Shown in pieces: positions 1 to 64,000 of a stretch of DNA of 64,000 nt. Made by a program: the position numbers and the translations under genes. The notes beneath the pieces are model-generated. The model had not been told where the DNA came from, searched no databases, and saw only the letters and a program-made list of their open reading frames with translations. Source of the stretch: an uncultured Clostridia bacterium (lineage in GTDB: Bacteria; Bacillota; Clostridia; Oscillospirales; JAAYOS01). The stretch lies in the NCBI GenBank assembly GCA_947631015.1, contig CANRJS010000006.1, positions 10,347-74,346 of the forward strand. The letters are read 5' to 3'. Position 1 is the stretch's first letter. The number at the start of each line of letters is the position of its first letter.

Positions 1-292
1 TGTCGACGCAGAGACCGTAGCCGTGACTCGCGGTAGCACGGACGACGCGCTCGTCTATCCCGAGCCCGCGCATTATTTCCTGACTCTTTACGCAGTGCTC
101 CTCCGGCCAGCGCTCGAAGTCCAGGTCGTGCAGTATGCCGACCGTCTGCCAGAAGTCCGCCTCGTCTCCGTAACCGAGCTCGACCGCGAACCACCGCATC
201 ACGTCGCCGACCGTTCGCGCGTGCTTTCTGTGAAACTCGCCCTCGTTGTATTCCTCGACAAGGCGAAGAGCCTCCTCGGGAGTCGGTACCAT
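1..292 (-). CDS. HD-domain metal-dependent phosphohydrolase (N-terminal part; C-terminus lies outside the window)
   Basis: Own reverse translation from ATG at 292-290: MVPTPEEALRLVEEYNEGEFHRKHARTVGDVMRWFAVELGYGDEADFWQTVGILHDLDFERWPEEHCVKSQEIMRGLGIDERVVRATASHGYGLCVD. It shows the H...HD...D pattern of the HD superfamily. The listed + ORF 23..352 is its antisense shadow. Confidence 0.6.
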   Translation of the reverse strand, partial: MVPTPEEALRLVEEYNEGEFHRKHARTVGDVMRWFAVELGYGDEADFWQTVGILHDLDFERWPEEHCVKSQEIMRGLGIDERVVRATASHGYGLCVD

Positions 293-414
293 AAATATCA
301 CCTCAAATTCCGGATTTGCGCCGCAGAGCGCATACATATTCCAAACTACTGAATTATATAACGTGCAGGCGGATGTGTCAAGACCGTGTCGTCAGCGGGT
401 GAAGCCCTCAAAAT

Positions 415-1773
415 CTATATGACTTTGAAGTTCTTCCACTTTCCCAAGCGCTGACGGTGTATAAACAGCACCGCGCGGATCACCCAGTCGCAGCACATCG
501 CGAGCGCGACGCCGATGACCTGCCAGTCAAAGACTATGCAGAACAGGTAGGAGAGCGCGAGCCGCCCGACTATCGTGGAGAATATCGTGACGTACATCGT
601 GTACTTCACGTCGCCCGCGGCGCGGAGCCCGTTGCTGAAACCGCCGGAGAACGGGAACACGAACGCGTTGAACACGTTATGTATCAGCACGAGAATAAGC
701 ACGAGGTGCTGCGTCTCCGGCTCGAGCGCCGAGAGCGCGCACACTATCGGCGTGATGGCAAAGGACACGGCGTTCCACGCGGTGGAGATGAGTATCGTCC
801 ACTTGGTGAGCTTCTTGAAGTAGAAGTCGGCGGCGTCGGTATCTCCCGCGCCCATACAGCGTCCGATGACGGTTATGTACGCCGTGCCCATCGAGTTCGA
901 GGCGGAGGCGGAGAGCGACCAGAGCGTCTGCGCGACGCCGTTCGCGGCTATCTGGCTAGTACCGAACAGCGCGACGATGCTCGTGAGCGCGACCTTCACA
1001 AGCTGGAAGACGCCGTTCTCGGCGCTGTTGGGTATGGCGATGCGAAGTATGTTTTTCAGCATGTTAGCGTCCCACGCGAATATCGAGCGGAGTCGGTAAT
1101 GCACCGGCCGCTTCCCCCGGAAGCAGAGCACAGTGACCGTGACAGCGGAGAAGCAGTGCGCTATGAGCGACGGATACGCCACGCCTGCGACGCCCGCATG
1201 CAGCAGAAACACTCCTATGAGGTTGCCGGAGACGTTTATCACGTTTGCGGCAAAGGATATGTACATCGTAACGTTCGTGCGGCCCATGCTTCGGTAGACC
1301 GCCGCGCCCGCGTTGTATATCGCGATAGCCGGGTAGGAGAAGGCGAGTATCCGGCTGTAGGTCATGCAGGCGTCCATGACATCCGGCTCGACCTGTCCGA
1401 ACAGAAGCCCGAATATCGCGCGGCGTCCGAGCAGTACGGCCGCGCCCATCGCCGCCGAGAAGAGCGCGGAGAACATCAGGAGCTGGCTTGCCGAGACACA
1501 GGCAAGGTCGTTCTCTCCCCTGCCGATGTACTGGCTTATCACAACTGCTCCGCCGCCCGCGAGCGCAGTAAAAATGTATATGAATATCGTGTTGAACTGG
1601 TTGACGAGCGCGACGCCGGACACCGCCGCCTCCCCGGCGTAGCTTATTATCAGCGTGTCCGCTATGCCGACGAGCATGATAAGCAGCTGCTCGAGGAGCA
1701 GCGGGATTATCATATTCCGCAGGTCGCGGTTCGTGAACAGCTCGCCCGTGTTTGCAGCGGCGCGGGTACCCAT
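415..1773 (-). CDS. MATE family multidrug/toxin efflux transporter
   Basis: Polytopic membrane protein. The N-terminus ...LFTNRDLRNMIIPLLLEQLLIMLVGIADTLIISYAGEAAVSGVALVNQ is typical of MATE/NorM. Start chosen at MGTRAA (GGGGGA 6 nt upstream); alternative starts at 1788 or 1875. Confidence 0.8.
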   Translation of the reverse strand: MGTRAAANTGELFTNRDLRNMIIPLLLEQLLIMLVGIADTLIISYAGEAAVSGVALVNQFNTIFIYIFTALAGGGAVVISQYIGRGENDLACVSASQLLMFSALFSAAMGAAVLLGRRAIFGLLFGQVEPDVMDACMTYSRILAFSYPAIAIYNAGAAVYRSMGRTNVTMYISFAANVINVSGNLIGVFLLHAGVAGVAYPSLIAHCFSAVTVTVLCFRGKRPVHYRLRSIFAWDANMLKNILRIAIPNSAENGVFQLVKVALTSIVALFGTSQIAANGVAQTLWSLSASASNSMGTAYITVIGRCMGAGDTDAADFYFKKLTKWTILISTAWNAVSFAITPIVCALSALEPETQHLVLILVLIHNVFNAFVFPFSGGFSNGLRAAGDVKYTMYVTIFSTIVGRLALSYLFCIVFDWQVIGVALAMCCDWVIRAVLFIHRQRLGKWKNFKVI

Positions 1774-1914
1774 GACTTCATCCCCCATCGGAGCGCGCGG
1801 CGCGGTGTCTATCCGCGCCGCGCGTACATTATAGAAGTGTTTTTTCGGCGACTCGCCGCAAAATCGCTGCGGCAAACGGAAGCACCGTAAACGCCGTGGG
1901 TTCGCTCCTATCGC

Positions 1915-2505
1915 CTACAGAAGCTCCGCCTGCTCGAGGCGGCGGCGTATCGTCCCGCAGACCGTCGCGGCGACCGCGATTTTTACTATGTCAAACGGTA
2001 TGAACGGCGTGACGCAGACGGCTATCGCGTGACTCAGCGCCGAGCCGCTCTGCACGCAGAACCACGCCGTCCCGAAGACGTACAGCACGGCGGTGCCGAG
2101 CACCATCCCGAGGATCTGCACCGCCGCCGAGAGAACGGCTAGCTTCCCTCCTCTGCCCGCGAAGCGGCGCGCCGCCGCGTCTATGACGGCGCCGCTTACG
2201 AGCGCCATCGGCAAGTAGCCCATGAGATAGCCGCCGGTCGGGCCGAAGAGCCGTCCCGCGCCGCCCATGAAGCCGGTGAAGACCGGCAGTCCCACAAGTC
2301 CGAGGAGCAGGTACACAAGCGTCGCAAGCGAGCCGAGACGCCACCCGAGCAGCGTCACCGACATATATATCCCGAGCGTGCCGAGCGAGATAGGGACCGG
2401 ACCTATCGGCACGGATACCGGTCCGAGCAGACAGCAGACAGCGGCCATGACGGCGCAGGCGGTGAGCCGCCGCGTGCGGGATGCGTTTTTTGTAAGAGCG
2501 GACAT
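1915..2505 (-). CDS. bioY: biotin transporter S-component BioY
   Basis: GPVPISLGTLGIYMSVTLLG...GLPVFTGFMGGAGRLFGPTGGYLMGY matches the BioY family signature. Start moved to MSALTK because GGAGGA lies 7 nt upstream. Confidence 0.85.
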   Translation of the reverse strand: MSALTKNASRTRRLTACAVMAAVCCLLGPVSVPIGPVPISLGTLGIYMSVTLLGWRLGSLATLVYLLLGLVGLPVFTGFMGGAGRLFGPTGGYLMGYLPMALVSGAVIDAAARRFAGRGGKLAVLSAAVQILGMVLGTAVLYVFGTAWFCVQSGSALSHAIAVCVTPFIPFDIVKIAVAATVCGTIRRRLEQAELL

Positions 2506-2529
2506 TGAAATATCCTCCATTCACTGAAT

Positions 2530-2556
2530 ACGGCGGGGCGACTTCGCCCCGCCGTA
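2530..2556 (-). terminator. stem-loop after the P-type ATPase gene
   Basis: acggcggggcgacttcgccccgccgt is a perfect GC-rich hairpin immediately 3' of the stop at 2591 on the minus strand. Confidence 0.5.
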
Positions 2557-2590
2557 TCATTATAACTTATCCGGAAACGGCTGTCAAACC

Positions 2591-5239
2591 TCAGCCGCGG
2601 TGACCGATGCCGAGCCGCCTCTTGAGTATCTTCACGAGCTCCACGACCGGAATGAGCGCTATCGAAAGTCCGAACACCGCCGCCCATTCGCCGAGGCTGA
2701 GCGCCTGGAGGTGGAATATCGCGTTGAGGCCGGGAACCGTGGTGATAAGCACGGTGAGCACCACCGAGAGGATGATGGCTCCCCACGCGAAGCGGTTGCC
2801 GAAGAAACCTATCTTGAAGAGACTTCCCGAGAGACTGCGGACGTTGAGGGAATGGAACATCTGCGAAAGTGTGAGGGTGCAGAACGCCATCGTCGTCGCG
2901 GTCTCGGGCGAGTGCGCGCGCCCTATGAAGTAGGCGATAAGCGTCATCGCCGTGAGGAAGATGCCCTGATACGCTACGCTTATGCCGACGCCGCCGGAGA
3001 ACACTCCCTCGTCCGCGCTGCGCGGCGGGGTGTTCATCGAGTCCGGCTCCGCCGGCTCGATACCGAGCGCGAGCGCGGGGAACGTGTCACTGACGAGGTT
3101 TATCCAGAGTATCTGGACGGTGTGCAGAAGCGAGAAGCCGGAGAGCGTCGCTACAAGTACGCTCAGCACCTCCGCGAGGTTGCAGCTGAGCAGGAACTGG
3201 ACGCACTTGCGCATATTCGCGTATATCTTGCGCCCCTCCTCGACGGCGACGATTATCGTGGCAAAGTTGTCGTCGGTGAGGACCATATCCGCGACGTTCT
3301 TCGTGACATCGGTGCCGGTGATTCCCATGCCGACACCGATGTCCGCGCGGGAGAGCGCGGGCGCGTCGTTGACGCCGTCGCCCGTCATGGCGCAGACCTT
3401 GCCGCGCGACTGCCACGCCTCCACTATCCTGACCTTGTGCTCCGGGCTCACGCGCGCGTAGACCGAGTAGCGCTCGACCGTCGCCCTGAACTCCTCGTCG
3501 CTTATCCTGTCGAGCTCCGCGCCGGTGAGGGCGAGCTGCCCCTCGCGGAGGATGCCGAGCTCGCGCGCTATCGCGACGGCGGTGGTCTTGTGGTCGCCGG
3601 TTATCATTATCGGGCGGACGCCGGCGCGGCGGCAGACCTCGACCGCGTCCTTAACCTCGGGACGCGCGGGGTCTATCATGCCGTACATGCCGAGGAACAC
3701 GAGCCCGTACTCGCCGAGCTCGCTCGAGGCGGGCACGGTCTCGCGGAGCTCCATCGCGGCGGCGAGGACGCGCAGAGCCTCCCCCGCCATCCGGTCGTTC
3801 ATTCCGCGTATGAGGGCGCGGGTCTCGTCGTCCATATCCGCAATGCCGTCCTCGGTGAGGATGCGGTCGCAGCGGTCGAGCAGCACGTCCGGTGCGCCCT
3901 TCGTGTACTGGATGAACTGCCCGTGCGTCGCGTGGAACGTAGTCATCAGCTTGCGCTCCGAGTCGAACGGATACTCTCCCGAACGCGGGGCGGCGGCGAG
4001 CTTTTTGTCCACGGGGTAGCCGAGCTTATCGGCAAAAGCCACAAGCGCGGTCTCGGTCGGGTCGCCGACAAGGCCCTCGGGGGAACGGTGAGTGTCGTTG
4101 CAGAAGGCCATCGCCTCGACAAGGCGCTCCACAACAAGCCCCGCCGAGATGCCGTCCGCGTCATGCAGCCCCGCCGCCGTCGCGACCTTCACGACAGTCA
4201 TGCGGTTCTGGGTGAGCGTTCCGGTCTTGTCCGAGCAGATTATCTGCGTGCAGCCGAGCGTCTCGACCGCCGGGAGCTTGCGGATTATCGCGCCCCTGTC
4301 GGCCATCCGCTCGACGCCGAGCGCCATGACTATCGTGACGACCGCCGGAAGTCCCTCCGGTATCGCCGCCACTGCAAGCGACACCGAGAGCAGGAACGCG
4401 TCTATCGCGGATACGGCGCTGAGAACGCCGGAGCGCCAGTCGCGTATAAGCGTCGCCGCCATTATGACGACGCATATCGCGAGGACGAGGACGGTGAGTA
4501 CCTTCGAGAGCTCGGCGAGCTTCTTCTGTATCGGCGTCTGCTTCTCCTCCGCCGCGAGGAGCGAACCGGCTATGTGACCCATCTGGGTGTTCATTCCTGT
4601 CGCGACGACGACGCCCGCTCCGCGTCCGTAGACGACCGAGGTGCCGTTGTACGCCATGTTCACCCTGTCGCCGAGGACTGCGGACGCGTCCACGCGCGCG
4701 GAGGCGTCCTTCTCCGCGGGAACGCTCTCGCCGGTGAGCGCGGCCTCCTCGATCTTCAGCGACGCCGATTCGATGAGCCGCAGGTCGGCCGCGACGCAGT
4801 CGCCCGCCTCGAGCTCCACTATGTCGCCCGGGACTATCCGCTCCACCGGGAGCAGGACGGTAGTTCCGTCGCGGCGGACCTTCGCCGTCGAGCTCGTCAT
4901 GCTCTTGAGAGCGGCTATCGCCGCGTCCGCCTTGCCCTCCTGGACGATGCCCATGACGGTGTTCAGCGCGACGACGGCGAAGATTATCAGCATATCCACC
5001 CACTCGCCGAAGGCTCCGCTTATCGTGCCCGCGACGATGAGGACGATTATCATCGGGTTCTTCAACTGCTCGATTATGCACGAGAACAGGGACTTCTTCT
5101 TCCCCTCCTCGAGCCGGTTCTCGCCGTACCGGGCGAGACGTCCGTCCGCCTCGGAGGTATCAAGCCCGCGCGGAGAGGACTTCTCCGCCGCAAGCACCTC
5201 TGAGGCGTTCAGAGAATGAAAGTTCGTTGTGTTGTCCAT
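2591..5239 (-). CDS. cation-transporting P-type ATPase, P2 (Ca2+-ATPase-like)
   Basis: 882 aa. Motifs: TGES, the phosphorylation motif [21 protein letters not shown] and [11 protein letters not shown], with 10-TM architecture. AAGGAG RBS 8 nt upstream. Confidence 0.9.
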
Positions 5240-5473
5240 GTACGCAGCTCCTTATACATTATAAATATTGGTGATATCCGAGCCTCACCGCGCCGTGAGA
5301 TCGCGGCGCGGTGAGGGGATTGTTACAAAAACCGTAACAGAACGGCTCTCGCCCCGCCGCGCCGACGCGCAGCCCCGAGGCTCCTTTGCACATACAGATT
5401 GTGGAAAATATTGTGGAAAAGCGGGATATTCCGCGAAATCCGGCAGCCTGAAGAAAAATTTATGCGGTAATGC

Positions 5474-5502
5474 TTGACATTATGTGAAATGTGGGGTATT
5501 AT
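5474..5502 (+). promoter_or_regulatory. sigma-A-type promoter upstream of the LysM/M23 peptidase gene
   Basis: TTGACA (5474-5479), 17-nt spacer, TATTAT (5497-5502). Confidence 0.5.
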
Positions 5503-5507
5503 ATTTT

Positions 5508-5545
5508 TGTAACCGTTTTGTAACTGTTTTGATACTGTTTGTAAC
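5508..5545 (+). promoter_or_regulatory. four phased TGTAAC/TGATAC hexamers (WalR-type direct-repeat boxes)
   Basis: TGTAAC cgttt TGTAAC tgttt TGATAC tgtt TGTAAC. The first pair fits TGTWAH-N5-TGTWAH exactly. The boxes lie just downstream of the -10 hexamer. Confidence 0.4.
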
Positions 5546-5629
5546 TTTTTGAGCTTTGTGTCATAAAACAGAGATAAATCTCTCGTAAACGGGAGAAAAT
5601 GACACAGGCAGGCACAAAAGGAGAAAATT

Positions 5630-7186
5630 ATGGTCGAGAGAATTATACATCAGGACGCGGAAAATTTCAATACCGTATCCGCCCCCGATGGAAAAGAAAA
5701 TAGAGATATATCGAGAAAGAACCGCGCGGCGGCACGTCCGCTCCGTGCCATCGGCATGAAGGTCCGTGCGGCGGCGGCAGTCGTCCGTGAGAAGGCCGTG
5801 TCCGTGGGTGAGGCACTTCGCCGCGCTGCGTTCCGCGCCGTCTCCGCCGTTTCCGGCAGCGGCCGGCGCGAGACTCTTCCGCGCACGGCGGGCGTCGCGG
5901 TGCTGTTCGCGGCGGTCGCGCTCGTCATCACCGGCGCGTTCGTCGGCGTCGGCCTCGAGGTGCTTGTGGACGGAGAGCCTGTCGGCTACGTCCGCGACCG
6001 CGAGCAGTTCAACGAAGTCATAGAGAGCGTCGAGGCAAAGGCCGGCGCAATACTCGGCAGGCCCTACTTCCTCGATACCGACGTCACCTATCGGCTCGAC
6101 CTCTTTGCAAAGGAAGGCGGCGAGCTTGACACCGCGTCGGTCGAACGCGCCCTCTTCGGCGACATCGACGAGATAAGCCAGCTCTACGTCATGACGGTGG
6201 ACGGAAAAATCATCGGCGCCAATGAGGACGGAGAAGCCCTCGAGAAGATGGCCGACGACGTGCTCGCCTCCGCCGAGGCGTCCGCGCGGGGCGCGGACAG
6301 CGTCGAGCTGCTCGAGAACATCGCCGTCACTCTCCAGTATACCGCAAGCGAGAACCGCCGGTCGCTTGACGAGATAAGCGACATCATTCACTCCAACTCG
6401 GTCGAGACCATGACCTACACCGTGCAGGAGGGCGACCTGTGGAGCGACATCGCCGCCCGCCACGGCATGAGCGAGGATACGCTCGCCGCGATGAACCCGG
6501 ACGTTGACCCCGCCGCGATACTCGCGGGCGACGAGATAGTTATAAGCGAGGCCGTCCCGCTGATGAGCGTCCGCACCACCGAGATAGTGAGCGAGGACGT
6601 TGCCATAGAGCACGGCACCCAGTACGTCTACTCCTCCTCCTATTGGTCGGGCGACAGCATCGTCACCAAGCGCGGCGTTGACGGACTCAGGCGCGTCACG
6701 AGCGAGATAGTGAGCATAGACGGCAAGGTTCGCGAGAAGAACGTCGTAAACGAAGAAGTCCTCACCGAGCCGGAGGATGAGATAATCACCCTCGGTACCC
6801 GCAGCTTCGTCCTCCCGTTCCCCGGCTACAAGATGATCTCGAGCTCCTTTGGCTGGCGCACCCTGCGCGGCAGGCCGAACAATCACACCGGGATAGACTT
6901 CGCTGGAGCTTACGGCGGCCGCGTTCAGGCCAGCTACTCCGGCACGGTCGTCTTTGCCGGCTGGAAGGGCAGCTACGGCAAATGCGTCATCATCGACCAC
7001 GGCTCCGGCTATCAGACCCTTTACGGACACAACAGCCGCCTCGCCGTCAGCGTCGGTGACTACGTCTCGCAGGGGCAGACAATAGCCTACGTCGGTATGA
7101 CCGGCAACACTACCGGTCCTCACTGCCACTTTGAGATCCGGATAAACGGCGTTCAGGTCAACCCGGCAAAGTACCTCTGGCGGTAA
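5630..7186 (+). CDS. LysM-domain M23 family metallopeptidase (peptidoglycan hydrolase)
   Basis: N-terminal TM segment. LysM: YTVQEGDLWSDIAARHGMSEDTLAAMNP. M23 motifs: HTGIDFAG...DHGSGYQTLYGHNS...GMTGNTTGPHCHFEIR. AAGGAG RBS. Confidence 0.9.
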   Translation: MVERIIHQDAENFNTVSAPDGKENRDISRKNRAAARPLRAIGMKVRAAAAVVREKAVSVGEALRRAAFRAVSAVSGSGRRETLPRTAGVAVLFAAVALVITGAFVGVGLEVLVDGEPVGYVRDREQFNEVIESVEAKAGAILGRPYFLDTDVTYRLDLFAKEGGELDTASVERALFGDIDEISQLYVMTVDGKIIGANEDGEALEKMADDVLASAEASARGADSVELLENIAVTLQYTASENRRSLDEISDIIHSNSVETMTYTVQEGDLWSDIAARHGMSEDTLAAMNPDVDPAAILAGDEIVISEAVPLMSVRTTEIVSEDVAIEHGTQYVYSSSYWSGDSIVTKRGVDGLRRVTSEIVSIDGKVREKNVVNEEVLTEPEDEIITLGTRSFVLPFPGYKMISSSFGWRTLRGRPNNHTGIDFAGAYGGRVQASYSGTVVFAGWKGSYGKCVIIDHGSGYQTLYGHNSRLAVSVGDYVSQGQTIAYVGMTGNTTGPHCHFEIRINGVQVNPAKYLWR

Positions 7187-7208
7187 AACAAACAGTCGCG
7201 GCGAATCG

Positions 7209-7520
7209 CAGGAGCGGGCTTTGCCCGCTCCTTTACCAATTCGCCGCGAGACCGTCGGACAGGGCAGAGCCCTGCCAACGGCGGACGCTCCGCTACGCGT
7301 CGATTTTCCGCCTTCGGCGGAAAATCGACGCACGCTTCGCGCAAAGAGTTTTTTCGTCCTCCGGTTCGTACAAGGTTGGACGTCGGCGCGGAGCGCCGAC
7401 GTCTGATGCGCCCTGTGAAAGGTATGATGCGGTATATGTTGTTGGGCGCATTGTACACGCCGCCGGAAAAAACGAATCTGACTTCATTTCGCGCCTGTCG
7501 GCGCGAAACTCTACGAGGTT
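7209..7520 (+). repeat. mosaic hairpin repeat, copy A (modules a-b-c-g-h)
   Basis: Shares GCGAGACCGTCGGACAGGGCnnnGCCCTGCCnACGGC, GGAAAATCGACGCACGC and GGAAAAAACnAAnnTGA..TTTCGCGCCnnnnGGCGCGAAACTCTACGAGGTT with copies at 12417, 37266 and (inverted) 59199. Confidence 0.85.
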
Positions 7521-7535
7521 GTTTAACCAATGAAT

Positions 7536-7568
7536 GGGCGGTGCAGACGCACCGCCCCGATTTTATTT
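7536..7568 (+). terminator. intrinsic terminator
   Basis: gggcggtgcagacgcaccgccc followed by cgattttattt. Confidence 0.6.
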
Positions 7569-7597
7569 GTCTGCCCGCCGCGATTTCCCGCTAGTGT

Positions 7598-8464
7598 TTA
7601 TCGTCCCTCCGTCCACTCCACGGCGTAGTCGTAATCCACGTCGTGGAGCGCCATGGATATAGCCGCGCCGACGAGCCGCGCCGCGCCCCCGACGAGGCGG
7701 TCGATATCCCTCGGCGTGACGAACATCGAGCCGTATCGGCTCTCGCGCGGCGCGGCGCCGGTGAGCTGTTCCGCCACCGTCGCGGCGTCCACCACCGTCG
7801 GCACACCGACCGCTATGACCGGCACCCCCAGTGTCTCTCGGTCGAGCGCGGCGCGGCTGTTTCCCACACCCGAGCCGGGGACTATCCCCGAGGAGGATAT
7901 CTGCACCGTTGAGCAGAGGCGCGTGACGTCCAGACTCGCGAGCGCGTCCACGGCGAGGATAACGGCGGGCTTCATCCGCTCCGCCGCGCCCGCTATCAGG
8001 TCTGCGGACTCGATGCCGGTCGTGCCGAGCACGCCCGGCGTCAGCACCGACACCGGACGGAGCGAGCGAAATCGCCCGTCCCCCGTGAACTCGACGAGGT
8101 GGCGCGTGACCATCGTGCGCTCCGCCGCCAAAGGGCCAAGCGCGTCCGGCGTGACGGCGCGGTTGCCGAGGCCGACTACCATCGCCGGCGCGAGCCTGTC
8201 CTCCGGCAGGAAGCTTTCAAGCTCGTCCGCAAGAGCCTCCGCGAGCGCGGGAAGCGTCTCCGGCAGGAGCGGCCCCGCCTCCACCGTGACGTACCTCCCC
8301 ACCGGCTTTGATATCGCCTCCGCGCCGCGCCCGTTCAGAACCTCCACCTCGACCACGTGCGTCCCGCCGCGCAGGCGTTCCTCCGAGCGTATTCCCTCCA
8401 GCTCTCCGGCCTCCGGCGACGTGAGGCGCAGGCTTTCGAGCGCCAGATCGGTGCGTACCGGCAT
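7598..8464 (-). CDS. gpr: GPR endopeptidase (spore germination protease)
   Basis: MPVRTDLALES..., VVGLGNRAVTPDALGP, VDALAS, ISSSGIVPGSGVGN and GVPVIAVGVPTVV are hallmarks of the GPR family. GGGGAGGGG RBS. Confidence 0.9.
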   Translation of the reverse strand: MPVRTDLALESLRLTSPEAGELEGIRSEERLRGGTHVVEVEVLNGRGAEAISKPVGRYVTVEAGPLLPETLPALAEALADELESFLPEDRLAPAMVVGLGNRAVTPDALGPLAAERTMVTRHLVEFTGDGRFRSLRPVSVLTPGVLGTTGIESADLIAGAAERMKPAVILAVDALASLDVTRLCSTVQISSSGIVPGSGVGNSRAALDRETLGVPVIAVGVPTVVDAATVAEQLTGAAPRESRYGSMFVTPRDIDRLVGGAARLVGAAISMALHDVDYDYAVEWTEGR

Positions 8465-8619
8465 AAAAATACCCCTCCCCGAAAAGCCTTGACTGACAGC
8501 GGATAAAGTTTTTGCATTTTTTCAAAAATTATTGTTGCAATCCCGAAAAATAAATGATATAATATGTTTCCGGCCGAGTGTTTCGGTACTTATTGAATGA
8601 AAGAACGGAGGTGGACAGG

Positions 8620-8883
8620 ATGCCTAACATCAAGTCCGCGAAAAAGCGTGTTAAGGTGAGCGAGACCAAGAACGAGCAGAACAAGATAGTCAAGTCGATA
8701 ATGAAGACCTCTATCCGCAAGGTCAAGATAGCGACCGAGGCGGGTGACAAGGCTCTCGCGACCGAGCTGTACAAGCAGGCTGCGGCTTCGATCGACAAGG
8801 CGGCGCAGGCAGGCGTCATTCACAAGAATAACGCGGCCAACAAAAAGTCCGGCCTCGTTAAGCGTATCAACGCCATAGCCTAA
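8620..8883 (+). CDS. rpsT: 30S ribosomal protein S20
   Basis: MPNIKSAKKRVKVSETKNEQNKIVKS...KAAQAGVIHKNNAANKKS. GGAGGTGG RBS. The ORF-track start at 8578 is upstream of the RBS. Confidence 0.95.
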   Translation: MPNIKSAKKRVKVSETKNEQNKIVKSIMKTSIRKVKIATEAGDKALATELYKQAAASIDKAAQAGVIHKNNAANKKSGLVKRINAIA

Positions 8884-8897
8884 CATAACCGCAAAAT

Positions 8898-8931
8898 GAC
8901 GGGACGTTCCGAAAGGAACGTCCCGTTTTTT
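8898..8931 (+). terminator. rpsT intrinsic terminator
   Basis: gacgggacgttccgaaaggaacgtcccg followed by tttttt. Confidence 0.85.
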
Positions 8932-8960
8932 GACAGACTTTCGCGGCTAATTGCGCCGTT

Positions 8961-9080
8961 CCGCGCCGGTTCGCGCGGTTAAATTCGGCGCACAGCGCCG
9001 AATTTGCGCAAGGGCAATTCATTTGCCCCGAGCATTTAAATCGGAAGGGTTCCCAAACGGTCTGCTGACCGTTTGGGATT
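8961..9080 (-). repeat. mosaic hairpin repeat, copy D (modules f-d, inverted orientation)
   Basis: The reverse complement aligns with 12500-12690 of copy B and with copy E (CCCTTCCGATT, TGCTCGGG..., CGCGCGAACnGGCGCGG). The stems differ by paired substitutions. Confidence 0.8.
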
Positions 9081-9708
9081 TCACTCCGAGTTTCTTCAGA
9101 AGGTGCAGCGCCATACCGCCGAGGGCGTTCCCCACGCTCATGACGGCGAGGTATCCGAGCGTGCGGAGGCTCCACGCGCCCGCGACGGTGAAGTAGTACA
9201 TATTCGCGACGCAGTGCTCAAACCCGCAGAAGATGAAGCCCATCACCCCGAGGAACAGCGCGACGTACTTCCCGAGCTCGTGCGGGTTGCGGGCGAAGTT
9301 TTCGACCGCTATGTATATCAGCATGTTGCAGAAAAAAGAGAGGATGAATATGCTGAGGATGCCGTCCCCGAGCTTCGCCGCCGCGACGGTCTCGGCGGCG
9401 GCGCGGAGCGCCGCGCCGTTCCGCGTGCAGAGCTCGAGCGTGCCCACAAGGAACGTGCCCGCGAGGTTCCCGAGCCATATCACTAGGAGCGACGGCAGGA
9501 ACTTCACTCCCCTGTCCGGCAGATAGCACGCCTTGCCGGTAAAGAGGTCGAAGCCGAAGACGCATATCGTGAAAAGTCCGACGGTGAAAAGAGCCGCGCC
9601 GAGTATCCGGCTCTCCGACATGAGGTATACCGTGCCGCCCACGGATATGCACAGCCCCGCGAGCACCGCGCGGAGGAAGGTCCTGAGATATTCTTTCATA
9701 TTTTTCAC
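9019..9708 (-). CDS. formate/nitrite transporter (FNT) family channel
   Basis: AGLCISVGGTVYL...LFTVGLFTICVFGFDLFTG...CGFEHCVANMYYF is FNT-like. The last ~18 codons run into repeat copy D. Confidence 0.75.
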   Translation of the reverse strand: MKNMKEYLRTFLRAVLAGLCISVGGTVYLMSESRILGAALFTVGLFTICVFGFDLFTGKACYLPDRGVKFLPSLLVIWLGNLAGTFLVGTLELCTRNGAALRAAAETVAAAKLGDGILSIFILSFFCNMLIYIAVENFARNPHELGKYVALFLGVMGFIFCGFEHCVANMYYFTVAGAWSLRTLGYLAVMSVGNALGGMALHLLKKLGVKSQTVSRPFGNPSDLNARGK

Positions 9709-9797
9709 CCGCGATCATCCGTTATGTACTGATGATACCACATATCGCGCGCGGAGTACAGCACAAAAAATTTTTCCGGAAAATTCAATATAAGCTA

Positions 9798-9847
9798 TTG
9801 CATTTTCGGAGCGCGTGTGGTACACTAAACGCGTGAACAGATATTCA
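9798..9847 (+). promoter_or_regulatory. promoter plus SmtB/CadC-type operator of the arsR-family/P1B-ATPase operon
   Basis: TTGCAT (9798-9803), 17-nt spacer, TACACT (9821-9826). This is followed by the imperfect 6-2-6 inverted repeat TGAACAgaTATTCA (9834-9847), which overlaps the expected start site. Confidence 0.45.
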
Positions 9848-9879
9848 CACGTTTTTTTGATTTGGAAGGAGTGAAGCGT

Positions 9880-10236
9880 ATGCCGAACCGCGATATACCG
9901 GACGAGGCGAGCGCCCTCATAGAACAGACCCGTGAGGCGCTTCCCGCGCCCGAGGCGGTCGAGAGAATGGCGGAGTTTTTCAAGCTGCTCGGCGAGCCGA
10001 CGCGCGTGCGGATACTCGCCGCGCTTGCCGAAGGCGAGCTCTGCGTCAGCGACCTTGCGGCGGCGCTCGGGATGGAGCGGACGGCCGTGAGTCACCAGCT
10101 CCGCATACTCCGCGCGGCGCGGCTCGTGCGCGCCAGACGGGACGGCAAGATGATCTGCTACTCCTTTGACGACGACCATGTGGACGGAATCTTCCGCCTC
10201 GCGCGTGAGCACATCGGCCACACCGAGCACGCCTGA
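9880..10236 (+). CDS. ArsR/SmtB family metalloregulatory repressor (CadC-like)
   Basis: FKLLGEPTRVRILAALAEGELCVSDLAAALGMERTAVSHQLRILRAARLVRARRDGKMICYS. GGAAGGAG RBS before ATG 9880. Confidence 0.85.
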   Translation: MPNRDIPDEASALIEQTREALPAPEAVERMAEFFKLLGEPTRVRILAALAEGELCVSDLAAALGMERTAVSHQLRILRAARLVRARRDGKMICYSFDDDHVDGIFRLAREHIGHTEHA

Positions 10237-10302
10237 GGCACGTTCGGACCCCGCGCGCGCCGGAGCGCGCACCTACACCAGTGATAAAAGTGAGGAGCAA
10301 AT

Positions 10303-12399
10303 ATGGCAAGCGTAAAAGACGCCGCGTCTGCGGCGGAGAAGGATATTTTTACTTCAAAGAGTGAACAAATGCTCATGCGAACGAACGAACACGCGGACGG
10401 TCACGCTCACGAGCACCACGACCACGGCGGCGCGTGCGAGCATTGCCATGATGACGGCTGCTCGTGCGGTCACGACCACGAACACCGGCACGGTCTCGCC
10501 ACACTGTTCAGGGGCCGCTCCTGCTCCTGCTGTGAAGAGGACGGGGACGACTGCTGTGACGGCGACGAGGACGAGGGTCCCGCGTGGGTGCTGTGGGTGA
10601 GGATGGCCGCAGCCGCGGCTCTCGGCGCTGTCGGTATGCTCGTCCCGATGCCGCAGCCCGCGTCGCTCGCGCTCTGCGTGCTCGCGTGGCTCGTCGCGTC
10701 CTATGACCTCGCGATAGGCATGGCTCGCGACATTAGGAAGGGCGAGATTTTCGGCGAGTGTATGCTGATGGTCGTCGCGAGCGTCGGCGCGCTCGCCATC
10801 GGCGAGACGCCGGAGGCGCTCGCCGTTGTGATACTCTACCAGATAGGCGAATGGCTCCAGGACCGCGCGGTCGACCGCTCGCGCTCGAGCATCTCCGCGA
10901 TGCTCGACCTGCGCCCCGAGACCGCGAACCTCCTCGACGCGCGGGGCGAGGTGAAGGTCGTCCCGCCCGAGCAGGTCGCCGTCGGCGATTTGGTACTCGT
11001 CCGCGCGGGCGAGCGCGTCCCGGTGGATGGCAGGGTCGTGAGCGGACGCGCGAGCTTTGACACCTCCTCCCTCACCGGCGAAAGCCTGCCGCTCGCCGCC
11101 GCCGAGGGGAGCGAGCTGCTCGCGGGCTTCATATCGACGGACGGCGCTGTGACGGTCGAGGCTCTGCACCCCGCAAGCGAGTCCGCCGCCGCGCGCCTTG
11201 AGGACCTGCTGCACGAGACAGAAAAGAACCGCGCGCCCACCGAAAGCTTCATACGGAGGTTTGCGAAGATCTACACCCCGGTGGTGATGGGGCTCGCGGT
11301 GCTCGTAGCCGTCGCAGGCGGCGTTGCCTCGGGAGACGCAAAAGAATGGATAAACCGCGCGCTCACCTTCCTTGTCGCCAGCTGTCCGTGCGCGCTGGTG
11401 CTGTCGATACCGCTCGGCTTCTTCGGCGGCATAGGCGGCGCGGCGAAGCGTGGCATAATGGTCAAGGGCGGCGCGGCGCTCGAGACGCTTGCGGACCGCT
11501 CGCTCTCGGTGGTATTCGACAAGACCGGCACCCTCACCGAGGGAAAATTCGAGGTGCGGGACGTCCTCCCCGAGGACGGTGTGACACGCGAGGAGCTTCT
11601 CCGCGCCGCCGCCTCTGCGGAGAGCCGTTCGGCACACCCGCTCGCGGCGGCGATAGTCGCCGCCGCAGGCGAAGTCCCACCGGCAAAGGATGTCTCCGAG
11701 CTCGCGGGCCTCGGCCTCATAGCCGAGACAGACGTCGGCACGGTCGCCGCCGGCAACGCCGCGCTGATGGAGCGCGCCGGCGTGGACGCGGCGCGGCTCA
11801 CCGAGACCGGCGCGACCGCCGTCCACGTCGCGCGGGACGGAAAGTACCTCGGCGTGATACTCCTCGGCGACCGTCCGAAGGACGGCGCGGCGGACGCGAT
11901 AGCGGCGCTGCGCGGCCTCGGAGTGAAGAACATAACAATGCTCACCGGCGACGCGGAGGCTGCCGCGCGCACGGCCGCGGAACAGCTCGGCATAACGTCG
12001 GTATGCGCGGGTCTCCTGCCGGAGGGCAAGGTCGCGGAGGTGGAAAAGCTCCGCAGCCGCGGCGGGAAGGTGCTGTTCGTCGGGGACGGCCTCAACGACG
12101 CGCCGGTGCTCGCGGCGGCGGACGTCTCGATAGCCATGGCGAACGGCGGGAACCGCATAAGCGTCGAGGCGGCGAACGCCGTCATCATGAGCGGCTCGCC
12201 CGCGCGCGTCACCGACGCTGTCTGCGTCGGGCGGCGCACCGTGGGCATCGTGAGAGAGAACACCGCGTTCGCGCTCGCGGCAAAGGGCGTCGTGCTTATT
12301 CTCGCGGCGCTGGGGCTTGCGCCGATGTGGGCGGCGGTGTTCGCGGACGTGGGCGTCTGCCTGCTCGCGGTGCTCAACGCCCTCCGGGCGCTGAAGTGA
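10303..12399 (+). CDS. heavy-metal translocating P1B-type ATPase (Cd/Zn/Co-type) with His/Cys/Asp-rich N-terminus
   Basis: SCPCALVLS (CPC), DKTGTLTEGKF, GDGLNDAPVLAAADV. The N-terminus is HADGHAHEHHDHGGACEHCHDDGCSCGHDHEHRHG...CSCCEEDGDDCCDGDEDEG. GAGGAG RBS. Confidence 0.9.
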   Translation: MASVKDAASAAEKDIFTSKSEQMLMRTNEHADGHAHEHHDHGGACEHCHDDGCSCGHDHEHRHGLATLFRGRSCSCCEEDGDDCCDGDEDEGPAWVLWVRMAAAAALGAVGMLVPMPQPASLALCVLAWLVASYDLAIGMARDIRKGEIFGECMLMVVASVGALAIGETPEALAVVILYQIGEWLQDRAVDRSRSSISAMLDLRPETANLLDARGEVKVVPPEQVAVGDLVLVRAGERVPVDGRVVSGRASFDTSSLTGESLPLAAAEGSELLAGFISTDGAVTVEALHPASESAAARLEDLLHETEKNRAPTESFIRRFAKIYTPVVMGLAVLVAVAGGVASGDAKEWINRALTFLVASCPCALVLSIPLGFFGGIGGAAKRGIMVKGGAALETLADRSLSVVFDKTGTLTEGKFEVRDVLPEDGVTREELLRAAASAESRSAHPLAAAIVAAAGEVPPAKDVSELAGLGLIAETDVGTVAAGNAALMERAGVDAARLTETGATAVHVARDGKYLGVILLGDRPKDGAADAIAALRGLGVKNITMLTGDAEAAARTAAEQLGITSVCAGLLPEGKVAEVEKLRSRGGKVLFVGDGLNDAPVLAAADVSIAMANGGNRISVEAANAVIMSGSPARVTDAVCVGRRTVGIVRENTAFALAAKGVVLILAALGLAPMWAAVFADVGVCLLAVLNALRALK

Positions 12400-12416
12400 A
12401 AAATTTCGCGGGAAAT

Positions 12417-12797
12417 CACGCGGGCTTCGCCCGCGACCTGTTTCCCGCGAGACCGTCGGACAGAGCGGAGCTCTGCCGACGGCAAGCGCTACGCTACGCA
12501 ATTCCCACGCGGTCGGTGACCGCGTGGGAGCCCTTCCGATTGAAATACTTCCCCCAAAGCGGCGTTTCACGCCGTTTGGGGACCCCTTTGGATTTGACAT
12601 GCTCGGGACGAGTGAATCGCCCCTGCGCGAAGTTGTCGGCAGAGCCGCCAACTTCCACCGCGCGAACAGGCGCGGTTGCCGCCTGCGGTGGAAAATCGAC
12701 GCACGCTGCGCGAGATGGGTTTTTCCCGACGTACACGCCACCGGAAAAAACAAATTGAACTTATTTCGCGCCTTCCGGCGCGAAACTCTACGAGGTT
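12417..12797 (+). repeat. mosaic hairpin repeat, copy B (longest: modules a-b-c-d-e-f-g-h)
   Basis: Contains every module seen in the other copies, in the same order. At least 8 consecutive short stem-loops. Confidence 0.85.
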
Positions 12798-12810
12798 TTC
12801 GAGAAGCTGT

Positions 12811-12843
12811 GAGCGGCACACTATGCTGTGCCGCTCAAATTTT
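12811..12843 (+). terminator. intrinsic terminator
   Basis: gagcggcacactatgctgtgccgctc followed by aaatttt. Confidence 0.6.
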
Positions 12844-13029
12844 GTCCTTAGATTTTCCTCCGGAAGAAAGCTCAAATTTCCCCTTGTAATTTCCGGCAGG
12901 CGTGGTATAATTTTATTTACGGCGTGCGTGAACATTTTGCACGGAACGCCGTCACGGGTCTGTCGCCCGAAATTGCACATATAACGGCGGACGCGGCGGG
13001 ACGCCCGCCCGCACACGGAGGACATTTTC

Positions 13030-14007
13030 ATGCCTGATATGCTTGTACCGATACTTTTGTTCATCGTCGGCCTTGTCGCGCTTATCAAGGGCGGGGACTG
13101 GTTTGTGGACGGAGCGAGCGGCATCGCGCGGCGGTTCCGCCTGTCCGAGCTGCTTATCGGCGCGACCGTCGTCAGCATCGGCACGACCCTTCCGGAGGTC
13201 ATGGTCTCCACCACCTCCGCCCTCGGCGGCCACGGCGAAATCGCCTACGGCAACGCCATCGGCTCGGTGATATGCAACACCTCCCTTATAGCGGCGATAA
13301 CTATTTCCGTCCGCCCCGGAAAGGTCGACTCGAAGTCGCTCCGCCTGCCTGTCTGCTTCTTCTTTATCGCCGCCGTCTTTTACGCCGTCATAAGCTACAC
13401 GACGGGCAGGTTCGAGCGTCCGATGGGCATAGCGCTCCTCGCGGGGTTTGTCGTGTACATCGTCATCTCGGCCGTGAACATGCGCTCCGGGGACGCCTCG
13501 GAGACGTCGGAGCCGCCGGAGGAGATAAAGCAGAGCCCTTTCTGGAAGGACATCCTCATGCTTGTTTTGGGCGCGGCGCTGATAGCCGTCGGCGCGCGTC
13601 TGCTCGTCGACAACGGAACGAAGATAGCCGAGTGGCTCGGCGTGCCCGAGTCTGTGATAGGACTCACGTTCGTCGCGCTCGGCACCTCGCTTCCGGAGCT
13701 CGTCACCGCGATAACGGCGCTCGCGAAGGGCCACAGCGCGCTGTCGCTCGGAAACGTCGTCGGCGCGAACCTCTTCAACCTCGTGCTCGTGAGCGGCACT
13801 TCGATAGCGCTCGCGCCGTTCAATATTCCGGAAAACTCGATAATCATGGGCCACAACGCCTCGCTCGTGCTCGACCTGCCGGTGATGTTTGCCGTCATGC
13901 TGCTCCTCACCGTTCCGGCGCTCACGAAGGGAAAGCTCTACCGCGCGCAGGGTATAGCGCTGCTCGCGATATACGCCGCGTTCTGCGTGATACAGTTCGC
14001 GATGTAG
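13030..14007 (+). CDS. calcium/sodium antiporter (CaCA family, YrbG-like)
   Basis: Two alpha-repeats: GGDWFVDGASGIARRFRLSELLIGATVVSIGTTLPE and GLTFVALGTSLPELVTAI. GGAGGA RBS. Confidence 0.85.
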   Translation: MPDMLVPILLFIVGLVALIKGGDWFVDGASGIARRFRLSELLIGATVVSIGTTLPEVMVSTTSALGGHGEIAYGNAIGSVICNTSLIAAITISVRPGKVDSKSLRLPVCFFFIAAVFYAVISYTTGRFERPMGIALLAGFVVYIVISAVNMRSGDASETSEPPEEIKQSPFWKDILMLVLGAALIAVGARLLVDNGTKIAEWLGVPESVIGLTFVALGTSLPELVTAITALAKGHSALSLGNVVGANLFNLVLVSGTSIALAPFNIPENSIIMGHNASLVLDLPVMFAVMLLLTVPALTKGKLYRAQGIALLAIYAAFCVIQFAM

Positions 14008-14138
14008 TACGCTCTGCGCCCGCAGTCTGCGGGCGCAAATTTATTCGCAAACTTCCCGCGGCGCTCTTTACTTTTATGGGAAAATGCGCTATAATTATCA
14101 TTGTACGCAACTAACCGCGATTTTTGGAGGAGATACCC

Positions 14139-15113
14139 ATGAAGTACATCGATTTGCATTGCGATACGCTCTCCCGTCTTCTGATGAGCGGCGAAGGTCT
14201 CGCCTCGAACAGCTGCCAGATAGACCTCGACAAGCTCGAGAAGGGCGGCTGCGGCGCGCAGTTCTTCGCCATGTTCATGCCCGTCCCGCGCGTGGAGGAT
14301 CCGTATGCCCGCTGCCTCGACATGCTCGCGAACGGCGAGAAGGAGTTCGCCGCGAACGCCGACCGCATCACGCTCTGCCGCAATTACTCCGACCTCGAAC
14401 GCGCGAACGCCGAGGGGAAGATAGGCGCGTTCCTCACGGTTGAGGACAGCGGCATCTTCGGGTGCGACATCGACAAGATGCGCGCGCTCTATGAGCGCGG
14501 GCTACGCCTTGTCACCATCACGTGGAACTTCAAGAACGCCGCGGGTTCGCCGAACATCACCCCCGAGTTCTCCGCCGAGGGGCTCACGCCCCACGGAATA
14601 GAGATGGTCGAGGAGATGGAGCGCCTCGGCATCATCCCGGACGCTAGCCACCTCTCGGACGGCGGCTTCTGGTCGCTCGTCGAGAACTGCAAAAAGCCGT
14701 TCGTCGCTTCGCACTCCTGCGCGCGGAGCATCGCGAACGTCACCCGCAACCTCACCGACGAGATGCTGAAGGCGCTCGCGAACAAGGGCGGCGTCGCCGG
14801 CATCAACTACCTCGACCACTTTGTCGCGCCGCGCGGCGGCGATATGTTCAACCAGAACCAGGACGAGGGCAACGATTGCACGCTCGAAGACCTCGCGAGC
14901 CACGCCGTCCACATGATAGACGTCGCGGGTGAGGACGTCGTCGCCCTCGGAAGCGACTTCGACGGCATCAGCGGCTGGCCGAAGGGTCTCGACAACGCAG
15001 GCTGCGTCCCGCTCGTGGCGGACGCGCTGAAGAAGGCGGGCATCCCGGAGCGCGTCGTGGAGAAGATATTCTACACGAACGCCGCCCGCGTCATCAAGGA
15101 TTGCATGGGCTGA
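14139..15113 (+). CDS. membrane dipeptidase (peptidase family M19)
   Basis: MKYIDLHCDTL..., ITWNFKNAAG, DASHLSD and ASHSCARS are M19-like. GGAGGAG RBS before ATG 14139. Confidence 0.8.
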   Translation: MKYIDLHCDTLSRLLMSGEGLASNSCQIDLDKLEKGGCGAQFFAMFMPVPRVEDPYARCLDMLANGEKEFAANADRITLCRNYSDLERANAEGKIGAFLTVEDSGIFGCDIDKMRALYERGLRLVTITWNFKNAAGSPNITPEFSAEGLTPHGIEMVEEMERLGIIPDASHLSDGGFWSLVENCKKPFVASHSCARSIANVTRNLTDEMLKALANKGGVAGINYLDHFVAPRGGDMFNQNQDEGNDCTLEDLASHAVHMIDVAGEDVVALGSDFDGISGWPKGLDNAGCVPLVADALKKAGIPERVVEKIFYTNAARVIKDCMG

Positions 15114-15155
15114 GCCCTGTGATACGCAAAACATCTTTGCACGGAGGTAAAAATT

Positions 15156-15410
15156 ATGACTGTTTATACACCCACCGGAGTCTGCTCGCGCGAGATACAC
15201 GTCGAGCTTGACGGCGACAAGATCGCTTCCGTCGAGGTCATCGGCGGCTGCAACGGCAACCTCAAGGGCATCAGCCGTCTGCTGAAGGGCATGGACGCGC
15301 GGGACGCCATCGAGCGTATGCGCGGCACCACCTGCGGCATGAAGTCCACGAGCTGCCCCGACCAGATAAGCTACGCGATAGAACAGGCGCTTGCCGAAGC
15401 CGGCAAGTAA
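15156..15410 (+). CDS. TIGR03905-type TSCPD-domain small protein
   Basis: GVCSREIHVELDGDKIASVEVIGGCNGNLKGISRLLKGMDARDAIERMRGTTCGMKSTSCPDQ. Confidence 0.7.
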   Translation: MTVYTPTGVCSREIHVELDGDKIASVEVIGGCNGNLKGISRLLKGMDARDAIERMRGTTCGMKSTSCPDQISYAIEQALAEAGK

Positions 15411-15416
15411 GGACGT

Positions 15417-15980
15417 ATGCTTCGTCCTCTCGAAAGAGACAGGTTCCGCGAGCTCTACCGCTGCCACATCGACCGCGACTTCCCGGCGGATGAGCGTCCT
15501 CCTGAGAGGATGTTCGCGGACGGGCTCGACCGGGGTCTCTACACCGGATACATATACGTCGAAGACGATGAGGAACGCGGCTACGCGTTCCTCATCGAGC
15601 GCTCGGGCGCGGTGATGCTCTTTCTCTTTGCCGTCTACGACGGGTACAGGGGTCGGGGCGTCGGGACGCGGTTCATGCGCGAGCTTCTGGAAATGATACG
15701 CGGCAGACGCTGTATCGTCCTCGAAGCAGAGCGGCCGGAGACCGCCGAAAACGCGGAGGAACGAACCGTCCGAGAGAAGCGGATAGGCTTCTACGAGCGC
15801 CTCGGCTACACGGCGTACCGCGAGATAGACTACGAGGTCTACCACGTCCCGATGTGGCTGATGGTGCACCCCCTTGGGAATCTGCTCCCGCCCGCGCGCA
15901 AAGTCGCGGACGCGATGCGCGGGTTCTACTCCTACGCGAAGGGACTTCCGCTCCGCACGAGCCTCTTTCGGGAAGAATAG
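15417..15980 (+). CDS. GNAT family N-acetyltransferase
   Basis: FAVYDGYRGRGVGTRFMRELLEMI is an acetyl-CoA-binding motif A of the R/Q-x-x-G-x-G/A type. Confidence 0.7.
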   Translation: MLRPLERDRFRELYRCHIDRDFPADERPPERMFADGLDRGLYTGYIYVEDDEERGYAFLIERSGAVMLFLFAVYDGYRGRGVGTRFMRELLEMIRGRRCIVLEAERPETAENAEERTVREKRIGFYERLGYTAYREIDYEVYHVPMWLMVHPLGNLLPPARKVADAMRGFYSYAKGLPLRTSLFREE

Positions 15981-16047
15981 AGCCGGCGCTGCTTGCGAAG
16001 AACGGCGCGAAAAAATCCGGAGCTCGCTTTATGGTGATATGGTAAGA

Positions 16048-16080
16048 AGATGGCAGCCACGAAAGTGGCTGCCATCTTTT
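16048..16080 (+). terminator. intrinsic terminator
   Basis: aagatggcagccacgaaagtggctgccatctttt. Confidence 0.7.
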
Positions 16081-16427
16081 GTGCTGTAATGAGGAGAGGC
16101 AGGAGCGGGGATTTATGCCGCAAAAGCCCCTGACGCAGCGACACGGAATACCCCCGTGCCGGGGTAACGGCGTATGCTGTTTCCCTGCCTCCCCGGCGAG
16201 GGGCAAGGGGAGGATCTCCCTTGCGGGTCCGGGCGGAGCCCGGGTCGCCGCCAAATACAGCCCGCTCTCACGGAAAATAGCGAATAGCCGAAACGGAAGC
16301 GGATGCAGCCCGCAACTGTTTGTTAAATATTACCAATTTACAAAGCAGTCCGAGATATGTATAATATACTGGGTACAGCAGAACCGAAAACTGTATCGGA
16401 TATAAAAATTAATAGGAGGATTTACAG

Positions 16428-18170
16428 ATGAAGAGAGCACTTACCTTTCTCCTCGCCGTGCTCATGATGGCCGGGCTTCTTGCCGGCTGCGGAAACGGAG
16501 GAGAAAACCCGAGCGCTTCCACGTCGACCGAGCCGTCGGCAGATCCGAGCTACGCGGCGCCGACCTCGACCGAGCCGGGAGACACCGAGATCGAACTCCC
16601 CCTCACCACGGACGAGGTGTCCTTTGACTACTGGGTTCCCAACAGCGCTTCGTTCGAGGACTACACGAGCTTCGACGACAACCTGTTCTATCAGTGGATG
16701 GAGGATCAGACCGGCGTTCACCTCAATTTCATCCACCCGAGCGTCGGCAGCGAGAACGAGGCCTTCTCGGCCATGATACTGTCTCGCGAATATCCGGACT
16801 TTATCAGCTTCTTCTCCAGCTATTACAGCGGCGGAGTTGACAAGGCGATAAACGACGGTGTTCTGCGCCGCCTCAACGAGCTGGTCGACCGGTACATGCC
16901 GAACTACAAGGCTACCGTCTACCGTGACGAGGATACCTTCATCCGCGCCATCTCGGACAGCGGCAACCTGTGGGGCGTGCATCACATCGTCGACTACGCC
17001 CAAGGCGCCTGGCTCGGACTCGGTGTACGCAGCGACTGGCTAGACAAGGCCGGTCTGACCATCGAGGATGCTTCGACCATCGACGGTATGGAGCGTGTTC
17101 TGACCGCGTTTAAGGATTATACCTACGGCAACCAGGGCGCGCTCTTCCTGTCCAACGGCGGTCTTAACGTCGGCGGCAGTATCTGCGGCTCGTACGGCAC
17201 CGGTTCGGTGCTCAGCGGCGGCTCTCGCATCCTGAACGTCGACGGCAAGGCGACCTACTCGCCGATGCAGCCCGGCTTCAAGGACTACGTTGCCAAGATG
17301 GCCGACTGGTACGCCAAGGGACTTATCAACACCAACTACATTGCCGACGCGAGCAGCTATGCCGCCGAGGATCGTTGGATAAACAGCGACATCGGACTTG
17401 CCGAGTTCGTCTACACCATGGCTGCGAACTTCGCGGACATTGCCGCGACAAGCGAGCTGTATCCGCAGCCCGACTTCCACATCTCGGCGCTTGCGACTCC
17501 GAAGCTGACCGCCGATATGGACGTTTCAAAGGACGTTCACATCCGTCAGACCCAGGAGCTTGTACGCACCAACTACTCGATGGGCATCACCACCGGCTGC
17601 ACCGACGATGAGATCGAGATTGCGTGCCGCTACTGGGACTATGTGTTCAGCCCGGACGGCGTCACCGCCTCCAACTGGGGCCCGTACGAGGGTGAGATGG
17701 GCGATGTGAACGCCACCTACTATGTCGACGAGACCGACGCCAACGGCGACGGACACATCGAGTGCTATCAGCCGTGGATGATGGAGAAGTACGGCAACGT
17801 CACCAACATCCAGTACAAGGTCGCCGCCTACATGGGACCGTCCTACTGCATCTGGAGCCGCGAGTGGTGCGCGCTGAGTGAGGAAGAGATCAACTACACC
17901 AAGATTTGGGACACCGCCGGAAACGACTGGATGTGGCCGGGCGGAGTTACCCTGACCGCCGACGAGGGCGCAGAGGCTTCTGGCATCCTGAGCGGCTGCA
18001 ACACCGCCGTCACCGAGTGGACCGCGCTGGTCATAACCGGACAGAAGTCGGCCGACACCTACGAGACCGAGCTTGTCCCGCAGCTTGAGTCGCTGAACAT
18101 CGCCCGCGCGGAAGAGTTGTATCAGAACGCTCTCGACCGCTATATGCAGCGTTCGCAGTACCTCCGGTAA
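16428..18170 (+). CDS. large extracellular solute-binding lipoprotein (ABC sugar-uptake type), no permease genes adjacent
   Basis: Lipobox LLAGCGNGG after a signal peptide; 580 aa. TAGGAGGA RBS. Promoter TTACAA-16-TATAAT at 16338-16365. Confidence 0.8.
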   Translation: MKRALTFLLAVLMMAGLLAGCGNGGENPSASTSTEPSADPSYAAPTSTEPGDTEIELPLTTDEVSFDYWVPNSASFEDYTSFDDNLFYQWMEDQTGVHLNFIHPSVGSENEAFSAMILSREYPDFISFFSSYYSGGVDKAINDGVLRRLNELVDRYMPNYKATVYRDEDTFIRAISDSGNLWGVHHIVDYAQGAWLGLGVRSDWLDKAGLTIEDASTIDGMERVLTAFKDYTYGNQGALFLSNGGLNVGGSICGSYGTGSVLSGGSRILNVDGKATYSPMQPGFKDYVAKMADWYAKGLINTNYIADASSYAAEDRWINSDIGLAEFVYTMAANFADIAATSELYPQPDFHISALATPKLTADMDVSKDVHIRQTQELVRTNYSMGITTGCTDDEIEIACRYWDYVFSPDGVTASNWGPYEGEMGDVNATYYVDETDANGDGHIECYQPWMMEKYGNVTNIQYKVAAYMGPSYCIWSREWCALSEEEINYTKIWDTAGNDWMWPGGVTLTADEGAEASGILSGCNTAVTEWTALVITGQKSADTYETELVPQLESLNIARAEELYQNALDRYMQRSQYLR

Positions 18171-18310
18171 GAAGTTCGTAAACAGGGTCAAATTAAAGGA
18201 CGACACCCGAAAGGGTGTCGTCCTTTTGAGTCTCTCAAAAAAGTCCTGACGAACGTTTTTGACAGGCCGAAATCGGGCGCTCACCAAAGTGAGCGCCCGA
18301 TTTACGCATT

Positions 18311-20776
18311 TCACTGTTTGTCAAACACCAGCCCGCCGTCCTGTGCCCGTGCAGTGACCTTATCGCCCGACTTCAGGCTGCCGTCGAGGATCTTCTCCGC
18401 GACGGCGTCCTCGACCTTCGAGCTTAATGCCCTCCGGAGCGGACGCGCGCCATAGGTCGGGTCAAAACCCTCGTCCGCTATGAGGTCGAGCGCGCTGTCG
18501 TCCGCCGTGAGCTCCACTCCGCTCGCGTCCTTTATACGCTTTGCGACGGTGTCAAACATTGAGCGCGCTATCTCGCGTATCGTCTCCTTGTCAAGGCGGT
18601 GGAAGACGATTATCTCGTCTATGCGGTTAAGGAATTCCGGGCGGAAAGCCTCGCGCAGGCGCTGCATGACGGTGGCGCGGATCTCCTCGTCGGTGGGGGC
18701 GTCGTCGGTTTCGCCGAAGCCGAGGCGCTTCCGCTCCATGAGGTCGTGCGCGCCGAGGTTCGAGGTCATGACGATTATCGTGTTCTTGAAGTCGACCACG
18801 CGGCCCTGCGAGTCGCTGAGGCGTCCGTCCTCAAGTATCTGGAGAAGGATGTTGAACACGTCGGGGTGAGCCTTCTCTATCTCGTCGAAGAGCACCACAG
18901 AGTACGGGGTGCGGCGCACCTTCTCGGTGAGCTGACCGCCCTCGTCAAAGCCGACATATCCCGGAGGCGAACCGATGAGCTTCGATACGGAGTGCTTTTC
19001 CATATACTCGCTCATATCCACGCGTATCATGGCGTTCTCGTCGCCGAAGAGCGCCTCCGCAAGCGCGCGGCAGAGCTCGGTCTTGCCGACGCCCGTCGGC
19101 CCAAGGAAGATAAAGCTGCCGGTCGGACGCTTCGGGTCCTTGAGACCGACGCGGCCGCGCCGTATCGCGCGTGACACCGCGCTCACCGCCTCGTCCTGAC
19201 CGATAACGCGCCGATGCAAGATGTCCTCCATGTGAAGCAGGCGCGACGCCTCGTCCTCGGTGAGGCGCGTGACCGGAACGCCCGTCCAGCCGCTCACGAC
19301 CGCCGCGACGTCCTCCTCCGACACCGAGCCGCGCTCACCGGAGCTCTTGCCCTGCCACTCCGCGCGCTCACGCTCAAGCTCCTCGCGGGTCTTCTTCTCC
19401 TCGTCGCGGAGCTGCGCCGCGAGCTCAAAGTCCTGGCTCGTCACCGCCGACTCCTTCTCGGCGGCGAGGCGGTCAAGCTTCTCCTCGAGCTCCTTGAGCG
19501 AATCCGGCGCCGTGGCGGACGCCATGCGCACGCGGCTGCACGCCTCGTCTATCAGGTCTATCGCCTTGTCCGGCAGACGGCGGTCGCCGATATAGCGCGC
19601 GCTCAGCTCGACGGCGGCCTTTATCGCCTCGTCCGGTATCTTCAGACCGTGGTGCGCCTCGTAGCGGTCGCGGAGCCCCTTCAGTATCTCGACGGTCTCC
19701 GCCTCGGTGGGCTCGCCCACCATGACCGGCTGGAAACGCCGCTCGAGCGCCGCGTCCTTCTCGATGTGCTTACGGTATTCGTCTATTGTCGTCGCGCCTA
19801 TCACCTGTATCTCGCCGCGCGAGAGAGCCGGTTTGAGGATGTTCGCGGCGTCGATAGCTCCCTCCGCCGCGCCCGCGCCGATGAGCGTGTGTATCTCGTC
19901 GATGAAAAGTATGACGTTGCCGGCTTCCTTCACCTCGTCTATTGCTCCCTTTATGCGCTCCTCGAACTCGCCGCGGTACTTCGTTCCGGCAAGCATACCG
20001 CCGAGGTCGAGCGAGAAGAGGCGCTTGTTTTTCAGCGTCTCGGGCACGTCGCCCGCGGCTATCCGCTCCGCAAGACCCTCCGCGACGGCGGTCTTGCCGA
20101 CGCCCGGCTCGCCTATCAGCACCGGGTTGTTCTTCGTGCGGCGGGAGAGGATGCGTATGACGCGCGCGGTCTCCTCGTCGCGCCCGATTATCGGGTCGAG
20201 CTTGCCCTCGCGGGCCATGTCGGTGAGGTCGCGGCCGAACTTGTTGAGCGTCTTTGTCGCGGCCGAGGACGGGTCGCTGCGCTGTGCGCGGCCTCCGCGC
20301 GGCTGTTCGCCGCCGCTCTGCTGCGCTTCGCCGCCGGAGGAGCCGGTCATCTGCTCGAGCGAGGAATAGAGTTGCTGCGGGTTCGCGCCGAGGCTCATAA
20401 GGAACTGTACCGCGACGCAGTCGCTCTCGCGGAGCAGCCCCATCAGAATGTGCTCGGTGCCGACGTAGCTGTGGCCGTGGCGCGCCGCCTCGGCAATGGC
20501 GAGCTCGATTATCCTCTTGCCGCGCGGCGTGAAGCCCTGTACCGGCGCGCCGGACTGTCCCTCGCCTATCGCCTCGACGATGGCGCTCTTCAGCGCGTCG
20601 CCGTCCACTCCGGCGCGGACGAGCGCCTTGGACGCTATGCCGTCCGTCTCGCGAATGAGTCCGAGCAGTATATGCTCCGAGCCGACGTAACCGTGGCCGA
20701 GCTCCTGCGCCGCCTCCTGCGCGAGCCTTATCGCGTTCTCGGCACGCTGTGTGAATCTGGAGTTGTAGGAAAACAT
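18311..20776 (-). CDS. clpC: ATP-dependent Clp protease ATP-binding subunit ClpC
   Basis: Duplicated Clp-N repeats ([14 protein letters not shown] / [14 protein letters not shown]), two Walker A motifs ([16 protein letters not shown]) and a UVR motif. Confidence 0.95.
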
Positions 20777-20828
20777 ATCAATTACCTCCGTTCTCCGTTA
20801 TTATGTCCTTCTGCGCTTTGCAAAAAAC

Positions 20829-21866
20829 TTATATCTTGAATGAACCTTCCTCTATGCCGCGAAGCAGCTCGGCTCGCCTGCGGTCGCGCTCGGCGGGCGA
20901 GAGCTCCTTCCCCGCCGAAAGCGACAGGTTGGACGCCCGTACCGCCCACAGCAGCTCGTTGAGCCTGCCGCAGTCGGTCGGGAGTATCCCGAGCGATGCG
21001 CCTACGCGCACCTCGCCGAGCAGCCTCAGCGCCTCGGACGTGTCCATCCTCCGCGCGTACTTCAGCGTCCCGACGGCGCGCCAGACGCGGTCCTCGACGC
21101 CCTCGCGGTCGCTTTCGAGCGAGCGGCGGCGGAGCGTGCGTTCACGCTCGATTATCTGCCGCGCGACCTGTTCGAGGCGGTCGCAGACCTCCTCCTCGGT
21201 GTAGCCGAGAGTGATGCGGTTGGAGAACTGGTAGAGTGAGCCTTCGGCGGCGCTTCCCTCTCCGTAGATGCCGCGCGCGGTGAGCCCCGCGCCGCCCGCC
21301 GCCGAGACGACGGTGCCTATCTCGCGTGCCTCCTCGAGCGCCGGCAGGTGAAGCATGACCGACACGCGCATACCCGTTCCGAGGTTTGTCGGGCATTTTG
21401 TGAGATAGCCGAGCTTCTCGTCAAACGCGTAGCCGAGCTCGCGGTCGAACACCTCGTCGAGCTGCCGTGCGCGCTCGAGGGTCTTCTTGACATCGAGACC
21501 GGGCGCGAGCACCTGGAGCCGGAGGTGATCCTCCTCGTTTATCATGACGCTCATGCTCTCGTCATCGCTTATCAAAACGGCTCTCGGCGAGCCGCCCTCC
21601 GCGAGGTCGGGCGAGATGATGTGCCGCTCGACGAGCGCCGCGCGCTCGAGCGAGGAGCATTGCTCCATATCCACAAGGCGGAAGTGCGCGCCTATCGCGC
21701 TCTTTGAAAGCGCCGTCGCGGTCTCGCTTATCAGCCGCCGCGTCGCGTCGTCGCTCATCCGTCCCGGGAAGGGATACTTCGATATATTGCGGGCAAAGCG
21801 GACGCGCGTGGACACGCACACGTCGCCCTCGTCGCCGCTCCGTCTGTACCATCTTTCGGTCGTCAT
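20829..21866 (-). CDS. mcsB: protein arginine kinase McsB
   Basis: ATP:guanido phosphotransferase motifs (NEEDHLRLQ, CPTNLGTGMR). Lies between mcsA and clpC. Confidence 0.9.
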   Translation of the reverse strand: MTTERWYRRSGDEGDVCVSTRVRFARNISKYPFPGRMSDDATRRLISETATALSKSAIGAHFRLVDMEQCSSLERAALVERHIISPDLAEGGSPRAVLISDDESMSVMINEEDHLRLQVLAPGLDVKKTLERARQLDEVFDRELGYAFDEKLGYLTKCPTNLGTGMRVSVMLHLPALEEAREIGTVVSAAGGAGLTARGIYGEGSAAEGSLYQFSNRITLGYTEEEVCDRLEQVARQIIERERTLRRRSLESDREGVEDRVWRAVGTLKYARRMDTSEALRLLGEVRVGASLGILPTDCGRLNELLWAVRASNLSLSAGKELSPAERDRRRAELLRGIEEGSFKI

Positions 21867-22216
21867 GCCTTTTCGCCTCCCTCGTCCGCGAGCTTCTTCA
21901 GCTCGTCCCGTATCTCTGCGGCGCGCTCGAAGTTCTGCGCTCCTATTGCCTCCTGCATCTCGCGCTCGAGCGCCTCGCGGCGGCGCTTGGGGCTCGCCGC
22001 GACCTTCGCCGGGACGCGTCCGGTGTGCGTCGCGTTGCCGTGTATCCGCCGGATGTACGGCGTGAGCAGCGGCGCAAACTCGCGGTAACAGTCCGCGCAG
22101 CCCACGCGCCCGGTGCGGGCGACCTCCTCCTCGCTTATCCCGCAGGTCGGGCAGACGTGGTTCCTGCGCGCCTGCATTGCCCGTATCTCGGGCAGGAAAA
22201 ATTCGTCAAACAGCAT
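21863..22216 (-). CDS. mcsA: McsA-like activator of protein arginine kinase (short form, UVR motif)
   Basis: CPTCG...VGCADCY zinc-finger pair plus a UvrB/C-type motif (FERAAEIRDELKKL). Overlaps the mcsB start. Confidence 0.8.
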   Translation of the reverse strand: MLFDEFFLPEIRAMQARRNHVCPTCGISEEEVARTGRVGCADCYREFAPLLTPYIRRIHGNATHTGRVPAKVAASPKRRREALEREMQEAIGAQNFERAAEIRDELKKLADEGGEKA

Positions 22217-22260
22217 ATTCGTTGCCTCCCGTCACTTTACTCCGTATTGTTGTTCTGTAC

Positions 22261-22716
22261 TTACCCCGCGTCCGCGCAGGCGAGGAGCATCTGCTTGAAT
22301 ATCTCCGCCCGCAGCGTGCCCTTTCTCTCCGCCGGAACGCCGGCGAGCGCCCGTTCGCTCATCGCCGCCGCCATCAGGCGTCCCTCCGCTGGGGTTATCG
22401 CGCCGGCAGCGTCGAGATTGGTGAGGACGGCGGCGGCGGACGCCGCGTCTATCGAGCTTCCCACGCTCGCGAGCGCGTGCATGAGTATCAGCCTCGGTCC
22501 CGCCTCGACGCGCCTTATGCGGATATATCCTCCGCCGCCGCGCCGCGATTCCACGATGTAGCCCTGCTCGGGCGAGAAGCGGGTGGAAAGCACGTAGTTT
22601 ATCTGGCTCGGCGCACAGCCAAAGCGCTCCGCGAGCTCTCCCCTGCGCAGTTCAAGCGACTGGTCGCTCTCAAGTGCCGAGCGTATGAACTGCGCCACCA
22701 GATCCGTAAGTCCCAT
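22261..22716 (-). CDS. ctsR: class III stress-gene repressor CtsR
   Basis: LTDLVAQFIR..., ELAERFGCAPSQINYVLSTRFSPEQGYIVESRRGGGGYIRI. Confidence 0.9.
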   Translation of the reverse strand: MGLTDLVAQFIRSALESDQSLELRRGELAERFGCAPSQINYVLSTRFSPEQGYIVESRRGGGGYIRIRRVEAGPRLILMHALASVGSSIDAASAAAVLTNLDAAGAITPAEGRLMAAAMSERALAGVPAERKGTLRAEIFKQMLLACADAG

Positions 22717-22728
22717 GTCAAAGCCTCC

Positions 22729-22819
22729 TTTGACCTTTTCTGACCTTTATTATAATCACAGTATGGAAGAAAGGCAAATTCGGTTTTGACCTATTTTGAC
22801 CTTTTGACTTTCTTTGACC
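22729..22819 (-). promoter_or_regulatory. ctsR operon promoter with three CtsR operators
   Basis: Minus strand reads GGTCAAAgaaAGTCAAAaGGTCAAAataGGTCAAA (22785-22819), upstream of -35 TTGCCT (22772-22777) and -10 TATAAT (22749-22754). A further GGTCAGAaaaGGTCAAA (22729-22745) lies between the -10 and the RBS. Confidence 0.75.
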
Positions 22820-22980
22820 TTTGATTATCTCGTCCATCCGCGACTATGCTGAATATTTCGCGTATTTGCTTGCAGAATCGTGTTTTCCGGTTTTGCTTCC
22901 AATGTTAGCTAAAACTTACAAAACGTTCCGAAAATTTCCCCCCTGCACGAAAAAAGTTTATGTCGAGTCAAAATTAGTAT

Positions 22981-23008
22981 TTGCATTTCCCGCAAAGTGT
23001 GCTACAAT
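22981..23008 (+). promoter_or_regulatory. ferredoxin promoter
   Basis: TTGCAT, 16-nt spacer, extended -10 TGcTACAAT. Confidence 0.5.
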
Positions 23009-23040
23009 AAAGTTACTTCAAAAAGGAGGTGGCTTACATA

Positions 23041-23208
23041 ATGCCTTATAAGATTTCTGATGAGTGTATCGCGTGTGGTGCCTGCGCCGCCGGTTGCCCG
23101 GTCGAGGCTATCTCGGAGGGTGATATCTACGTTATAGACCCCGAGAAGTGCATTGACTGCGGAGCCTGCGCAGAGAACTGCCCTGTCGGAGCACCGAAGG
23201 CCGAGTAA
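23041..23208 (+). CDS. 2x[4Fe-4S] ferredoxin (55 aa; not in the ORF track)
   Basis: Own translation: MPYKISDECIACGACAAGCPVEAISEGDIYVIDPEKCIDCGACAENCPVGAPKAE. It has two CxxCxxCxxxCP motifs. GGAGGTGG RBS. Confidence 0.9.
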   Translation: MPYKISDECIACGACAAGCPVEAISEGDIYVIDPEKCIDCGACAENCPVGAPKAE

Positions 23209-23259
23209 TTTCGCGGCTCGGTGCCGCACAGCGGCACAGCCTGGAAGTGCATCGGAAGA

Positions 23260-23290
23260 TGGGGGCGGATATAATCCGCCCCCGTTTATT
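23260..23290 (+). terminator. ferredoxin intrinsic terminator
   Basis: gggggcggatataatccgccccc followed by gtttatt. It lies inside the ORF-track N-terminal extension of the next gene. Confidence 0.7.
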
Positions 23291-23303
23291 ATTACGCTAT
23301 ACT

Positions 23304-24071
23304 ATGTTTGATAATAACGGTACTGCCGAAAAAGAAAACATTACGACGGAACTTCTGCCCGGAGGGATACGGCTTCTCCAGGACGGGCGTCACCTGCGCA
23401 TCGGCGCGGACGCCGTCCTGCTCGCGGCGTTCTGTCCTCCGGCGGAGAGGATATGCGAGCTCGGGTGCGGCGTCGGGAACGTCCTCCTCGCGCTCGCCGG
23501 GAGGCACCCTTCCGCGTCGCTTACCGGTGTCGAAATAGAGCCGGGCGCGGCGGAGCTCTGCCGCGAGAGCATACGGCTAAACTCGCTCGAAGGCCGCGTG
23601 CGCGTAGAAACCGGCGACCTGCGCGAGGCGGCGTCGCTCGGTCTCGCGTCGCGCTCGTTTGACCTCGTTCTGATGAACCCGCCGTATCTGCGCGCGGGGA
23701 CGGTGCGCGATATGCCCGACCCCGTGACAAACCTCGAGCGCGTGGACGGCACCGCGCCGCCGGAGGCGGTCGCGCGGGCGGCGGCATACCTCCTTCGCGC
23801 GCGCGGCTCGCTCTGCCTCGTACTGAGGGCGGGGCGGCTCGGGGACTACATCGCGGCGGTCTCGTCGGCGGGTCTCGCGCCCGCCGAGCTCTGCCTCGCG
23901 GCGCATGACGCCTCCGCGCCGCCGTCGCTCGCCCTTCTCCGTGCGGAGAAGGGATACTCGGGGGAGCTGCGGATACTCCCGACGTTCCGCACGGGCGGCG
24001 AGGAGTACCGCCGCGTCCTTAAGGGCGAGGGACTCCGCGAGGCGCTCGGCGTCCGCCGCAGGAATGACTGA
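23304..24071 (+). CDS. SAM-dependent methyltransferase, YabB/TrmN6-like
   Basis: ELGCGVGNV (motif I) and LMNPPY (N6-adenine/N-MTase motif IV). Precedes rsmI, as yabB precedes yabC in Bacillus. Start placed after the terminator; uncertain. Confidence 0.7.
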   Translation: MFDNNGTAEKENITTELLPGGIRLLQDGRHLRIGADAVLLAAFCPPAERICELGCGVGNVLLALAGRHPSASLTGVEIEPGAAELCRESIRLNSLEGRVRVETGDLREAASLGLASRSFDLVLMNPPYLRAGTVRDMPDPVTNLERVDGTAPPEAVARAAAYLLRARGSLCLVLRAGRLGDYIAAVSSAGLAPAELCLAAHDASAPPSLALLRAEKGYSGELRILPTFRTGGEEYRRVLKGEGLREALGVRRRND

Positions 24072-24085
24072 AACGGAGGGAGACT

Positions 24086-24931
24086 ATGTCCACGCTCTAT
24101 ATAACCGCAACGCCGATAGGCAACCTCGGCGACATCACCGTGCGCGCGCTCGAAACGCTCCGCTCCTGTGACTTCGTCGCGGCGGAGGACACTCGCGTGA
24201 CGCTCCGCCTCCTCAACCACTTCGACATAAAGAAGCCGCTCGTGAGCTATCACGAGCACAGCAGCCGCGAGACGGCGGAGCGAATAGCCGCAAGAATTTC
24301 CTCGGGCGAGGTCTGCGTGCTCGTGAGCGACGCGGGAATGCCCGCGATAAGCGACCCCGGCCGCGAGCTCGTCGCGCTCTGCCACAGCGAAGGGATACCG
24401 GTTCGGGTGATACCCGGCGCGAGCGCGGCGGTGAGCGCCGTCGCGGCGAGCGGACTCGACGCGGCGCGGTTCTGCTTTGAAGGGTTCCTCTCCGCGACGG
24501 CGCGGGTGCGGCGCGAACGCCTCGCCGAGCTGCGGGGCGAGACGCGCGCGATGGTGTTTTACGAGGCGCCGCACAAGCTCGCGCGGACGCTCCGTGACCT
24601 CGCGGACGCCTTCGGCGAGGAACGGCGCGTATCCGTCTCGCGCGAGCTCACGAAGCTGCACGAGGAGACTTTTGTGACGACGCTCGGCGAAGCCGCTGCG
24701 ATGTACGCGGACGGAAGCGCGCGGGGAGAGTTCGCGCTCGTCGTCGAGGGCGCGCCGGAGGGCTCCTCCGACACGCGCGACCCGGAGGGTGCCGTCCGTG
24801 AGGCGAAGCGTCTCGCCGAGGAGGAAGGTCTTTCCACAAGCGAGGCAGCAAAGCGAGCCGCCGCGATGTTCGGCGTTCCCAAGGGCGAGATATACCGTGC
24901 GCTCCTTTGGGACCGTCCCGAGGACAGATAA
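24086..24931 (+). CDS. rsmI: 16S rRNA (cytidine1402-2'-O)-methyltransferase RsmI
   Basis: MSTLYITATPIGNLGDITVRALETLRSCDFVAAEDTR...SDAGMPAISDPG. Confidence 0.9.
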   Translation: MSTLYITATPIGNLGDITVRALETLRSCDFVAAEDTRVTLRLLNHFDIKKPLVSYHEHSSRETAERIAARISSGEVCVLVSDAGMPAISDPGRELVALCHSEGIPVRVIPGASAAVSAVAASGLDAARFCFEGFLSATARVRRERLAELRGETRAMVFYEAPHKLARTLRDLADAFGEERRVSVSRELTKLHEETFVTTLGEAAAMYADGSARGEFALVVEGAPEGSSDTRDPEGAVREAKRLAEEEGLSTSEAAKRAAAMFGVPKGEIYRALLWDRPEDR

Positions 24932-25176
24932 CCGTACAAAATTGATTCCCCGCGGCACGCTTCGAGGCTTGCGCGGGGAACATTTCTATGCTATAATAAT
25001 CGCAGAGCGATTATTATATTTTGATTCAATGCCGTTTTGCTCCCGTCCTTCGGACGGAACCGCAAAACATGGCGCATTATATCATATCGCTCCGCGATAT
25101 GATATAATAACAATAACAACAACTACACAAGTTATATTTGGTATCCGTGTCATTTCAGTGAAAGGGGCGACGCTCT

Positions 25177-26277
25177 TTGAAATTCACTTGTGAAAAGGCT
25201 CTGCTTGCCGCGGCGGTGAACGCCGCGAGCCGCACGGTCACATCCCGAACCTCCATACCGGCGCTCGAGGGCGTGCTGTGCGAGGTTTCGACTACTACCG
25301 TCACGCTCACCGGTTTCAACCTCGCCACCGGCATACGCGCCATCATCGACGTTGAGAACGCCGAGCCCGGCGCGGTCGTCATAAACGCTCGCCTGCTCGG
25401 CGACATCGTCCGCAAGAGCTCGGACGACTACATCACCGTCGAGGCGGATGAGCGCCTTACCGTCACGATAAAGAGCGCGATGAGCGAGTTCAAGCTGATG
25501 GGTCTCGCCGCTACCGACTTTCCGGCTCTTCCCGAGACCGAAAACGACCTCACAGTCGAGCTCAGCCAGAGCCTGCTCAAGAGCATGATAGGCATGACGA
25601 TATTTGCCGTCAGCGACAACGAGAACAAGCTTATCCACACCGGCGAACTCTTCGACTATCACGACGGACGCCTGAGCGTCGTCGCAGTGGATGGGTACCG
25701 TCTCGCCGTGCGCCGCGAGGAGGTCGCCTCCACTGCGGACAGGTTCAAGTTCGTCGTGCCCGGCGCGGCGCTCCGCGAGTGCGAACACCTCTGCGCCGAT
25801 ACCGACGACCCGATAACGATAAGCCTCGGTTCGCGCCACATCACCTTCGACATGGGCGACCGTGTGCTGATAAGCCGCCTCATCGAGGGCGAGTTTCTCA
25901 ACTACGAGGCCGCCATACCGCGCGAGTCGAAGTACAAGCTCGCCGCCTCCACTGAGGAGCTGCGCGACTCGGTTGAGCGCGTGTCGCTCATCATCAGCGA
26001 GCGCCTGAAGAACCCGATACGCTGCCTGTTCTCGGACGGACGGCTGAAGATATGGTGCCAGACCGCGCTCGGCCGCGCGAACGACGAGATAGCGGTCGAG
26101 GGCACCGGCGGCGAGACCGAGATAGGCTTCAACAACCGCTTCCTTCAGGACGCGCTCCGCGCCGTTCCGGACGAGAAGGTGCGTATAGAGCTGTCGAGCG
26201 GGCTCAGCCCGTGCGTGTTCTCCCCGCTCGAGGGTGACAGCTACACCTTCATGGTGCTGCCGGTCCGGCTGAAGTAA
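25177..26277 (+). CDS. dnaN: DNA polymerase III beta sliding clamp
   Basis: 366 aa, TTG start. MKFTCEKALLAAAVNAASRTV...PALEGVL...LTGFNL. Followed by recF. Confidence 0.95.
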   Translation: MKFTCEKALLAAAVNAASRTVTSRTSIPALEGVLCEVSTTTVTLTGFNLATGIRAIIDVENAEPGAVVINARLLGDIVRKSSDDYITVEADERLTVTIKSAMSEFKLMGLAATDFPALPETENDLTVELSQSLLKSMIGMTIFAVSDNENKLIHTGELFDYHDGRLSVVAVDGYRLAVRREEVASTADRFKFVVPGAALRECEHLCADTDDPITISLGSRHITFDMGDRVLISRLIEGEFLNYEAAIPRESKYKLAASTEELRDSVERVSLIISERLKNPIRCLFSDGRLKIWCQTALGRANDEIAVEGTGGETEIGFNNRFLQDALRAVPDEKVRIELSSGLSPCVFSPLEGDSYTFMVLPVRLK

Positions 26278-26278
26278 C

Positions 26279-27382
26279 GTGTTTGTCTCCTCCGTGCGCC
26301 TTGCCGATTGGCGCAACTATCACGAAGAATACTTTGAGCTCTCACCCGCGCGGAACGTGATATGCGGCGAGAATGCTCAGGGAAAGACCAATCTCCTCGA
26401 GGCGATATGCTATCTCGCCTCGGGGCGTTCTTTCCGTGCGGGACGGGAAGCGGAGCTTATCCGCGAGGGAGCGCCGCGCGCGGAGGCCTCCGCCGACGTC
26501 GTGCTCTCCGACCGCGGGCTTCACCTTCGCGCGGAGCTGGTGCGCGGCGCGGGACGGAGGCTCTACTCGAACGGCGTCCGCGAGAAACGGGTGGGCGACT
26601 TTGTGGGGCGGCTCCGCGCCGTCCTTTTTGCGCCCGGCGACCTGTCGCTCGTGAGCGGCGCGCCGGGCGAGCGCCGCAGGTTCCTCGACACGGCGCTCTC
26701 GCAGATGCGCCCGCGATACGCCGATGCGCTCGCGCAGTATACGCGCCTGCACGAGCACCGCACGCGCATACTCCGCGACTGGCGCGACACGCCGTCGCTT
26801 CTCGACGCGCTCGACGCGTACAGCGAACGCGCGGCGAAGGTCGGCGCGGCGCTGATAGGCTATCGCGCGCGGTTCGTGCGCGGCCTCTCCGCGCACGCTC
26901 CGCGCCTGCACGGCGAGATCTCCGGCGGCCGCGAGGCGCTTTCGATAAGCTACCGCACCGACTCCGCCGTCACCGACCCGTTCGCGCCGGAAAGCGCGAT
27001 AGCGGCGGAGCTCTCCGCGCATTTCGAGGCGCGGCGCGAGGCGGAACTTGCAAGCGGCGTGGCGCTCGTCGGGCCGCACCGCGACGAGCTTGAAATATCC
27101 ATTGAAGGGCGCGCGGCGCGTGCCTACGCCTCGCAGGGTCAGACCCGCACGGCGGCGCTCGCGCTGAAGCTCGCCGAACGCGAGCTTTTCGCGGAGGACT
27201 TGGGCGAGCTGCCCGTCCTCCTGCTTGACGACGTTCTCAGCGAGCTCGACCCCTCGCGGCGCGAGTGGGTGCTCGAGCGCGTCGGGGACGGACAGGTGAT
27301 AATCACGCTCTGCGACGCTTCCGGGCTGGACACGACTTCGGCGAAGGTCTTCCGCATCGCGGGCGGGAAAATAGCGGACTGA
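26279..27382 (+). CDS. recF: DNA replication/repair protein RecF
   Basis: GTG start abutting the dnaN stop. LADWRNY..., Walker A GENAQGKTNLLEA, signature SQGQTRTAALALKLAE, LLLDDVLSELD. Confidence 0.9.
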   Translation: MFVSSVRLADWRNYHEEYFELSPARNVICGENAQGKTNLLEAICYLASGRSFRAGREAELIREGAPRAEASADVVLSDRGLHLRAELVRGAGRRLYSNGVREKRVGDFVGRLRAVLFAPGDLSLVSGAPGERRRFLDTALSQMRPRYADALAQYTRLHEHRTRILRDWRDTPSLLDALDAYSERAAKVGAALIGYRARFVRGLSAHAPRLHGEISGGREALSISYRTDSAVTDPFAPESAIAAELSAHFEARREAELASGVALVGPHRDELEISIEGRAARAYASQGQTRTAALALKLAERELFAEDLGELPVLLLDDVLSELDPSRREWVLERVGDGQVIITLCDASGLDTTSAKVFRIAGGKIAD

Positions 27383-27403
27383 GAAACGGAACGGGAGAAA
27401 AAG

Positions 27404-27676
27404 ATGTATCTTCACCTCGGCAAAAACGTGATAGTGCCGTTTGACACCGTCGTGGGCGTGTTCGACCTCGACAGCACGAGCGCGTCCACGCGCACGCGTC
27501 TTTACCTCGAGCGCGCCGAGCGGGAGGGACGCCTTGTGTCCGTGGCGGACGACATCCCGCGCTCGTTTGTCGTCTGCCGCGAGGGCGGTCGGGACACCGT
27601 CTACCTCTCGCAGATCTCCGCAAGGACGCTCGAGCGCCGCGCGGGGATCCTGCCGGGCGTCGACCGCGAAATGTAA
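27404..27676 (+). CDS. DUF370 (RemB-like) small protein
   Basis: MYLHLGKNVIVPFDTVVGVFDLD...DIPRSFVVC...VYLSQISARTLERR. Occupies the usual recF-gyrB slot. Confidence 0.8.
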   Translation: MYLHLGKNVIVPFDTVVGVFDLDSTSASTRTRLYLERAEREGRLVSVADDIPRSFVVCREGGRDTVYLSQISARTLERRAGILPGVDREM

Positions 27677-27739
27677 AATCCTCCCGTTTTGACGAAGCGC
27701 GGCCTTTCCCGTACAAATCGAATGTGCAAACTGCCGAAA

Positions 27740-27765
27740 CCCGCTCAGTGAGCGGGTTTTTGCTT
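27740..27765 (+). terminator. intrinsic terminator
   Basis: aaacccgctcagtgagcgggttttt. Confidence 0.7.
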
Positions 27766-27874
27766 TATTTTTGCTTGCGGAAAACGTTCTCACGTGCTAT
27801 AATATAATAAGGTATAGGGCAGAATCGGAAGGGGACACAGCGCGTCCCCGCAGAAGACTTATCAGGAGGTTAGT

Positions 27875-29833
27875 ATGGCCTTTTCGGAAGAAAACCTTAA
27901 CAAACCGCAGGCCGGCGAGCGCTACGACGCGAGCAATATTCAGGTCCTCGAGGGACTTGAAGCGGTACGCAAGCGCCCCGGCATGTACATCGGCTCGACG
28001 AGCGCGGCGGGTCTTCACCATCTCGTCTACGAGATAGTTGACAACGCGATAGACGAGGCGCTCGCGGGCTACTGCGACCACATCGAGGTCGAGATACTTG
28101 AGGGCAACATCATCCGCGTCACCGACAACGGGCGCGGCATACCGATAGACATTCAGCAGCAGACCGGGCGTCCCGCGCTCGAGGTCGTGTACACCGTCCT
28201 GCACGCCGGCGGAAAGTTCGGCGGCGGCGGATACAAGGTGTCCGGCGGACTGCACGGCGTCGGCGCGAGCGTCGTCAACGCCCTCAGCGAATGGCTCGAG
28301 GTCGAGGTACGCAGAGACGGCAAGTGCGTGATAATGGGCTTCCGGCGCGGCGAGATATCCAAGCCCTTCACCGTGCTCGGCCCCACCGACACGAGCGGCT
28401 CGGTCGTCACCTTCAAGCCCGACCCGGAGATATTCCAGGAGACGACCGAGTTCTCCTACGACACGCTCCTCACGCGCATGCGCGAGCAGGCGTTCCTCAA
28501 CGCCGGCCTCCGCATAACCCTCACAGACAGCCGTCCCGGCTCCGAGACCTTCCGCAAAAGCGAGTCGATGTGCTACGAGGGCGGAGTTTCAAGCTTTGTC
28601 GAATACCTCAACCGCTCGAAGACCCCGCTGCACGCGGCGCCGATATACGTCTCGGGCGAGACGGACGCGGGCTACACCGAAATAGCCCTTCAGTATAACG
28701 ACGGTTACAACGAGATGCTGCTCTCGTTTGCAAACAACATCCACACGCCCGAGGGCGGAACGCACGAGACCGGCTTCAAGACCGCGCTCACGCGCGTCCT
28801 GAACGCCTACGGCCGCAAGTACAAGATACTCAAGGATGACGACAAGCTGTCCGGTGAGGACACGCGCGAGGGTCTCTGCGCCGTTATCAGCGTCAAGCTC
28901 GAGGACCCGCAGTTCGAGGGACAGACGAAGTCGAAGCTCGGCAACAGCGAAATAAAGAACCTTGTAGACAGCGTGTTCTCGGCGAAGCTCGAGACCTTCC
29001 TTGAGGAGAACCCCGCCGTCGCGCGGGCGATACTCGAGAAGGCGGTAAACGCCTCCCGCGCGCGCGAGGCGGCGCGGAAGGCTCGCGAGTCGATACGCCG
29101 CAAGACCGTCCTCGGCGGCGCGGCGATGCCCGATAAGCTTCAGGACTGCAACATCAACGACCCGGAGCTCACCGAGCTGTACATCGTCGAGGGCGACTCC
29201 GCAGGCGGCTCCGCCGTGCAGGGGCGGGACAGCGCGTTCCAGGCGATACTCTCTCTCTGGGGCAAGATGCTCAACGTCGAGCGCGCCCGCGCGGACAAGG
29301 TCTACGGCAACGACAAGCTCCAGCCGGTCATAGCGGCGCTCGGCGCGGGAGTGGGCGAGGAGTTCGACCTCAACCGCCTCCGCTACCACAAGATAATCAT
29401 CATGGCGGATGCCGATGTCGACGGCGCGCATATCCGCACGCTGCTGCCCACCTTCTTCTTCCGCCTTATGCGCCCGCTTATAGAGCACGGCTACGTCTAC
29501 GCCGCCGTGCCGCCGCTCTTCAAGCTGACGCGCGGCAAGGTAACGCGCGTCGCGTACAGCGAGGCGGAGCGGGACGTCGTCTCCGCCGAGATGCGCGGCG
29601 ACAACCCGAACGCCAAGGTGGACATCAGCCGCTTCAAGGGTCTCGGCGAGATGGATCCGGAGGAGCTGTGGGAGACGACGATGGATCCTGCAAAGCGCAC
29701 CCTCAAGCGGATAGAGCTTGACGACGCGATACGCGCCGACGAGGTCTTCACCGTCCTCATGGGCGAGAAGGTCGAGCCGCGCAAGGAGTTCATCGAGCGG
29801 AACGCCCGCTACGCCGTCAACCTCGACTACTGA
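27875..29833 (+). CDS. gyrB: DNA gyrase subunit B
   Basis: [41 protein letters not shown]-like [22 protein letters not shown]. Extended -10 TGcTATAAT at 27795-27803. Confidence 0.97.
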
Positions 29834-29880
29834 GTGTGGCGGCACTATGGAAATCACGTTTTTGAATGGAGGGAACGCTC

Positions 29881-32466
29881 ATGGCTAAGAAAAAGCTCGA
29901 CCGCGACCCCGAAGAATACCGCTTTCCCGAACAGAAGATAGTCGCCACTCCGCTCGTTCCCGAGATGGAGCAGAGCTACATCGAGTATGCGATGAGCGTC
30001 ATCGTCGGCAGGGCTCTGCCGGACGTGCGCGACGGTCTCAAGCCGGTCCACCGCCGCATCCTCTACGCCATGTACGAGGACGGGCTCACCCGCGACAAGC
30101 CGTTCCGCAAGTGCGCGACCGCCGTCGGCGACGTGCTCGGACGCTACCACCCGCACGGCGACGCGTCTGTCTACGACGCTCTCGTGCGCCTCGCGCAGAC
30201 CTTCTCGATGCGCTACCCGCTCGTCGAGGGCCACGGCAACTTCGGCTCGGTGGACGGCGACCCGCCCGCCGCGTACCGTTACACCGAGGCGCGCATGGCG
30301 CGCATGGCGGACGAGATGCTCCGCGATATTGATAAGGACACGGTCGACTGGGACCCGAACTTTGATGAGACGCGGAAGGAGCCACGCGTGCTGCCGAGCC
30401 GCTTCCCGAACCTGCTCGTCAACGGTTCGAGCGGCATCGCCGTCGGCATGGCGACAAACATTCCGCCGCACAACCTCACCGAGGTCATAAACGCGACGAT
30501 ATGCGTCCTTAAAAATCCCCACGCCACCCTCGAGGACCTGATGGAGCACATCAAAGGGCCGGACTTCCCGACGCGCGGGATAATCATGGGGCGCAGCGGC
30601 ATCCGCTCCGCATACGCCACCGGGCGCGGGCGGATAATCATGCGCGCCCGCACCGAGTTTGAGACCTTCGGCAACGACCGCCCCCGCATAGTCGTCACCG
30701 AGATACCCTATCAGGTAAACAAGCGGATGCTGATAAAGACGATGGCGGATCAGGTCGAGGACAAGCGCCTCGAGGGCATCAGCGCCATCCGCGACGAGAC
30801 CGACCGCGAGGGCATGCGCATAGTCATCGAGCTGAAGCGGGACGCGAACCCGCAGATAGTCCTCAACCACCTCTTCGCGCAGACGCAGATGCAGTCCACG
30901 TTTGCCGTGAACATGCTCGCGCTCGTCGAGAACCAGACCCAGCCGCGGATACTGTCGCTGAGGCACATCCTTGACGAATACATCGCGTTCCAGGAGGATC
31001 TCATCACCCGCCGCACGCGCTACGACCTCCAAAAGGCTCTCGAGCGCGCGCATCTTCTCGAAGGACTGCTCATAGCGCAGGACAATATCGACGAGGTCAT
31101 ACGTATAATTCGCTCGAGCTACGACAACGCGCGCGAGAACCTCATGGCGCGCTTCGGCCTGTCCGAGGTGCAGGCACAGGCCATACTCGAAATGCAGCTC
31201 CGTAGGCTCCAGGGGCTTGAGAAGGAAAAGCTCGAGACCGAGTACAAGGAGCTCGAGGAAAAGATAGCCTACTACCGCGAGCTGCTCGCGGACGAGGAGA
31301 TGCTGCGCGGCGTACTCATAGACGAGCTCACCGCCATCCGCGACAAGTACGGCGACGAGCGCCTCACCGAGATACAGGAGATCGAGGACGAGATCGACGA
31401 CGAGGACCTTATCGCCGAGGAGGACTGCGTTTTCACCCTCACGCACTTCGGCTACATCAAGCGCCAGACGCCGGACGTATACCGCACGCAACGGCGCGGC
31501 GGGCGCGGCGTCAGCGCCATGACGACGCGCGAGGAGGACTTCGCCGAGACGATATTCCTCGCCTCCACCCACGACCACATCCTCTTTTTCACGAGCGCGG
31601 GGCGCGTCCTCCGCAAGAAGGGCTACAACATCCCGGAGAGCGGACGCACCGCGCGCGGCATGAATATCGTCAACCTTCTCCCGCTCGAGGAGGGCGAGCG
31701 CGTCACGGCGATGATACCGGTGCGCGAGTTTACCGCGAGCGAGTTCCTGTTTATGACGACGCGGAACGGCACGGTCAAGCGGCTCGTCCTCGACGAGCTC
31801 GAGACCGCGCGCAAGGCCGGCATCCGCGCCATCACCCTCGAGGAGGGGGATGAGCTCATTGACGTCCGCAAGACCGACGGCGGGCAGAACATGATAATCG
31901 CCACCCGCCACGGCATGGCGATATGCTTTGACGAGCGCGACCTGCGCCCGCTCGGGCGCGGCGCGATAGGCGTCCGGGGCATCCGCCTCGGCGACGGGGA
32001 CTACGTCGTCGGCGCGGCGGTAGCGACGCCCGGCTCAGCGCTCCTCTGCGTCACCGACAACGGCTACGGCAAGCGCACCCCCGTTGAGGACTACATGCGC
32101 TCCTCCGACGGCGAAAAGACCCCGCAGAGGCGCGGCGGCAAGGGTCTCACGGCCTACCGCCTCACCGAGAAGACCGGTCCGGTGAGCGCCATAGCGGTCG
32201 TCTCGGGCGACGAGGACATCATCTCCGTCTCGGATGACGGCACCCTGATACGTATGCCGGTCGAGGACATCAACGTCTACGGGCGCGTGTCGCAGGGCGT
32301 GCGTGTGATGCGCGTCGCGGAGAGCGCGCGCGTGATAGGCATAGCGGCGATCGCCCGCGCGGACGACACGGAAGGCGGCGGCAACACGGATGCCGTCGTG
32401 GACGGCGTAGACAGCGCGGACGGCGCGACCGACACAGACAACAGCGATGACGCGGACGGCGAGTGA
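29881..32466 (+). CDS. gyrA: DNA gyrase subunit A (acidic C-terminal tail)
   Basis: YAMSVIVGRALPDVRDGLKPVHRR, HPHGDASVYDALVR, active-site AAYRYTEARM. GGAGGG RBS before ATG 29881. Tail: DDTEGGGNTDAVVDGVDSADGATDTDNSDDADGE. Confidence 0.97.
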   Translation: MAKKKLDRDPEEYRFPEQKIVATPLVPEMEQSYIEYAMSVIVGRALPDVRDGLKPVHRRILYAMYEDGLTRDKPFRKCATAVGDVLGRYHPHGDASVYDALVRLAQTFSMRYPLVEGHGNFGSVDGDPPAAYRYTEARMARMADEMLRDIDKDTVDWDPNFDETRKEPRVLPSRFPNLLVNGSSGIAVGMATNIPPHNLTEVINATICVLKNPHATLEDLMEHIKGPDFPTRGIIMGRSGIRSAYATGRGRIIMRARTEFETFGNDRPRIVVTEIPYQVNKRMLIKTMADQVEDKRLEGISAIRDETDREGMRIVIELKRDANPQIVLNHLFAQTQMQSTFAVNMLALVENQTQPRILSLRHILDEYIAFQEDLITRRTRYDLQKALERAHLLEGLLIAQDNIDEVIRIIRSSYDNARENLMARFGLSEVQAQAILEMQLRRLQGLEKEKLETEYKELEEKIAYYRELLADEEMLRGVLIDELTAIRDKYGDERLTEIQEIEDEIDDEDLIAEEDCVFTLTHFGYIKRQTPDVYRTQRRGGRGVSAMTTREEDFAETIFLASTHDHILFFTSAGRVLRKKGYNIPESGRTARGMNIVNLLPLEEGERVTAMIPVREFTASEFLFMTTRNGTVKRLVLDELETARKAGIRAITLEEGDELIDVRKTDGGQNMIIATRHGMAICFDERDLRPLGRGAIGVRGIRLGDGDYVVGAAVATPGSALLCVTDNGYGKRTPVEDYMRSSDGEKTPQRRGGKGLTAYRLTEKTGPVSAIAVVSGDEDIISVSDDGTLIRMPVEDINVYGRVSQGVRVMRVAESARVIGIAAIARADDTEGGGNTDAVVDGVDSADGATDTDNSDDADGE

Positions 32467-32505
32467 CCGCGCGGGCGCTCACCTCGAAACGCCTCATAAA
32501 AATTC

Positions 32506-32545
32506 ACCGGAGCGGCATGAATAATTCATGCCGCTCCGGTTTTTA
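32506..32545. terminator. bidirectional terminator between gyrA and the low-GC island
   Basis: aaaaatt-caccggagcggcatga ataa ttcatgccgctccggt-tttt: a 15-bp stem flanked by an A-run and a T-run. Confidence 0.8.
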
Positions 32546-32547
32546 CG

Positions 32548-33048
32548 TCAGTTTACATATGTTTCGCCGCTGCCGGTCGTTATTATCGAACCGCCCAACT
32601 CAGTTATGTCGTTATACGCTTCGTTTTTCAGCAGAGAGGCAAGCTGCGCACATTCATCATCGCTCCTGATTTGCCGGTGAATGATTTCTTTGTACAGGCC
32701 AAATGTTACAGCTCTTAGCAGCTTGCCGGTCTTTACGTCATATATATCCTGCAAAACTCCGTCATTATACTCCTTGATATACCCCTTCTTTGAATCGAAA
32801 ACCGTTAGTCTCGCTTCGCCGTCTGTATCGTAATAGATAACTCTCACGACGGCGTTTTCAATCGAATCGCCGATATAGCTATCACGGTATGCCGAGGAGC
32901 CGACAGGCACCTCTTTCCAACCAACTTCAGGGCTTCCTATACTGCGAATGACGTCATTATTGTTCAGAGATATACAGCGTTCAACAACATAACATCCCAA
33001 CGCGACTGCGAACACCAACACAACAGATAAGATTATCCGTTTTCGCAT
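32548..33048 (-). CDS. hypothetical membrane-anchored or lipo-protein (low-GC island)
   Basis: 166 aa. N-terminal MRKRIILSVVLVFAVALGC (signal/anchor with Cys). No family recognised. Codon usage is AT-shifted relative to neighbours. Confidence 0.55.
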   Translation of the reverse strand: MRKRIILSVVLVFAVALGCYVVERCISLNNNDVIRSIGSPEVGWKEVPVGSSAYRDSYIGDSIENAVVRVIYYDTDGEARLTVFDSKKGYIKEYNDGVLQDIYDVKTGKLLRAVTFGLYKEIIHRQIRSDDECAQLASLLKNEAYNDITELGGSIITTGSGETYVN

Positions 33049-33113
33049 ATTCGGGCGCTCCTTTGTGAAAGACTAACCGATACAAAGTATAGGTACAGTG
33101 CAGAGCAAACAAT

Positions 33114-34241
33114 TTATTTGCCAAACTCTCCTTTGCCTGCAATCCATTCTCCGTAGGCATTAATTACAGAGTCATAATTGTTTGCCGCCGTGTTCACAAA
33201 AGACGCATAGTTATCCCTTCTGGTTTCTTCATACGGCCATGGCACTTCTGTTGCGATCCAGCAAGGCTGATAGTCCCGACCATATCCATATTCAAATGTT
33301 CCCCACATCGAATCGGTGGTGACATTTACCTCGGCATGCTCTTTAGTCGAGTCGTATATTCCGCTTTCAACTGCAAACCAGTATTCCATATCGCTGGATG
33401 TAACAAATAATATATTGTACAGGAGTTCCCCCGCCGAGGATAGCCAACCAAAACCAGCTAGCATAGCTTCAACAGTGGATAGAGGCCACGAAACAGCGGC
33501 TGAAATGGCCGCAACTGTCGTGCCGACTAAAAACTTGCTGAAATCTTTATGTATGTATGCATAATAATCTTGTGTCTCATACACGTTAACAACTCGGTTA
33601 ACTCCAAGCGAAGAAATATATTTCGTAGAGCTTTTAACTTTTTTCGCATTGTAACTCGGGAAAGTATCTTCCACAGGGTAAATTGCCTCTTTTGTAGTGT
33701 CGTCGATAGATGCTGCGGCAAGACTATTCTTTGGCTTTTCCTCTATTATTGTGGTATTACCAATCGTGTTAACGGTAATCCCGTTAATTTTGCTGAGGTC
33801 TCCCCCATTTTCAACTGCATCTCTTATTTGTAAACGAATCTCCTCGTCCATTTCATACGTTTCAACTTCTGGTATTGGCATGGATTCAACAAGGCCATTT
33901 AAATTTGAGATTATTAAATATCCATCTGTTGTAGTGTTGCGAACTTGACCGTCAGGGAGGTATTCGTCTATAAACCTAACTCCTTTGAGAGTGTAGTCCA
34001 CATAAACGATCTCAGTATAAGGAGACTTATACCCTTCGTTAAGCACGGCTTCCTTGGGTATTGAATAGTTAGCTTCTTCGATTTCGATGGGTTGTACCTC
34101 GCCGGAAGTAACGACCATGTTACGCCCAGATTTTGTCTGTACTGGCGTGGTCTTTTCTGCCGCAAATGCCGAGATATTGATAACGCCAAGCATCATCACA
34201 ACAGTCAGGACGAACGATATGATTCTTTTAAACTTAGACAT
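33114..34241 (-). CDS. hypothetical secreted protein (low-GC island)
   Basis: 375 aa. Signal peptide MSKFKRIISFVLTVVMMLGVINISAFAAEK. AGGAGAAG RBS. No recognisable domain. Hydrophobic segment LVGTTVAAISAAVSWPLSTVEAMLAGFGWLSSAG. Confidence 0.6.
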   Translation of the reverse strand: MSKFKRIISFVLTVVMMLGVINISAFAAEKTTPVQTKSGRNMVVTSGEVQPIEIEEANYSIPKEAVLNEGYKSPYTEIVYVDYTLKGVRFIDEYLPDGQVRNTTTDGYLIISNLNGLVESMPIPEVETYEMDEEIRLQIRDAVENGGDLSKINGITVNTIGNTTIIEEKPKNSLAAASIDDTTKEAIYPVEDTFPSYNAKKVKSSTKYISSLGVNRVVNVYETQDYYAYIHKDFSKFLVGTTVAAISAAVSWPLSTVEAMLAGFGWLSSAGELLYNILFVTSSDMEYWFAVESGIYDSTKEHAEVNVTTDSMWGTFEYGYGRDYQPCWIATEVPWPYEETRRDNYASFVNTAANNYDSVINAYGEWIAGKGEFGK

Positions 34242-34578
34242 AAATCTTCTCCTTTACAAATAAATTTCTGGTTGAAATGGTCAGCGAGTACCATCTTTCG
34301 TAGACAACGCCTATTACTATAAGTTCGGAACCGGGGGTCGGACAATCAGTCCGATCCCCATCCGTCTTGTGCCTAAGCTACAATGGGAGAAGTAATCGGC
34401 TGTCTCTTTTTGCCTATCAAAGCTTCGCGACGAACGTAGGCGCTTCGTACCAGCGTCGAATAGCGCGCTATTTTTGCGACTGCACAAAAAATATAGTTGA
34501 TAGAATAGCCGCAGTGCGAGATTTCTCCAGCCTTCCCATTGCTGTTTACTTAGCCTTTGTGAGCTGTAGTGAGGCGTC

Positions 34579-37137
34579 TCAGCAGTGCTTTGTGAAGCAA
34601 CTCGAACGGAGTATCACGCGCATTATCGCGGCGGCGCTCTTCTCGACCATGGCGCGGGTCGGGGTTATCGTGACCTTCGCGAGACCCTTCGAGACGACCG
34701 GCTCACCCGCCTCGACGGCCTTCTGTATCCCGTCGGACACCGGCTTGCCGCCCGGCTGTATCATGTCGTTGCCTGCCCACATCGAGATCATCGGGGTGCT
34801 TATCCCTCCGCCCCAGTCGGTCATGACAAAACCGTCGAAGCCCCACTCGTCGCGGAGTATCGCGGTGTTGAGTTCGTAGTTGTCGGCATTCGGGACGCCG
34901 TTGGTGTCGTTATAGGAGGTCATGAGAGCCTTCGGCTTCTCGGTCTTGACGCAGTACTCGAACGCGGCAAGGTATATCTCGCGCATTGCGCGCTCGGAGA
35001 TGGTGTTGGAGGAATTGCCGCGCATGAACTCCTGACTGTTGCCGGCGAAGTGCTTTATCGTAACTCCGCCGCCCTCCGCCTGAACGCCCTTCGTCATCGC
35101 GGCGGCGCAGCGTCCGGCGACGACCGGGTCCTCGGCGTAATACTCGAAGTTGCGGCCGCAGAGCGGGCTGCGGTGGATGTTCATGCCGGGAGCGAGCCAC
35201 AGGTCGACCTTGTACTCCTCCATCTCGATACCGGCGGCGTGTCCGACGGCCTCAAGCACCTCATCGTCCCATGACGATGCGAGCAGGGAGCCGGTCGGGA
35301 ACGCGGTGCAGTACTGGTGACGCACGACCTCGCCGTTCTCCTTCACGTCGCGGGTGATGCGGACACCTGCGGGGCCGTCGCACAGGACGAGCGGCGGGAG
35401 CCTGTACTTGTCCCACATATCGGGGCTTTGACCGGCCTCGCCGGGAACCTCGAACTTGAGCTTCTGCTCGTTGCCGCGGCTGACGAGGGCGGCAAACACG
35501 TCGTCATCGTCGTCGTCGTCCTTTCCGTCCTTCTTTTCGGGCTTCGGCGGGGTCGGCATGACGCCCTCAAAGCCGGAGAAGTCCATGCCCTGTCCGCAGA
35601 CGAAGCGGCAGAGATCCTCGAGGTCCATGGTGGCCGCGAGGTCTTCGACGGTCGCCTTGCCCTCGGCGACGTCCCCCAGGGTGATGCCCGGCTTTGCCGT
35701 GCCCGGGACGTAATCATACTTGCCGTACTCGACGGTCTCGCACTTTATCGCCTTCGGGCAGACGGTGAGAACCTTCGCCGCAGCCTTCTCGCCCTCCTCG
35801 CCCTCGTAGGAGATCGGGGTCTCGCCCTTCTTTGTGAGCTTCTCGTAGCCCTCGGGAGTGGTGCCGAGGAGGTTCTTCAGCTTGCGGGTCGTTATCTCGC
35901 TCTCGACCTCAAGAGCGGCGGCGATATGGGTGCTGCGGCTCGAATTGCCGACGCGCACGTAGTACTTGCCGGGCTCGAGGATGTAGGAAGCGGTCGCCTC
36001 GTCATAGCTCGCGAGGTTCGCCACGGGGATGCGGACGGTGACGAACTCCTCCCCGCCGACGCCGAGCACGCCGGTCTTCTTGTAGCCCTTGAGCTCCTGA
36101 TACGGCTTCTCGAGCTTGCCGTCCGGCGCGGAGACGTAGACCTGAACGACCTCGCGGACTGAGTGATGGCGGCACTTGTTCTCGACCTTCGCCGTGACGA
36201 CGATGTCCGCGCCCTCGAGCGCGACGTCGACGCAGGTTATCTCGGGATGGCCGTAGCTGAGACCGAAGCCGAACGGGAAGAGAACCTTCTTGCCGTAGGT
36301 GTCATAGTAGCGGTAGCCGACATAGATGTCGTCATGATACGGGACGTCGGTCTGGTCGGTCTCACCGCCCATGAAGCGGTTGAAGGTCTTGTTGCCGTTC
36401 GGGATGAGCTTGCTGTAATAGTCCTTCGTCGGATCGTCGTCAAAGCTCAGCGGCCATGTGTCGGTGAGCTTGCCGCTGACCGGCACGGCGCCGGTGAGTA
36501 TGTCCGCGACGGCGCAGCCGCCCTCCTGCCCGGGAAGCCCGATGAACAGGACGGAGGTGAGCTTATCCATCTTCGCGGTGATGTCCATGTAGCCCGGGAC
36601 GTTCAGCAGGAGGATGACCTTGCCGAACTCGGCGGCGACGGCGTCGATAAGCGCGCTCTCGTCGGCGGTGAGCATTATCGTGCCGGGCTTCGCCTCCATG
36701 TCCTGACCCTCGCCCGCGATGCGGCTGACGACCACGACGGCGGCGTCGTTCTTTCCGGCAGCGGTCTTTATCACCGACGGGTCTACCGGCGTCTCGTCGT
36801 TGTAGTTCTTCTGCTCGCCGGGGCCGGCAAAGAAGCCCTGCTTGACTATGCCGTGGGTCTCCGCCCACTTGCGGTAGACGGCGGCGACGTCCTCGTCGAC
36901 CTTGAGGCTCTCACAGCCCTCGAGACCCTCGAGGATGTTCACGCTCTTGAGGTTGTTGACCTCGCCCGAGCCGGTGCCGCCCTTGATGGTGTGGATCTGG
37001 CCGATGCCGAACACCGCGAGCTTCGTCCCGTCGTGCAGAGGGAGCAGGTGCCCCTCGTTTTTGAGAAGGACCATGCCCTCGGCGGCGGTCCTGCGCGCGA
37101 CGGCGGCGCTTGCGGCCATGCGTGCCTTGAGTTCCAT
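34579..37137 (-). CDS. glycoside hydrolase family 3 beta-glucosidase/xylosidase-like, permuted domain order
   Basis: N-terminal alpha/beta-sandwich domain (MVLLKNEGHLLPL, VVVVSRIAGEGQD), FPFGFGLSY, then a C-terminal TIM-barrel domain (GPAGVRI, KHFAGNSQE, SYN..NG, GFVMTDWGGG). Start at MELKARM with a GGGAGAG RBS. The ORF-track extension to 37470 reads through repeat copy C. Confidence 0.9.
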   Translation of the reverse strand: MELKARMAASAAVARRTAAEGMVLLKNEGHLLPLHDGTKLAVFGIGQIHTIKGGTGSGEVNNLKSVNILEGLEGCESLKVDEDVAAVYRKWAETHGIVKQGFFAGPGEQKNYNDETPVDPSVIKTAAGKNDAAVVVVSRIAGEGQDMEAKPGTIMLTADESALIDAVAAEFGKVILLLNVPGYMDITAKMDKLTSVLFIGLPGQEGGCAVADILTGAVPVSGKLTDTWPLSFDDDPTKDYYSKLIPNGNKTFNRFMGGETDQTDVPYHDDIYVGYRYYDTYGKKVLFPFGFGLSYGHPEITCVDVALEGADIVVTAKVENKCRHHSVREVVQVYVSAPDGKLEKPYQELKGYKKTGVLGVGGEEFVTVRIPVANLASYDEATASYILEPGKYYVRVGNSSRSTHIAAALEVESEITTRKLKNLLGTTPEGYEKLTKKGETPISYEGEEGEKAAAKVLTVCPKAIKCETVEYGKYDYVPGTAKPGITLGDVAEGKATVEDLAATMDLEDLCRFVCGQGMDFSGFEGVMPTPPKPEKKDGKDDDDDDDVFAALVSRGNEQKLKFEVPGEAGQSPDMWDKYRLPPLVLCDGPAGVRITRDVKENGEVVRHQYCTAFPTGSLLASSWDDEVLEAVGHAAGIEMEEYKVDLWLAPGMNIHRSPLCGRNFEYYAEDPVVAGRCAAAMTKGVQAEGGGVTIKHFAGNSQEFMRGNSSNTISERAMREIYLAAFEYCVKTEKPKALMTSYNDTNGVPNADNYELNTAILRDEWGFDGFVMTDWGGGISTPMISMWAGNDMIQPGGKPVSDGIQKAVEAGEPVVSKGLAKVTITPTRAMVEKSAAAIMRVILRSSCFTKHC

Positions 37138-37265
37138 AACTGTGCTCTCCCTTCGAAAACAGCCGTCGCGGGAAGCGCCCGCGTCCGACCTTAAAATTAT
37201 ATATGTATTATACCATATATTACAGGCTCCTGCAATATCCTGTTTGTGCAAAATATGTATATCTC

Positions 37266-37437
37266 GCAGGAAACCGCGCGGGCTTCGCCTGCGCGGTTTC
37301 CTGCGAGACCGTCGGACAGGGCAAAGCCCTGCCGACGGCAAGCGCTCCGCGAGATGAGTTTTTTCCGACGCGCATGTCGTCGGAAAAAACGAAATTGAAT
37401 TTGTTTCGCCGTCTGCGGCGGCGAAACTCTGCGAGGC
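37266..37437 (+). repeat. mosaic hairpin repeat, copy C (modules a-b-g-h)
   Basis: gcaggaaaccgcgcgggcttcgcctgcgcggtttcctgc GAGACCGTCGGACAGGGCaaaGCCCTGCCGACGGC ... GGAAAAAACGAAATTGA..TTTCGCCGtctgCGGCGGCGAAACTCTGCGAGG. Confidence 0.85.
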
Positions 37438-37521
37438 TTTTGAAGCTGAGACGTCAGAGCGGGCGGCCATACGGCCGCCCGCGTTGACGTGTATTACGAT
37501 TTGTTTAATATACGGTAAATA

Positions 37522-40335
37522 TTACTCCTTGTCTTTCTTCTCGCGCTGTTCGCGCATGTGCTTCATCATTTCCTCCATCGAGGCCACCATCTCGAACTCG
37601 ACCGACTTTATCTCGAGGCCGGTCTGGGCGGCGAAGAAGCGGAGGTAGAAGGTGTTCATGCCGAACACGTTGAAGTCGACCGTCTTCCACTCGCGCTCGC
37701 TGCCGTTCAGGGTGACGGTGCCGAGCAGGTTGCGGTCGCTGAATATCGAGAGCGGGAGCTGTGAGACGTCGTTTTGGTCGGTGCTGCGGAGCGTGACGCT
37801 CATCTTGTACATTCCGCGATCCTTGAGCGTGACCGAGAAGCGGGTGTTGTCGCCCTTCTCGAGACCGATCTTCGAGACGTCGAGGCTGAGGTGTCCGTTC
37901 TCGCCCTCGGCGTAGAATATCTCGCCGCTCATGTCGCCGTCGAAGGACGGGGCGCTCGCAAGCTCGCGGTCAAGCTCGCTCTCGATGCCGCGCATACGCG
38001 GCAGGCACGGGCTCTTCATAAGGAAGCGGCAGATGTTCGCCGCCGCGCGCAGATACTCGGCGCGGGTGACGGTGCCCTTTTCCATCGCCTCTGCGGAGTT
38101 GTCATGAGTGGTGTTCTCCTCGGCGGAGGTCGTAACCATGAACAGGTCGTTCTGGCCGCGCACCATCGCCGCCATGTTGGTGTTCACGCCGGGTTCGCCC
38201 TCATCGTTGCCGCGCGCCCACCAGTCGGTCATGACCTGACCCTCGTAGCCCCACTCGCCGCGCAGTATCGTGGTGAGGAGGTCGTAGTTTGAGGCGCTCC
38301 ACCAGCTGTTTATCGGGTTGTAGCTCGTCATGATGGAGTAGGCGTGGCCTTCCTTGACGGCTATCTCGAAGCATTTGAGATAGAGCTCACGCAGGGCGCG
38401 CTCGCTTATGACCGCCTCGACGTCGTGACGGTGGAACTCCTGGCTGTTGCAGGCGAAGTGCTTTATCGTACCGGTGACGCCGTACTTGTTCATCGCGGTG
38501 AGCTGCGCCGCCGCCATCTTGCCGGTGAGGAGCGGGTCCTCCGAGAAGTACTCGAAGTTGCGGCCGTTCAGCGGGTGGCGGTGGAGGTTTATGCCCGGCC
38601 CGAGCAGGGTGTCCACCTTGTTGCGGCGGAGCTCAAGCCCCTCGTACTCGTAGAGGTCGTGGACGAGCTCGGTGTTGAAGCTGCACGCCTGGCAGGTGCC
38701 GTTCGGCATGGCGAACGCCATCGTGCCGCAGTCCATGCGGATGCCGCTCGGGCCGTCCGCACAGCAGCCGGCGGGTATGCCGAAGTCCTGAAGGCGCTTC
38801 GTGACGCCGCCGAAAGCTCCGGCGGTGCCGGGAGTGACCTTCGGGCTGCACATTCCCTCGCCGCGCACGATGCAGAACAGATCCTCGTTTGTGAGCTGGT
38901 CAAGGAAGTCCTCGAGCGTCGCTTTTCCGTCTGCGACGTCGCCGAGCTTTATGCCCTTGTCGCCGGTATACGGACGGTCGGCGGGGAGCCGCTCCGCGCG
39001 CTTTCCCGTGGGGCTGAGCGTCCCGAGCGGCGCGGGCTCATAAGACTTCTCGAACGTCCCGCCGTTACTCTTGCCGGGGCGCAGGCGCTCGAACGCCGTC
39101 ACCGGCGCGCACGCCTCCTCGGCCTGCTCCACGACGGTCTCGGGCAGTTCGACGCTTCCGGCGTACTCCGCGCTCTTCACGTCGCTTCCGACGTGGAAGC
39201 GGTACTCGCCCCCCTCGAGTATCCAGCAGGACTTGTGACCGGTGACGCCGCCGTCGTCATAGCTTGCAAATGTCGCGACGGGGCAGGAGAGCTCCAGCGT
39301 CTCGCTCTCGCCGGGGGCGAGGAGGCGGGTCTTTTTGAACGCGCAGAGCGAGCGGACGGGCTTGCCGAGCTTTCCCTGCGGCGCCTCGACGTAGACCTCG
39401 ACGACCTCCTTGGCGGCGGTCTTGCCGGTGTTCGTGACGGCGGCGGAGAACTTCACGGTGTCCCCGTCGAGCGTGACCGCGCCGGGCACGGTCTTGAACG
39501 TGGTGTATGTAAGTCCGAAGCCGAACGGATATATGACCTTTTCGGGTGCGAAGGTCTCAAAGTAGCGGTAGCCGACGTATATGTCCTCCTGATAGACGTT
39601 GCGCTTCTCGCTGCCGTGGTTTTTCGCGGCGGGATAGTCGTCTATACTCATGGCGACGGTGTCCGAGAGCTTGCCCGTCGGCGACACCTTGCCGGTGAGG
39701 ACGTCGGCTGCGCCGAGGCCGCCCTCCTGACCGCCCTGCCAGACGTATATGACGGCGCCCGGGCGGTACTCCTCCACCCAGCTCATGTCGATGATGTTGC
39801 CGGTGTTCAGCACGACCGCGACGCGGTCGAAGGTGCAACAGACGAGCTCGAGCACACGCTTCTCTTCCTCCGCGAGGAGGAAGCTTCCCTCGGCGGCGGA
39901 GTTGTCCTTGTCCTCGCCGGCGGTGCGTCCGATTATGACGACTGCGGCGTCATTGCGTCCCTTTGCCGCCTCGACGAGCTCGCCCGTCAGCGGCATCTCC
40001 GCCTGATACCACGGCTCCGCCGCCCAGCCCTGTCCGACGTCGAAGGGGTGGTCCTTCAGCCACTCCTCGTAGACCGCCTTGAGCTCGCCGTCCACCGTCA
40101 CGACGCCGGAGGCTTCGAGCGCCTCGGTGATGGTCGGGACATGCGCGGTGTTGACAAGTCCTCCCGAGCCGGTGCCGCTCTTGTAGTAGTTGAACTGGCT
40201 GCGGCCGAAGACCGCGACGCGGCAGCCCTTCCCGAACGGAAGCACTCCCTCGTTGCGGAGCAGCACCGAGCCCTCCGCGACCGTCTCGCGGGCCTTCGCG
40301 GCGTATGCCTTTACGTCAAATTTCTTGAGTTCCAT
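37522..40335 (-). CDS. glycoside hydrolase family 3 enzyme, permuted domain order, with extra C-terminal beta-sandwich-like region
   Basis: Same order as the neighbouring gene: SVLLRNEGVLPF..., YPFGFGLTY, GPSGIRM, KHFACNSQE, GQVMTDWWARG, then ~190 further residues. Confidence 0.9.
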   Translation of the reverse strand: MELKKFDVKAYAAKARETVAEGSVLLRNEGVLPFGKGCRVAVFGRSQFNYYKSGTGSGGLVNTAHVPTITEALEASGVVTVDGELKAVYEEWLKDHPFDVGQGWAAEPWYQAEMPLTGELVEAAKGRNDAAVVIIGRTAGEDKDNSAAEGSFLLAEEEKRVLELVCCTFDRVAVVLNTGNIIDMSWVEEYRPGAVIYVWQGGQEGGLGAADVLTGKVSPTGKLSDTVAMSIDDYPAAKNHGSEKRNVYQEDIYVGYRYFETFAPEKVIYPFGFGLTYTTFKTVPGAVTLDGDTVKFSAAVTNTGKTAAKEVVEVYVEAPQGKLGKPVRSLCAFKKTRLLAPGESETLELSCPVATFASYDDGGVTGHKSCWILEGGEYRFHVGSDVKSAEYAGSVELPETVVEQAEEACAPVTAFERLRPGKSNGGTFEKSYEPAPLGTLSPTGKRAERLPADRPYTGDKGIKLGDVADGKATLEDFLDQLTNEDLFCIVRGEGMCSPKVTPGTAGAFGGVTKRLQDFGIPAGCCADGPSGIRMDCGTMAFAMPNGTCQACSFNTELVHDLYEYEGLELRRNKVDTLLGPGINLHRHPLNGRNFEYFSEDPLLTGKMAAAQLTAMNKYGVTGTIKHFACNSQEFHRHDVEAVISERALRELYLKCFEIAVKEGHAYSIMTSYNPINSWWSASNYDLLTTILRGEWGYEGQVMTDWWARGNDEGEPGVNTNMAAMVRGQNDLFMVTTSAEENTTHDNSAEAMEKGTVTRAEYLRAAANICRFLMKSPCLPRMRGIESELDRELASAPSFDGDMSGEIFYAEGENGHLSLDVSKIGLEKGDNTRFSVTLKDRGMYKMSVTLRSTDQNDVSQLPLSIFSDRNLLGTVTLNGSEREWKTVDFNVFGMNTFYLRFFAAQTGLEIKSVEFEMVASMEEMMKHMREQREKKDKE

Positions 40336-40405
40336 GGCAGTTTGTTCTCCTTCCCTGTAAATGAAAATATGTATTTGCGGCGCTTGCCGGATATTCCTTA
40401 TATGC

Positions 40406-42061
40406 TTACACTATCTGCTGTGCGGCGGAGCCCGAATGCTCCGGCTCCTCGGTGAGCGAGAAGGCGATGTTTATCGCGTGGTCGGCCACACGCTCGAGGC
40501 CGCTTATGAGGTCGGAGAACATCATGCCCGCGGCGGCGGTACATTCCCCGCGCGTGAGGCGGTCGATGTGCGACTGCTGAAGCTCCCGCTCCATCGCGTC
40601 GACCGTATCCTCGAGGTCGAGTATCTCCTGCATGTGCGCAGAGTTGTCGTTGACGAACATGTCGAGAGCGTAGGTGACGGTCTTTATCACGGCCTCGCGC
40701 ATGTCCGAGAGCTCCCAGCGTGCCTGCGCGCTGAACTCCACGTTCCGCTCGATACGCGTCTTTGCATCGTCGGCGACGTTTTCCGCGTGGTCGCCTATCC
40801 TCTCGAGGTCGTTGACGACGTGGAAGAATGCGGCTATGCTCTTCTTGTCCTCCTGTGGGAGGGCGGTCTGGTTTATCTCGACGAGGTAGCTCGTTATCGA
40901 GTGGCTGAGGAAGTCTATCTGCTTCTCGACGCGGTAAACCTCCTCTATCTCCATCTCGTCAAGCGAGAGCAGCGCTTCCATGGCGCGCTGGAGATTGCCG
41001 ATGGCGAGGTTTCCCATCCGCTCCATCTCGCGCTTGACGGCGAGCACCGCCGTCGCCGGGGAGAAGACCGCGCCCTTGCCGATGTAGCGGAGCTCGAACT
41101 CCTGCTTTTCCTCGACCTGCGGCTCCTTGCGGACGAGCAGGTCGGTAAGTCCGACTATCTGCTTTGTGAACGGCGCGAGCACGAGCACCGAGACGACCTT
41201 TATAAGCACGTTCGCCGCCGCGACCGCGCGGCTCATCTGGTGGCCGGATATAGTCTCGAGGAACCCGGTTATCGGCGTGAGCGCGAGGCTTATTACGACG
41301 AACATGAACACCGCGCCGAGCACGTTGAATATAAGGTATATCAGCGAGGCGCGCTTCGCGTCCCGCTTGCCGTTGAGACCGGCGAGGAGCGGCGGAACGC
41401 TCGCGCCGATGTTGCAGCCGAGTATCATAAAGAGGCAGATCGGTATGTCGAGCAGTCCCTGAAGCGCAAGGAGCTGGATTATGCCTATCGATGCGGACGA
41501 GCTCTGGAGCACCGCCGTCACAACGATGCCGAGCAGCAGCGCGAGGAACGGATTTTCCATCGAGCTCATTATTTCCGCGACCTTGGGCGACTCTTTCAGC
41601 ACCGACATCGAGCCGGACATCATGCTCATGCCCATAAAGAGGAACCCGAAGCCGAGGATTATCTTGCCCGCACGGCTCACCCGCGTGTCCTTCACAAAGA
41701 GCGCCATTATGACGCCCGCCATTACGATGACCGGCGCGTAGTCGCTGAGATTGAGGGATATCAGGAGCGACGTCGCCGTAGTGCCGATGTTCGCGCCCAT
41801 TATCACGCCCGTGGCCTGGAACAGGTTCATCAGGCCGGAGTTGACAAAGCTCACCACCATGACCGTGGTGGCGCTGGAGGACTGGATTATCGCCGTAAAA
41901 AGCGTGCCGATAAGTATGCCACGTATCGGCGTCTTGGTGAAGAACTCGAGGATGCTTCGCATCTTCGCGCCCGCGGCCTCCTCGAGAGCGCCGCCCATGA
42001 GGTCCATTCCGAACAGGAAGAGACCGAGGCCGCCCATCAATCCGAGAATAATCGAAACCAT
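40406..42061 (-). CDS. Na/Pi cotransporter family protein with PhoU-like C-terminal domain
   Basis: GLGLFLFGMDLMGGALE, QSSSATT and QSSSASIGI repeats. The C-terminal helical repeats carry the E..(D)H motif (RIGDHAENV, RVADHAINI). GAGAGGAA RBS before ATG 42061. Confidence 0.85.
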   Translation of the reverse strand: MVSIILGLMGGLGLFLFGMDLMGGALEEAAGAKMRSILEFFTKTPIRGILIGTLFTAIIQSSSATTVMVVSFVNSGLMNLFQATGVIMGANIGTTATSLLISLNLSDYAPVIVMAGVIMALFVKDTRVSRAGKIILGFGFLFMGMSMMSGSMSVLKESPKVAEIMSSMENPFLALLLGIVVTAVLQSSSASIGIIQLLALQGLLDIPICLFMILGCNIGASVPPLLAGLNGKRDAKRASLIYLIFNVLGAVFMFVVISLALTPITGFLETISGHQMSRAVAAANVLIKVVSVLVLAPFTKQIVGLTDLLVRKEPQVEEKQEFELRYIGKGAVFSPATAVLAVKREMERMGNLAIGNLQRAMEALLSLDEMEIEEVYRVEKQIDFLSHSITSYLVEINQTALPQEDKKSIAAFFHVVNDLERIGDHAENVADDAKTRIERNVEFSAQARWELSDMREAVIKTVTYALDMFVNDNSAHMQEILDLEDTVDAMERELQQSHIDRLTRGECTAAAGMMFSDLISGLERVADHAINIAFSLTEEPEHSGSAAQQIV

Positions 42062-42563
42062 ATAAAATTCCTCTCGCCGTCCATATCTTTCCCGAGCCTT
42101 ATATCTCATTTTGGATTATATCACAAAGGAAGCGCGGTGGCAAGTGGGGCTTTGCCTTTTGCGGCAGGTTGCGGCGGGGACGCTCCGCACGCCCTCCGTG
42201 TACTTTTTTCGTGCGGAAGGCTCATATTCGGCTTGCAAACGCCGGGAAGATGTGGTATCATTACAGAGTGTGCGGCAAAGCCGCGATAAAATCGAAATAT
42301 CGGTGGTGAGAAAATGGACGGCAGTAGTCACAGTCGAAGAACAGACGGGGCATATCCGTTATGTCCTCCGTGCCGCGCCGCCCATCCGAGCCGCGCGTAG
42401 AACGGGGATACCCGGGATATGCCGCCGCCTGCGAAGCTGTGCCTTGCCCGTAGAGGGAGTACATTCGGCAGAACGGCGGTATTTTTGTGCCCTTTTGCCG
42501 ATACGTCCCGAGGGCGAAGAAAACGGACGCGGCGCGTCCGCATAGCGAAGGAGGTATCCGGCA

Positions 42564-43976
42564 ATGGACAAAAGAGAAGTCGAGGCCGAGGACAGGTCGA
42601 TACAGCACCCCGACTACCGGCAGGAGATAGCGGAGATAATCCGCAGCGGTCTCGCGCCGAAGCCGATGCGCGACCGGCTCCTCGACTACCACGAAAACGA
42701 CATCGCGATGGCGCTCGAGCTCCTCACAAAAGAGGAGCGTCGCAGGCTCTACGGTATGCTCGACCATGAGACGCTTGCAAACATTCTCGAGTATTCGGAC
42801 GATCTGAACCTCTATCTTGACGAGCTGAGCCTGCGGCGGCGGGTCGAAATGCTCTCGCGGCTCGAGGTCCCGGTCGCGGTGAGCTATCTCAGCGGGCTCG
42901 AGCGGAGCGAGCGAAACACTCTCATCGACCTGCTCGACGACGAAACGAAGCAGGAGGTCACTCTTGCCCTCTCCTTTGACGAGGACGAGATAGGCAGCCG
43001 CATGACCACGAACTACATCTCGATACACTCGGGAATAAGCGTCCGCCAGGCCATGCGCGAGCTGATAAGCCAGGCGGCAGAAAACGACAATATATCCACC
43101 ATATACGTCGTGGACGACGCGGACATTCTCTCCGGCGTGATAGACCTCAAGGACCTGATAATCGCGCGGGAGGGCGCGGAGCTCGACACGATAATAATGA
43201 CGAGCTACCCCTACGTCTACGCGGACGAACAGATAGAGGACTGCATCGAGCGTATAAAGGGCTACTCCGAGGACTCGATACCCGTCCTCGACTCGGCGGG
43301 AAAGCTGCGGGGCGTCCTCACGGCGCAGACGGTCACCGAGCTCGTCGACGACCTCCTCGGCGACGACTATGCAAAGCTCGCCGGCCTTACCGCAGAAGAA
43401 GATTTGCAGGAGCCGCTGAAAAAGAGCATAAGAAAGCGCCTGCCGTGGCTGCTCATACTGCTCGGGCTGGGGCTCGTCGTCTCGAGCGTCGTCGGTGTGT
43501 TCGAGGGAGTCGTGGCGCACCTGTCGCTCATCGTGGCGTTCCAGTCGCTCGTGCTCGACATGGCGGGCAACGTCGGCACGCAGTCGCTCGCCGTCACGAT
43601 ACGCGTGCTCATGGACGAGCAGATAAGCGGCCGCCAGAAGCTCTACCTCGTCGGCAAGGAGGCGCGGATAGGTCTGCTGAACGGGCTGTTTCTCGGCACG
43701 CTCTCCTTCGGGCTTATCGGCGTATATCTGATGCTCTTCAAGGAGCAGCCGCCGCTCGCCGCGTTCTCGATGTCCTTCTGCACCGGCGCGGCGCTTCTCG
43801 CGGCGATGCTGCTCTCGAGCGTCACCGGCACTGTCATACCTCTGCTCTTCAAGGCGCTGAAAGTCGACCCGGCGGTCGCCTCCGGCCCGCTCATCACGAC
43901 GATAAACGACCTCGTCGCGGTCGTCACCTACTACGGCCTCGCGTGGGCGCTGCTGATAAACGTGCTGCATCTCTAA
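42564..43976 (+). CDS. mgtE: magnesium transporter MgtE
   Basis: N-domain, tandem CBS (ISTIYVVDDADILSGVIDLKDLI; SIPVLDSAGKLRGVLT) and a TM domain with GNVGTQS and PLITTINDLV. GAAGGAGG RBS. Confidence 0.9.
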   Translation: MDKREVEAEDRSIQHPDYRQEIAEIIRSGLAPKPMRDRLLDYHENDIAMALELLTKEERRRLYGMLDHETLANILEYSDDLNLYLDELSLRRRVEMLSRLEVPVAVSYLSGLERSERNTLIDLLDDETKQEVTLALSFDEDEIGSRMTTNYISIHSGISVRQAMRELISQAAENDNISTIYVVDDADILSGVIDLKDLIIAREGAELDTIIMTSYPYVYADEQIEDCIERIKGYSEDSIPVLDSAGKLRGVLTAQTVTELVDDLLGDDYAKLAGLTAEEDLQEPLKKSIRKRLPWLLILLGLGLVVSSVVGVFEGVVAHLSLIVAFQSLVLDMAGNVGTQSLAVTIRVLMDEQISGRQKLYLVGKEARIGLLNGLFLGTLSFGLIGVYLMLFKEQPPLAAFSMSFCTGAALLAAMLLSSVTGTVIPLLFKALKVDPAVASGPLITTINDLVAVVTYYGLAWALLINVLHL

Positions 43977-44359
43977 TTTAATGTATAATAAAAGTGGCGG
44001 ACAGGTCCTCTGCGGAACCTGTCCGCCGCTTGCGCGCGGAGCGGACGCGCCCCGCGTATTTTCAAAAATCGGCAGGCCTCCTGGGCTGCCGATTTTTTCG
44101 CGCCTGTTCGCGCGGCAAATGCGCGCAGACTGTTCTCGGTCAGTGTTTTGCCCGCGACGCGCCGATGTCGCTCTCAGTCGGAACGCGGTGACACATTTTT
44201 TCGACGCGGTGGAACAGAGCGGCCCTGCCGAAAACACTGTAACCGACCGCACATAATTCGTGTGCCTTTTGTGCCGCGAAACCGCTGCAAGTTTCTTTTC
44301 GATGCCGCCGAAACTGCTTTCGCGGTCGTGAAACCTGCAACCGTTGCGAGAGTAGGCAA

Positions 44360-44392
44360 AAAGCCCGAAGTCGTTGAGACTTCGGGCTTTCC
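44360..44392 (-). terminator. terminator after tRNA-Leu(CAG)
   Basis: Minus strand: aaagcccgaagtctcaacgacttcgggcttttt. Confidence 0.8.
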
Positions 44393-44396
44393 TTCT

Positions 44397-44483
44397 TGGT
44401 GCGCGAGGCGGGACTTGAACCCGCACGTCCGAATGAACACTAGAACCTGAATCTAGCGAGTCTACCAATTCCACCACTCGCGC
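44397..44483 (-). tRNA. tRNA-Leu (anticodon CAG)
   Basis: Reverse complement: gcgcgagtggtggaattggtagactcgctagattCAGgttctagtgttcattcggacgtgcgggttcaagtcccgcctcgcgcacca. Cloverleaf with long variable arm and encoded CCA. Confidence 0.95.
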
Positions 44484-44519
44484 TTATTGTGTTCGAGCCG
44501 CCGAATCGGCGGCTCGATG

Positions 44520-44603
44520 TGGTGCGGATGACGGGACTTGAACCCGTACGCCATAGACACACGCCCCTCAAACGTGCCTGTCTACCAGTTCCAGCACATC
44601 CGC
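44520..44603 (-). tRNA. tRNA-Leu (anticodon GAG)
   Basis: Reverse complement: gcggatgtgctggaactggtagacaggcacgtttGAGgggcgtgtgtctatggcgtacgggttcaagtcccgtcatccgcacca. Long variable arm and encoded CCA. Confidence 0.95.
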
Positions 44604-44660
44604 ATATTCTCCTCATATCCTGAGGCGCATTAGTTATTATAATTGCAATTCGGCGGATTG

Positions 44661-45110
44661 TCAACCTCTTTTTCGCAAATCGGCAAAAAAACTTTTCAAC
44701 AGCTCGGCGCACTCCTCCTCGAGGACGCCGCCGCGCACCTCGGGGTGGTGGTTCCATCTCTCGCGCATGAGGTCGCAGACGCTCCCGCACGCGCCCGCCT
44801 TCGGGTCATACGCCCCGAATACCACGCGCCGTATGCGCGCGTTGATGCACGCCCCTGCGCACATCGGGCAGGGCTCGAGCGTAACGAACAGCTCGCACTC
44901 CCACAGCCGCCAGCCGCCGAGGGTGCGGCACGCGTCCGCTATCGCCTCAAGCTCGGCGTGCGCAAGCGCGCTCCGACCAGTCTCGCGGCGGTTGCGCCCC
45001 CTGCCGACGACCTCACCGCGCCGCACCACCACCGCGCCGACCGGCACCTCGCCGTCCGCCGCAGCCTTCTTCGCAAGCGCGAGCGCCTCGCGCATATAGA
45101 CTTCGTCCAT
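44661..45110 (-). CDS. tadA: tRNA adenosine(34) deaminase TadA
   Basis: MREALALAKKAAADGEVPVGAVVV..., HAELEAI, PCPMCAGA. GGAGGTG RBS before MDEVYM. Confidence 0.9.
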   Translation of the reverse strand: MDEVYMREALALAKKAAADGEVPVGAVVVRRGEVVGRGRNRRETGRSALAHAELEAIADACRTLGGWRLWECELFVTLEPCPMCAGACINARIRRVVFGAYDPKAGACGSVCDLMRERWNHHPEVRGGVLEEECAELLKSFFADLRKRG

Positions 45111-45304
45111 CGTTTCACCTCCGCCGCCTTGCCGTGTTCCCTGCGTCAATTATAGCACGGATCCGGCGCGGACGCTATATCCAACACAAAAACCGCTCCC
45201 TCACGCAGAAAAAATTTTTCTCCGAATTTCCCGAAATCTCTTGACAAAAAGGCGTTTATGCCGTATACTTTATGAACGTCGGGTTTGACCGTTCCCGATA
45301 ATTT

Positions 45305-45380
<76 letters not shown>

Positions 45381-45383
45381 CAT

Positions 45384-45460
45384 GGCCCGGTAGAACAGTT
45401 GGTTAGTTCGCCAGCCTGTCACGCTGGAGGTCGTGGGTTCGAGTCCCATCCGGGTCGCCA
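45384..45460 (+). tRNA. tRNA-Asp (anticodon GTC)
   Basis: ggcccggtagaacagttggttagttcgccagcctGTCacgctggaggtcgtgggttcgagtcccatccgggtcgcca. Confidence 0.95.
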
Positions 45461-45463
45461 TTC

Positions 45464-45539
<76 letters not shown>

Positions 45540-45543
45540 ATGT

Positions 45544-45579
45544 GAAACGCTTGAAACATTCGGTTTCAAGCGTTTTTCT
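45544..45579 (+). terminator. terminator after tRNA-Thr (supplied by the island)
   Basis: gaaacgcttgaaacattcggtttcaagcgttt followed by ttc. Confidence 0.75.
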
Positions 45580-45666
45580 TTGCTTTTTGTAACTTTTGAG
45601 TGGGAAACGGATTTCTGCCGAAAATGCGGTTTTCTCAAAAGGGTTGAGCAAAGGATTGAGCAGAGT

Positions 45667-45699
45667 CAAAAAATGAGCCGCGGGAGGTGTTCCCGCGGC
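45667..45699 (-). terminator. terminator of the island's leftward operon
   Basis: Minus strand: gccgcgggaacacctcccgcggc followed by tcatttttt. Confidence 0.75.
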
Positions 45700-45711
45700 G
45701 TGTGTTTTGTC

Positions 45712-45987
45712 TTATTTCTCTATGCTCGCAAAAATTTTTTTCAGCTCTGCATTTATCTTTTCGACGTCGGCGCTTTCCGGCGCTTTCACAAGCCCGTATC
45801 CCGCGACGTTGTTAAGCAAGAGCGCCGCCCGCCATTTCTCGGAGGCCGTCGTCGCCTCGTCCGTAAGGACGGCTCGCGCGGCGTCTGCAAGCAACTCTCT
45901 GTCGCGGCGCTCCCGCTCCAGACGTTCCCGCCGAAGTTCGGCGTTTTTTCGGCGCGTCGCACGCGCTTTTGCTGTTGCTTCGTTCAC
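45712..45987 (-). CDS. hypothetical protein (island, 91 aa, Arg/Glu-rich N-terminus)
   Basis: GTG start 7 nt after GGGGGAG. Follows the previous gene with a 4-nt gap. No family recognised. Confidence 0.55.
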   Translation of the reverse strand: MNEATAKARATRRKNAELRRERLERERRDRELLADAARAVLTDEATTASEKWRAALLLNNVAGYGLVKAPESADVEKINAELKKIFASIEK

Positions 45988-45991
45988 ATTC

Positions 45992-46618
45992 TCACTCCCC
46001 CACGATTGCCCAACGGCTGGCGATTTCTTCTAACTTGCCGGGGAATTTGGGAATAGAGCCTTTCAGTATTGCACCGTTTACGGCGGCGCTCTGCCCCCAC
46101 GGTCTGGCGGTCACAAAATCGGCAAGTTCATTGTTTGCACCGGAATAAGCGCTCAACGTGTCAAAGTGAGACAGAATTTCACCCATATCACGCTCAAAGG
46201 CATCAATGTCGGGAACGGTTACGCGTCCCCGGCTGTACGGCTGGAGAAGCCGGAGAATGGTGTAATTTCCCAAATCCGCAAAAGCCTGTATTTCCTTGTC
46301 GGTCAGGTCAACGCCGCCGGACAAAAGGGCCTGCAAACTTGCAAGGGTGGCGGGGTCTGCGGGTTTAACTATGTAGGCCCGAAAAGCCTTTTCCATGGCC
46401 TCTACCTCAGCGGCAGCTCTCTGTTTTGCCTCTCGTGCGCCGTCACTCATGGCAAATTGTGCGGCCTCTCTGCGCGCCTCCCAACGGTCGCGCTTCACGG
46501 CATCGGAGAAAATATAGTCTGTTTGTGCCTCTTTGTTTTGGGCGGCTGCAAGGTTATCAATGCGCCGGATATAATCGTTTTGGGCTTTCTGAATGTTGGC
46601 AAAATGTTCCTTGTTCAT
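45992..46618 (-). CDS. hypothetical protein (island, 208 aa)
   Basis: AAAGGA RBS and protein-like composition. No family recognised. Confidence 0.6.
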   Translation of the reverse strand: MNKEHFANIQKAQNDYIRRIDNLAAAQNKEAQTDYIFSDAVKRDRWEARREAAQFAMSDGAREAKQRAAAEVEAMEKAFRAYIVKPADPATLASLQALLSGGVDLTDKEIQAFADLGNYTILRLLQPYSRGRVTVPDIDAFERDMGEILSHFDTLSAYSGANNELADFVTARPWGQSAAVNGAILKGSIPKFPGKLEEIASRWAIVGE

Positions 46619-46732
46619 TGAAATTATCCTTTCTTGATTGAAGTTAAACGTCTACTACAACTAGAACCGGGCTTTCCCCGCGCGCCGCGGGATATTCCCG
46701 CGAAAAGCGGTCAAATTCGAGCCGCGCCGCCT

Positions 46733-46915
46733 CTATGCTGTCAAAGCGGCTTTCTTCGCGCATTTCCTGCGGGTGTTCGCGTTCCCACTATAAGCGGAGC
46801 ATATCAGGTTAAAGCCGCCCGCGGCGTCCGGCACTACCAGACAGACGCCCGCGGCATATCGCCGTTTCAGCCCCGCAACGCGGCGCTCAAGCGCAAGTAT
46901 TCTTTGTTTCGTCAC
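46733..46915 (-). CDS. hypothetical small protein (island, 60 aa)
   Basis: GTG start 5 nt after GGGGAGGA. The N-terminus MTKQRILALERRVAG parallels that of the upstream 72-aa protein. Confidence 0.45.
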   Translation of the reverse strand: MTKQRILALERRVAGLKRRYAAGVCLVVPDAAGGFNLICSAYSGNANTRRKCAKKAALTA

Positions 46916-46916
46916 G

Positions 46917-47135
46917 TTATTCCTCCCCGCAAAGCGCGGCCAAAAGGCCGGGAAGCTGTCCGTTTTTGCCGCTTAAACTTTCCACCCGTGCAACGTCCCC
47001 GCCGTGCTCTTTGACAAGCTCAACCGCTTGCCCGGCATCTACGGCGATCTGCCGCCCGTCCTTAAAGCAAACTGTCAGGCGAGCGTCTTTTCCCCGCAGA
47101 CGTCTCTCCAACGCGACAACTCGGGATTTCAGCAT
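46917..47135 (-). CDS. hypothetical small protein (island, 72 aa)
   Basis: Start overlaps the upstream stop (ATGCTGA). MLKSRVVALERRLRG... Confidence 0.5.
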   Translation of the reverse strand: MLKSRVVALERRLRGKDARLTVCFKDGRQIAVDAGQAVELVKEHGGDVARVESLSGKNGQLPGLLAALCGEE

Positions 47136-47503
47136 CGGTTTTCCTCCTCCTCTTGCAGAGCAGCTTCAAGCGCTTCCACACGCTTCAATATTTCAAGCTG
47201 TTCTGTCATTCGCAGGGCGTTTGTCAAAATACTGTTGCAGGCGTTTACGCGCGTTTGCGGTGGCGCTTTCTTGTCACGCATAACACTAGTCAGCGTTTCC
47301 ACCGCCTCGCTCACGCGGGCTTGTAGGGCGTCACAAGCGCCCTCCAAAACCCGCGCGCGAGCCTCTGCGAGTTTGCGCTTCAGCTCCGGCCTCGATAATC
47401 GCGTATAAAGCTGCTTTTCCGACAAGCCGCAAGCGGCAGCCGCTTGCTTGTTGGTCTTGTTGGAGAGGACAGCCGCGACGATTGTTTCATCTGTCACTCG
47501 CAT
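47129..47503 (-). CDS. HTH-containing small protein (possible late regulator or small-terminase-like)
   Basis: N-terminal HTH-like TNKQAAAACGLSEKQLYTRLSRPELKRKL followed by a coiled-coil tail. The functional assignment is speculative. Confidence 0.5.
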   Translation of the reverse strand: MRVTDETIVAAVLSNKTNKQAAAACGLSEKQLYTRLSRPELKRKLAEARARVLEGACDALQARVSEAVETLTSVMRDKKAPPQTRVNACNSILTNALRMTEQLEILKRVEALEAALQEEEENRC

Positions 47504-47537
47504 AAAACACCCCATTTCAATGAGTTTTTCAAGAAAT

Positions 47538-48251
47538 TCACGGTGCTTGAGCCTTTAATTTGGCCTCCAGTTCCGCCGCAATCTCGGTGAAGCTCTTGAC
47601 CGTCGCCCGCGCCTGCGTCGTCGGCGTGGCGCTGCCGTTCGTCTGCCAACGCTCCCACTTCTCCGCCGCTCGGCAGGCGGCTTTCCAGTCGGTCATCGGC
47701 GACTTTCCCACCGTCCAGCCCTTGCTTTCGTAATAATCAATGAAACCCTGCGGGTCAACCGGGCTGCTTCGTGACTGTACATACTCCGCAACCTCCTCCA
47801 CCGTCGGAGGAATAAACCGCCGTGCTTTTGGCTTGTCCGGGGCGAGTGGAGCCGCGGCAAGCGGCTCACCCCCTTTTGAAGCTGTTGATGACGCTGATGT
47901 TGATGTTGGTTTTGATGTTGATGTTGGCATTCGTTCGTATGCGTCCGTATGCGCCCGCATACCGCCGCATACGTCCGTATCCGTCGAAGCTCCCCATCTC
48001 TTATTTGCAGCCGCTCGCGCCTGCTCTATTCTGGTTGTGTAAGCTTCGTCGTCACGGTCGATTCTGGGCTTGATAAAATCCCACGCCACGCCAACGGCTA
48101 CATCGTCGCCCAACTCCGGCAAGACGCCGCTCTCCGCGTAGTCCAGGATAGCGGTGAATAGAACGCCGCGTTGCTCGTTTGTCAGACGTTGGAGGCAAGG
48201 CTTCAAGTCGAAGTAGATGAGAACCCCCGGTTTCCGCCTCTCATTCACCAT
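47538..48251 (-). CDS. phage replication/replisome-organizer-like protein
   Basis: N-terminal LTNEQRGVLFTAILDYAESG... and C-terminal FIPPTVEEVAEYV...FIDYYESKGWTVGKSPMTDWKAACR resemble recurrent phage replication-module proteins. Recognised from memory only. Confidence 0.45.
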   Translation of the reverse strand: MVNERRKPGVLIYFDLKPCLQRLTNEQRGVLFTAILDYAESGVLPELGDDVAVGVAWDFIKPRIDRDDEAYTTRIEQARAAANKRWGASTDTDVCGGMRAHTDAYERMPTSTSKPTSTSASSTASKGGEPLAAAPLAPDKPKARRFIPPTVEEVAEYVQSRSSPVDPQGFIDYYESKGWTVGKSPMTDWKAACRAAEKWERWQTNGSATPTTQARATVKSFTEIAAELEAKLKAQAP

Positions 48252-48666
48252 ACCACCCGCCTATTGTCGTCTGCCCCGTCGCCGCGTCCAGCGCTCGCTC
48301 TGCTGCGGCGGTCGCGGCGGAGATTTCCTCACACCTGTGCCTCATAGACCGCACAAAAAGTTTCAACTCATCAACGTCCCCTGGCAAAAAGTACCCTGTT
48401 CTCACATCGGACAAGATGACCGCCCCGGCTTTCCTTGCCGCCTGTACCCGGCGGCGCAGCTCGCGGTTATCGCACCGCAACGCGGCTGCAAGGTCGGCGA
48501 CGTGTCGCCCCTGCGCTCTGCCGTGGGATAGCAGAGCCGTCACTTGACACTCCCGCGGCTCTGTGCTAAAATAACTGATAGGAGATGACGCCCGCCCGGT
48601 CGCCTGCTCCACTCTCGCCTGCGCCACGGTTGCCGCCGTGCCGCGGGCTTTTTCGTTGCCATTCAT
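48241..48666 (-). CDS. hypothetical protein (island, 141 aa, possible winged-helix)
   Basis: The 3' end overlaps the next gene's start by 11 nt. ...HVADLAAALRCDNRELRRRVQAARKAGAVILSD... Confidence 0.5.
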   Translation of the reverse strand: MNGNEKARGTAATVAQARVEQATGRASSPISYFSTEPRECQVTALLSHGRAQGRHVADLAAALRCDNRELRRRVQAARKAGAVILSDVRTGYFLPGDVDELKLFVRSMRHRCEEISAATAAAERALDAATGQTTIGGWYGE

Positions 48667-48668
48667 TT

Positions 48669-48878
48669 TTACTTCCCTCCAAGACTTGCCGCCGCCTCGT
48701 TCTCAAGCTGCCGAAGAAACAGCGGCATTGCTATTCGATACTCGCTCCCACACATAACGACCGGGATTTTTCCCGACCTGCACCCGGCGCGTATGCTGCA
48801 CATTGAAAGCCCGGTAATTTCCGCCGCACCCCGTATGCTTTGATATGGAGCGCTCTTGTCAAACGTTCGCTTCGCCAT
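48669..48878 (-). CDS. excisionase-like HTH DNA-binding protein
   Basis: MAKRTFDKSAPYQSIRGAAEITGLSMCSIRAGCRSGKIPVVMCGSEYRI (MerR/Xis-type HTH). GGGGGTGA RBS. Confidence 0.5.
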   Translation of the reverse strand: MAKRTFDKSAPYQSIRGAAEITGLSMCSIRAGCRSGKIPVVMCGSEYRIAMPLFLRQLENEAAASLGGK

Positions 48879-49029
48879 CTGTTTCACCCCCGCCCTGCTG
48901 CGCCGCGCGACGCTTCCAGTATTGCGCATTGTAGGCTCGAACTTTTTCCTTGTTCTTCCGACGCCACGCACGGAAATACTCCGCCCGCGCCTCCCGCTCG
49001 GCCGCGGTCAGTTCTATTTTCTCGTGCAT
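48859..49029 (-). CDS. hypothetical small basic protein, first gene of the leftward operon
   Basis: MHEKIELTAAEREARAEYFRAWRRKNKEKVRAYNAQYWKRRAAQQ... The RBS spacing is long (about 11 nt). Confidence 0.4.
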   Translation of the reverse strand: MHEKIELTAAEREARAEYFRAWRRKNKEKVRAYNAQYWKRRAAQQGGGETDGEANV

Positions 49030-49057
49030 AAATAAATGCACTTCCCTTTCTTTTTTC

Positions 49058-49116
49058 TTGACAAGCTGCGTTTCGCTTGTTATAATGATTATAGTACAAG
49101 CAAAACGAAAATGCAA
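49058..49116. promoter_or_regulatory. face-to-face overlapping consensus promoter pair (island switch region)
   Basis: + strand: TTGACA (49058-63), 17-nt spacer, TATAAT (49081-86). - strand: TTGCAT (49116-11), 17-nt spacer, TATAAT (49093-88). The centre reads TATAATgATTATA. ACAAGC/GCTTGT half-sites occur at 49061, 49075, 49097 and 49131. Confidence 0.6.
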
Positions 49117-49180
49117 GCGTTTCGTTATTAGCTTGTGTATGTTCAACAGAACCGTCATTTTCATTTTTGGGAGTGGTAGA

Positions 49181-49771
49181 ATGTCAAGGAAAACGGAGCA
49201 GCGATATATAACGGAGCAGGCTGATTTCCCTACAAATTTAAGGGAACTGATGAAAGAACACAACGTAACGCAAAAGGTTCTTGCGGAAGTGATTGAAATG
49301 CGTCCTCAGACGGTTTCGCTTTATATCGGCGGGCAAAGCGTTCCCGATATAAATACGCTCTACAAAATAGCTGAATATTTCAACGTATCGGCTGATTGGC
49401 TTATCGGTCGGCCAAATAGCATTAGGACAATGAAAGAAGATATAAGAAACGCCTGTAGTTGCTTGGGTCTTTCAGAAGACGCTGTCGTCCTTTTCCGTCA
49501 GGTAACATCATTGGACTGTTACCGTGGACGGAGAGAAACGCTAAATGTTCTGTTGAAAAACTCGAATTTTTATCACCTTTTGGATATTATTTTTGATACA
49601 GCAAAGGCCATTTCCCCAGAAGACGAGGTTAATTTACCTGAAAACGACAGATTTTCTGGGTATTCAACTAAAGAAGTATACGAATCACTTGCTGTAAATT
49701 GGTCTGCGGTGGTAGTAACAAGCACCGTTGATATGTTAGAGGAGAGGAAAAAAGAAAATGGCAAGCATTAA
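49181..49771 (+). CDS. XRE-family repressor (cI-like HTH, no S24 peptidase domain)
   Basis: LRELMKEHNVTQKVLAEVIEMRPQTVSLYIGGQSVPDINTLYKIAEYFNVSADWLIG. The C-terminal ~110 aa match no domain I recognise. The gene is AT-richer than its surroundings. Confidence 0.8.
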   Translation: MSRKTEQRYITEQADFPTNLRELMKEHNVTQKVLAEVIEMRPQTVSLYIGGQSVPDINTLYKIAEYFNVSADWLIGRPNSIRTMKEDIRNACSCLGLSEDAVVLFRQVTSLDCYRGRRETLNVLLKNSNFYHLLDIIFDTAKAISPEDEVNLPENDRFSGYSTKEVYESLAVNWSAVVVTSTVDMLEERKKENGKH

Positions 49772-50954
49772 ATTATCGGAAACAAAGAACGGTCGCCGGT
49801 TCTTTCAGATCGCCGTCAGCCGCGGCCACGGGAAAGCTCCATATAAAACTCGTTGGTACTGGCCGGACGGTTGGAGCCGGAAAACAGCGGAGCGGGAGGC
49901 CGCCAAGCAGGCCGCCGCGTTTGAGCTTGCCTGCAAAAGCGGCGAAGTACTGAACCGCGCTCAAGAGCGGGAAAAGGCCGCCGCGGAAGCTGCGGAGCGC
50001 GCAAAGCTCAAGACGGTGGCGCAATATGCCGGCGGCGTTTTTATGCCCTCGAAAGAGGCCGTATTAAGCGAAAATGCCCGCTCCAGTTATCGGATGTTCC
50101 TCGACAAGCATATCCTCCCCACGTTGGGCGACGTGCTTTTGACGGACGTTTCACCGGCAATGATTTCAAAGCTCCTGCTCGACTTCCAGAAAGCCGGTTA
50201 TGCCCACGCCACAGTAATCAAATTGTATAATGTTTTGAACGGCGTTTTCCAAATGGCTTTCCTCGACGATAGTATCGCGGCAAACCCGATGCTGAAAGTC
50301 CGTCGGCCTGCGCCTCGCAAGGATGAGCGCACACAAGAGGAAGAAAGCAAGGCGTTCACGGTCTCGGAGCTGTCCCGTGTGCTTTCCTGCGCGGAACAGG
50401 AGCCGCTAAAGTGGCGGGCATATATCAACCTTGCCGCCGACACCGGCGCGCGCCGCGGCGAGCTGTGCGCCCTGCAATGGTCTGATATTGACTGGAAGTC
50501 CGGCGCGGTCACAATCCGCCGCAATCTGCAATATACGGCTGCGGCCGGGATATTTGAGGCAAAGCCCAAAAACGGGAAAACCCGTGTCGTGGATATTGGA
50601 GCGGAAACGCTGTCTCTCCTGCGCCTGCTTCGCGAAGAACAGGCCGCCTCTTGCCTCTCAAAATGGTGTTTCACTCAGGACGGCACGGCGGAGCCGATGC
50701 ACCCGACAAGCCCCACGCGCTTTTTTGCGAAGTTCGGGAAGAAATACGGAATAGCGGACTTCCACCCGCACAAGCTGCGCCATTCAAGCGCCTCCATAGC
50801 TATCACAAACGGCGCGGACGTGGTTTCCGTCAGCGAACGGCTCGGGCATAGCGATACGGCGGTCACGCTTCGGATGTACGCCCACGCGAATGAGGAAAGT
50901 ATCAGGCGAGCCGGGCAGACGGTCAGGGACGCACTGAAAGCGCAGAACGAATAA
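49758..50954 (+). CDS. int: tyrosine-type site-specific integrase
   Basis: SAM-like N-domain. Catalytic residues in context: TGARRGELCAL (R), HKLRHSSAS (H-x-x-R), LGHSDTAVTLRMYAH (H...Y). Overlaps the repressor stop by 14 nt. Confidence 0.9.
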   Translation: MASIKLSETKNGRRFFQIAVSRGHGKAPYKTRWYWPDGWSRKTAEREAAKQAAAFELACKSGEVLNRAQEREKAAAEAAERAKLKTVAQYAGGVFMPSKEAVLSENARSSYRMFLDKHILPTLGDVLLTDVSPAMISKLLLDFQKAGYAHATVIKLYNVLNGVFQMAFLDDSIAANPMLKVRRPAPRKDERTQEEESKAFTVSELSRVLSCAEQEPLKWRAYINLAADTGARRGELCALQWSDIDWKSGAVTIRRNLQYTAAAGIFEAKPKNGKTRVVDIGAETLSLLRLLREEQAASCLSKWCFTQDGTAEPMHPTSPTRFFAKFGKKYGIADFHPHKLRHSSASIAITNGADVVSVSERLGHSDTAVTLRMYAHANEESIRRAGQTVRDALKAQNE

Positions 50955-51069
50955 AAAGAGCCGGGCGGGGTGTTTTTTCCTGCCCGGCTTTCCAAAATGT
51001 TGTGCCTAAAGTGTTTACAAATGGGGTATAATAGGCGTATAATAGGAGCAGAGAAAGGAGGCGCAGATT

Positions 51070-51342
51070 ATGACGCCGGTAAGCACAAACATCAAGATTG
51101 ACCCCGTACTGAAAGAACAGTCCCAAACTCTCTTTGAAAGTTTGGGTTTGAGCCTGAGTTCGGCTATCAATATGTTCCTGCGGCAAGCTGTCCGGGAGCA
51201 GGCGATACCCTTTAGAGTTGGGAACCCGATACCGAACCTTGAAACGCTTCAGGCCATAGAGAACGCAAGGAAGGGAATAGGACTGAGCCGGGGCTTTACC
51301 TCCGTCGCTGAATTGATGGAGGACTTGAATGCTGACGATTAA
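51070..51342 (+). CDS. type II antitoxin, RelB/DinJ family
   Basis: NIKIDPVLKEQSQTLFESLGLSLSSAINMFLRQAVREQAIPF (ribbon-helix-helix DinJ signature). AGGAGG RBS. Confidence 0.85.
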   Translation: MTPVSTNIKIDPVLKEQSQTLFESLGLSLSSAINMFLRQAVREQAIPFRVGNPIPNLETLQAIENARKGIGLSRGFTSVAELMEDLNADD

Positions 51343-51601
51343 ATATCAGAGCGCATTTAAGCGGGACTATAAGCGCATAAAGAAACGCGGATATGATACC
51401 CGCTTGCTGGAGAAGGTCATTACCATTCTGGCAGACGGTCAACCGCTGCCGCCCGAGTATCGAGATCACCCGTTGAGCGGGGATTATATCGGATGCCGGG
51501 AATGTCATATCGCCCCGGACTGGCTGCTTGTCTATGAGATTATCGAGCGGGACTTGCTTCTCTACCTCACCCGGACGGGAACACACAGCGACTTGTTTTA
51601 G
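51329..51601 (+). CDS. type II toxin, YafQ family mRNA interferase
   Basis: IKYQSAFKRDYKRIKKRGYD...YRDHPLSGDYIGCRECHIAPDWLLVYEI...LYLTRTGTHSDLF. Overlaps the antitoxin gene by 14 nt. Confidence 0.85.
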   Translation: MLTIKYQSAFKRDYKRIKKRGYDTRLLEKVITILADGQPLPPEYRDHPLSGDYIGCRECHIAPDWLLVYEIIERDLLLYLTRTGTHSDLF

Positions 51602-51799
51602 TGTAAGGATGAGGTCAACAAGAAGGATTGAGAAAAGGATTGAGCAAAGGGTTGAGCTTGAGGCTAAAAGGGTTGAGGTGAGGCTATATCAAGCTGCGAC
51701 AAGTTACAACAGTGAAAACGCCTCAAACCTTTGCACCGCAGCGATTTCAGACTTCAAGTTATAACAAATTAAATCAGGCTACAAAAAGGTTTGGTATAA

Positions 51800-51844
51800 T
51801 TGGTAAGGATGAGGTCCCCAGTTCGACTCTGGATAGCAGCTCCA
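51800..51844 (+). repeat. attR: duplicated 3' part of tRNA-Thr
   Basis: ttggtaaggatgaggtcCccagttcgactctggatagcagctcca versus the tRNA copy ...gaggtcTcc... One mismatch in 45. Confidence 0.9.
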
Positions 51845-51846
51845 TG

Positions 51847-51882
51847 GAGACGCCCGAGGCAATGCCTCGGGCGTCTTTCTTT
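51847..51882 (+). terminator. displaced original tRNA-Thr terminator
   Basis: gagacgcccgaggcaatgcctcgggcgtct followed by ttctttc. Confidence 0.7.
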
Positions 51883-52149
51883 CGTTTCGAGCGCTGCACC
51901 GCGCGCGGAACGTTATTTCGGAGCAAAGATTTCCATGCGGCAGCAGCCCCGCGCGCGGCGCGTTCTTTTGAACAGAGGCCTCGCCCTTCGGCAGCGACAC
52001 CGCGCGGAGGGTTTGATTTGCGGGGCTCGCGATCGTTGGAGTACGTGCTTTATAAGGCGCACATATATTTTAATGATTTTCATTAAAAACTATTTACAAA
52101 ACATAAAATCTGTGCTATACTCGTGGCAGAAAAACAGGAGGTGTCTGCC

Positions 52150-52749
52150 ATGGAAAAGCTCAGAAAAATAGCCCGCGTGCTCGGAGTTCTGGCCGCGATA
52201 GGCTTCTGGTTTATGCTCGTCTTGGGCGTGCTGATGCTGCTCGCCGCCGCGCTCTTTGCGTTCATTCCCGCACGGTTTTTCGCAGGCGCGAACACGGTGG
52301 AGTTCGGCGACCTCACTCTCATGCTCTCGCCCGCGTTTACATCCTCCCTCGACGGGCAAACGTTGAAGCTGCCGCTTATCCTCGCGGCGCTCATTGCCGC
52401 CGTCGACCTCGCGGTGTACTGCGTGGGTCTGCACACGGTGCGCCGCGCGCTCCGTCCCATCGCGGACGGGAGGCCGTTTATCGACGAGGTCGCGTCCGCG
52501 CTGCTGCGGCTTGCGTGGATAGTCCTCATCGGCGGCGCGGTATCGTCGCTCTGCACCTGCATAGGAAGCGCTCTCCTCAACTCTATCTACGACTACGCCG
52601 CCATATTCTCCGGCGGGAACATCATCGACTACGCCATCTCCAACCACTTCGATATTTCCTTCATACTGCCGTCGCTCTGCCTTTTCCTGCTGCATTACAT
52701 TTTCAAATACGGCGTGGAGCTCCAGCGCGAGTCGGACGAGACGCTTTGA
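52150..52749 (+). CDS. DUF2975-type membrane protein
   Basis: Multi-TM protein. AGGAGG RBS before ATG 52150. Promoter TTTACA-17-TGcTATACT at 52093-52121. Paired with a YozG-like regulator. Confidence 0.7.
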   Translation: MEKLRKIARVLGVLAAIGFWFMLVLGVLMLLAAALFAFIPARFFAGANTVEFGDLTLMLSPAFTSSLDGQTLKLPLILAALIAAVDLAVYCVGLHTVRRALRPIADGRPFIDEVASALLRLAWIVLIGGAVSSLCTCIGSALLNSIYDYAAIFSGGNIIDYAISNHFDISFILPSLCLFLLHYIFKYGVELQRESDETL

Positions 52750-52775
52750 CACAACCGTGAAAAGGAGATACTGCT

Positions 52776-53018
52776 TTGGCGATAATTCTGAGGCTCGACC
52801 GCGTGATGGCGGACAGAAAAATAGGGCTCGGGACCCTCGCGGCGCGCGTGGGCATCTCGAACGTCAACCTCTCGAAGATAAAGACCGGCAAGGTGAGCGC
52901 GATACGCTTCTCCACACTCGAGGCGATATGCCGCGCGCTCGACTGCCAGCCGGGGGACATCCTCGAGTACAGACCCGATCCGGAGGAGACGCCGGCGGAG
53001 CCGGACGCTCGCGGCTGA
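52776..53018 (+). CDS. YozG-like XRE-family HTH regulator
   Basis: MAIILRLDRVMADRKIGLGTLAARVGISNVNLSKIKTGKVSAIRFSTLEAICRALDCQPGDILEY. TTG start 8 nt after AAAGGAG. Confidence 0.8.
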   Translation: MAIILRLDRVMADRKIGLGTLAARVGISNVNLSKIKTGKVSAIRFSTLEAICRALDCQPGDILEYRPDPEETPAEPDARG

Positions 53019-53042
53019 ACACAGCAGATGTTGCGATATGAT

Positions 53043-53075
53043 ACGGAGGACGCCGTCGGCGTCCTCCGTTTTTTC
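53043..53075. terminator. bidirectional terminator
   Basis: acggaggacgccgtcggcgtcctccgt followed by tttttc. Confidence 0.75.
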
Positions 53076-53099
53076 CTTATATTTTCAGCGACGCGTGCG

Positions 53100-54281
53100 T
53101 CACTTCGCGCGTCTCATTTTCACCGCCGGGAACGCCGCCGCGCCAATCGTCAGCACTGCAAAGCAGGCTGCGGTGATGAGAAACTGTCCCCTAAGGACGT
53201 CGGTGAGCACGCCGAAAGCTCCGCCGAGCCACGGCGTCACAAAAGCGCCGACGCTCTGGAACACCAGCACGAGATTCGTCGCGGTCTCGCCCCACGCGCC
53301 GAAGCTCCGCGAGGTCTGCTCCTGAATGAACGGCATGAAGATGAGGTAGCCGTATCCTAGGACAAACGCGCCTATCCACACCGGTATAAGTCCGCCCGCG
53401 AAGCCGCCGAGGAGATTCCCCACAGCGCATATTGCAAACGCCAGCACGAGCGTCCAACCGCCGAGCTTCGTGCGGAGCTTTCCGTAGGTCAGCCCCGCCG
53501 CAAACGAGCCGAGCGACAGGAAGGTTATGGCGACGCTCCCTTCCCGCGCGGTGCCGAATCCGCTGTCGGTGATGAGCGTGGAAGCCTTTATCACGTACAT
53601 GGTCGCGAGCATGACCGCCGTGAACATAAGTATACCGAGCCCCCAGACGCCGGCAGGAAGCGCGCGGCGCGGGCGGACGGCGTCCGGCGTGCTGTCCGTG
53701 CCGCCGCTCGGCTCGGACGGCGCGTTTCCGTCCCTCGGCACGGCAAAGAGGACAAACAGCGCCACCGCAAAGCCGAGGAAGTACACCGAAAACGAAACGT
53801 TCCAACCAAAGGCAAGGAGCTGCCCCGCAATAAAAGTCGAGGCGGCGCTGCCGAGCCCCGATATGCCGCCGTTGAGTCCTATCATTGTGCTCCGCGTCCC
53901 ACCGGTGAAGAAGCGGACGGTGAGCGTGAGAAGCGAGCTCATCAGCAGTCCGCAGCCTATCCCAAAGAAGCAGCGGGTGACGAATATCACCGGGAAAAGC
54001 GGCAGGAATATCGGTATGACGCCGCCCACGGCGCAGAACATCAGCGCGAGCAGCATCGCGCCCTTGTGCCCGATGAACTTCGCAAGGAGCTGTTCGCCGA
54101 GGACGCCCACCATCTGAAAGAGCGACAGAACCGTCGCGACAAGCTCTATCGTGGAAAGCGCGAGAGCCGGGAACGCTGCCGCCATCTCGGGCACGAGCCC
54201 CGTCACCGCGTTGAGCGAGGCCGACACAAGGCAGGTTGAGAGCAGCGCGGCTTTCAGCTTGAAGTTTCTGTTTTCGTCCAT
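53100..54281 (-). CDS. MFS transporter
   Basis: 393 aa, about 12 TM segments. GGGGGAG RBS. Confidence 0.8.
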   Translation of the reverse strand: MDENRNFKLKAALLSTCLVSASLNAVTGLVPEMAAAFPALALSTIELVATVLSLFQMVGVLGEQLLAKFIGHKGAMLLALMFCAVGGVIPIFLPLFPVIFVTRCFFGIGCGLLMSSLLTLTVRFFTGGTRSTMIGLNGGISGLGSAASTFIAGQLLAFGWNVSFSVYFLGFAVALFVLFAVPRDGNAPSEPSGGTDSTPDAVRPRRALPAGVWGLGILMFTAVMLATMYVIKASTLITDSGFGTAREGSVAITFLSLGSFAAGLTYGKLRTKLGGWTLVLAFAICAVGNLLGGFAGGLIPVWIGAFVLGYGYLIFMPFIQEQTSRSFGAWGETATNLVLVFQSVGAFVTPWLGGAFGVLTDVLRGQFLITAACFAVLTIGAAAFPAVKMRRAK

Positions 54282-54410
54282 ACGTTCCGTCTCCCCCTGT
54301 TGTTTACGTGGTTTACATTATTATACACCACAGACAGACGGGTCGCAAGCGGGCATGGCAAATATCCGGGCCGCGGCAGCGGGGCAACACAGGAGAGGCG
54401 GCCGCCCCGC

Positions 54411-55787
54411 TCACTTGCCTTCGGCCAACCTGTGGGCCTCCTCGAGGCTTATCCCCTTTTCACGCGCTATCCTCGCGAGGTCGTCGAACTCGTACTTCAC
54501 CCGCGTTACCCCGTATCCCTCACTCACCTTGCGGCGGACGGTTCCGTCCGGGGTCTCGGCCGTCTCGATGCGGCGGTCAAGGACATAGCGGCGGAGCGCG
54601 GTCTCGCGCACACCGATAGTGGTAGTGTGTCTGAAGATGAGCCTAACGATCTCATCCCTGTCCCGCTCGGCGCAGATGACGCATATCAGCGTGCCCGGGC
54701 GGGACTTCTTCATGCCTATCGGGACGGTAAAAACATCCTTTGCACCGCCCTCAAAGAGCATCTCGGACGCGAAGCCTATCGCCTCCGCCGTCATGTCGTC
54801 CACGTTGCACTCAAGCTGTATCATCGTGCCCGCCCGGCACTCGGTCTCGCCGAGGAATACGCGGACGCAGTTCGCCACCGGGAAGTCCTTCATTCCCATG
54901 CCGTAACCGACGGCGACCGCCTTCATCGGCGGCATACTGCCGAAGCGGGCGGCAAAGTGCTTCAGGAGCGCCGCGCCGGTCGGGGTGCAGAGCTCGCCGC
55001 TGATGCTGCCGCCGTATATCGGCGCGTCGCGTAGGATATACGCCGTCGCAGGCGCAGGAACCGGAAGGATGCCGTGCGCGCAGCGGACTTTTCCGCTGCC
55101 GACGTGTACCGGCGAGACGACCACCTCGTCCGGCGCGATGCGCTCCATCAGAAGGCACACTGCCGCTATGTCCGCCACGGCGTCCATGGTGCCGACCTCG
55201 TGGAAGTGTATCTGCTCCACCGGCATGCCATGGGCATGGCTCTCCGCCTCGGCAATAAGCCGGTAAACAGCGAGGATATCCGAGCGCACCTTCTCGCTCA
55301 CCGGCAACGACGCGGCTATCCTCTCGATATCCGCAAGGCTGCTGTGGTGATGGTGCGCCTCTCCTCCGTGCTCATGTGTATGTCCGTGCTCATGCTCGTG
55401 GGTATGGTCATGGTCATGCGTGTGGTCATGGTCGTGTGTATGCTCGTGCGTGTGGCCGCTGTCGTGGATCATAAGATGGATATGTTCGTGAGGATGTTCG
55501 TGGTCGTGGTCATGTTCGTGGTCATGTTCGTGGTCGTGATCATGGTCTTGCGGATGCTCATGGTCGTGGACGTCGAGCGACTCCTCCTCGCCGTTTACCG
55601 TCACCGAGACATGGGTCCCGGTTATGCCGCATTTCGTCGAGGGCTCCGCCGTCACCGAAACGCCGGGTATCCCCAGCGCGTTTATCTCCGCTAGGAGCGC
55701 CTCCCTGTCGGGCGCGAGCTCGAGCAGCGCCGCGGCGAGCATATCACCCGCGGCTCCCATTTCGCATTGAATATACAGTGTTTTCAT
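54411..55787 (-). CDS. larC: nickel-pincer cofactor nickel insertase LarC (DUF111) with 76-residue His/Asp/Glu-rich insert
   Basis: MKTLYIQCEMGAAGDMLAAALLEL..., FHEVGTMDAVADI, SPVHVGSGKVRCAHGILPVPAPAT, and a C-terminal LarC2-like region. The insert is encoded at 55344-55571. GGGAGGTAG RBS. Confidence 0.85.
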   Translation of the reverse strand: MKTLYIQCEMGAAGDMLAAALLELAPDREALLAEINALGIPGVSVTAEPSTKCGITGTHVSVTVNGEEESLDVHDHEHPQDHDHDHEHDHEHDHDHEHPHEHIHLMIHDSGHTHEHTHDHDHTHDHDHTHEHEHGHTHEHGGEAHHHHSSLADIERIAASLPVSEKVRSDILAVYRLIAEAESHAHGMPVEQIHFHEVGTMDAVADIAAVCLLMERIAPDEVVVSPVHVGSGKVRCAHGILPVPAPATAYILRDAPIYGGSISGELCTPTGAALLKHFAARFGSMPPMKAVAVGYGMGMKDFPVANCVRVFLGETECRAGTMIQLECNVDDMTAEAIGFASEMLFEGGAKDVFTVPIGMKKSRPGTLICVICAERDRDEIVRLIFRHTTTIGVRETALRRYVLDRRIETAETPDGTVRRKVSEGYGVTRVKYEFDDLARIAREKGISLEEAHRLAEGK

Positions 55788-55961
55788 TGTTCTACCTCCC
55801 AAAAAAAATATCATCAGACGCAAAAAGGCATACACCGTCCGCTTACGCAGACGTGTATACCTTCGTTGTATACAGTAGAGTATGCCCCTGTGTCCCGTTC
55901 CGGCTTCCTGCCGTTTCGTGCTGTCAAATCATATTATAGCTTTCATTCCGGCGGATGTCAA
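55788..55961 (-). promoter_or_regulatory. larC consensus promoter plus ~140-nt leader with terminator/antiterminator potential
   Basis: Minus strand: TTGACA (55961-56), 17-nt spacer, TATAAT (55938-33). Leader hairpin ggtatacacgtctgcgtaagcggacggtgtatgcc followed by ttttt (55828-55862). A competing gtatacaacgaaggtatac hairpin overlaps its 5' arm. Confidence 0.45.
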
Positions 55962-56055
55962 GAGTTCCGCCAGCGGCTGCGGCGAATATCCGTGCCGCCG
56001 CGGCGGAACAAACCGGGAGAGGGCGTGCGCCCTCTCCCGTGTGCCGTGGCCAGCG

Positions 56056-56352
56056 TCACTTCCCCGCGCTGCGCGCCCAGCGGATACACTGGTTTATCCG
56101 CGCGCCCACAGGCGAATCTCCCTGTTCTGCATCACAGGACCACTGCATGAGCTTTTCGCAGGGGATCTCCTCGCACTCGCCGCAGTGTGTGAGCCCCTTC
56201 GAGAGACAGCAGAGCGCTATCGAGCACTCGCCGTAGAACGGGTGTCCCCCGGTCTCGAGACACCCCTTACAGCCGTGTGTCTCCTTGAACTCGCAGCCTG
56301 TGCAATGCAGGCCGCAGCAGCTGTCGACCTTTTCGGTGAATGTAACCGCCAT
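56056..56352 (-). CDS. DUF3795-type Cys-rich protein
   Basis: CCGLHCTGCEFKETHGCKGCLETGGHPFYGECSIALCCLSKGLTHCGECEEIPCEKL. GAAGGAGGG RBS before MAVTF. Confidence 0.7.
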   Translation of the reverse strand: MAVTFTEKVDSCCGLHCTGCEFKETHGCKGCLETGGHPFYGECSIALCCLSKGLTHCGECEEIPCEKLMQWSCDAEQGDSPVGARINQCIRWARSAGK

Positions 56353-56470
56353 ATAATACCCTCCTTCGGCGCGGCTTTGCGCCGTGTTTTCTTCATTATA
56401 CAAAGGGGAACACGACAGCGTAATGTCATGTTCCCCGAAAAATATCCGAAATTGTCGAACCGCGCGCGGC

Positions 56471-57367
56471 TCATACGCCGTACTTTTCGCAGAGGCTCCG
56501 CACCGTCATGCGTATCCGCTCCACGAGCTCCGGCGGGTCGAGGACGGTCACCCTGTCCCCGAACGCGAGCAGCCACCGCACGGCGTCCTCCTCCCGCGAG
56601 AACGCCCAGTGAGTCTCTAGGCGTCCGTCCTCCAGTACCTCGAACGAATTCGGGCCGCATTCCTCCACGAGGCGGAACTTCTCGCTCGGCTCGTAGACCG
56701 CGGTAAAGGGATAGTCGTTTGTGATGTTCGAGCCGAAGTTCAGCTTCTCCGGCGGCACCTCGCGCCGCTCGAAACGCTCGTCCGTCAGGACCGCGTCATA
56801 GAGGCGGCGGAGCTTGTAGAGGCGGAAGTCCTCCCGCGCGGGGCAGTAGCCGAAGAGATACCAGTCCGCCCAGCGGAAGACCACGCTGTACGGCTCGACC
56901 GTCTTCTCCTCGTCCCCGCGCTCGTAGCAGTAGCGGAAGCGGACGCGGAGCCGCTCGTCTATCGCGCTTTCAAAGAGCGCGAGCTTCCGCGCGTGATCAT
57001 CGTGGTAGAAGGACGCGAGGTCGACCGACACCTTTGCTTCCCCGCCTCGCTCACCGCCGAGGCGAGCCTTCAGCTCGGAGGCTCCGCGCGCCGCGGACAC
57101 GCTCTCGAGCGACCCGAGCCCCGCGAGCAGCATCGAAAGCTCGCGCTCGCCGAGGCGCATCACCTCTGGCGCGCTCCCCTCCATGAGAGATATTCCGCCG
57201 CCCGCGCCCTGCCGCGTCACTATCGGCAATCCGGCGCGGGCGATGGCGTCTATGTCGCGGTTTATCGTCCGCGTCGACACCTCGAAGCGCTCCGCGAGCT
57301 CCGCCGCCGTCATCCGACCGCGCCGCGCGAGGAGCGAAACTATCCCGAGAAGCCTGTCTGTCTTCAA
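56471..57367 (-). CDS. YafY-family transcriptional regulator (HTH-WYL-WCX)
   Basis: DRLLGIVSLLARRGRMTAAELAERFEVSTRTINRDIDAIARAGLPIV. The central WYL-type region has ...WADWYLFGYC...FRLYKLRRL. TTG start 7 nt after GGAGG. Confidence 0.8.
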   Translation of the reverse strand: MKTDRLLGIVSLLARRGRMTAAELAERFEVSTRTINRDIDAIARAGLPIVTRQGAGGGISLMEGSAPEVMRLGERELSMLLAGLGSLESVSAARGASELKARLGGERGGEAKVSVDLASFYHDDHARKLALFESAIDERLRVRFRYCYERGDEEKTVEPYSVVFRWADWYLFGYCPAREDFRLYKLRRLYDAVLTDERFERREVPPEKLNFGSNITNDYPFTAVYEPSEKFRLVEECGPNSFEVLEDGRLETHWAFSREEDAVRWLLAFGDRVTVLDPPELVERIRMTVRSLCEKYGV

Positions 57368-57487
57368 TGCGAAACCTCCGTATCGTATGCGCGGCGCGGG
57401 AATTTCCGCGCCGCCGTCCTCTATGCTCCGTTCTCCCGCTCCGCGAGGCGCGGAACCGAACCGCTCGTCCCCCGCACGTCAAGCAGG

Positions 57488-58195
57488 TTACTCTCCCCGC
57501 TCCGCGAGCGGCGCGAGGCTGCGCGCGGTGTAGGTCGCGCAGCTCGCGGGGTGCCGCCCCGCGCGGTCGACAAGGAATGTGTCCGCGCCGAACGCCGCCA
57601 CGCTCTCTATGTCGCCCGCAGGCGAATCTCCCACAACGAGGCAGTCGCGCGGCTCAAACGACACCTCCCGGAAAACATGCTTCCAGAACCCCGCGTTCGG
57701 CTTTATCACGCCTATCCGCTCGGAGGCGAACACTCCGTCGAGGTACGGGAGGAAGTCGCGCAGGCGCGCCGTCTGCACCGCCTCGAAGCCGTTCGTCGCG
57801 GCGTAGAGCGCGGCTCCGTCCCCGCGGAGGCGGCGCAGGACATCCCGCGCCTCGGGATAAGCGTTCCGCCCGCGCGACATCAGCTCCCAATAGCGGCGCA
57901 CGAGCTCGTCCGTCGGGGCGAGGAAGCCGTACTCGCGGCGCATCTCGTCGAGCTCGTCGCGGACGAAGCGGCGGTATCGCTCGTGGTAGGTGCGCTGTAC
58001 CTCCGCGCCGCCGTCCCGGTCGAGGCCGTGGAAGGTCCACCAATAGCCGTCCCGCTCCCACAGGCGCTCAAGCGTCTCCGGCTCGAGGAACATTCCCTCC
58101 CCGGCAAAGAGCGCGCGGAAGACGTCCCGCTTGTCCGCGCCGTAGTCGAGGAGCGTGTAGTCCACGTCGAAGATGTAACATTCATAGCGCTTCAT
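57488..58195 (-). CDS. HAD-superfamily hydrolase
   Basis: YIFDVDYTLLDY (DxD motif I), ATNG, VGDSPAGDI. GGAGGGGA RBS before MKRYE. Confidence 0.75.
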   Translation of the reverse strand: MKRYECYIFDVDYTLLDYGADKRDVFRALFAGEGMFLEPETLERLWERDGYWWTFHGLDRDGGAEVQRTYHERYRRFVRDELDEMRREYGFLAPTDELVRRYWELMSRGRNAYPEARDVLRRLRGDGAALYAATNGFEAVQTARLRDFLPYLDGVFASERIGVIKPNAGFWKHVFREVSFEPRDCLVVGDSPAGDIESVAAFGADTFLVDRAGRHPASCATYTARSLAPLAERGE

Positions 58196-58271
58196 GCGGC
58201 GTCCCCTCCGGAAAGAATATTTCCGGCAGTATACCACACGCCGCCGCGCTTTGCAAGAGGAATCTGCGCGG

Positions 58272-59099
58272 TCACTTCTGCCCGCCGAAGCGGCGCATGA
58301 AAATCTCCGGGTCCATGAGCGCGTCCGCGTTGCGGTTGAGCGTCTCCGCGTCCCAGTCCCACCACTTCACGCGCTCGAGCGTCTCTATCATCTCGGGCGG
58401 GTAGCGGTAGCGCATTATCCGCGCCGGAACGCCCACGACGACGGCGTAGGGCGGAACGTCGTGCGTCACGACCGCGCCCGCGCCTATCACCGCGCCGTCA
58501 CCTATGACGTTCACCTTCGAGCAGTCGATAAAGGCGTAGCCGCCTATCCAGACGTCGTTTCCTATCACGAGCTTCGGCTTGCCCGTCATGTACGGATGCT
58601 TCGGGTCGGCCTCGCAGCGCTCATGAAAGCGGCGGCGGTTCTCCTCCGTGAAGAAGTCCTCCACCTCGTCGCTGATGAAGCTCATGTTCGAGTGGTGGTC
58701 GACGTGTATCATCGCCGTGCTGTTTATCGAGGTGTAGCGGCCGATGCTCTCGATGTAACCGTCTATGCAGGCGTGAACGACGCGCACGCCGAAGTAGCTC
58801 TGGCGGCCTATTTTCGTGCCGTACAGCTCCCACTCGAAGGGGAGCTCCTTACCCTCGTCCTCAAAGCAGATGTAGTCGAGGACGTCGCGGGCGTCGACGC
58901 TTGCCGCGTCCTCGAGAAAGTCGTCAAGGTCATCGTCGGTGACGGCGACGACGTAGTCCCGCTTGAGGTCTACCGTGTCCGCGACGTGCCAGCTTCTTCC
59001 CTCTAGCTCGCGGAGCAGGCGGCGCGTCGGCGTCCCCCAGACCGCTATCTCTCTGCCGTCGAGGCAGTGTTCCAGGACCTGACTGAGTTTTGTTTGCAT
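58272..59099 (-). CDS. hexapeptide-repeat O-acetyltransferase (Vat/CatB-like) with ~120-aa N-terminal extension
   Basis: IGNDVWIGGYAFIDCSKVNVIGDGAVIGAGAVVTHDVPPYAVVVGVPARIMRYRY. GGGAGGG RBS. Confidence 0.75.
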   Translation of the reverse strand: MQTKLSQVLEHCLDGREIAVWGTPTRRLLRELEGRSWHVADTVDLKRDYVVAVTDDDLDDFLEDAASVDARDVLDYICFEDEGKELPFEWELYGTKIGRQSYFGVRVVHACIDGYIESIGRYTSINSTAMIHVDHHSNMSFISDEVEDFFTEENRRRFHERCEADPKHPYMTGKPKLVIGNDVWIGGYAFIDCSKVNVIGDGAVIGAGAVVTHDVPPYAVVVGVPARIMRYRYPPEMIETLERVKWWDWDAETLNRNADALMDPEIFMRRFGGQK

Positions 59100-59198
59100 A
59101 TCATCCCTCCCAAAAAAGATGTTGTATACTCAAAACGGGGCCGCAGTCGAAGCCCCGTTTTTGGTTCGTCTTACGCGTTTCGCCGCCGATAGGCGATT

Positions 59199-59380
59199 CC
59201 GCGCCTGTTCGCGCGGTGAAGTTGGCGGCAAAGCCGCCAACTTCGCGCAGGGGCAATTCATTTACCCCGAGCATTTTAATCGGAAGGGCTCCCACGCGGT
59301 CTGCCGACCGCGTGGGAATTGCGTAGCGGAGCGCCGCCGTCGGCAGGGCATTGCCCTGTCCGACGGTCTCGCGGCCAATT
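59199..59380 (-). repeat. mosaic hairpin repeat, copy E (modules f-d-c-b, inverted orientation)
   Basis: The reverse complement gives TTACCAATTGGCCGCGAGACCGTCGGACAGGGCaatGCCCTGCCGACGGCGG CGCTCCGCTACGC AATTCCCACGCGGTCGGCAGACCGCGTGGGAGCCCTTCCGATT..., colinear with copies A and B. Confidence 0.85.
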
Positions 59381-59517
59381 GGTAAGAATGCGCCCACCCA
59401 CTTTTACTGCACCCAACCGTTTACCGGGCGCATCAGCTTTCGGCGTAGAACGCCGAAAGCCCGACATTATACGCACCTAGCGAGCGTGATTTTCCGCGAC
59501 AGTCTCGGTGCGAAACT

Positions 59518-60006
59518 TTACTCCGTCACCAGCGAATCGTCACGGTCTACCCAGTCCCGCTCTACGTCTACCGTGGAGTAGTGCTCGTCGTCCTCGCGGA
59601 CGTAGACGTTCTTTATCCCCGCGTTGATGATGAGGCGGCGGCACATCGAACAGCTCGTGCGGTTCGCAAGGACTTCGTTCGTCTTGGCGTCCCGCGCCGC
59701 GAGGTAGAGCGACGCGCCGAGCATCTCGCGCCGTCCCGCGCTGATGATGGCGTTCGCCTCGGCGTGGACCGACCGGCAGAGCTCGTAGCGCTCGCCGGAG
59801 GGTATCCCGCGCGCCTCGCGAAGGCAGAAGCCTACGTCCGAGCAGTTCTTCCGTCCGCGCGGCGCGCCGTTGTAGCCGGTCGACACTATCTCGTCGTTCT
59901 GTACTATCACCGCGCCGTAGCGTATGCGGAGGCAGGTAGAGCGCTCGCAGACCGAGTCAGCTATGTCGAGGTAGTAGTTTATCTTGTCCCTTCTCACGGC
60001 GCTCAC
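59518..60006 (-). CDS. dCMP deaminase (ComEB-like)
   Basis: GYNGAPRG, HAEANAI, CSMCRRLIINAGI. GTG start overlapping the upstream stop. Confidence 0.85.
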   Translation of the reverse strand: MSAVRRDKINYYLDIADSVCERSTCLRIRYGAVIVQNDEIVSTGYNGAPRGRKNCSDVGFCLREARGIPSGERYELCRSVHAEANAIISAGRREMLGASLYLAARDAKTNEVLANRTSCSMCRRLIINAGIKNVYVREDDEHYSTVDVERDWVDRDDSLVTE

Positions 60007-62297
60007 CCGCCGATGATTATTATCGTCGCGTTCATGACGCCGTCGACGATCTCATAGTAGATGTTCGCGCGGGTCTCCGGCTCGAGGCTGCCAAACGACG
60101 AGCTTGAGCCCGTGCCGGTGAGTATCGTCGTGTTGTAGTCGACGTACACGCGCTCCTGCGCGCCGGTATCCGTGCGCTCGACGAGCAGCTCGCGCGTCGT
60201 CGAGTTGACGACGAGTATCCTGCCGCTGAAGCTGCCCTGAATGCTCTCCGCCGCGCTCACCTCTATCGCCACTATCTCGCCCGCGCTGAGCGTCAGCGCC
60301 GCGTGCATGCCCTGTATCGTGGTTATCGCGACCGTCTTGCCGTCGCGCAGTATCTCCGCCGTCGGTGCGAGAGGATAGGTGGCGGTCGCGCCCGCGTCGT
60401 CCTTAACGGTGACGCTCGTGCCCGCGCTCGTGATGGATATGCCCTCTATCGTGCCGGAGAGGTTGCTCTCCAGCGGGTCGACCTCGATGAGCGTCACGCG
60501 CCAATACTCGGTGGTGACGGTGAGCTTGTCGCCCACGCGGAGACGGTCGACGTAGGTGACGCGCTTGTTCCGCTCGATGCGCGGCGCCTTGTCCGCCTCG
60601 AAGGATATGACGCCCTTCTCCCCGCCGGTATAGGTGACGGACATCGTCACCGTCTTGCCGTAGGTTATCTCGTCAAGGACGCAGTCGCGCACACTGCCGG
60701 CGTCGTAAGCGTCAATGGCGTCGACCGTTACAACGGAGGCCGTGGTCGAGGCCACACGCCGCATGGTGACAAACATTCCTTCCTTGATATCCGTGAGCCG
60801 CGCGCGTGCGCCGTTTACGGTCACGGCCGGCGCGTCCGCCAGGCGGCAGCTAGTCGTGCCGCCGCGAGGCACGTTCTCTATCGTGACGGTCATGGTCGTG
60901 GTCCCGCTCACGCGGACGAATCCGCCGCGCACATATTCGGCGCTCATGTCCGGCTCTATCGAAATGACCTCGCCCGTCGCGTTGTCCACGCGGATGTCGC
61001 AGCGGCGGTCGATATATGTGCCGGTAAATACCGTGGAGCCGTTCGGCAGGATGTACTCGACGTTTTCCGCGAGCTTCAGCGTTGAGGGCTTGCCGGAGGG
61101 CGTCTCGACGTCGATGGTTCCCTCGGTCCTGTCTATGCCGGTAAGGAACACGCTCTCATAACGGTTGCCGCCCTCGAAGGAGACGACGGCAAGCCTTCCG
61201 CGCGGGTCTACTATCGCGGTGACCGAGGTGTAGTTCGACTCGCTGTCGTACACCTCCGCGCCGCCGGTCACGCTGCCCGCGGCAAAGACCGTCGCGCTGT
61301 CCGCCGTACACTCATAGGTACGCGTGCCGGTGTTTATCTTTACCGTCCCGGTCTTTGAGTCGAAGCTCACGAGCGTGCCGGTGTATCGCTGTATGCGTCC
61401 GGTCTCCACCCGGACGGCAAACACCGCGCCGTTTCTCGAGCACACGCGGACGAAGCTTCCGACGGTGAGCGCCGTGCCGTCCGCCGCGCGGTTGTTCCTG
61501 TAGACCGTCGTTCCGGCAGGGAGAGATATTCCGGTGCTGCCGCCGGTAAGGTTATCTATTGTGAGGATGCCGTTTGCATAGCTTTGGACGGTCCCCACCC
61601 GCACGTCGTAGTCCTCGTAGCCGGGGAGCTCGAGCAGGAGCGCATTACTGTCCATGTAGTCGACGGCGCGGCTGAACATCGTCGCCGAGTCCTCGCGCTT
61701 TATGCTCTCTTTCGGGTTGAAGTTGCCCTTTGTGTCGCCCTGTATGACGCCGATATTGCTGAGCGCCGAGACGTAGGGACGGTACTCGGCCGCTATATCC
61801 GCCGCGTCCCCGAATGCGAACACGAGCGTTCCTGTCGGGACCTCAAGCCCGAGCGCACGGACGAGGTACTTCGTGAATTCCTCGCGGGTGAGCGCATTTT
61901 CAAGCTTGCCCATGAGGCTGAGATCCCGCAGCTCGTCGGGCGCGACTATGCCCGCGGCAGCGGCGACGGCGAAGTTCTCCTGAGCCCAGCCCGGCTGACC
62001 GCCCGTCGCGGCGTACACCCGCGTCTCGTAGTCCTTTACGGCGGCGGCCGAGGCCGTCTCGTCAAAGCCGCACATGCGGACACAGAGCGCTATCGCCTGA
62101 GACGTCGTGAGCAGCTCCTGCGGGCGGAACATCCCGTCCGGATAGCCCTCGTACAGCCCGCGCTCCGTCATGGCGTCTATGTAGCTCGCCGCCCAGTGGC
62201 CGCTCGCGACGTCGGGAAAGGTCGCCGCAGCCGCAGCCGGGACAAGCCCGACTGCCATGATGAGCGCCAGCACGAGTGCGACAGTTCTCTTTTTCAT
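60003..62297 (-). CDS. S-layer-homology (SLH) domain cell-wall protein
   Basis: Signal peptide MKKRTVALVLALIMAVGLVPAAAA, then SLH repeats (FPDVASGHWAASYIDAMTERGLYEGYPDGMFRPQ...) and a long beta-rich region. AGGAGG RBS 7 nt before ATG 62297. The ORF-track extension to 62492 is upstream of the RBS. Confidence 0.85.
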   Translation of the reverse strand: MKKRTVALVLALIMAVGLVPAAAAATFPDVASGHWAASYIDAMTERGLYEGYPDGMFRPQELLTTSQAIALCVRMCGFDETASAAAVKDYETRVYAATGGQPGWAQENFAVAAAAGIVAPDELRDLSLMGKLENALTREEFTKYLVRALGLEVPTGTLVFAFGDAADIAAEYRPYVSALSNIGVIQGDTKGNFNPKESIKREDSATMFSRAVDYMDSNALLLELPGYEDYDVRVGTVQSYANGILTIDNLTGGSTGISLPAGTTVYRNNRAADGTALTVGSFVRVCSRNGAVFAVRVETGRIQRYTGTLVSFDSKTGTVKINTGTRTYECTADSATVFAAGSVTGGAEVYDSESNYTSVTAIVDPRGRLAVVSFEGGNRYESVFLTGIDRTEGTIDVETPSGKPSTLKLAENVEYILPNGSTVFTGTYIDRRCDIRVDNATGEVISIEPDMSAEYVRGGFVRVSGTTTMTVTIENVPRGGTTSCRLADAPAVTVNGARARLTDIKEGMFVTMRRVASTTASVVTVDAIDAYDAGSVRDCVLDEITYGKTVTMSVTYTGGEKGVISFEADKAPRIERNKRVTYVDRLRVGDKLTVTTEYWRVTLIEVDPLESNLSGTIEGISITSAGTSVTVKDDAGATATYPLAPTAEILRDGKTVAITTIQGMHAALTLSAGEIVAIEVSAAESIQGSFSGRILVVNSTTRELLVERTDTGAQERVYVDYNTTILTGTGSSSSFGSLEPETRANIYYEIVDGVMNATIIIIGG

Positions 62298-62377
62298 AAT
62301 CATACCTCCTGTACGGTTCCTACTACAAATTATAGCGGCAACGGAGAAATTTTTCAACAATATATCGTATAAAATTT

Positions 62378-63511
62378 CTATTTGTCGAAGCTCACCCTGT
62401 CCTCGCCCGCGACGACGCAGACGTATGTGCGCCCGGTGCGGAGCGTGAGCGGATCGCCGTCCGCATCCTCGAACTCGAAGGGCTCGTTCCACGCGCCCTT
62501 CGACCAGCTTATCTTCTCCCGCGCGCCGCCGGCAAGGAGCAGTCCGCCGCCCGAGCCGTTCTCGAGCTTCACGGTCATACGCCCCGCCGTGTCGCCTGGT
62601 ATCGCGGATATCGAGGCGTACAATACTAAGACGTTCTCGAAGGCAAGTTGTTCCCCGGTGTCCTCGTCTACGTGCGGCGCGCCGTACTGGCTTACGAGAT
62701 ATTTCTCCTCCGCGTCGTCGTACTCGAGTATTGCCTGCTTGTAGTTCGAGAAGAAGACGCGGGCGTAGTCGGTCGCCTCGCCCGAGCCCTTTCTCTCCGG
62801 TGAGAATGCCTGCCCGAACTTATAGCCTTCGGCGTGCTCGGTGCGGAGTGAAGTCCTTTTGAGGTACGCGTCTATCCGCTCGCCCGTCGTCATGGTCGAG
62901 TGCTCGTAGCCGTTGTTTTTGCGGCGGTCGGCGTCGAGGTAGAACGTGTCGCCGGGATTTCCTCCCCCGCGCACGTTGTCGACGCTCGCCTGCTTTCTGC
63001 TCTTTATCAGCGAGTACGCCTCCTCGCTGCCGCCGGCGTGAAAGAGTATCGCATCGTAGCTGCCGGCGATGTCGAGGTAGTACTTCCGTGTCGAGCGGAC
63101 CGAGCCGATAGTCCCGGCGGCGGTCGGGTCCTGATATATCGCGACAAGGCGGGTGATGCCGCCCTCCGCGACGACCTCAAAGAGGATGTCGGCGGCTCCG
63201 GTGCCGTACTGCGGCAGAGCCTGTTTGATGTTGTTTATCATCACCGCGACGGGTCTGTCGCCCGCCGACGCGTCCTCCGCCATCTCAAGACCGGTGAGCG
63301 GGTCGGGATTTTTCGGCTCCTCGGACGGGGCCGCCGTGGGCGACGGCGAGGGCGAGGGCGTCGGCGTCGGGGACGGCCTTGCCGTGGGCGACGGCGAGGC
63401 GGATGCCTCCGGCTCCTCCGATGTGACGGTTTCGCTCTCCCCGCATCCCGCAAGCGGGAACAGTCCGAGCGCGAGCACCGCCGCGAGCAGCAGCGCTGTA
63501 ATTCTCTTCAT
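62378..63511 (-). CDS. DUF3048-domain lipoprotein
   Basis: Lipobox LFPLAGCGE, a Pro/Ser/Thr linker, PVAVMINN...GITRLVAIYQD. GAAGGAAGG RBS. Confidence 0.75.
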   Translation of the reverse strand: MKRITALLLAAVLALGLFPLAGCGESETVTSEEPEASASPSPTARPSPTPTPSPSPSPTAAPSEEPKNPDPLTGLEMAEDASAGDRPVAVMINNIKQALPQYGTGAADILFEVVAEGGITRLVAIYQDPTAAGTIGSVRSTRKYYLDIAGSYDAILFHAGGSEEAYSLIKSRKQASVDNVRGGGNPGDTFYLDADRRKNNGYEHSTMTTGERIDAYLKRTSLRTEHAEGYKFGQAFSPERKGSGEATDYARVFFSNYKQAILEYDDAEEKYLVSQYGAPHVDEDTGEQLAFENVLVLYASISAIPGDTAGRMTVKLENGSGGGLLLAGGAREKISWSKGAWNEPFEFEDADGDPLTLRTGRTYVCVVAGEDRVSFDK

Positions 63512-63696
63512 ACTTTCTACCTTCCTTCGGTTCGCCGGGTCTCCGGCGGCTTTTCATGCGGCGCTCCGTTCCGCACCGGCAGCGGTCGCTACCCCGCCGC
63601 CCGAGCCGTGTCGGAGCAGACCGAAAAATGTCGATTGCATAAATGCAAAAAGTGTGTTAGAATTGTCTGGTACATCTATCGTATCGGAGGTGCGGT

Positions 63697-64000
63697 ATGG
63701 AACCGGCACGCAAGAACGTCGTTCGCGGGGAGCTTGAGACGAAGGCTTTCATCCTGTTTATGCTCCGCCATTTTGACGACGCCATCCTGCCCGAGACCCT
63801 CACCGGTCTCACGATGGACTATGTCTCCGACCGGCTCGAATACTCCGCCTGTCTCGAGGACTTGGTGACTCGCGGGCTTGTGGAGCGGCGCGGCGAGCTT
63901 CTCGCCATCACCCAACTCGGGCGGCAGACGGTGGAGCAGGTGGAAAACGTCATTCCCGCCGCCACCCGCGCCTACGCCGAGCAGGACGCGCGCCTCGAGC
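63697..64000 (+). CDS. hypothetical winged-helix-like protein (DUF4364-like), partial
   Basis: GGAGGTG RBS. MEPARKNVVRGELETKAFILFMLRHFDD...LVTRGLVERRGELLAITQLG. Runs off the window end. Promoter TTGCAT-17-TAGAAT at 63636-63664. Confidence 0.5.
   Translation, partial: MEPARKNVVRGELETKAFILFMLRHFDDAILPETLTGLTMDYVSDRLEYSACLEDLVTRGLVERRGELLAITQLGRQTVEQVENVIPAATRAYAEQDARLE

Follow-up and report, generated by a model that had tools for sequence, protein, structure and literature searches.

The window, which is the whole stretch of 64 kb that was analysed, derives from a spore-forming member of the Clostridia with a GC content of about 62%. Its genes include a germination protease and dnaN-recF-remA-gyrBA, and the GC skew is monotonic across it. 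Distributed over the window are copies of a mosaic repeat composed of hairpins, designated A to E (Table 1). Comparison of each copy with the window by blastn yielded exactly five copies, the pairwise segments being 75-97% identical, and the same repeat families were recovered by independent repeat finding. The five copies that an earlier note on this DNA had described are thereby confirmed at all five places, albeit with refined limits; copy E is about 130 nt longer than had been assumed, and copy B is indeed the most complete one. The other hairpin chains mentioned there, at approximately 16.1, 25.0, and 44.1 kb, turned out to be single-copy and belong to no repeat family in the data.

Copies A, B, D, and E are each located between the stop codon of a gene of the same direction and a terminator hairpin; the hairpins 3' of copies D and E were missed by the consensus terminator scan, and both are visible by eye. 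Promoter-like sites were flagged inside none of these four copies. The assertion that all copies are intergenic does not hold for copy D, into which the ORF of the transporter continues. In the relative L122, a TGA is found just before the element, at the position where the window has GTGAAA.

Table 1: Repeat copies of the window, their neighbours, and one empty site (positions are those of the window).
Feature	Position	Strand	Content and remarks
M23/LysM peptidase gene	5630-7186		copy A begins 9 nt past its stop codon
Copy A	7195-7535	+	composite, from blastn and sequence reading; in order: 5' stem-loop, b hairpin, m9, ~100-nt module, HP3 remnant, HP4, 3' tail CTCTACGAGGTTGTTTAACCAATGAAT
~100-nt module	about 7362-7452		nested in copy A
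Intrinsic terminator	7536-7567	+	directly 3' of copy A; present in empty sites, too
Copy D	8939-9081	-	d-e-f-g unit (8961-9078) and remnant of inverted 5' terminus (8939-8952); between formate/nitrite-transporter gene and shared S20 terminator
Transporter ORF end	9019-9081	-	last 20 codons and stop codon, encoded by copy D
Formate/nitrite-transporter ORF	9019-9708	-	reads 20 codons into copy D
P-type ATPase gene	10303-12399		copy B begins 5 nt past its TGA
Copy B	12404-12809	+	most complete copy; 5' unit, b hairpin, nested d-e-f-g unit (d-e partly duplicated within it), m9, HP3, HP4, 3' tail
Intrinsic terminator	12810-12845	+	downstream of copy B
Empty site	23209-23304	+	ferredoxin stop codon, terminator GGGGGCGGAT-ATA-ATCCGCCCCC, next gene
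Copy C	37263-37449	+	basic unit, ~187 nt; HP1, b hairpin, CGAGATG, HP3, spacer, HP4, CTCTGCGAGGCTTTTGAAGCTGA; flanked by two minus-strand GH3 genes and antisense to both
Terminator-like hairpin	59132-59162		copy E ends at it
Copy E	59163-59515	-	split 5' stem with ~100-nt module, b hairpin, d-e-f-g unit, short 3' hairpin
dCMP deaminase gene	59518-60006		copy E begins 2 nt past its TAA

Anatomy of the repeat family

Comparison of 20-odd copies revealed a basic unit of about 190 nt, which is represented by copy C and comprises four hairpins. HP1 is a variable long hairpin, TCGCGG...CCGCGA, that encloses a small hairpin; HP2 corresponds to module b and is followed by the motif CGAGAWG; HP3 is built from a T-rich/A-rich stem with the conserved loop CGACGYRCAYGYCG; and HP4, reading TTTCGCGCC...GGCGCGAAA, is separated from HP3 by the spacer GATTTnAA. 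The unit is completed by a conserved 3' tail, CTCTGCGAGGC-TTTTT-aCAAGCTGA. A second unit, d-e-f-g, has a length of about 118 nt and occurs both in the direction of the basic element and against it; it stands alone in copy D, occurs twice in tandem in L022, and is nested within copies B and E as well as within L031, L078, and L019. Two more modules of about 100 nt are present at differing positions among the copies.

The hairpins within one copy differ in sequence. Of the module order that the earlier note regarded as shared, it can be said that it is mostly fixed; it is broken by a module of about 100 nt, which is found in the middle of copy A (7379-7452) but 5' of module b in copy E, and by the tail of copy D, which is an inverted 5' terminus.

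Contrary to the earlier view, which was wrong in part, terminal inverted repeats are present in a short and mostly imperfect form, TCGCrG-N5-TCGCG. Between the 5' end, TCGCGGCAAATCGCG, and the reverse complement of the 3' end, TCGCAGAGTTTCGCG, 10 of 15 positions agree and the spacing is identical; the element at L120:11716-12198 is bounded by terminal inverted repeats that are perfect over 14 nt, AAAGCCTCGCAGAG...CTCTGCGAGGCTTT. Among the reverse-complemented 3' ends, CCTCGTAGAG is confined to copies A and B, and CCTCGCAGAG is found in the nine others listed. The 5' flanks of the copies differ, A-richness being their only common trait. As a genome-wide signal, the 8-mer TTTCGCGG is not enriched (11 found versus 6.9 expected).

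Turnover between relatives and occurrence in phage contigs

Syntenic loci of relatives were fetched by exact-protein look-up and cover nucleotide identities of about 99, 96, 94, 92, 89, and 71%. Comparison of the insertion sites in these related strains revealed presence/absence polymorphism. Only strains at 99% identity have copy A; at 89-96% it is missing from the orthologous site, the empty site reading TAA-aacaaac-aaatatcgtttg-terminator. In the one clean filled/empty pair, no target duplication is seen, and the element takes the place of about 12 nt of the empty site. Copy E is identical across six contigs of the same species and is missing in a relative with an 87% identical deaminase, likewise in more distant relatives. 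The transporter/S20 site, which is occupied by copy D in the window, has different content or the opposite orientation among relatives. At the ferredoxin site, where the window has no element, three different ones are found in L136/L138, L143, and L140, respectively, and L120 carries a new element. The relative at about 71% identity contains 0 copies in about 35 kb.

The ATPase site of copy B is occupied in all clade members examined. Its orthologues in L089, L031, L101, and L122 differ in module content, and such differences are also found at this locus between strains at about 99% identity. Assemblies exist whose sequences agree at 99.98% as far as the element's middle and which differ in module content thereafter, and between assemblies the identity to the window falls across copy B; these strain differences could be chimeras of metagenome assembly at repeats.

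Whole composites of 330-465 nt can appear at a given site in a single step. The places of insertion are the interval between stop codon and terminator, the position just past a terminator, or the inside of the loop of another hairpin. Target duplications, the second feature that had been reported as absent, and wrongly so in part, were seen in two cases only and differ in length. The 465-nt composite at the ferredoxin site of L136 is flanked by a 10-bp duplication of the right arm of the terminator, ATCCGCCCCC, while in L149 and L151 the unit has a 24-nt terminator hairpin on both sides. Because the target is palindromic, direct and inverted duplications are hard to distinguish.

The distribution of the family was assessed with several sequence collections. 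In a GTDB scan of one genome per species with an 18-nt module-b pattern, true matches were limited to five loci in three MAGs of uncultured Clostridia from the rabbit gut; the other matches were mostly due to chance in high-GC taxa, and L017, L052, and L080 are not real copies. Two pattern scans of JGI metagenomes gave either nothing or chance matches of 20-27 nt only, and copy B found no match by blastn among plasmid and phage records. IMG/VR viral contigs were scanned with the 3' tail and the HP2 motif, upon which relatives of the basic unit were found in contigs of 58-66% GC. A viral-contig scan with GCGAAACTCTGCGAGGD returned chance or coding matches only, and the viral-contig matches L147 and L153 are likewise due to chance. 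In bacteria the distribution of the family is narrow, and it reaches phage contigs; a restriction of the repeats to the window, which had been considered beforehand as an objection, is not given, as both relatives and phage contigs carry the family.

The phage copies sit 3' of major head proteins belonging to two PHROG families and of a third, capsid-like protein. In L148 and L166, the capsid gene is bracketed by two direct copies; one further phage copy is located 3' of the gene preceding the tail assembly chaperone, and in L144 the unit lies between a gene which, by sequence reading, is putatively large-terminase-like and the next ORF. All 10 of the 10 phage copies with examined flanking ORFs point in the same direction as those genes. 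On the chromosomes, the copies are sense to the gene on the same side of the terminator at 12 of 14 independent sites (one-sided binomial, ~0.006).

These orientations are in line with a rival explanation that sees in the basic unit a functional RNA module, under selection as a result of being transcribed. In 3' UTRs or between cistrons, it would stabilise mRNA, serve for its processing, or terminate transcription partially. The upstream gene would thereby gain in output or be uncoupled from the genes downstream of it, and spread to new sites would be secondary. Parallels are known from the RNase III sites between genes of phage T7 and from the REP hairpins in 3' UTRs of E. coli. The position of copies 3' of major head genes, with bracketing of the capsid gene in two contigs, would fit such a module, as would the location of copies upstream of terminators, where they must be transcribed, and the conservation of unpaired segments while the stems covary. 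On the other hand, two copies are antisense, the orthologous genes of close relatives do without the element, one and the same locus differs in module content at about 99% identity, and there is no match in Rfam. Together with the strand symmetry described below, these observations disfavour an RNA module, which is rather unlikely but is the main rival to the interpretation preferred here.

Covariation of the stems

The stem variants that had been quoted for module b (GGACAGGGC/GGACAGAGC), module d (CCCACGCGG/CCCAAACGG), and module f (GAAGTTGGCGGC/AAATTCGGCGC) can all be read in the sequence, and paired substitutions do keep the stems. In counts that are not fully independent, since the aligned copies are partly orthologous (B, L031, and L122), the d-e-f-g alignment (8 sequences, 37 pairs) has 95.8% of its cells paired, with double changes at 15 of 37 pairs, and the alignment of the 5' unit (9 sequences, 30 pairs) has 99.6% of its cells paired, with double changes in 8 pairs and 16 cells. 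The covariation of the d-e-f-g unit was reached by 0 of 500 shuffles, and slid controls are paired to about 40%. In HP3, double changes were found at 11 of 13 pairs when phage and chromosomal copies were compared.

The stems are almost always perfect Watson-Crick stems, with 51 double-change cells versus 5 one-sided ones, and many of the changes are transversions, for which no route via G·U is possible. G·U pairs amount to 112/1831 in the sense and 111/1825 in the antisense strand; in the conserved 3' domain, the corresponding numbers are 12/301 and 16/315. Both strands of copy B fold equally well, with z-scores of -7.0 and -6.35. In four cases, loops switch between AAA and its reverse complement TTT on identical stems. 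A comparable change is seen in the loop of the terminator following copy A, which reads AGAT in three relatives, a strain at 99% identity having ATCT.

Loop inversion on identical stems is a signature at the level of DNA, and the covariation pattern as a whole points to DNA rather than to one RNA strand. Nothing favours selection on a single RNA strand. The lack of strand asymmetry in G·U pairs and folding energy, the near absence of one-sided intermediates leading from G-C to G-U, and the free inversion of loops all speak against the RNA module. An assignment to strand-selected structured RNAs was likewise rejected, as neither G·U pairs nor fold stability favour the transcribed strand. From the proposed selection on structure, what stands is that the stems are kept paired by double changes; a sign favouring one RNA strand was not seen. 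In the Rfam scan of the window at gathering threshold, only five tRNAs pass, and permissive scans over copies A to E gave nothing near threshold, with no match to an intron, ribozyme, riboswitch, ωRNA/HEARO, or sRNA. For REPINs, which belong to the DNA elements, compensatory changes are likewise reported to be common (PMC3116915). Covariation, however strong, does not by itself demonstrate an RNA, which calls for caution in the discovery of RNA motifs.

Homogenised arms together with inverted spacers are the reported outcome of replication template switching between inverted repeats (PMC8604942). An origin of the family without any dedicated enzyme was considered, in which template-switching, break-induced copying, and homologous recombination would act between hairpin-rich terminator sequences, the terminator hairpins serving as donors and acceptors. 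Besides arm homogenisation and loop inversion (PMC8604942), several findings agree with this explanation. Junctions lie at short shared motifs, as exemplified by GCGCGAA at several joints and by the extra block of L089, which is flanked by a 16-nt sequence, GCGCGAACCGGCGCGG; the duplications are irregular (10 bp, 24 nt); the site of copy A is replaced rather than duplicated; and the identity between assemblies falls across copy B. The termini, however, are conserved from the chromosome to diverse phage contigs, and conservation over such large distances suggests recognition by a protein. In addition, whole composites occur at unrelated loci with flanking homology being absent. An enzyme-free origin is regarded as quite unlikely.

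Interpretation and relation to known repeats

With moderate confidence, the repeats are interpreted as one family of mobile but non-autonomous DNA elements with hairpins or terminators as their targets. Recombination and template switching among their palindromes would have remodelled them, and their transcription as part of 3' UTRs would be passive. This interpretation is carried by the polymorphism of copies A and E, the three different fillings of the ferredoxin site, and the new element of L120; by the matching ends, perfect over 14 nt in L120, and the target duplications; by the DNA-level signature consisting of double changes, G·U symmetry, and loop inversion; and by the turnover of modules at a single locus. 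The lack of promoter-like sites and of a matching RNA family is in accordance with it, as is the narrow distribution that includes phages.

The mobilising enzyme and the chemistry of insertion are what we infer from these observations. A candidate enzyme acting in trans would recognise the ends of the hairpins, presumably in single-stranded or cruciform form, and would insert the element at hairpin or terminator targets, whereby a target arm or the entire target hairpin would sometimes be duplicated. Recombination as well as template-switching during replication among similar palindromes would then shuffle modules, homogenise arms, and flip loops, a step that would account for the "compensatory" stem changes. 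As terminators are polar, their targeting would yield the sense bias without any RNA function. The elements would be transcribed passively along with the gene, forming long and structured 3' UTRs, and as a side effect the upstream mRNA may be stabilised or processed.

Several observations do not fit easily with a mobile family. In agreement with the earlier note, no transposase is associated with the copies in the window; neither a transposase domain nor a RAYT-type gene was found among the Pfam-scanned ORFs of the window and the called, Pfam-labelled genes of about 0.3 Mb of related loci. The filled/empty pair of copy A exhibits replacement of about 12 nt in place of a target duplication, and the two cases of duplication are unequal in length. 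The strong sense bias and the conserved unpaired segments, i.e., the 3' tail and the loop of HP3, would fit an RNA function, with which the copies beside major-head genes of unrelated phages are also compatible. Finally, some of the strain differences could be chimeras of metagenome assembly.

The position of copies bracketing capsid genes, and in sense behind housekeeping genes, would be explained if the four-hairpin unit of ~190 nt were a portable "gene-end cassette" common to gut Clostridia and their phages. An enzyme would insert it at terminator hairpins, duplicating them, and the transcribed cassette would serve to stabilise or process mRNA. This is an unlikely scenario; if true, it would represent a mobile element kept for a cis-acting RNA function, along with a new hairpin-targeting mechanism of insertion. 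By analogy with proposals for REP/BIME, the copies might also be DNA sites of benefit to the host, such as sites bound by gyrase or by nucleoid proteins, or buffers of supercoiling. The analogy lies in the GC-rich palindromes clustered at gene 3' ends and between convergent genes, as is reported for REPs (PMC3733652, PMC2817692). Presence/absence at strain level, the narrow host range, and the occurrence in phages oppose a housekeeping role of this kind and make it highly improbable.

Regarded as mobile DNA, the repeats look like an undescribed family of a known kind, namely REP/BIME/BOX/MITE-like interspersed repeats, rather than a new type of system, given that copies come and go between close strains. 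Their description as modular and REP/BIME-like was appropriate, and they match no known element in Rfam or among plasmid and phage records. REPINs of Pseudomonas are mobilised by RAYT transposases, RAYT being a Y1 transposase. Common to REP/BIME/REPIN elements and the present family are GC-rich interspersed palindromes that are arranged as mosaics, mostly 3' of genes or between convergent genes (PMC3116915, PMC2817692, PMC3733652), compensatory changes that keep the hairpins, and the absence of classic long terminal inverted repeats. Here, however, several unrelated hairpins in mostly fixed order are joined by conserved linkers instead of one alternating palindrome, and the elements reach 190-480 nt; since the hairpins in one copy have different sequences, they do not form the alternating units of REP/BIME elements. 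A tagged REP is a palindromic unit of 20-40 bp, one end of which carries a conserved GTAG or CGTC tag that is left unpaired (PMC3733652). The present repeats have no conserved unpaired tag and were not assigned to this group, as GTAG is not general, being found only in copies A and B (GCAG elsewhere), and CGTC, which occurs in module b and the ~100-nt module, is base-paired inside stems. Moreover, the family belongs to a clade of Clostridia and its phages, while Firmicutes are not mentioned in the REP survey (PMC3733652).

BOX elements of S. pneumoniae (boxA-boxB(n)-boxC) are restricted to a species group, highly base-paired, co-transcribed with their neighbours, and regarded as parasitic (PMC3049150). 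Like BOX, NIME, and Correia elements, the repeats described here are composites whose ends are conserved and whose internal modules vary in number, and they are co-transcribed. They differ from BOX in being GC-rich instead of AT-rich, no sequence similarity having been found, and in that their internal modules are separable, occurring alone or nested and in either orientation; a partner IS with matching ends was not identified, the terminus search of the window having returned only the repeats themselves and chance matches. With MITE-type elements they share small size, non-coding and structured sequence, and polymorphism between strains; short terminal inverted repeats and occasional target duplication may be regarded as further similarities. 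In contrast to these, the terminal repeats are short and imperfect (10/15), the elements are not AT-rich, the duplications are irregular (none, 10 bp, or a 24-nt hairpin), and insertion is directed at hairpins or terminators instead of one short constant sequence. No known IS element matching the copies was found.

Elements that target hairpins or terminators are known among IS200/IS605 derivatives, IS1397 or IS110-type elements inserting into REPs, and class C group II introns, which insert 3' of terminators. The dependence on DNA hairpins, the lack of regular target duplication, and the insertion beside terminator hairpins are reminiscent of IS200/IS605 and other hairpin-targeting elements. 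Elements of the IS200/IS605 type use a constant 4-5-nt target directly 5' and have one orientation relative to replication. An assignment to this type was rejected, as there is no constant 4-5-nt 5' target and, with the GC skew being monotonic, copies A, B, and C are on the plus strand but D and E on the minus strand. Orientation follows the neighbouring gene, not the replication strand.

To our knowledge, much work has been devoted to the small interspersed repeats of Proteobacteria, streptococci, and neisseriae, and little to those of gut Clostridia. The present family might be used for testing whether "compensatory" changes in palindromes need selection or follow from template switching, for strain typing by means of its copies as markers, and as a lead to a putative hairpin-targeting insertion activity. 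Its moderate interest rests on recent activity, hairpin targeting, and sharing with phages. The family is active over the time in which strains diverge, adds 150-480 nt of very stably folded sequence to 3' UTRs, and has already rewritten the C-terminus of one protein, the transporter at copy D. Breaks in metagenome assemblies, and joints that may stem from recombination, fall at its copies. Phages share the family, and in them it brackets the most highly expressed structural genes.

Sequence breaks and gene neighbourhoods at the repeat copies

The same-species assemblies agree with the window at 99.98% identity as far as the middle of copy B of the hairpin-chain repeat. Past this point they carry a different module block (window 12676-12768 versus 12374-12492 in the same-species loci L089/L090), and beyond the differing block the identity to the window is just 98.2% and 95.6%. 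The break is either a recombination joint within the repeat or else a chimera of metagenome assembly. In L120, the syntenic locus of a strain at ~99% identity, the 580-amino acid ORF and its upstream region are missing (L120 11672-12290 versus window 15980-18311), and the gap between the acetyltransferase gene and clpC is filled by a composite repeat, 480 nt long, whose 14-nt terminal inverted repeats match perfectly.

In the IMG/VR viral contigs L148 and L166, the ~190-nt basic unit occurs on both sides of the major-head gene as a direct repeat; in L166 the two copies are nearly identical to each other. In the window, copy C of the repeat is located between the two GH3 genes, ~125 nt 5′ of the start of the downstream one. 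DNA repeats 3408 nt apart in this gene pair are 73-85% identical.

Features of the window other than the repeat copies
Feature	Position	Strand	Context
Terminator loop, 4 nt	7545-7548		after M23 peptidase gene; orthologous sites compared in L118, L122, L125 and L120
Two ORFs in 50% GC patch	32548-34241	-	
Two GH3 glycoside hydrolase genes	34579-37137 and 37522-40335	-	tandem paralogues
Lower-GC island, 52-56% GC	44397-52000		adjoins genes for tRNA-Leu (two), tRNA-Trp, Asp and Thr
Imperfect tandem repeat, 6/12/18-nt period (GTGCTCATG/GTGGTCATG...)	55349-55586	-	within ORF 54411-55835

Changes at the ends of two genes

The loop of the terminator that follows the M23 peptidase gene reads AGAC in the window; three relatives have AGAT instead, and a strain at 99% identity has ATCT. 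AGAT and ATCT are exact reverse complements of each other, and the difference between these orthologous sites is a hairpin-loop inversion. At the end of the formate/nitrite-transporter ORF (9019-9081, minus strand), GCGTGA of the relative's locus L122 corresponds to GTGAAA in the window, where the usual stop codon is lost, with the consequence that copy D of the repeat adds a tail of 20 residues to the C-terminus. The called transporter gene comprises 226 amino acids, versus 206-209 in relatives.

Coding and non-coding candidates elsewhere in the window

The non-coding stretch 15986-16425, located 5′ of the 580-amino acid ORF, is 96% identical to the relative's locus L118, the genes of which reach only ~89%. 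It is non-repeated and has no Rfam match, while the ORF downstream has no Pfam match; the stretch may be a conserved leader or a candidate regulatory RNA. Neither ORF of the 50% GC patch contains a Pfam domain, and homologues are nearly absent, with three matches among 5.8 billion clustered proteins and a best non-self identity of 39%. On the coding strand, the tandem repeat would encode a His/Asp/Glu-rich stretch; in L107 and L109, two contigs that match this region, the corresponding gene carries a Ni_insertion (LarC-type) domain. The lower-GC island contains a tyrosine integrase (49758-50954), HTH regulators and a DUF6291 protein, and a RelB/YafQ toxin-antitoxin pair is found in contig L106, which matches it. 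The island is probably an integrated element.
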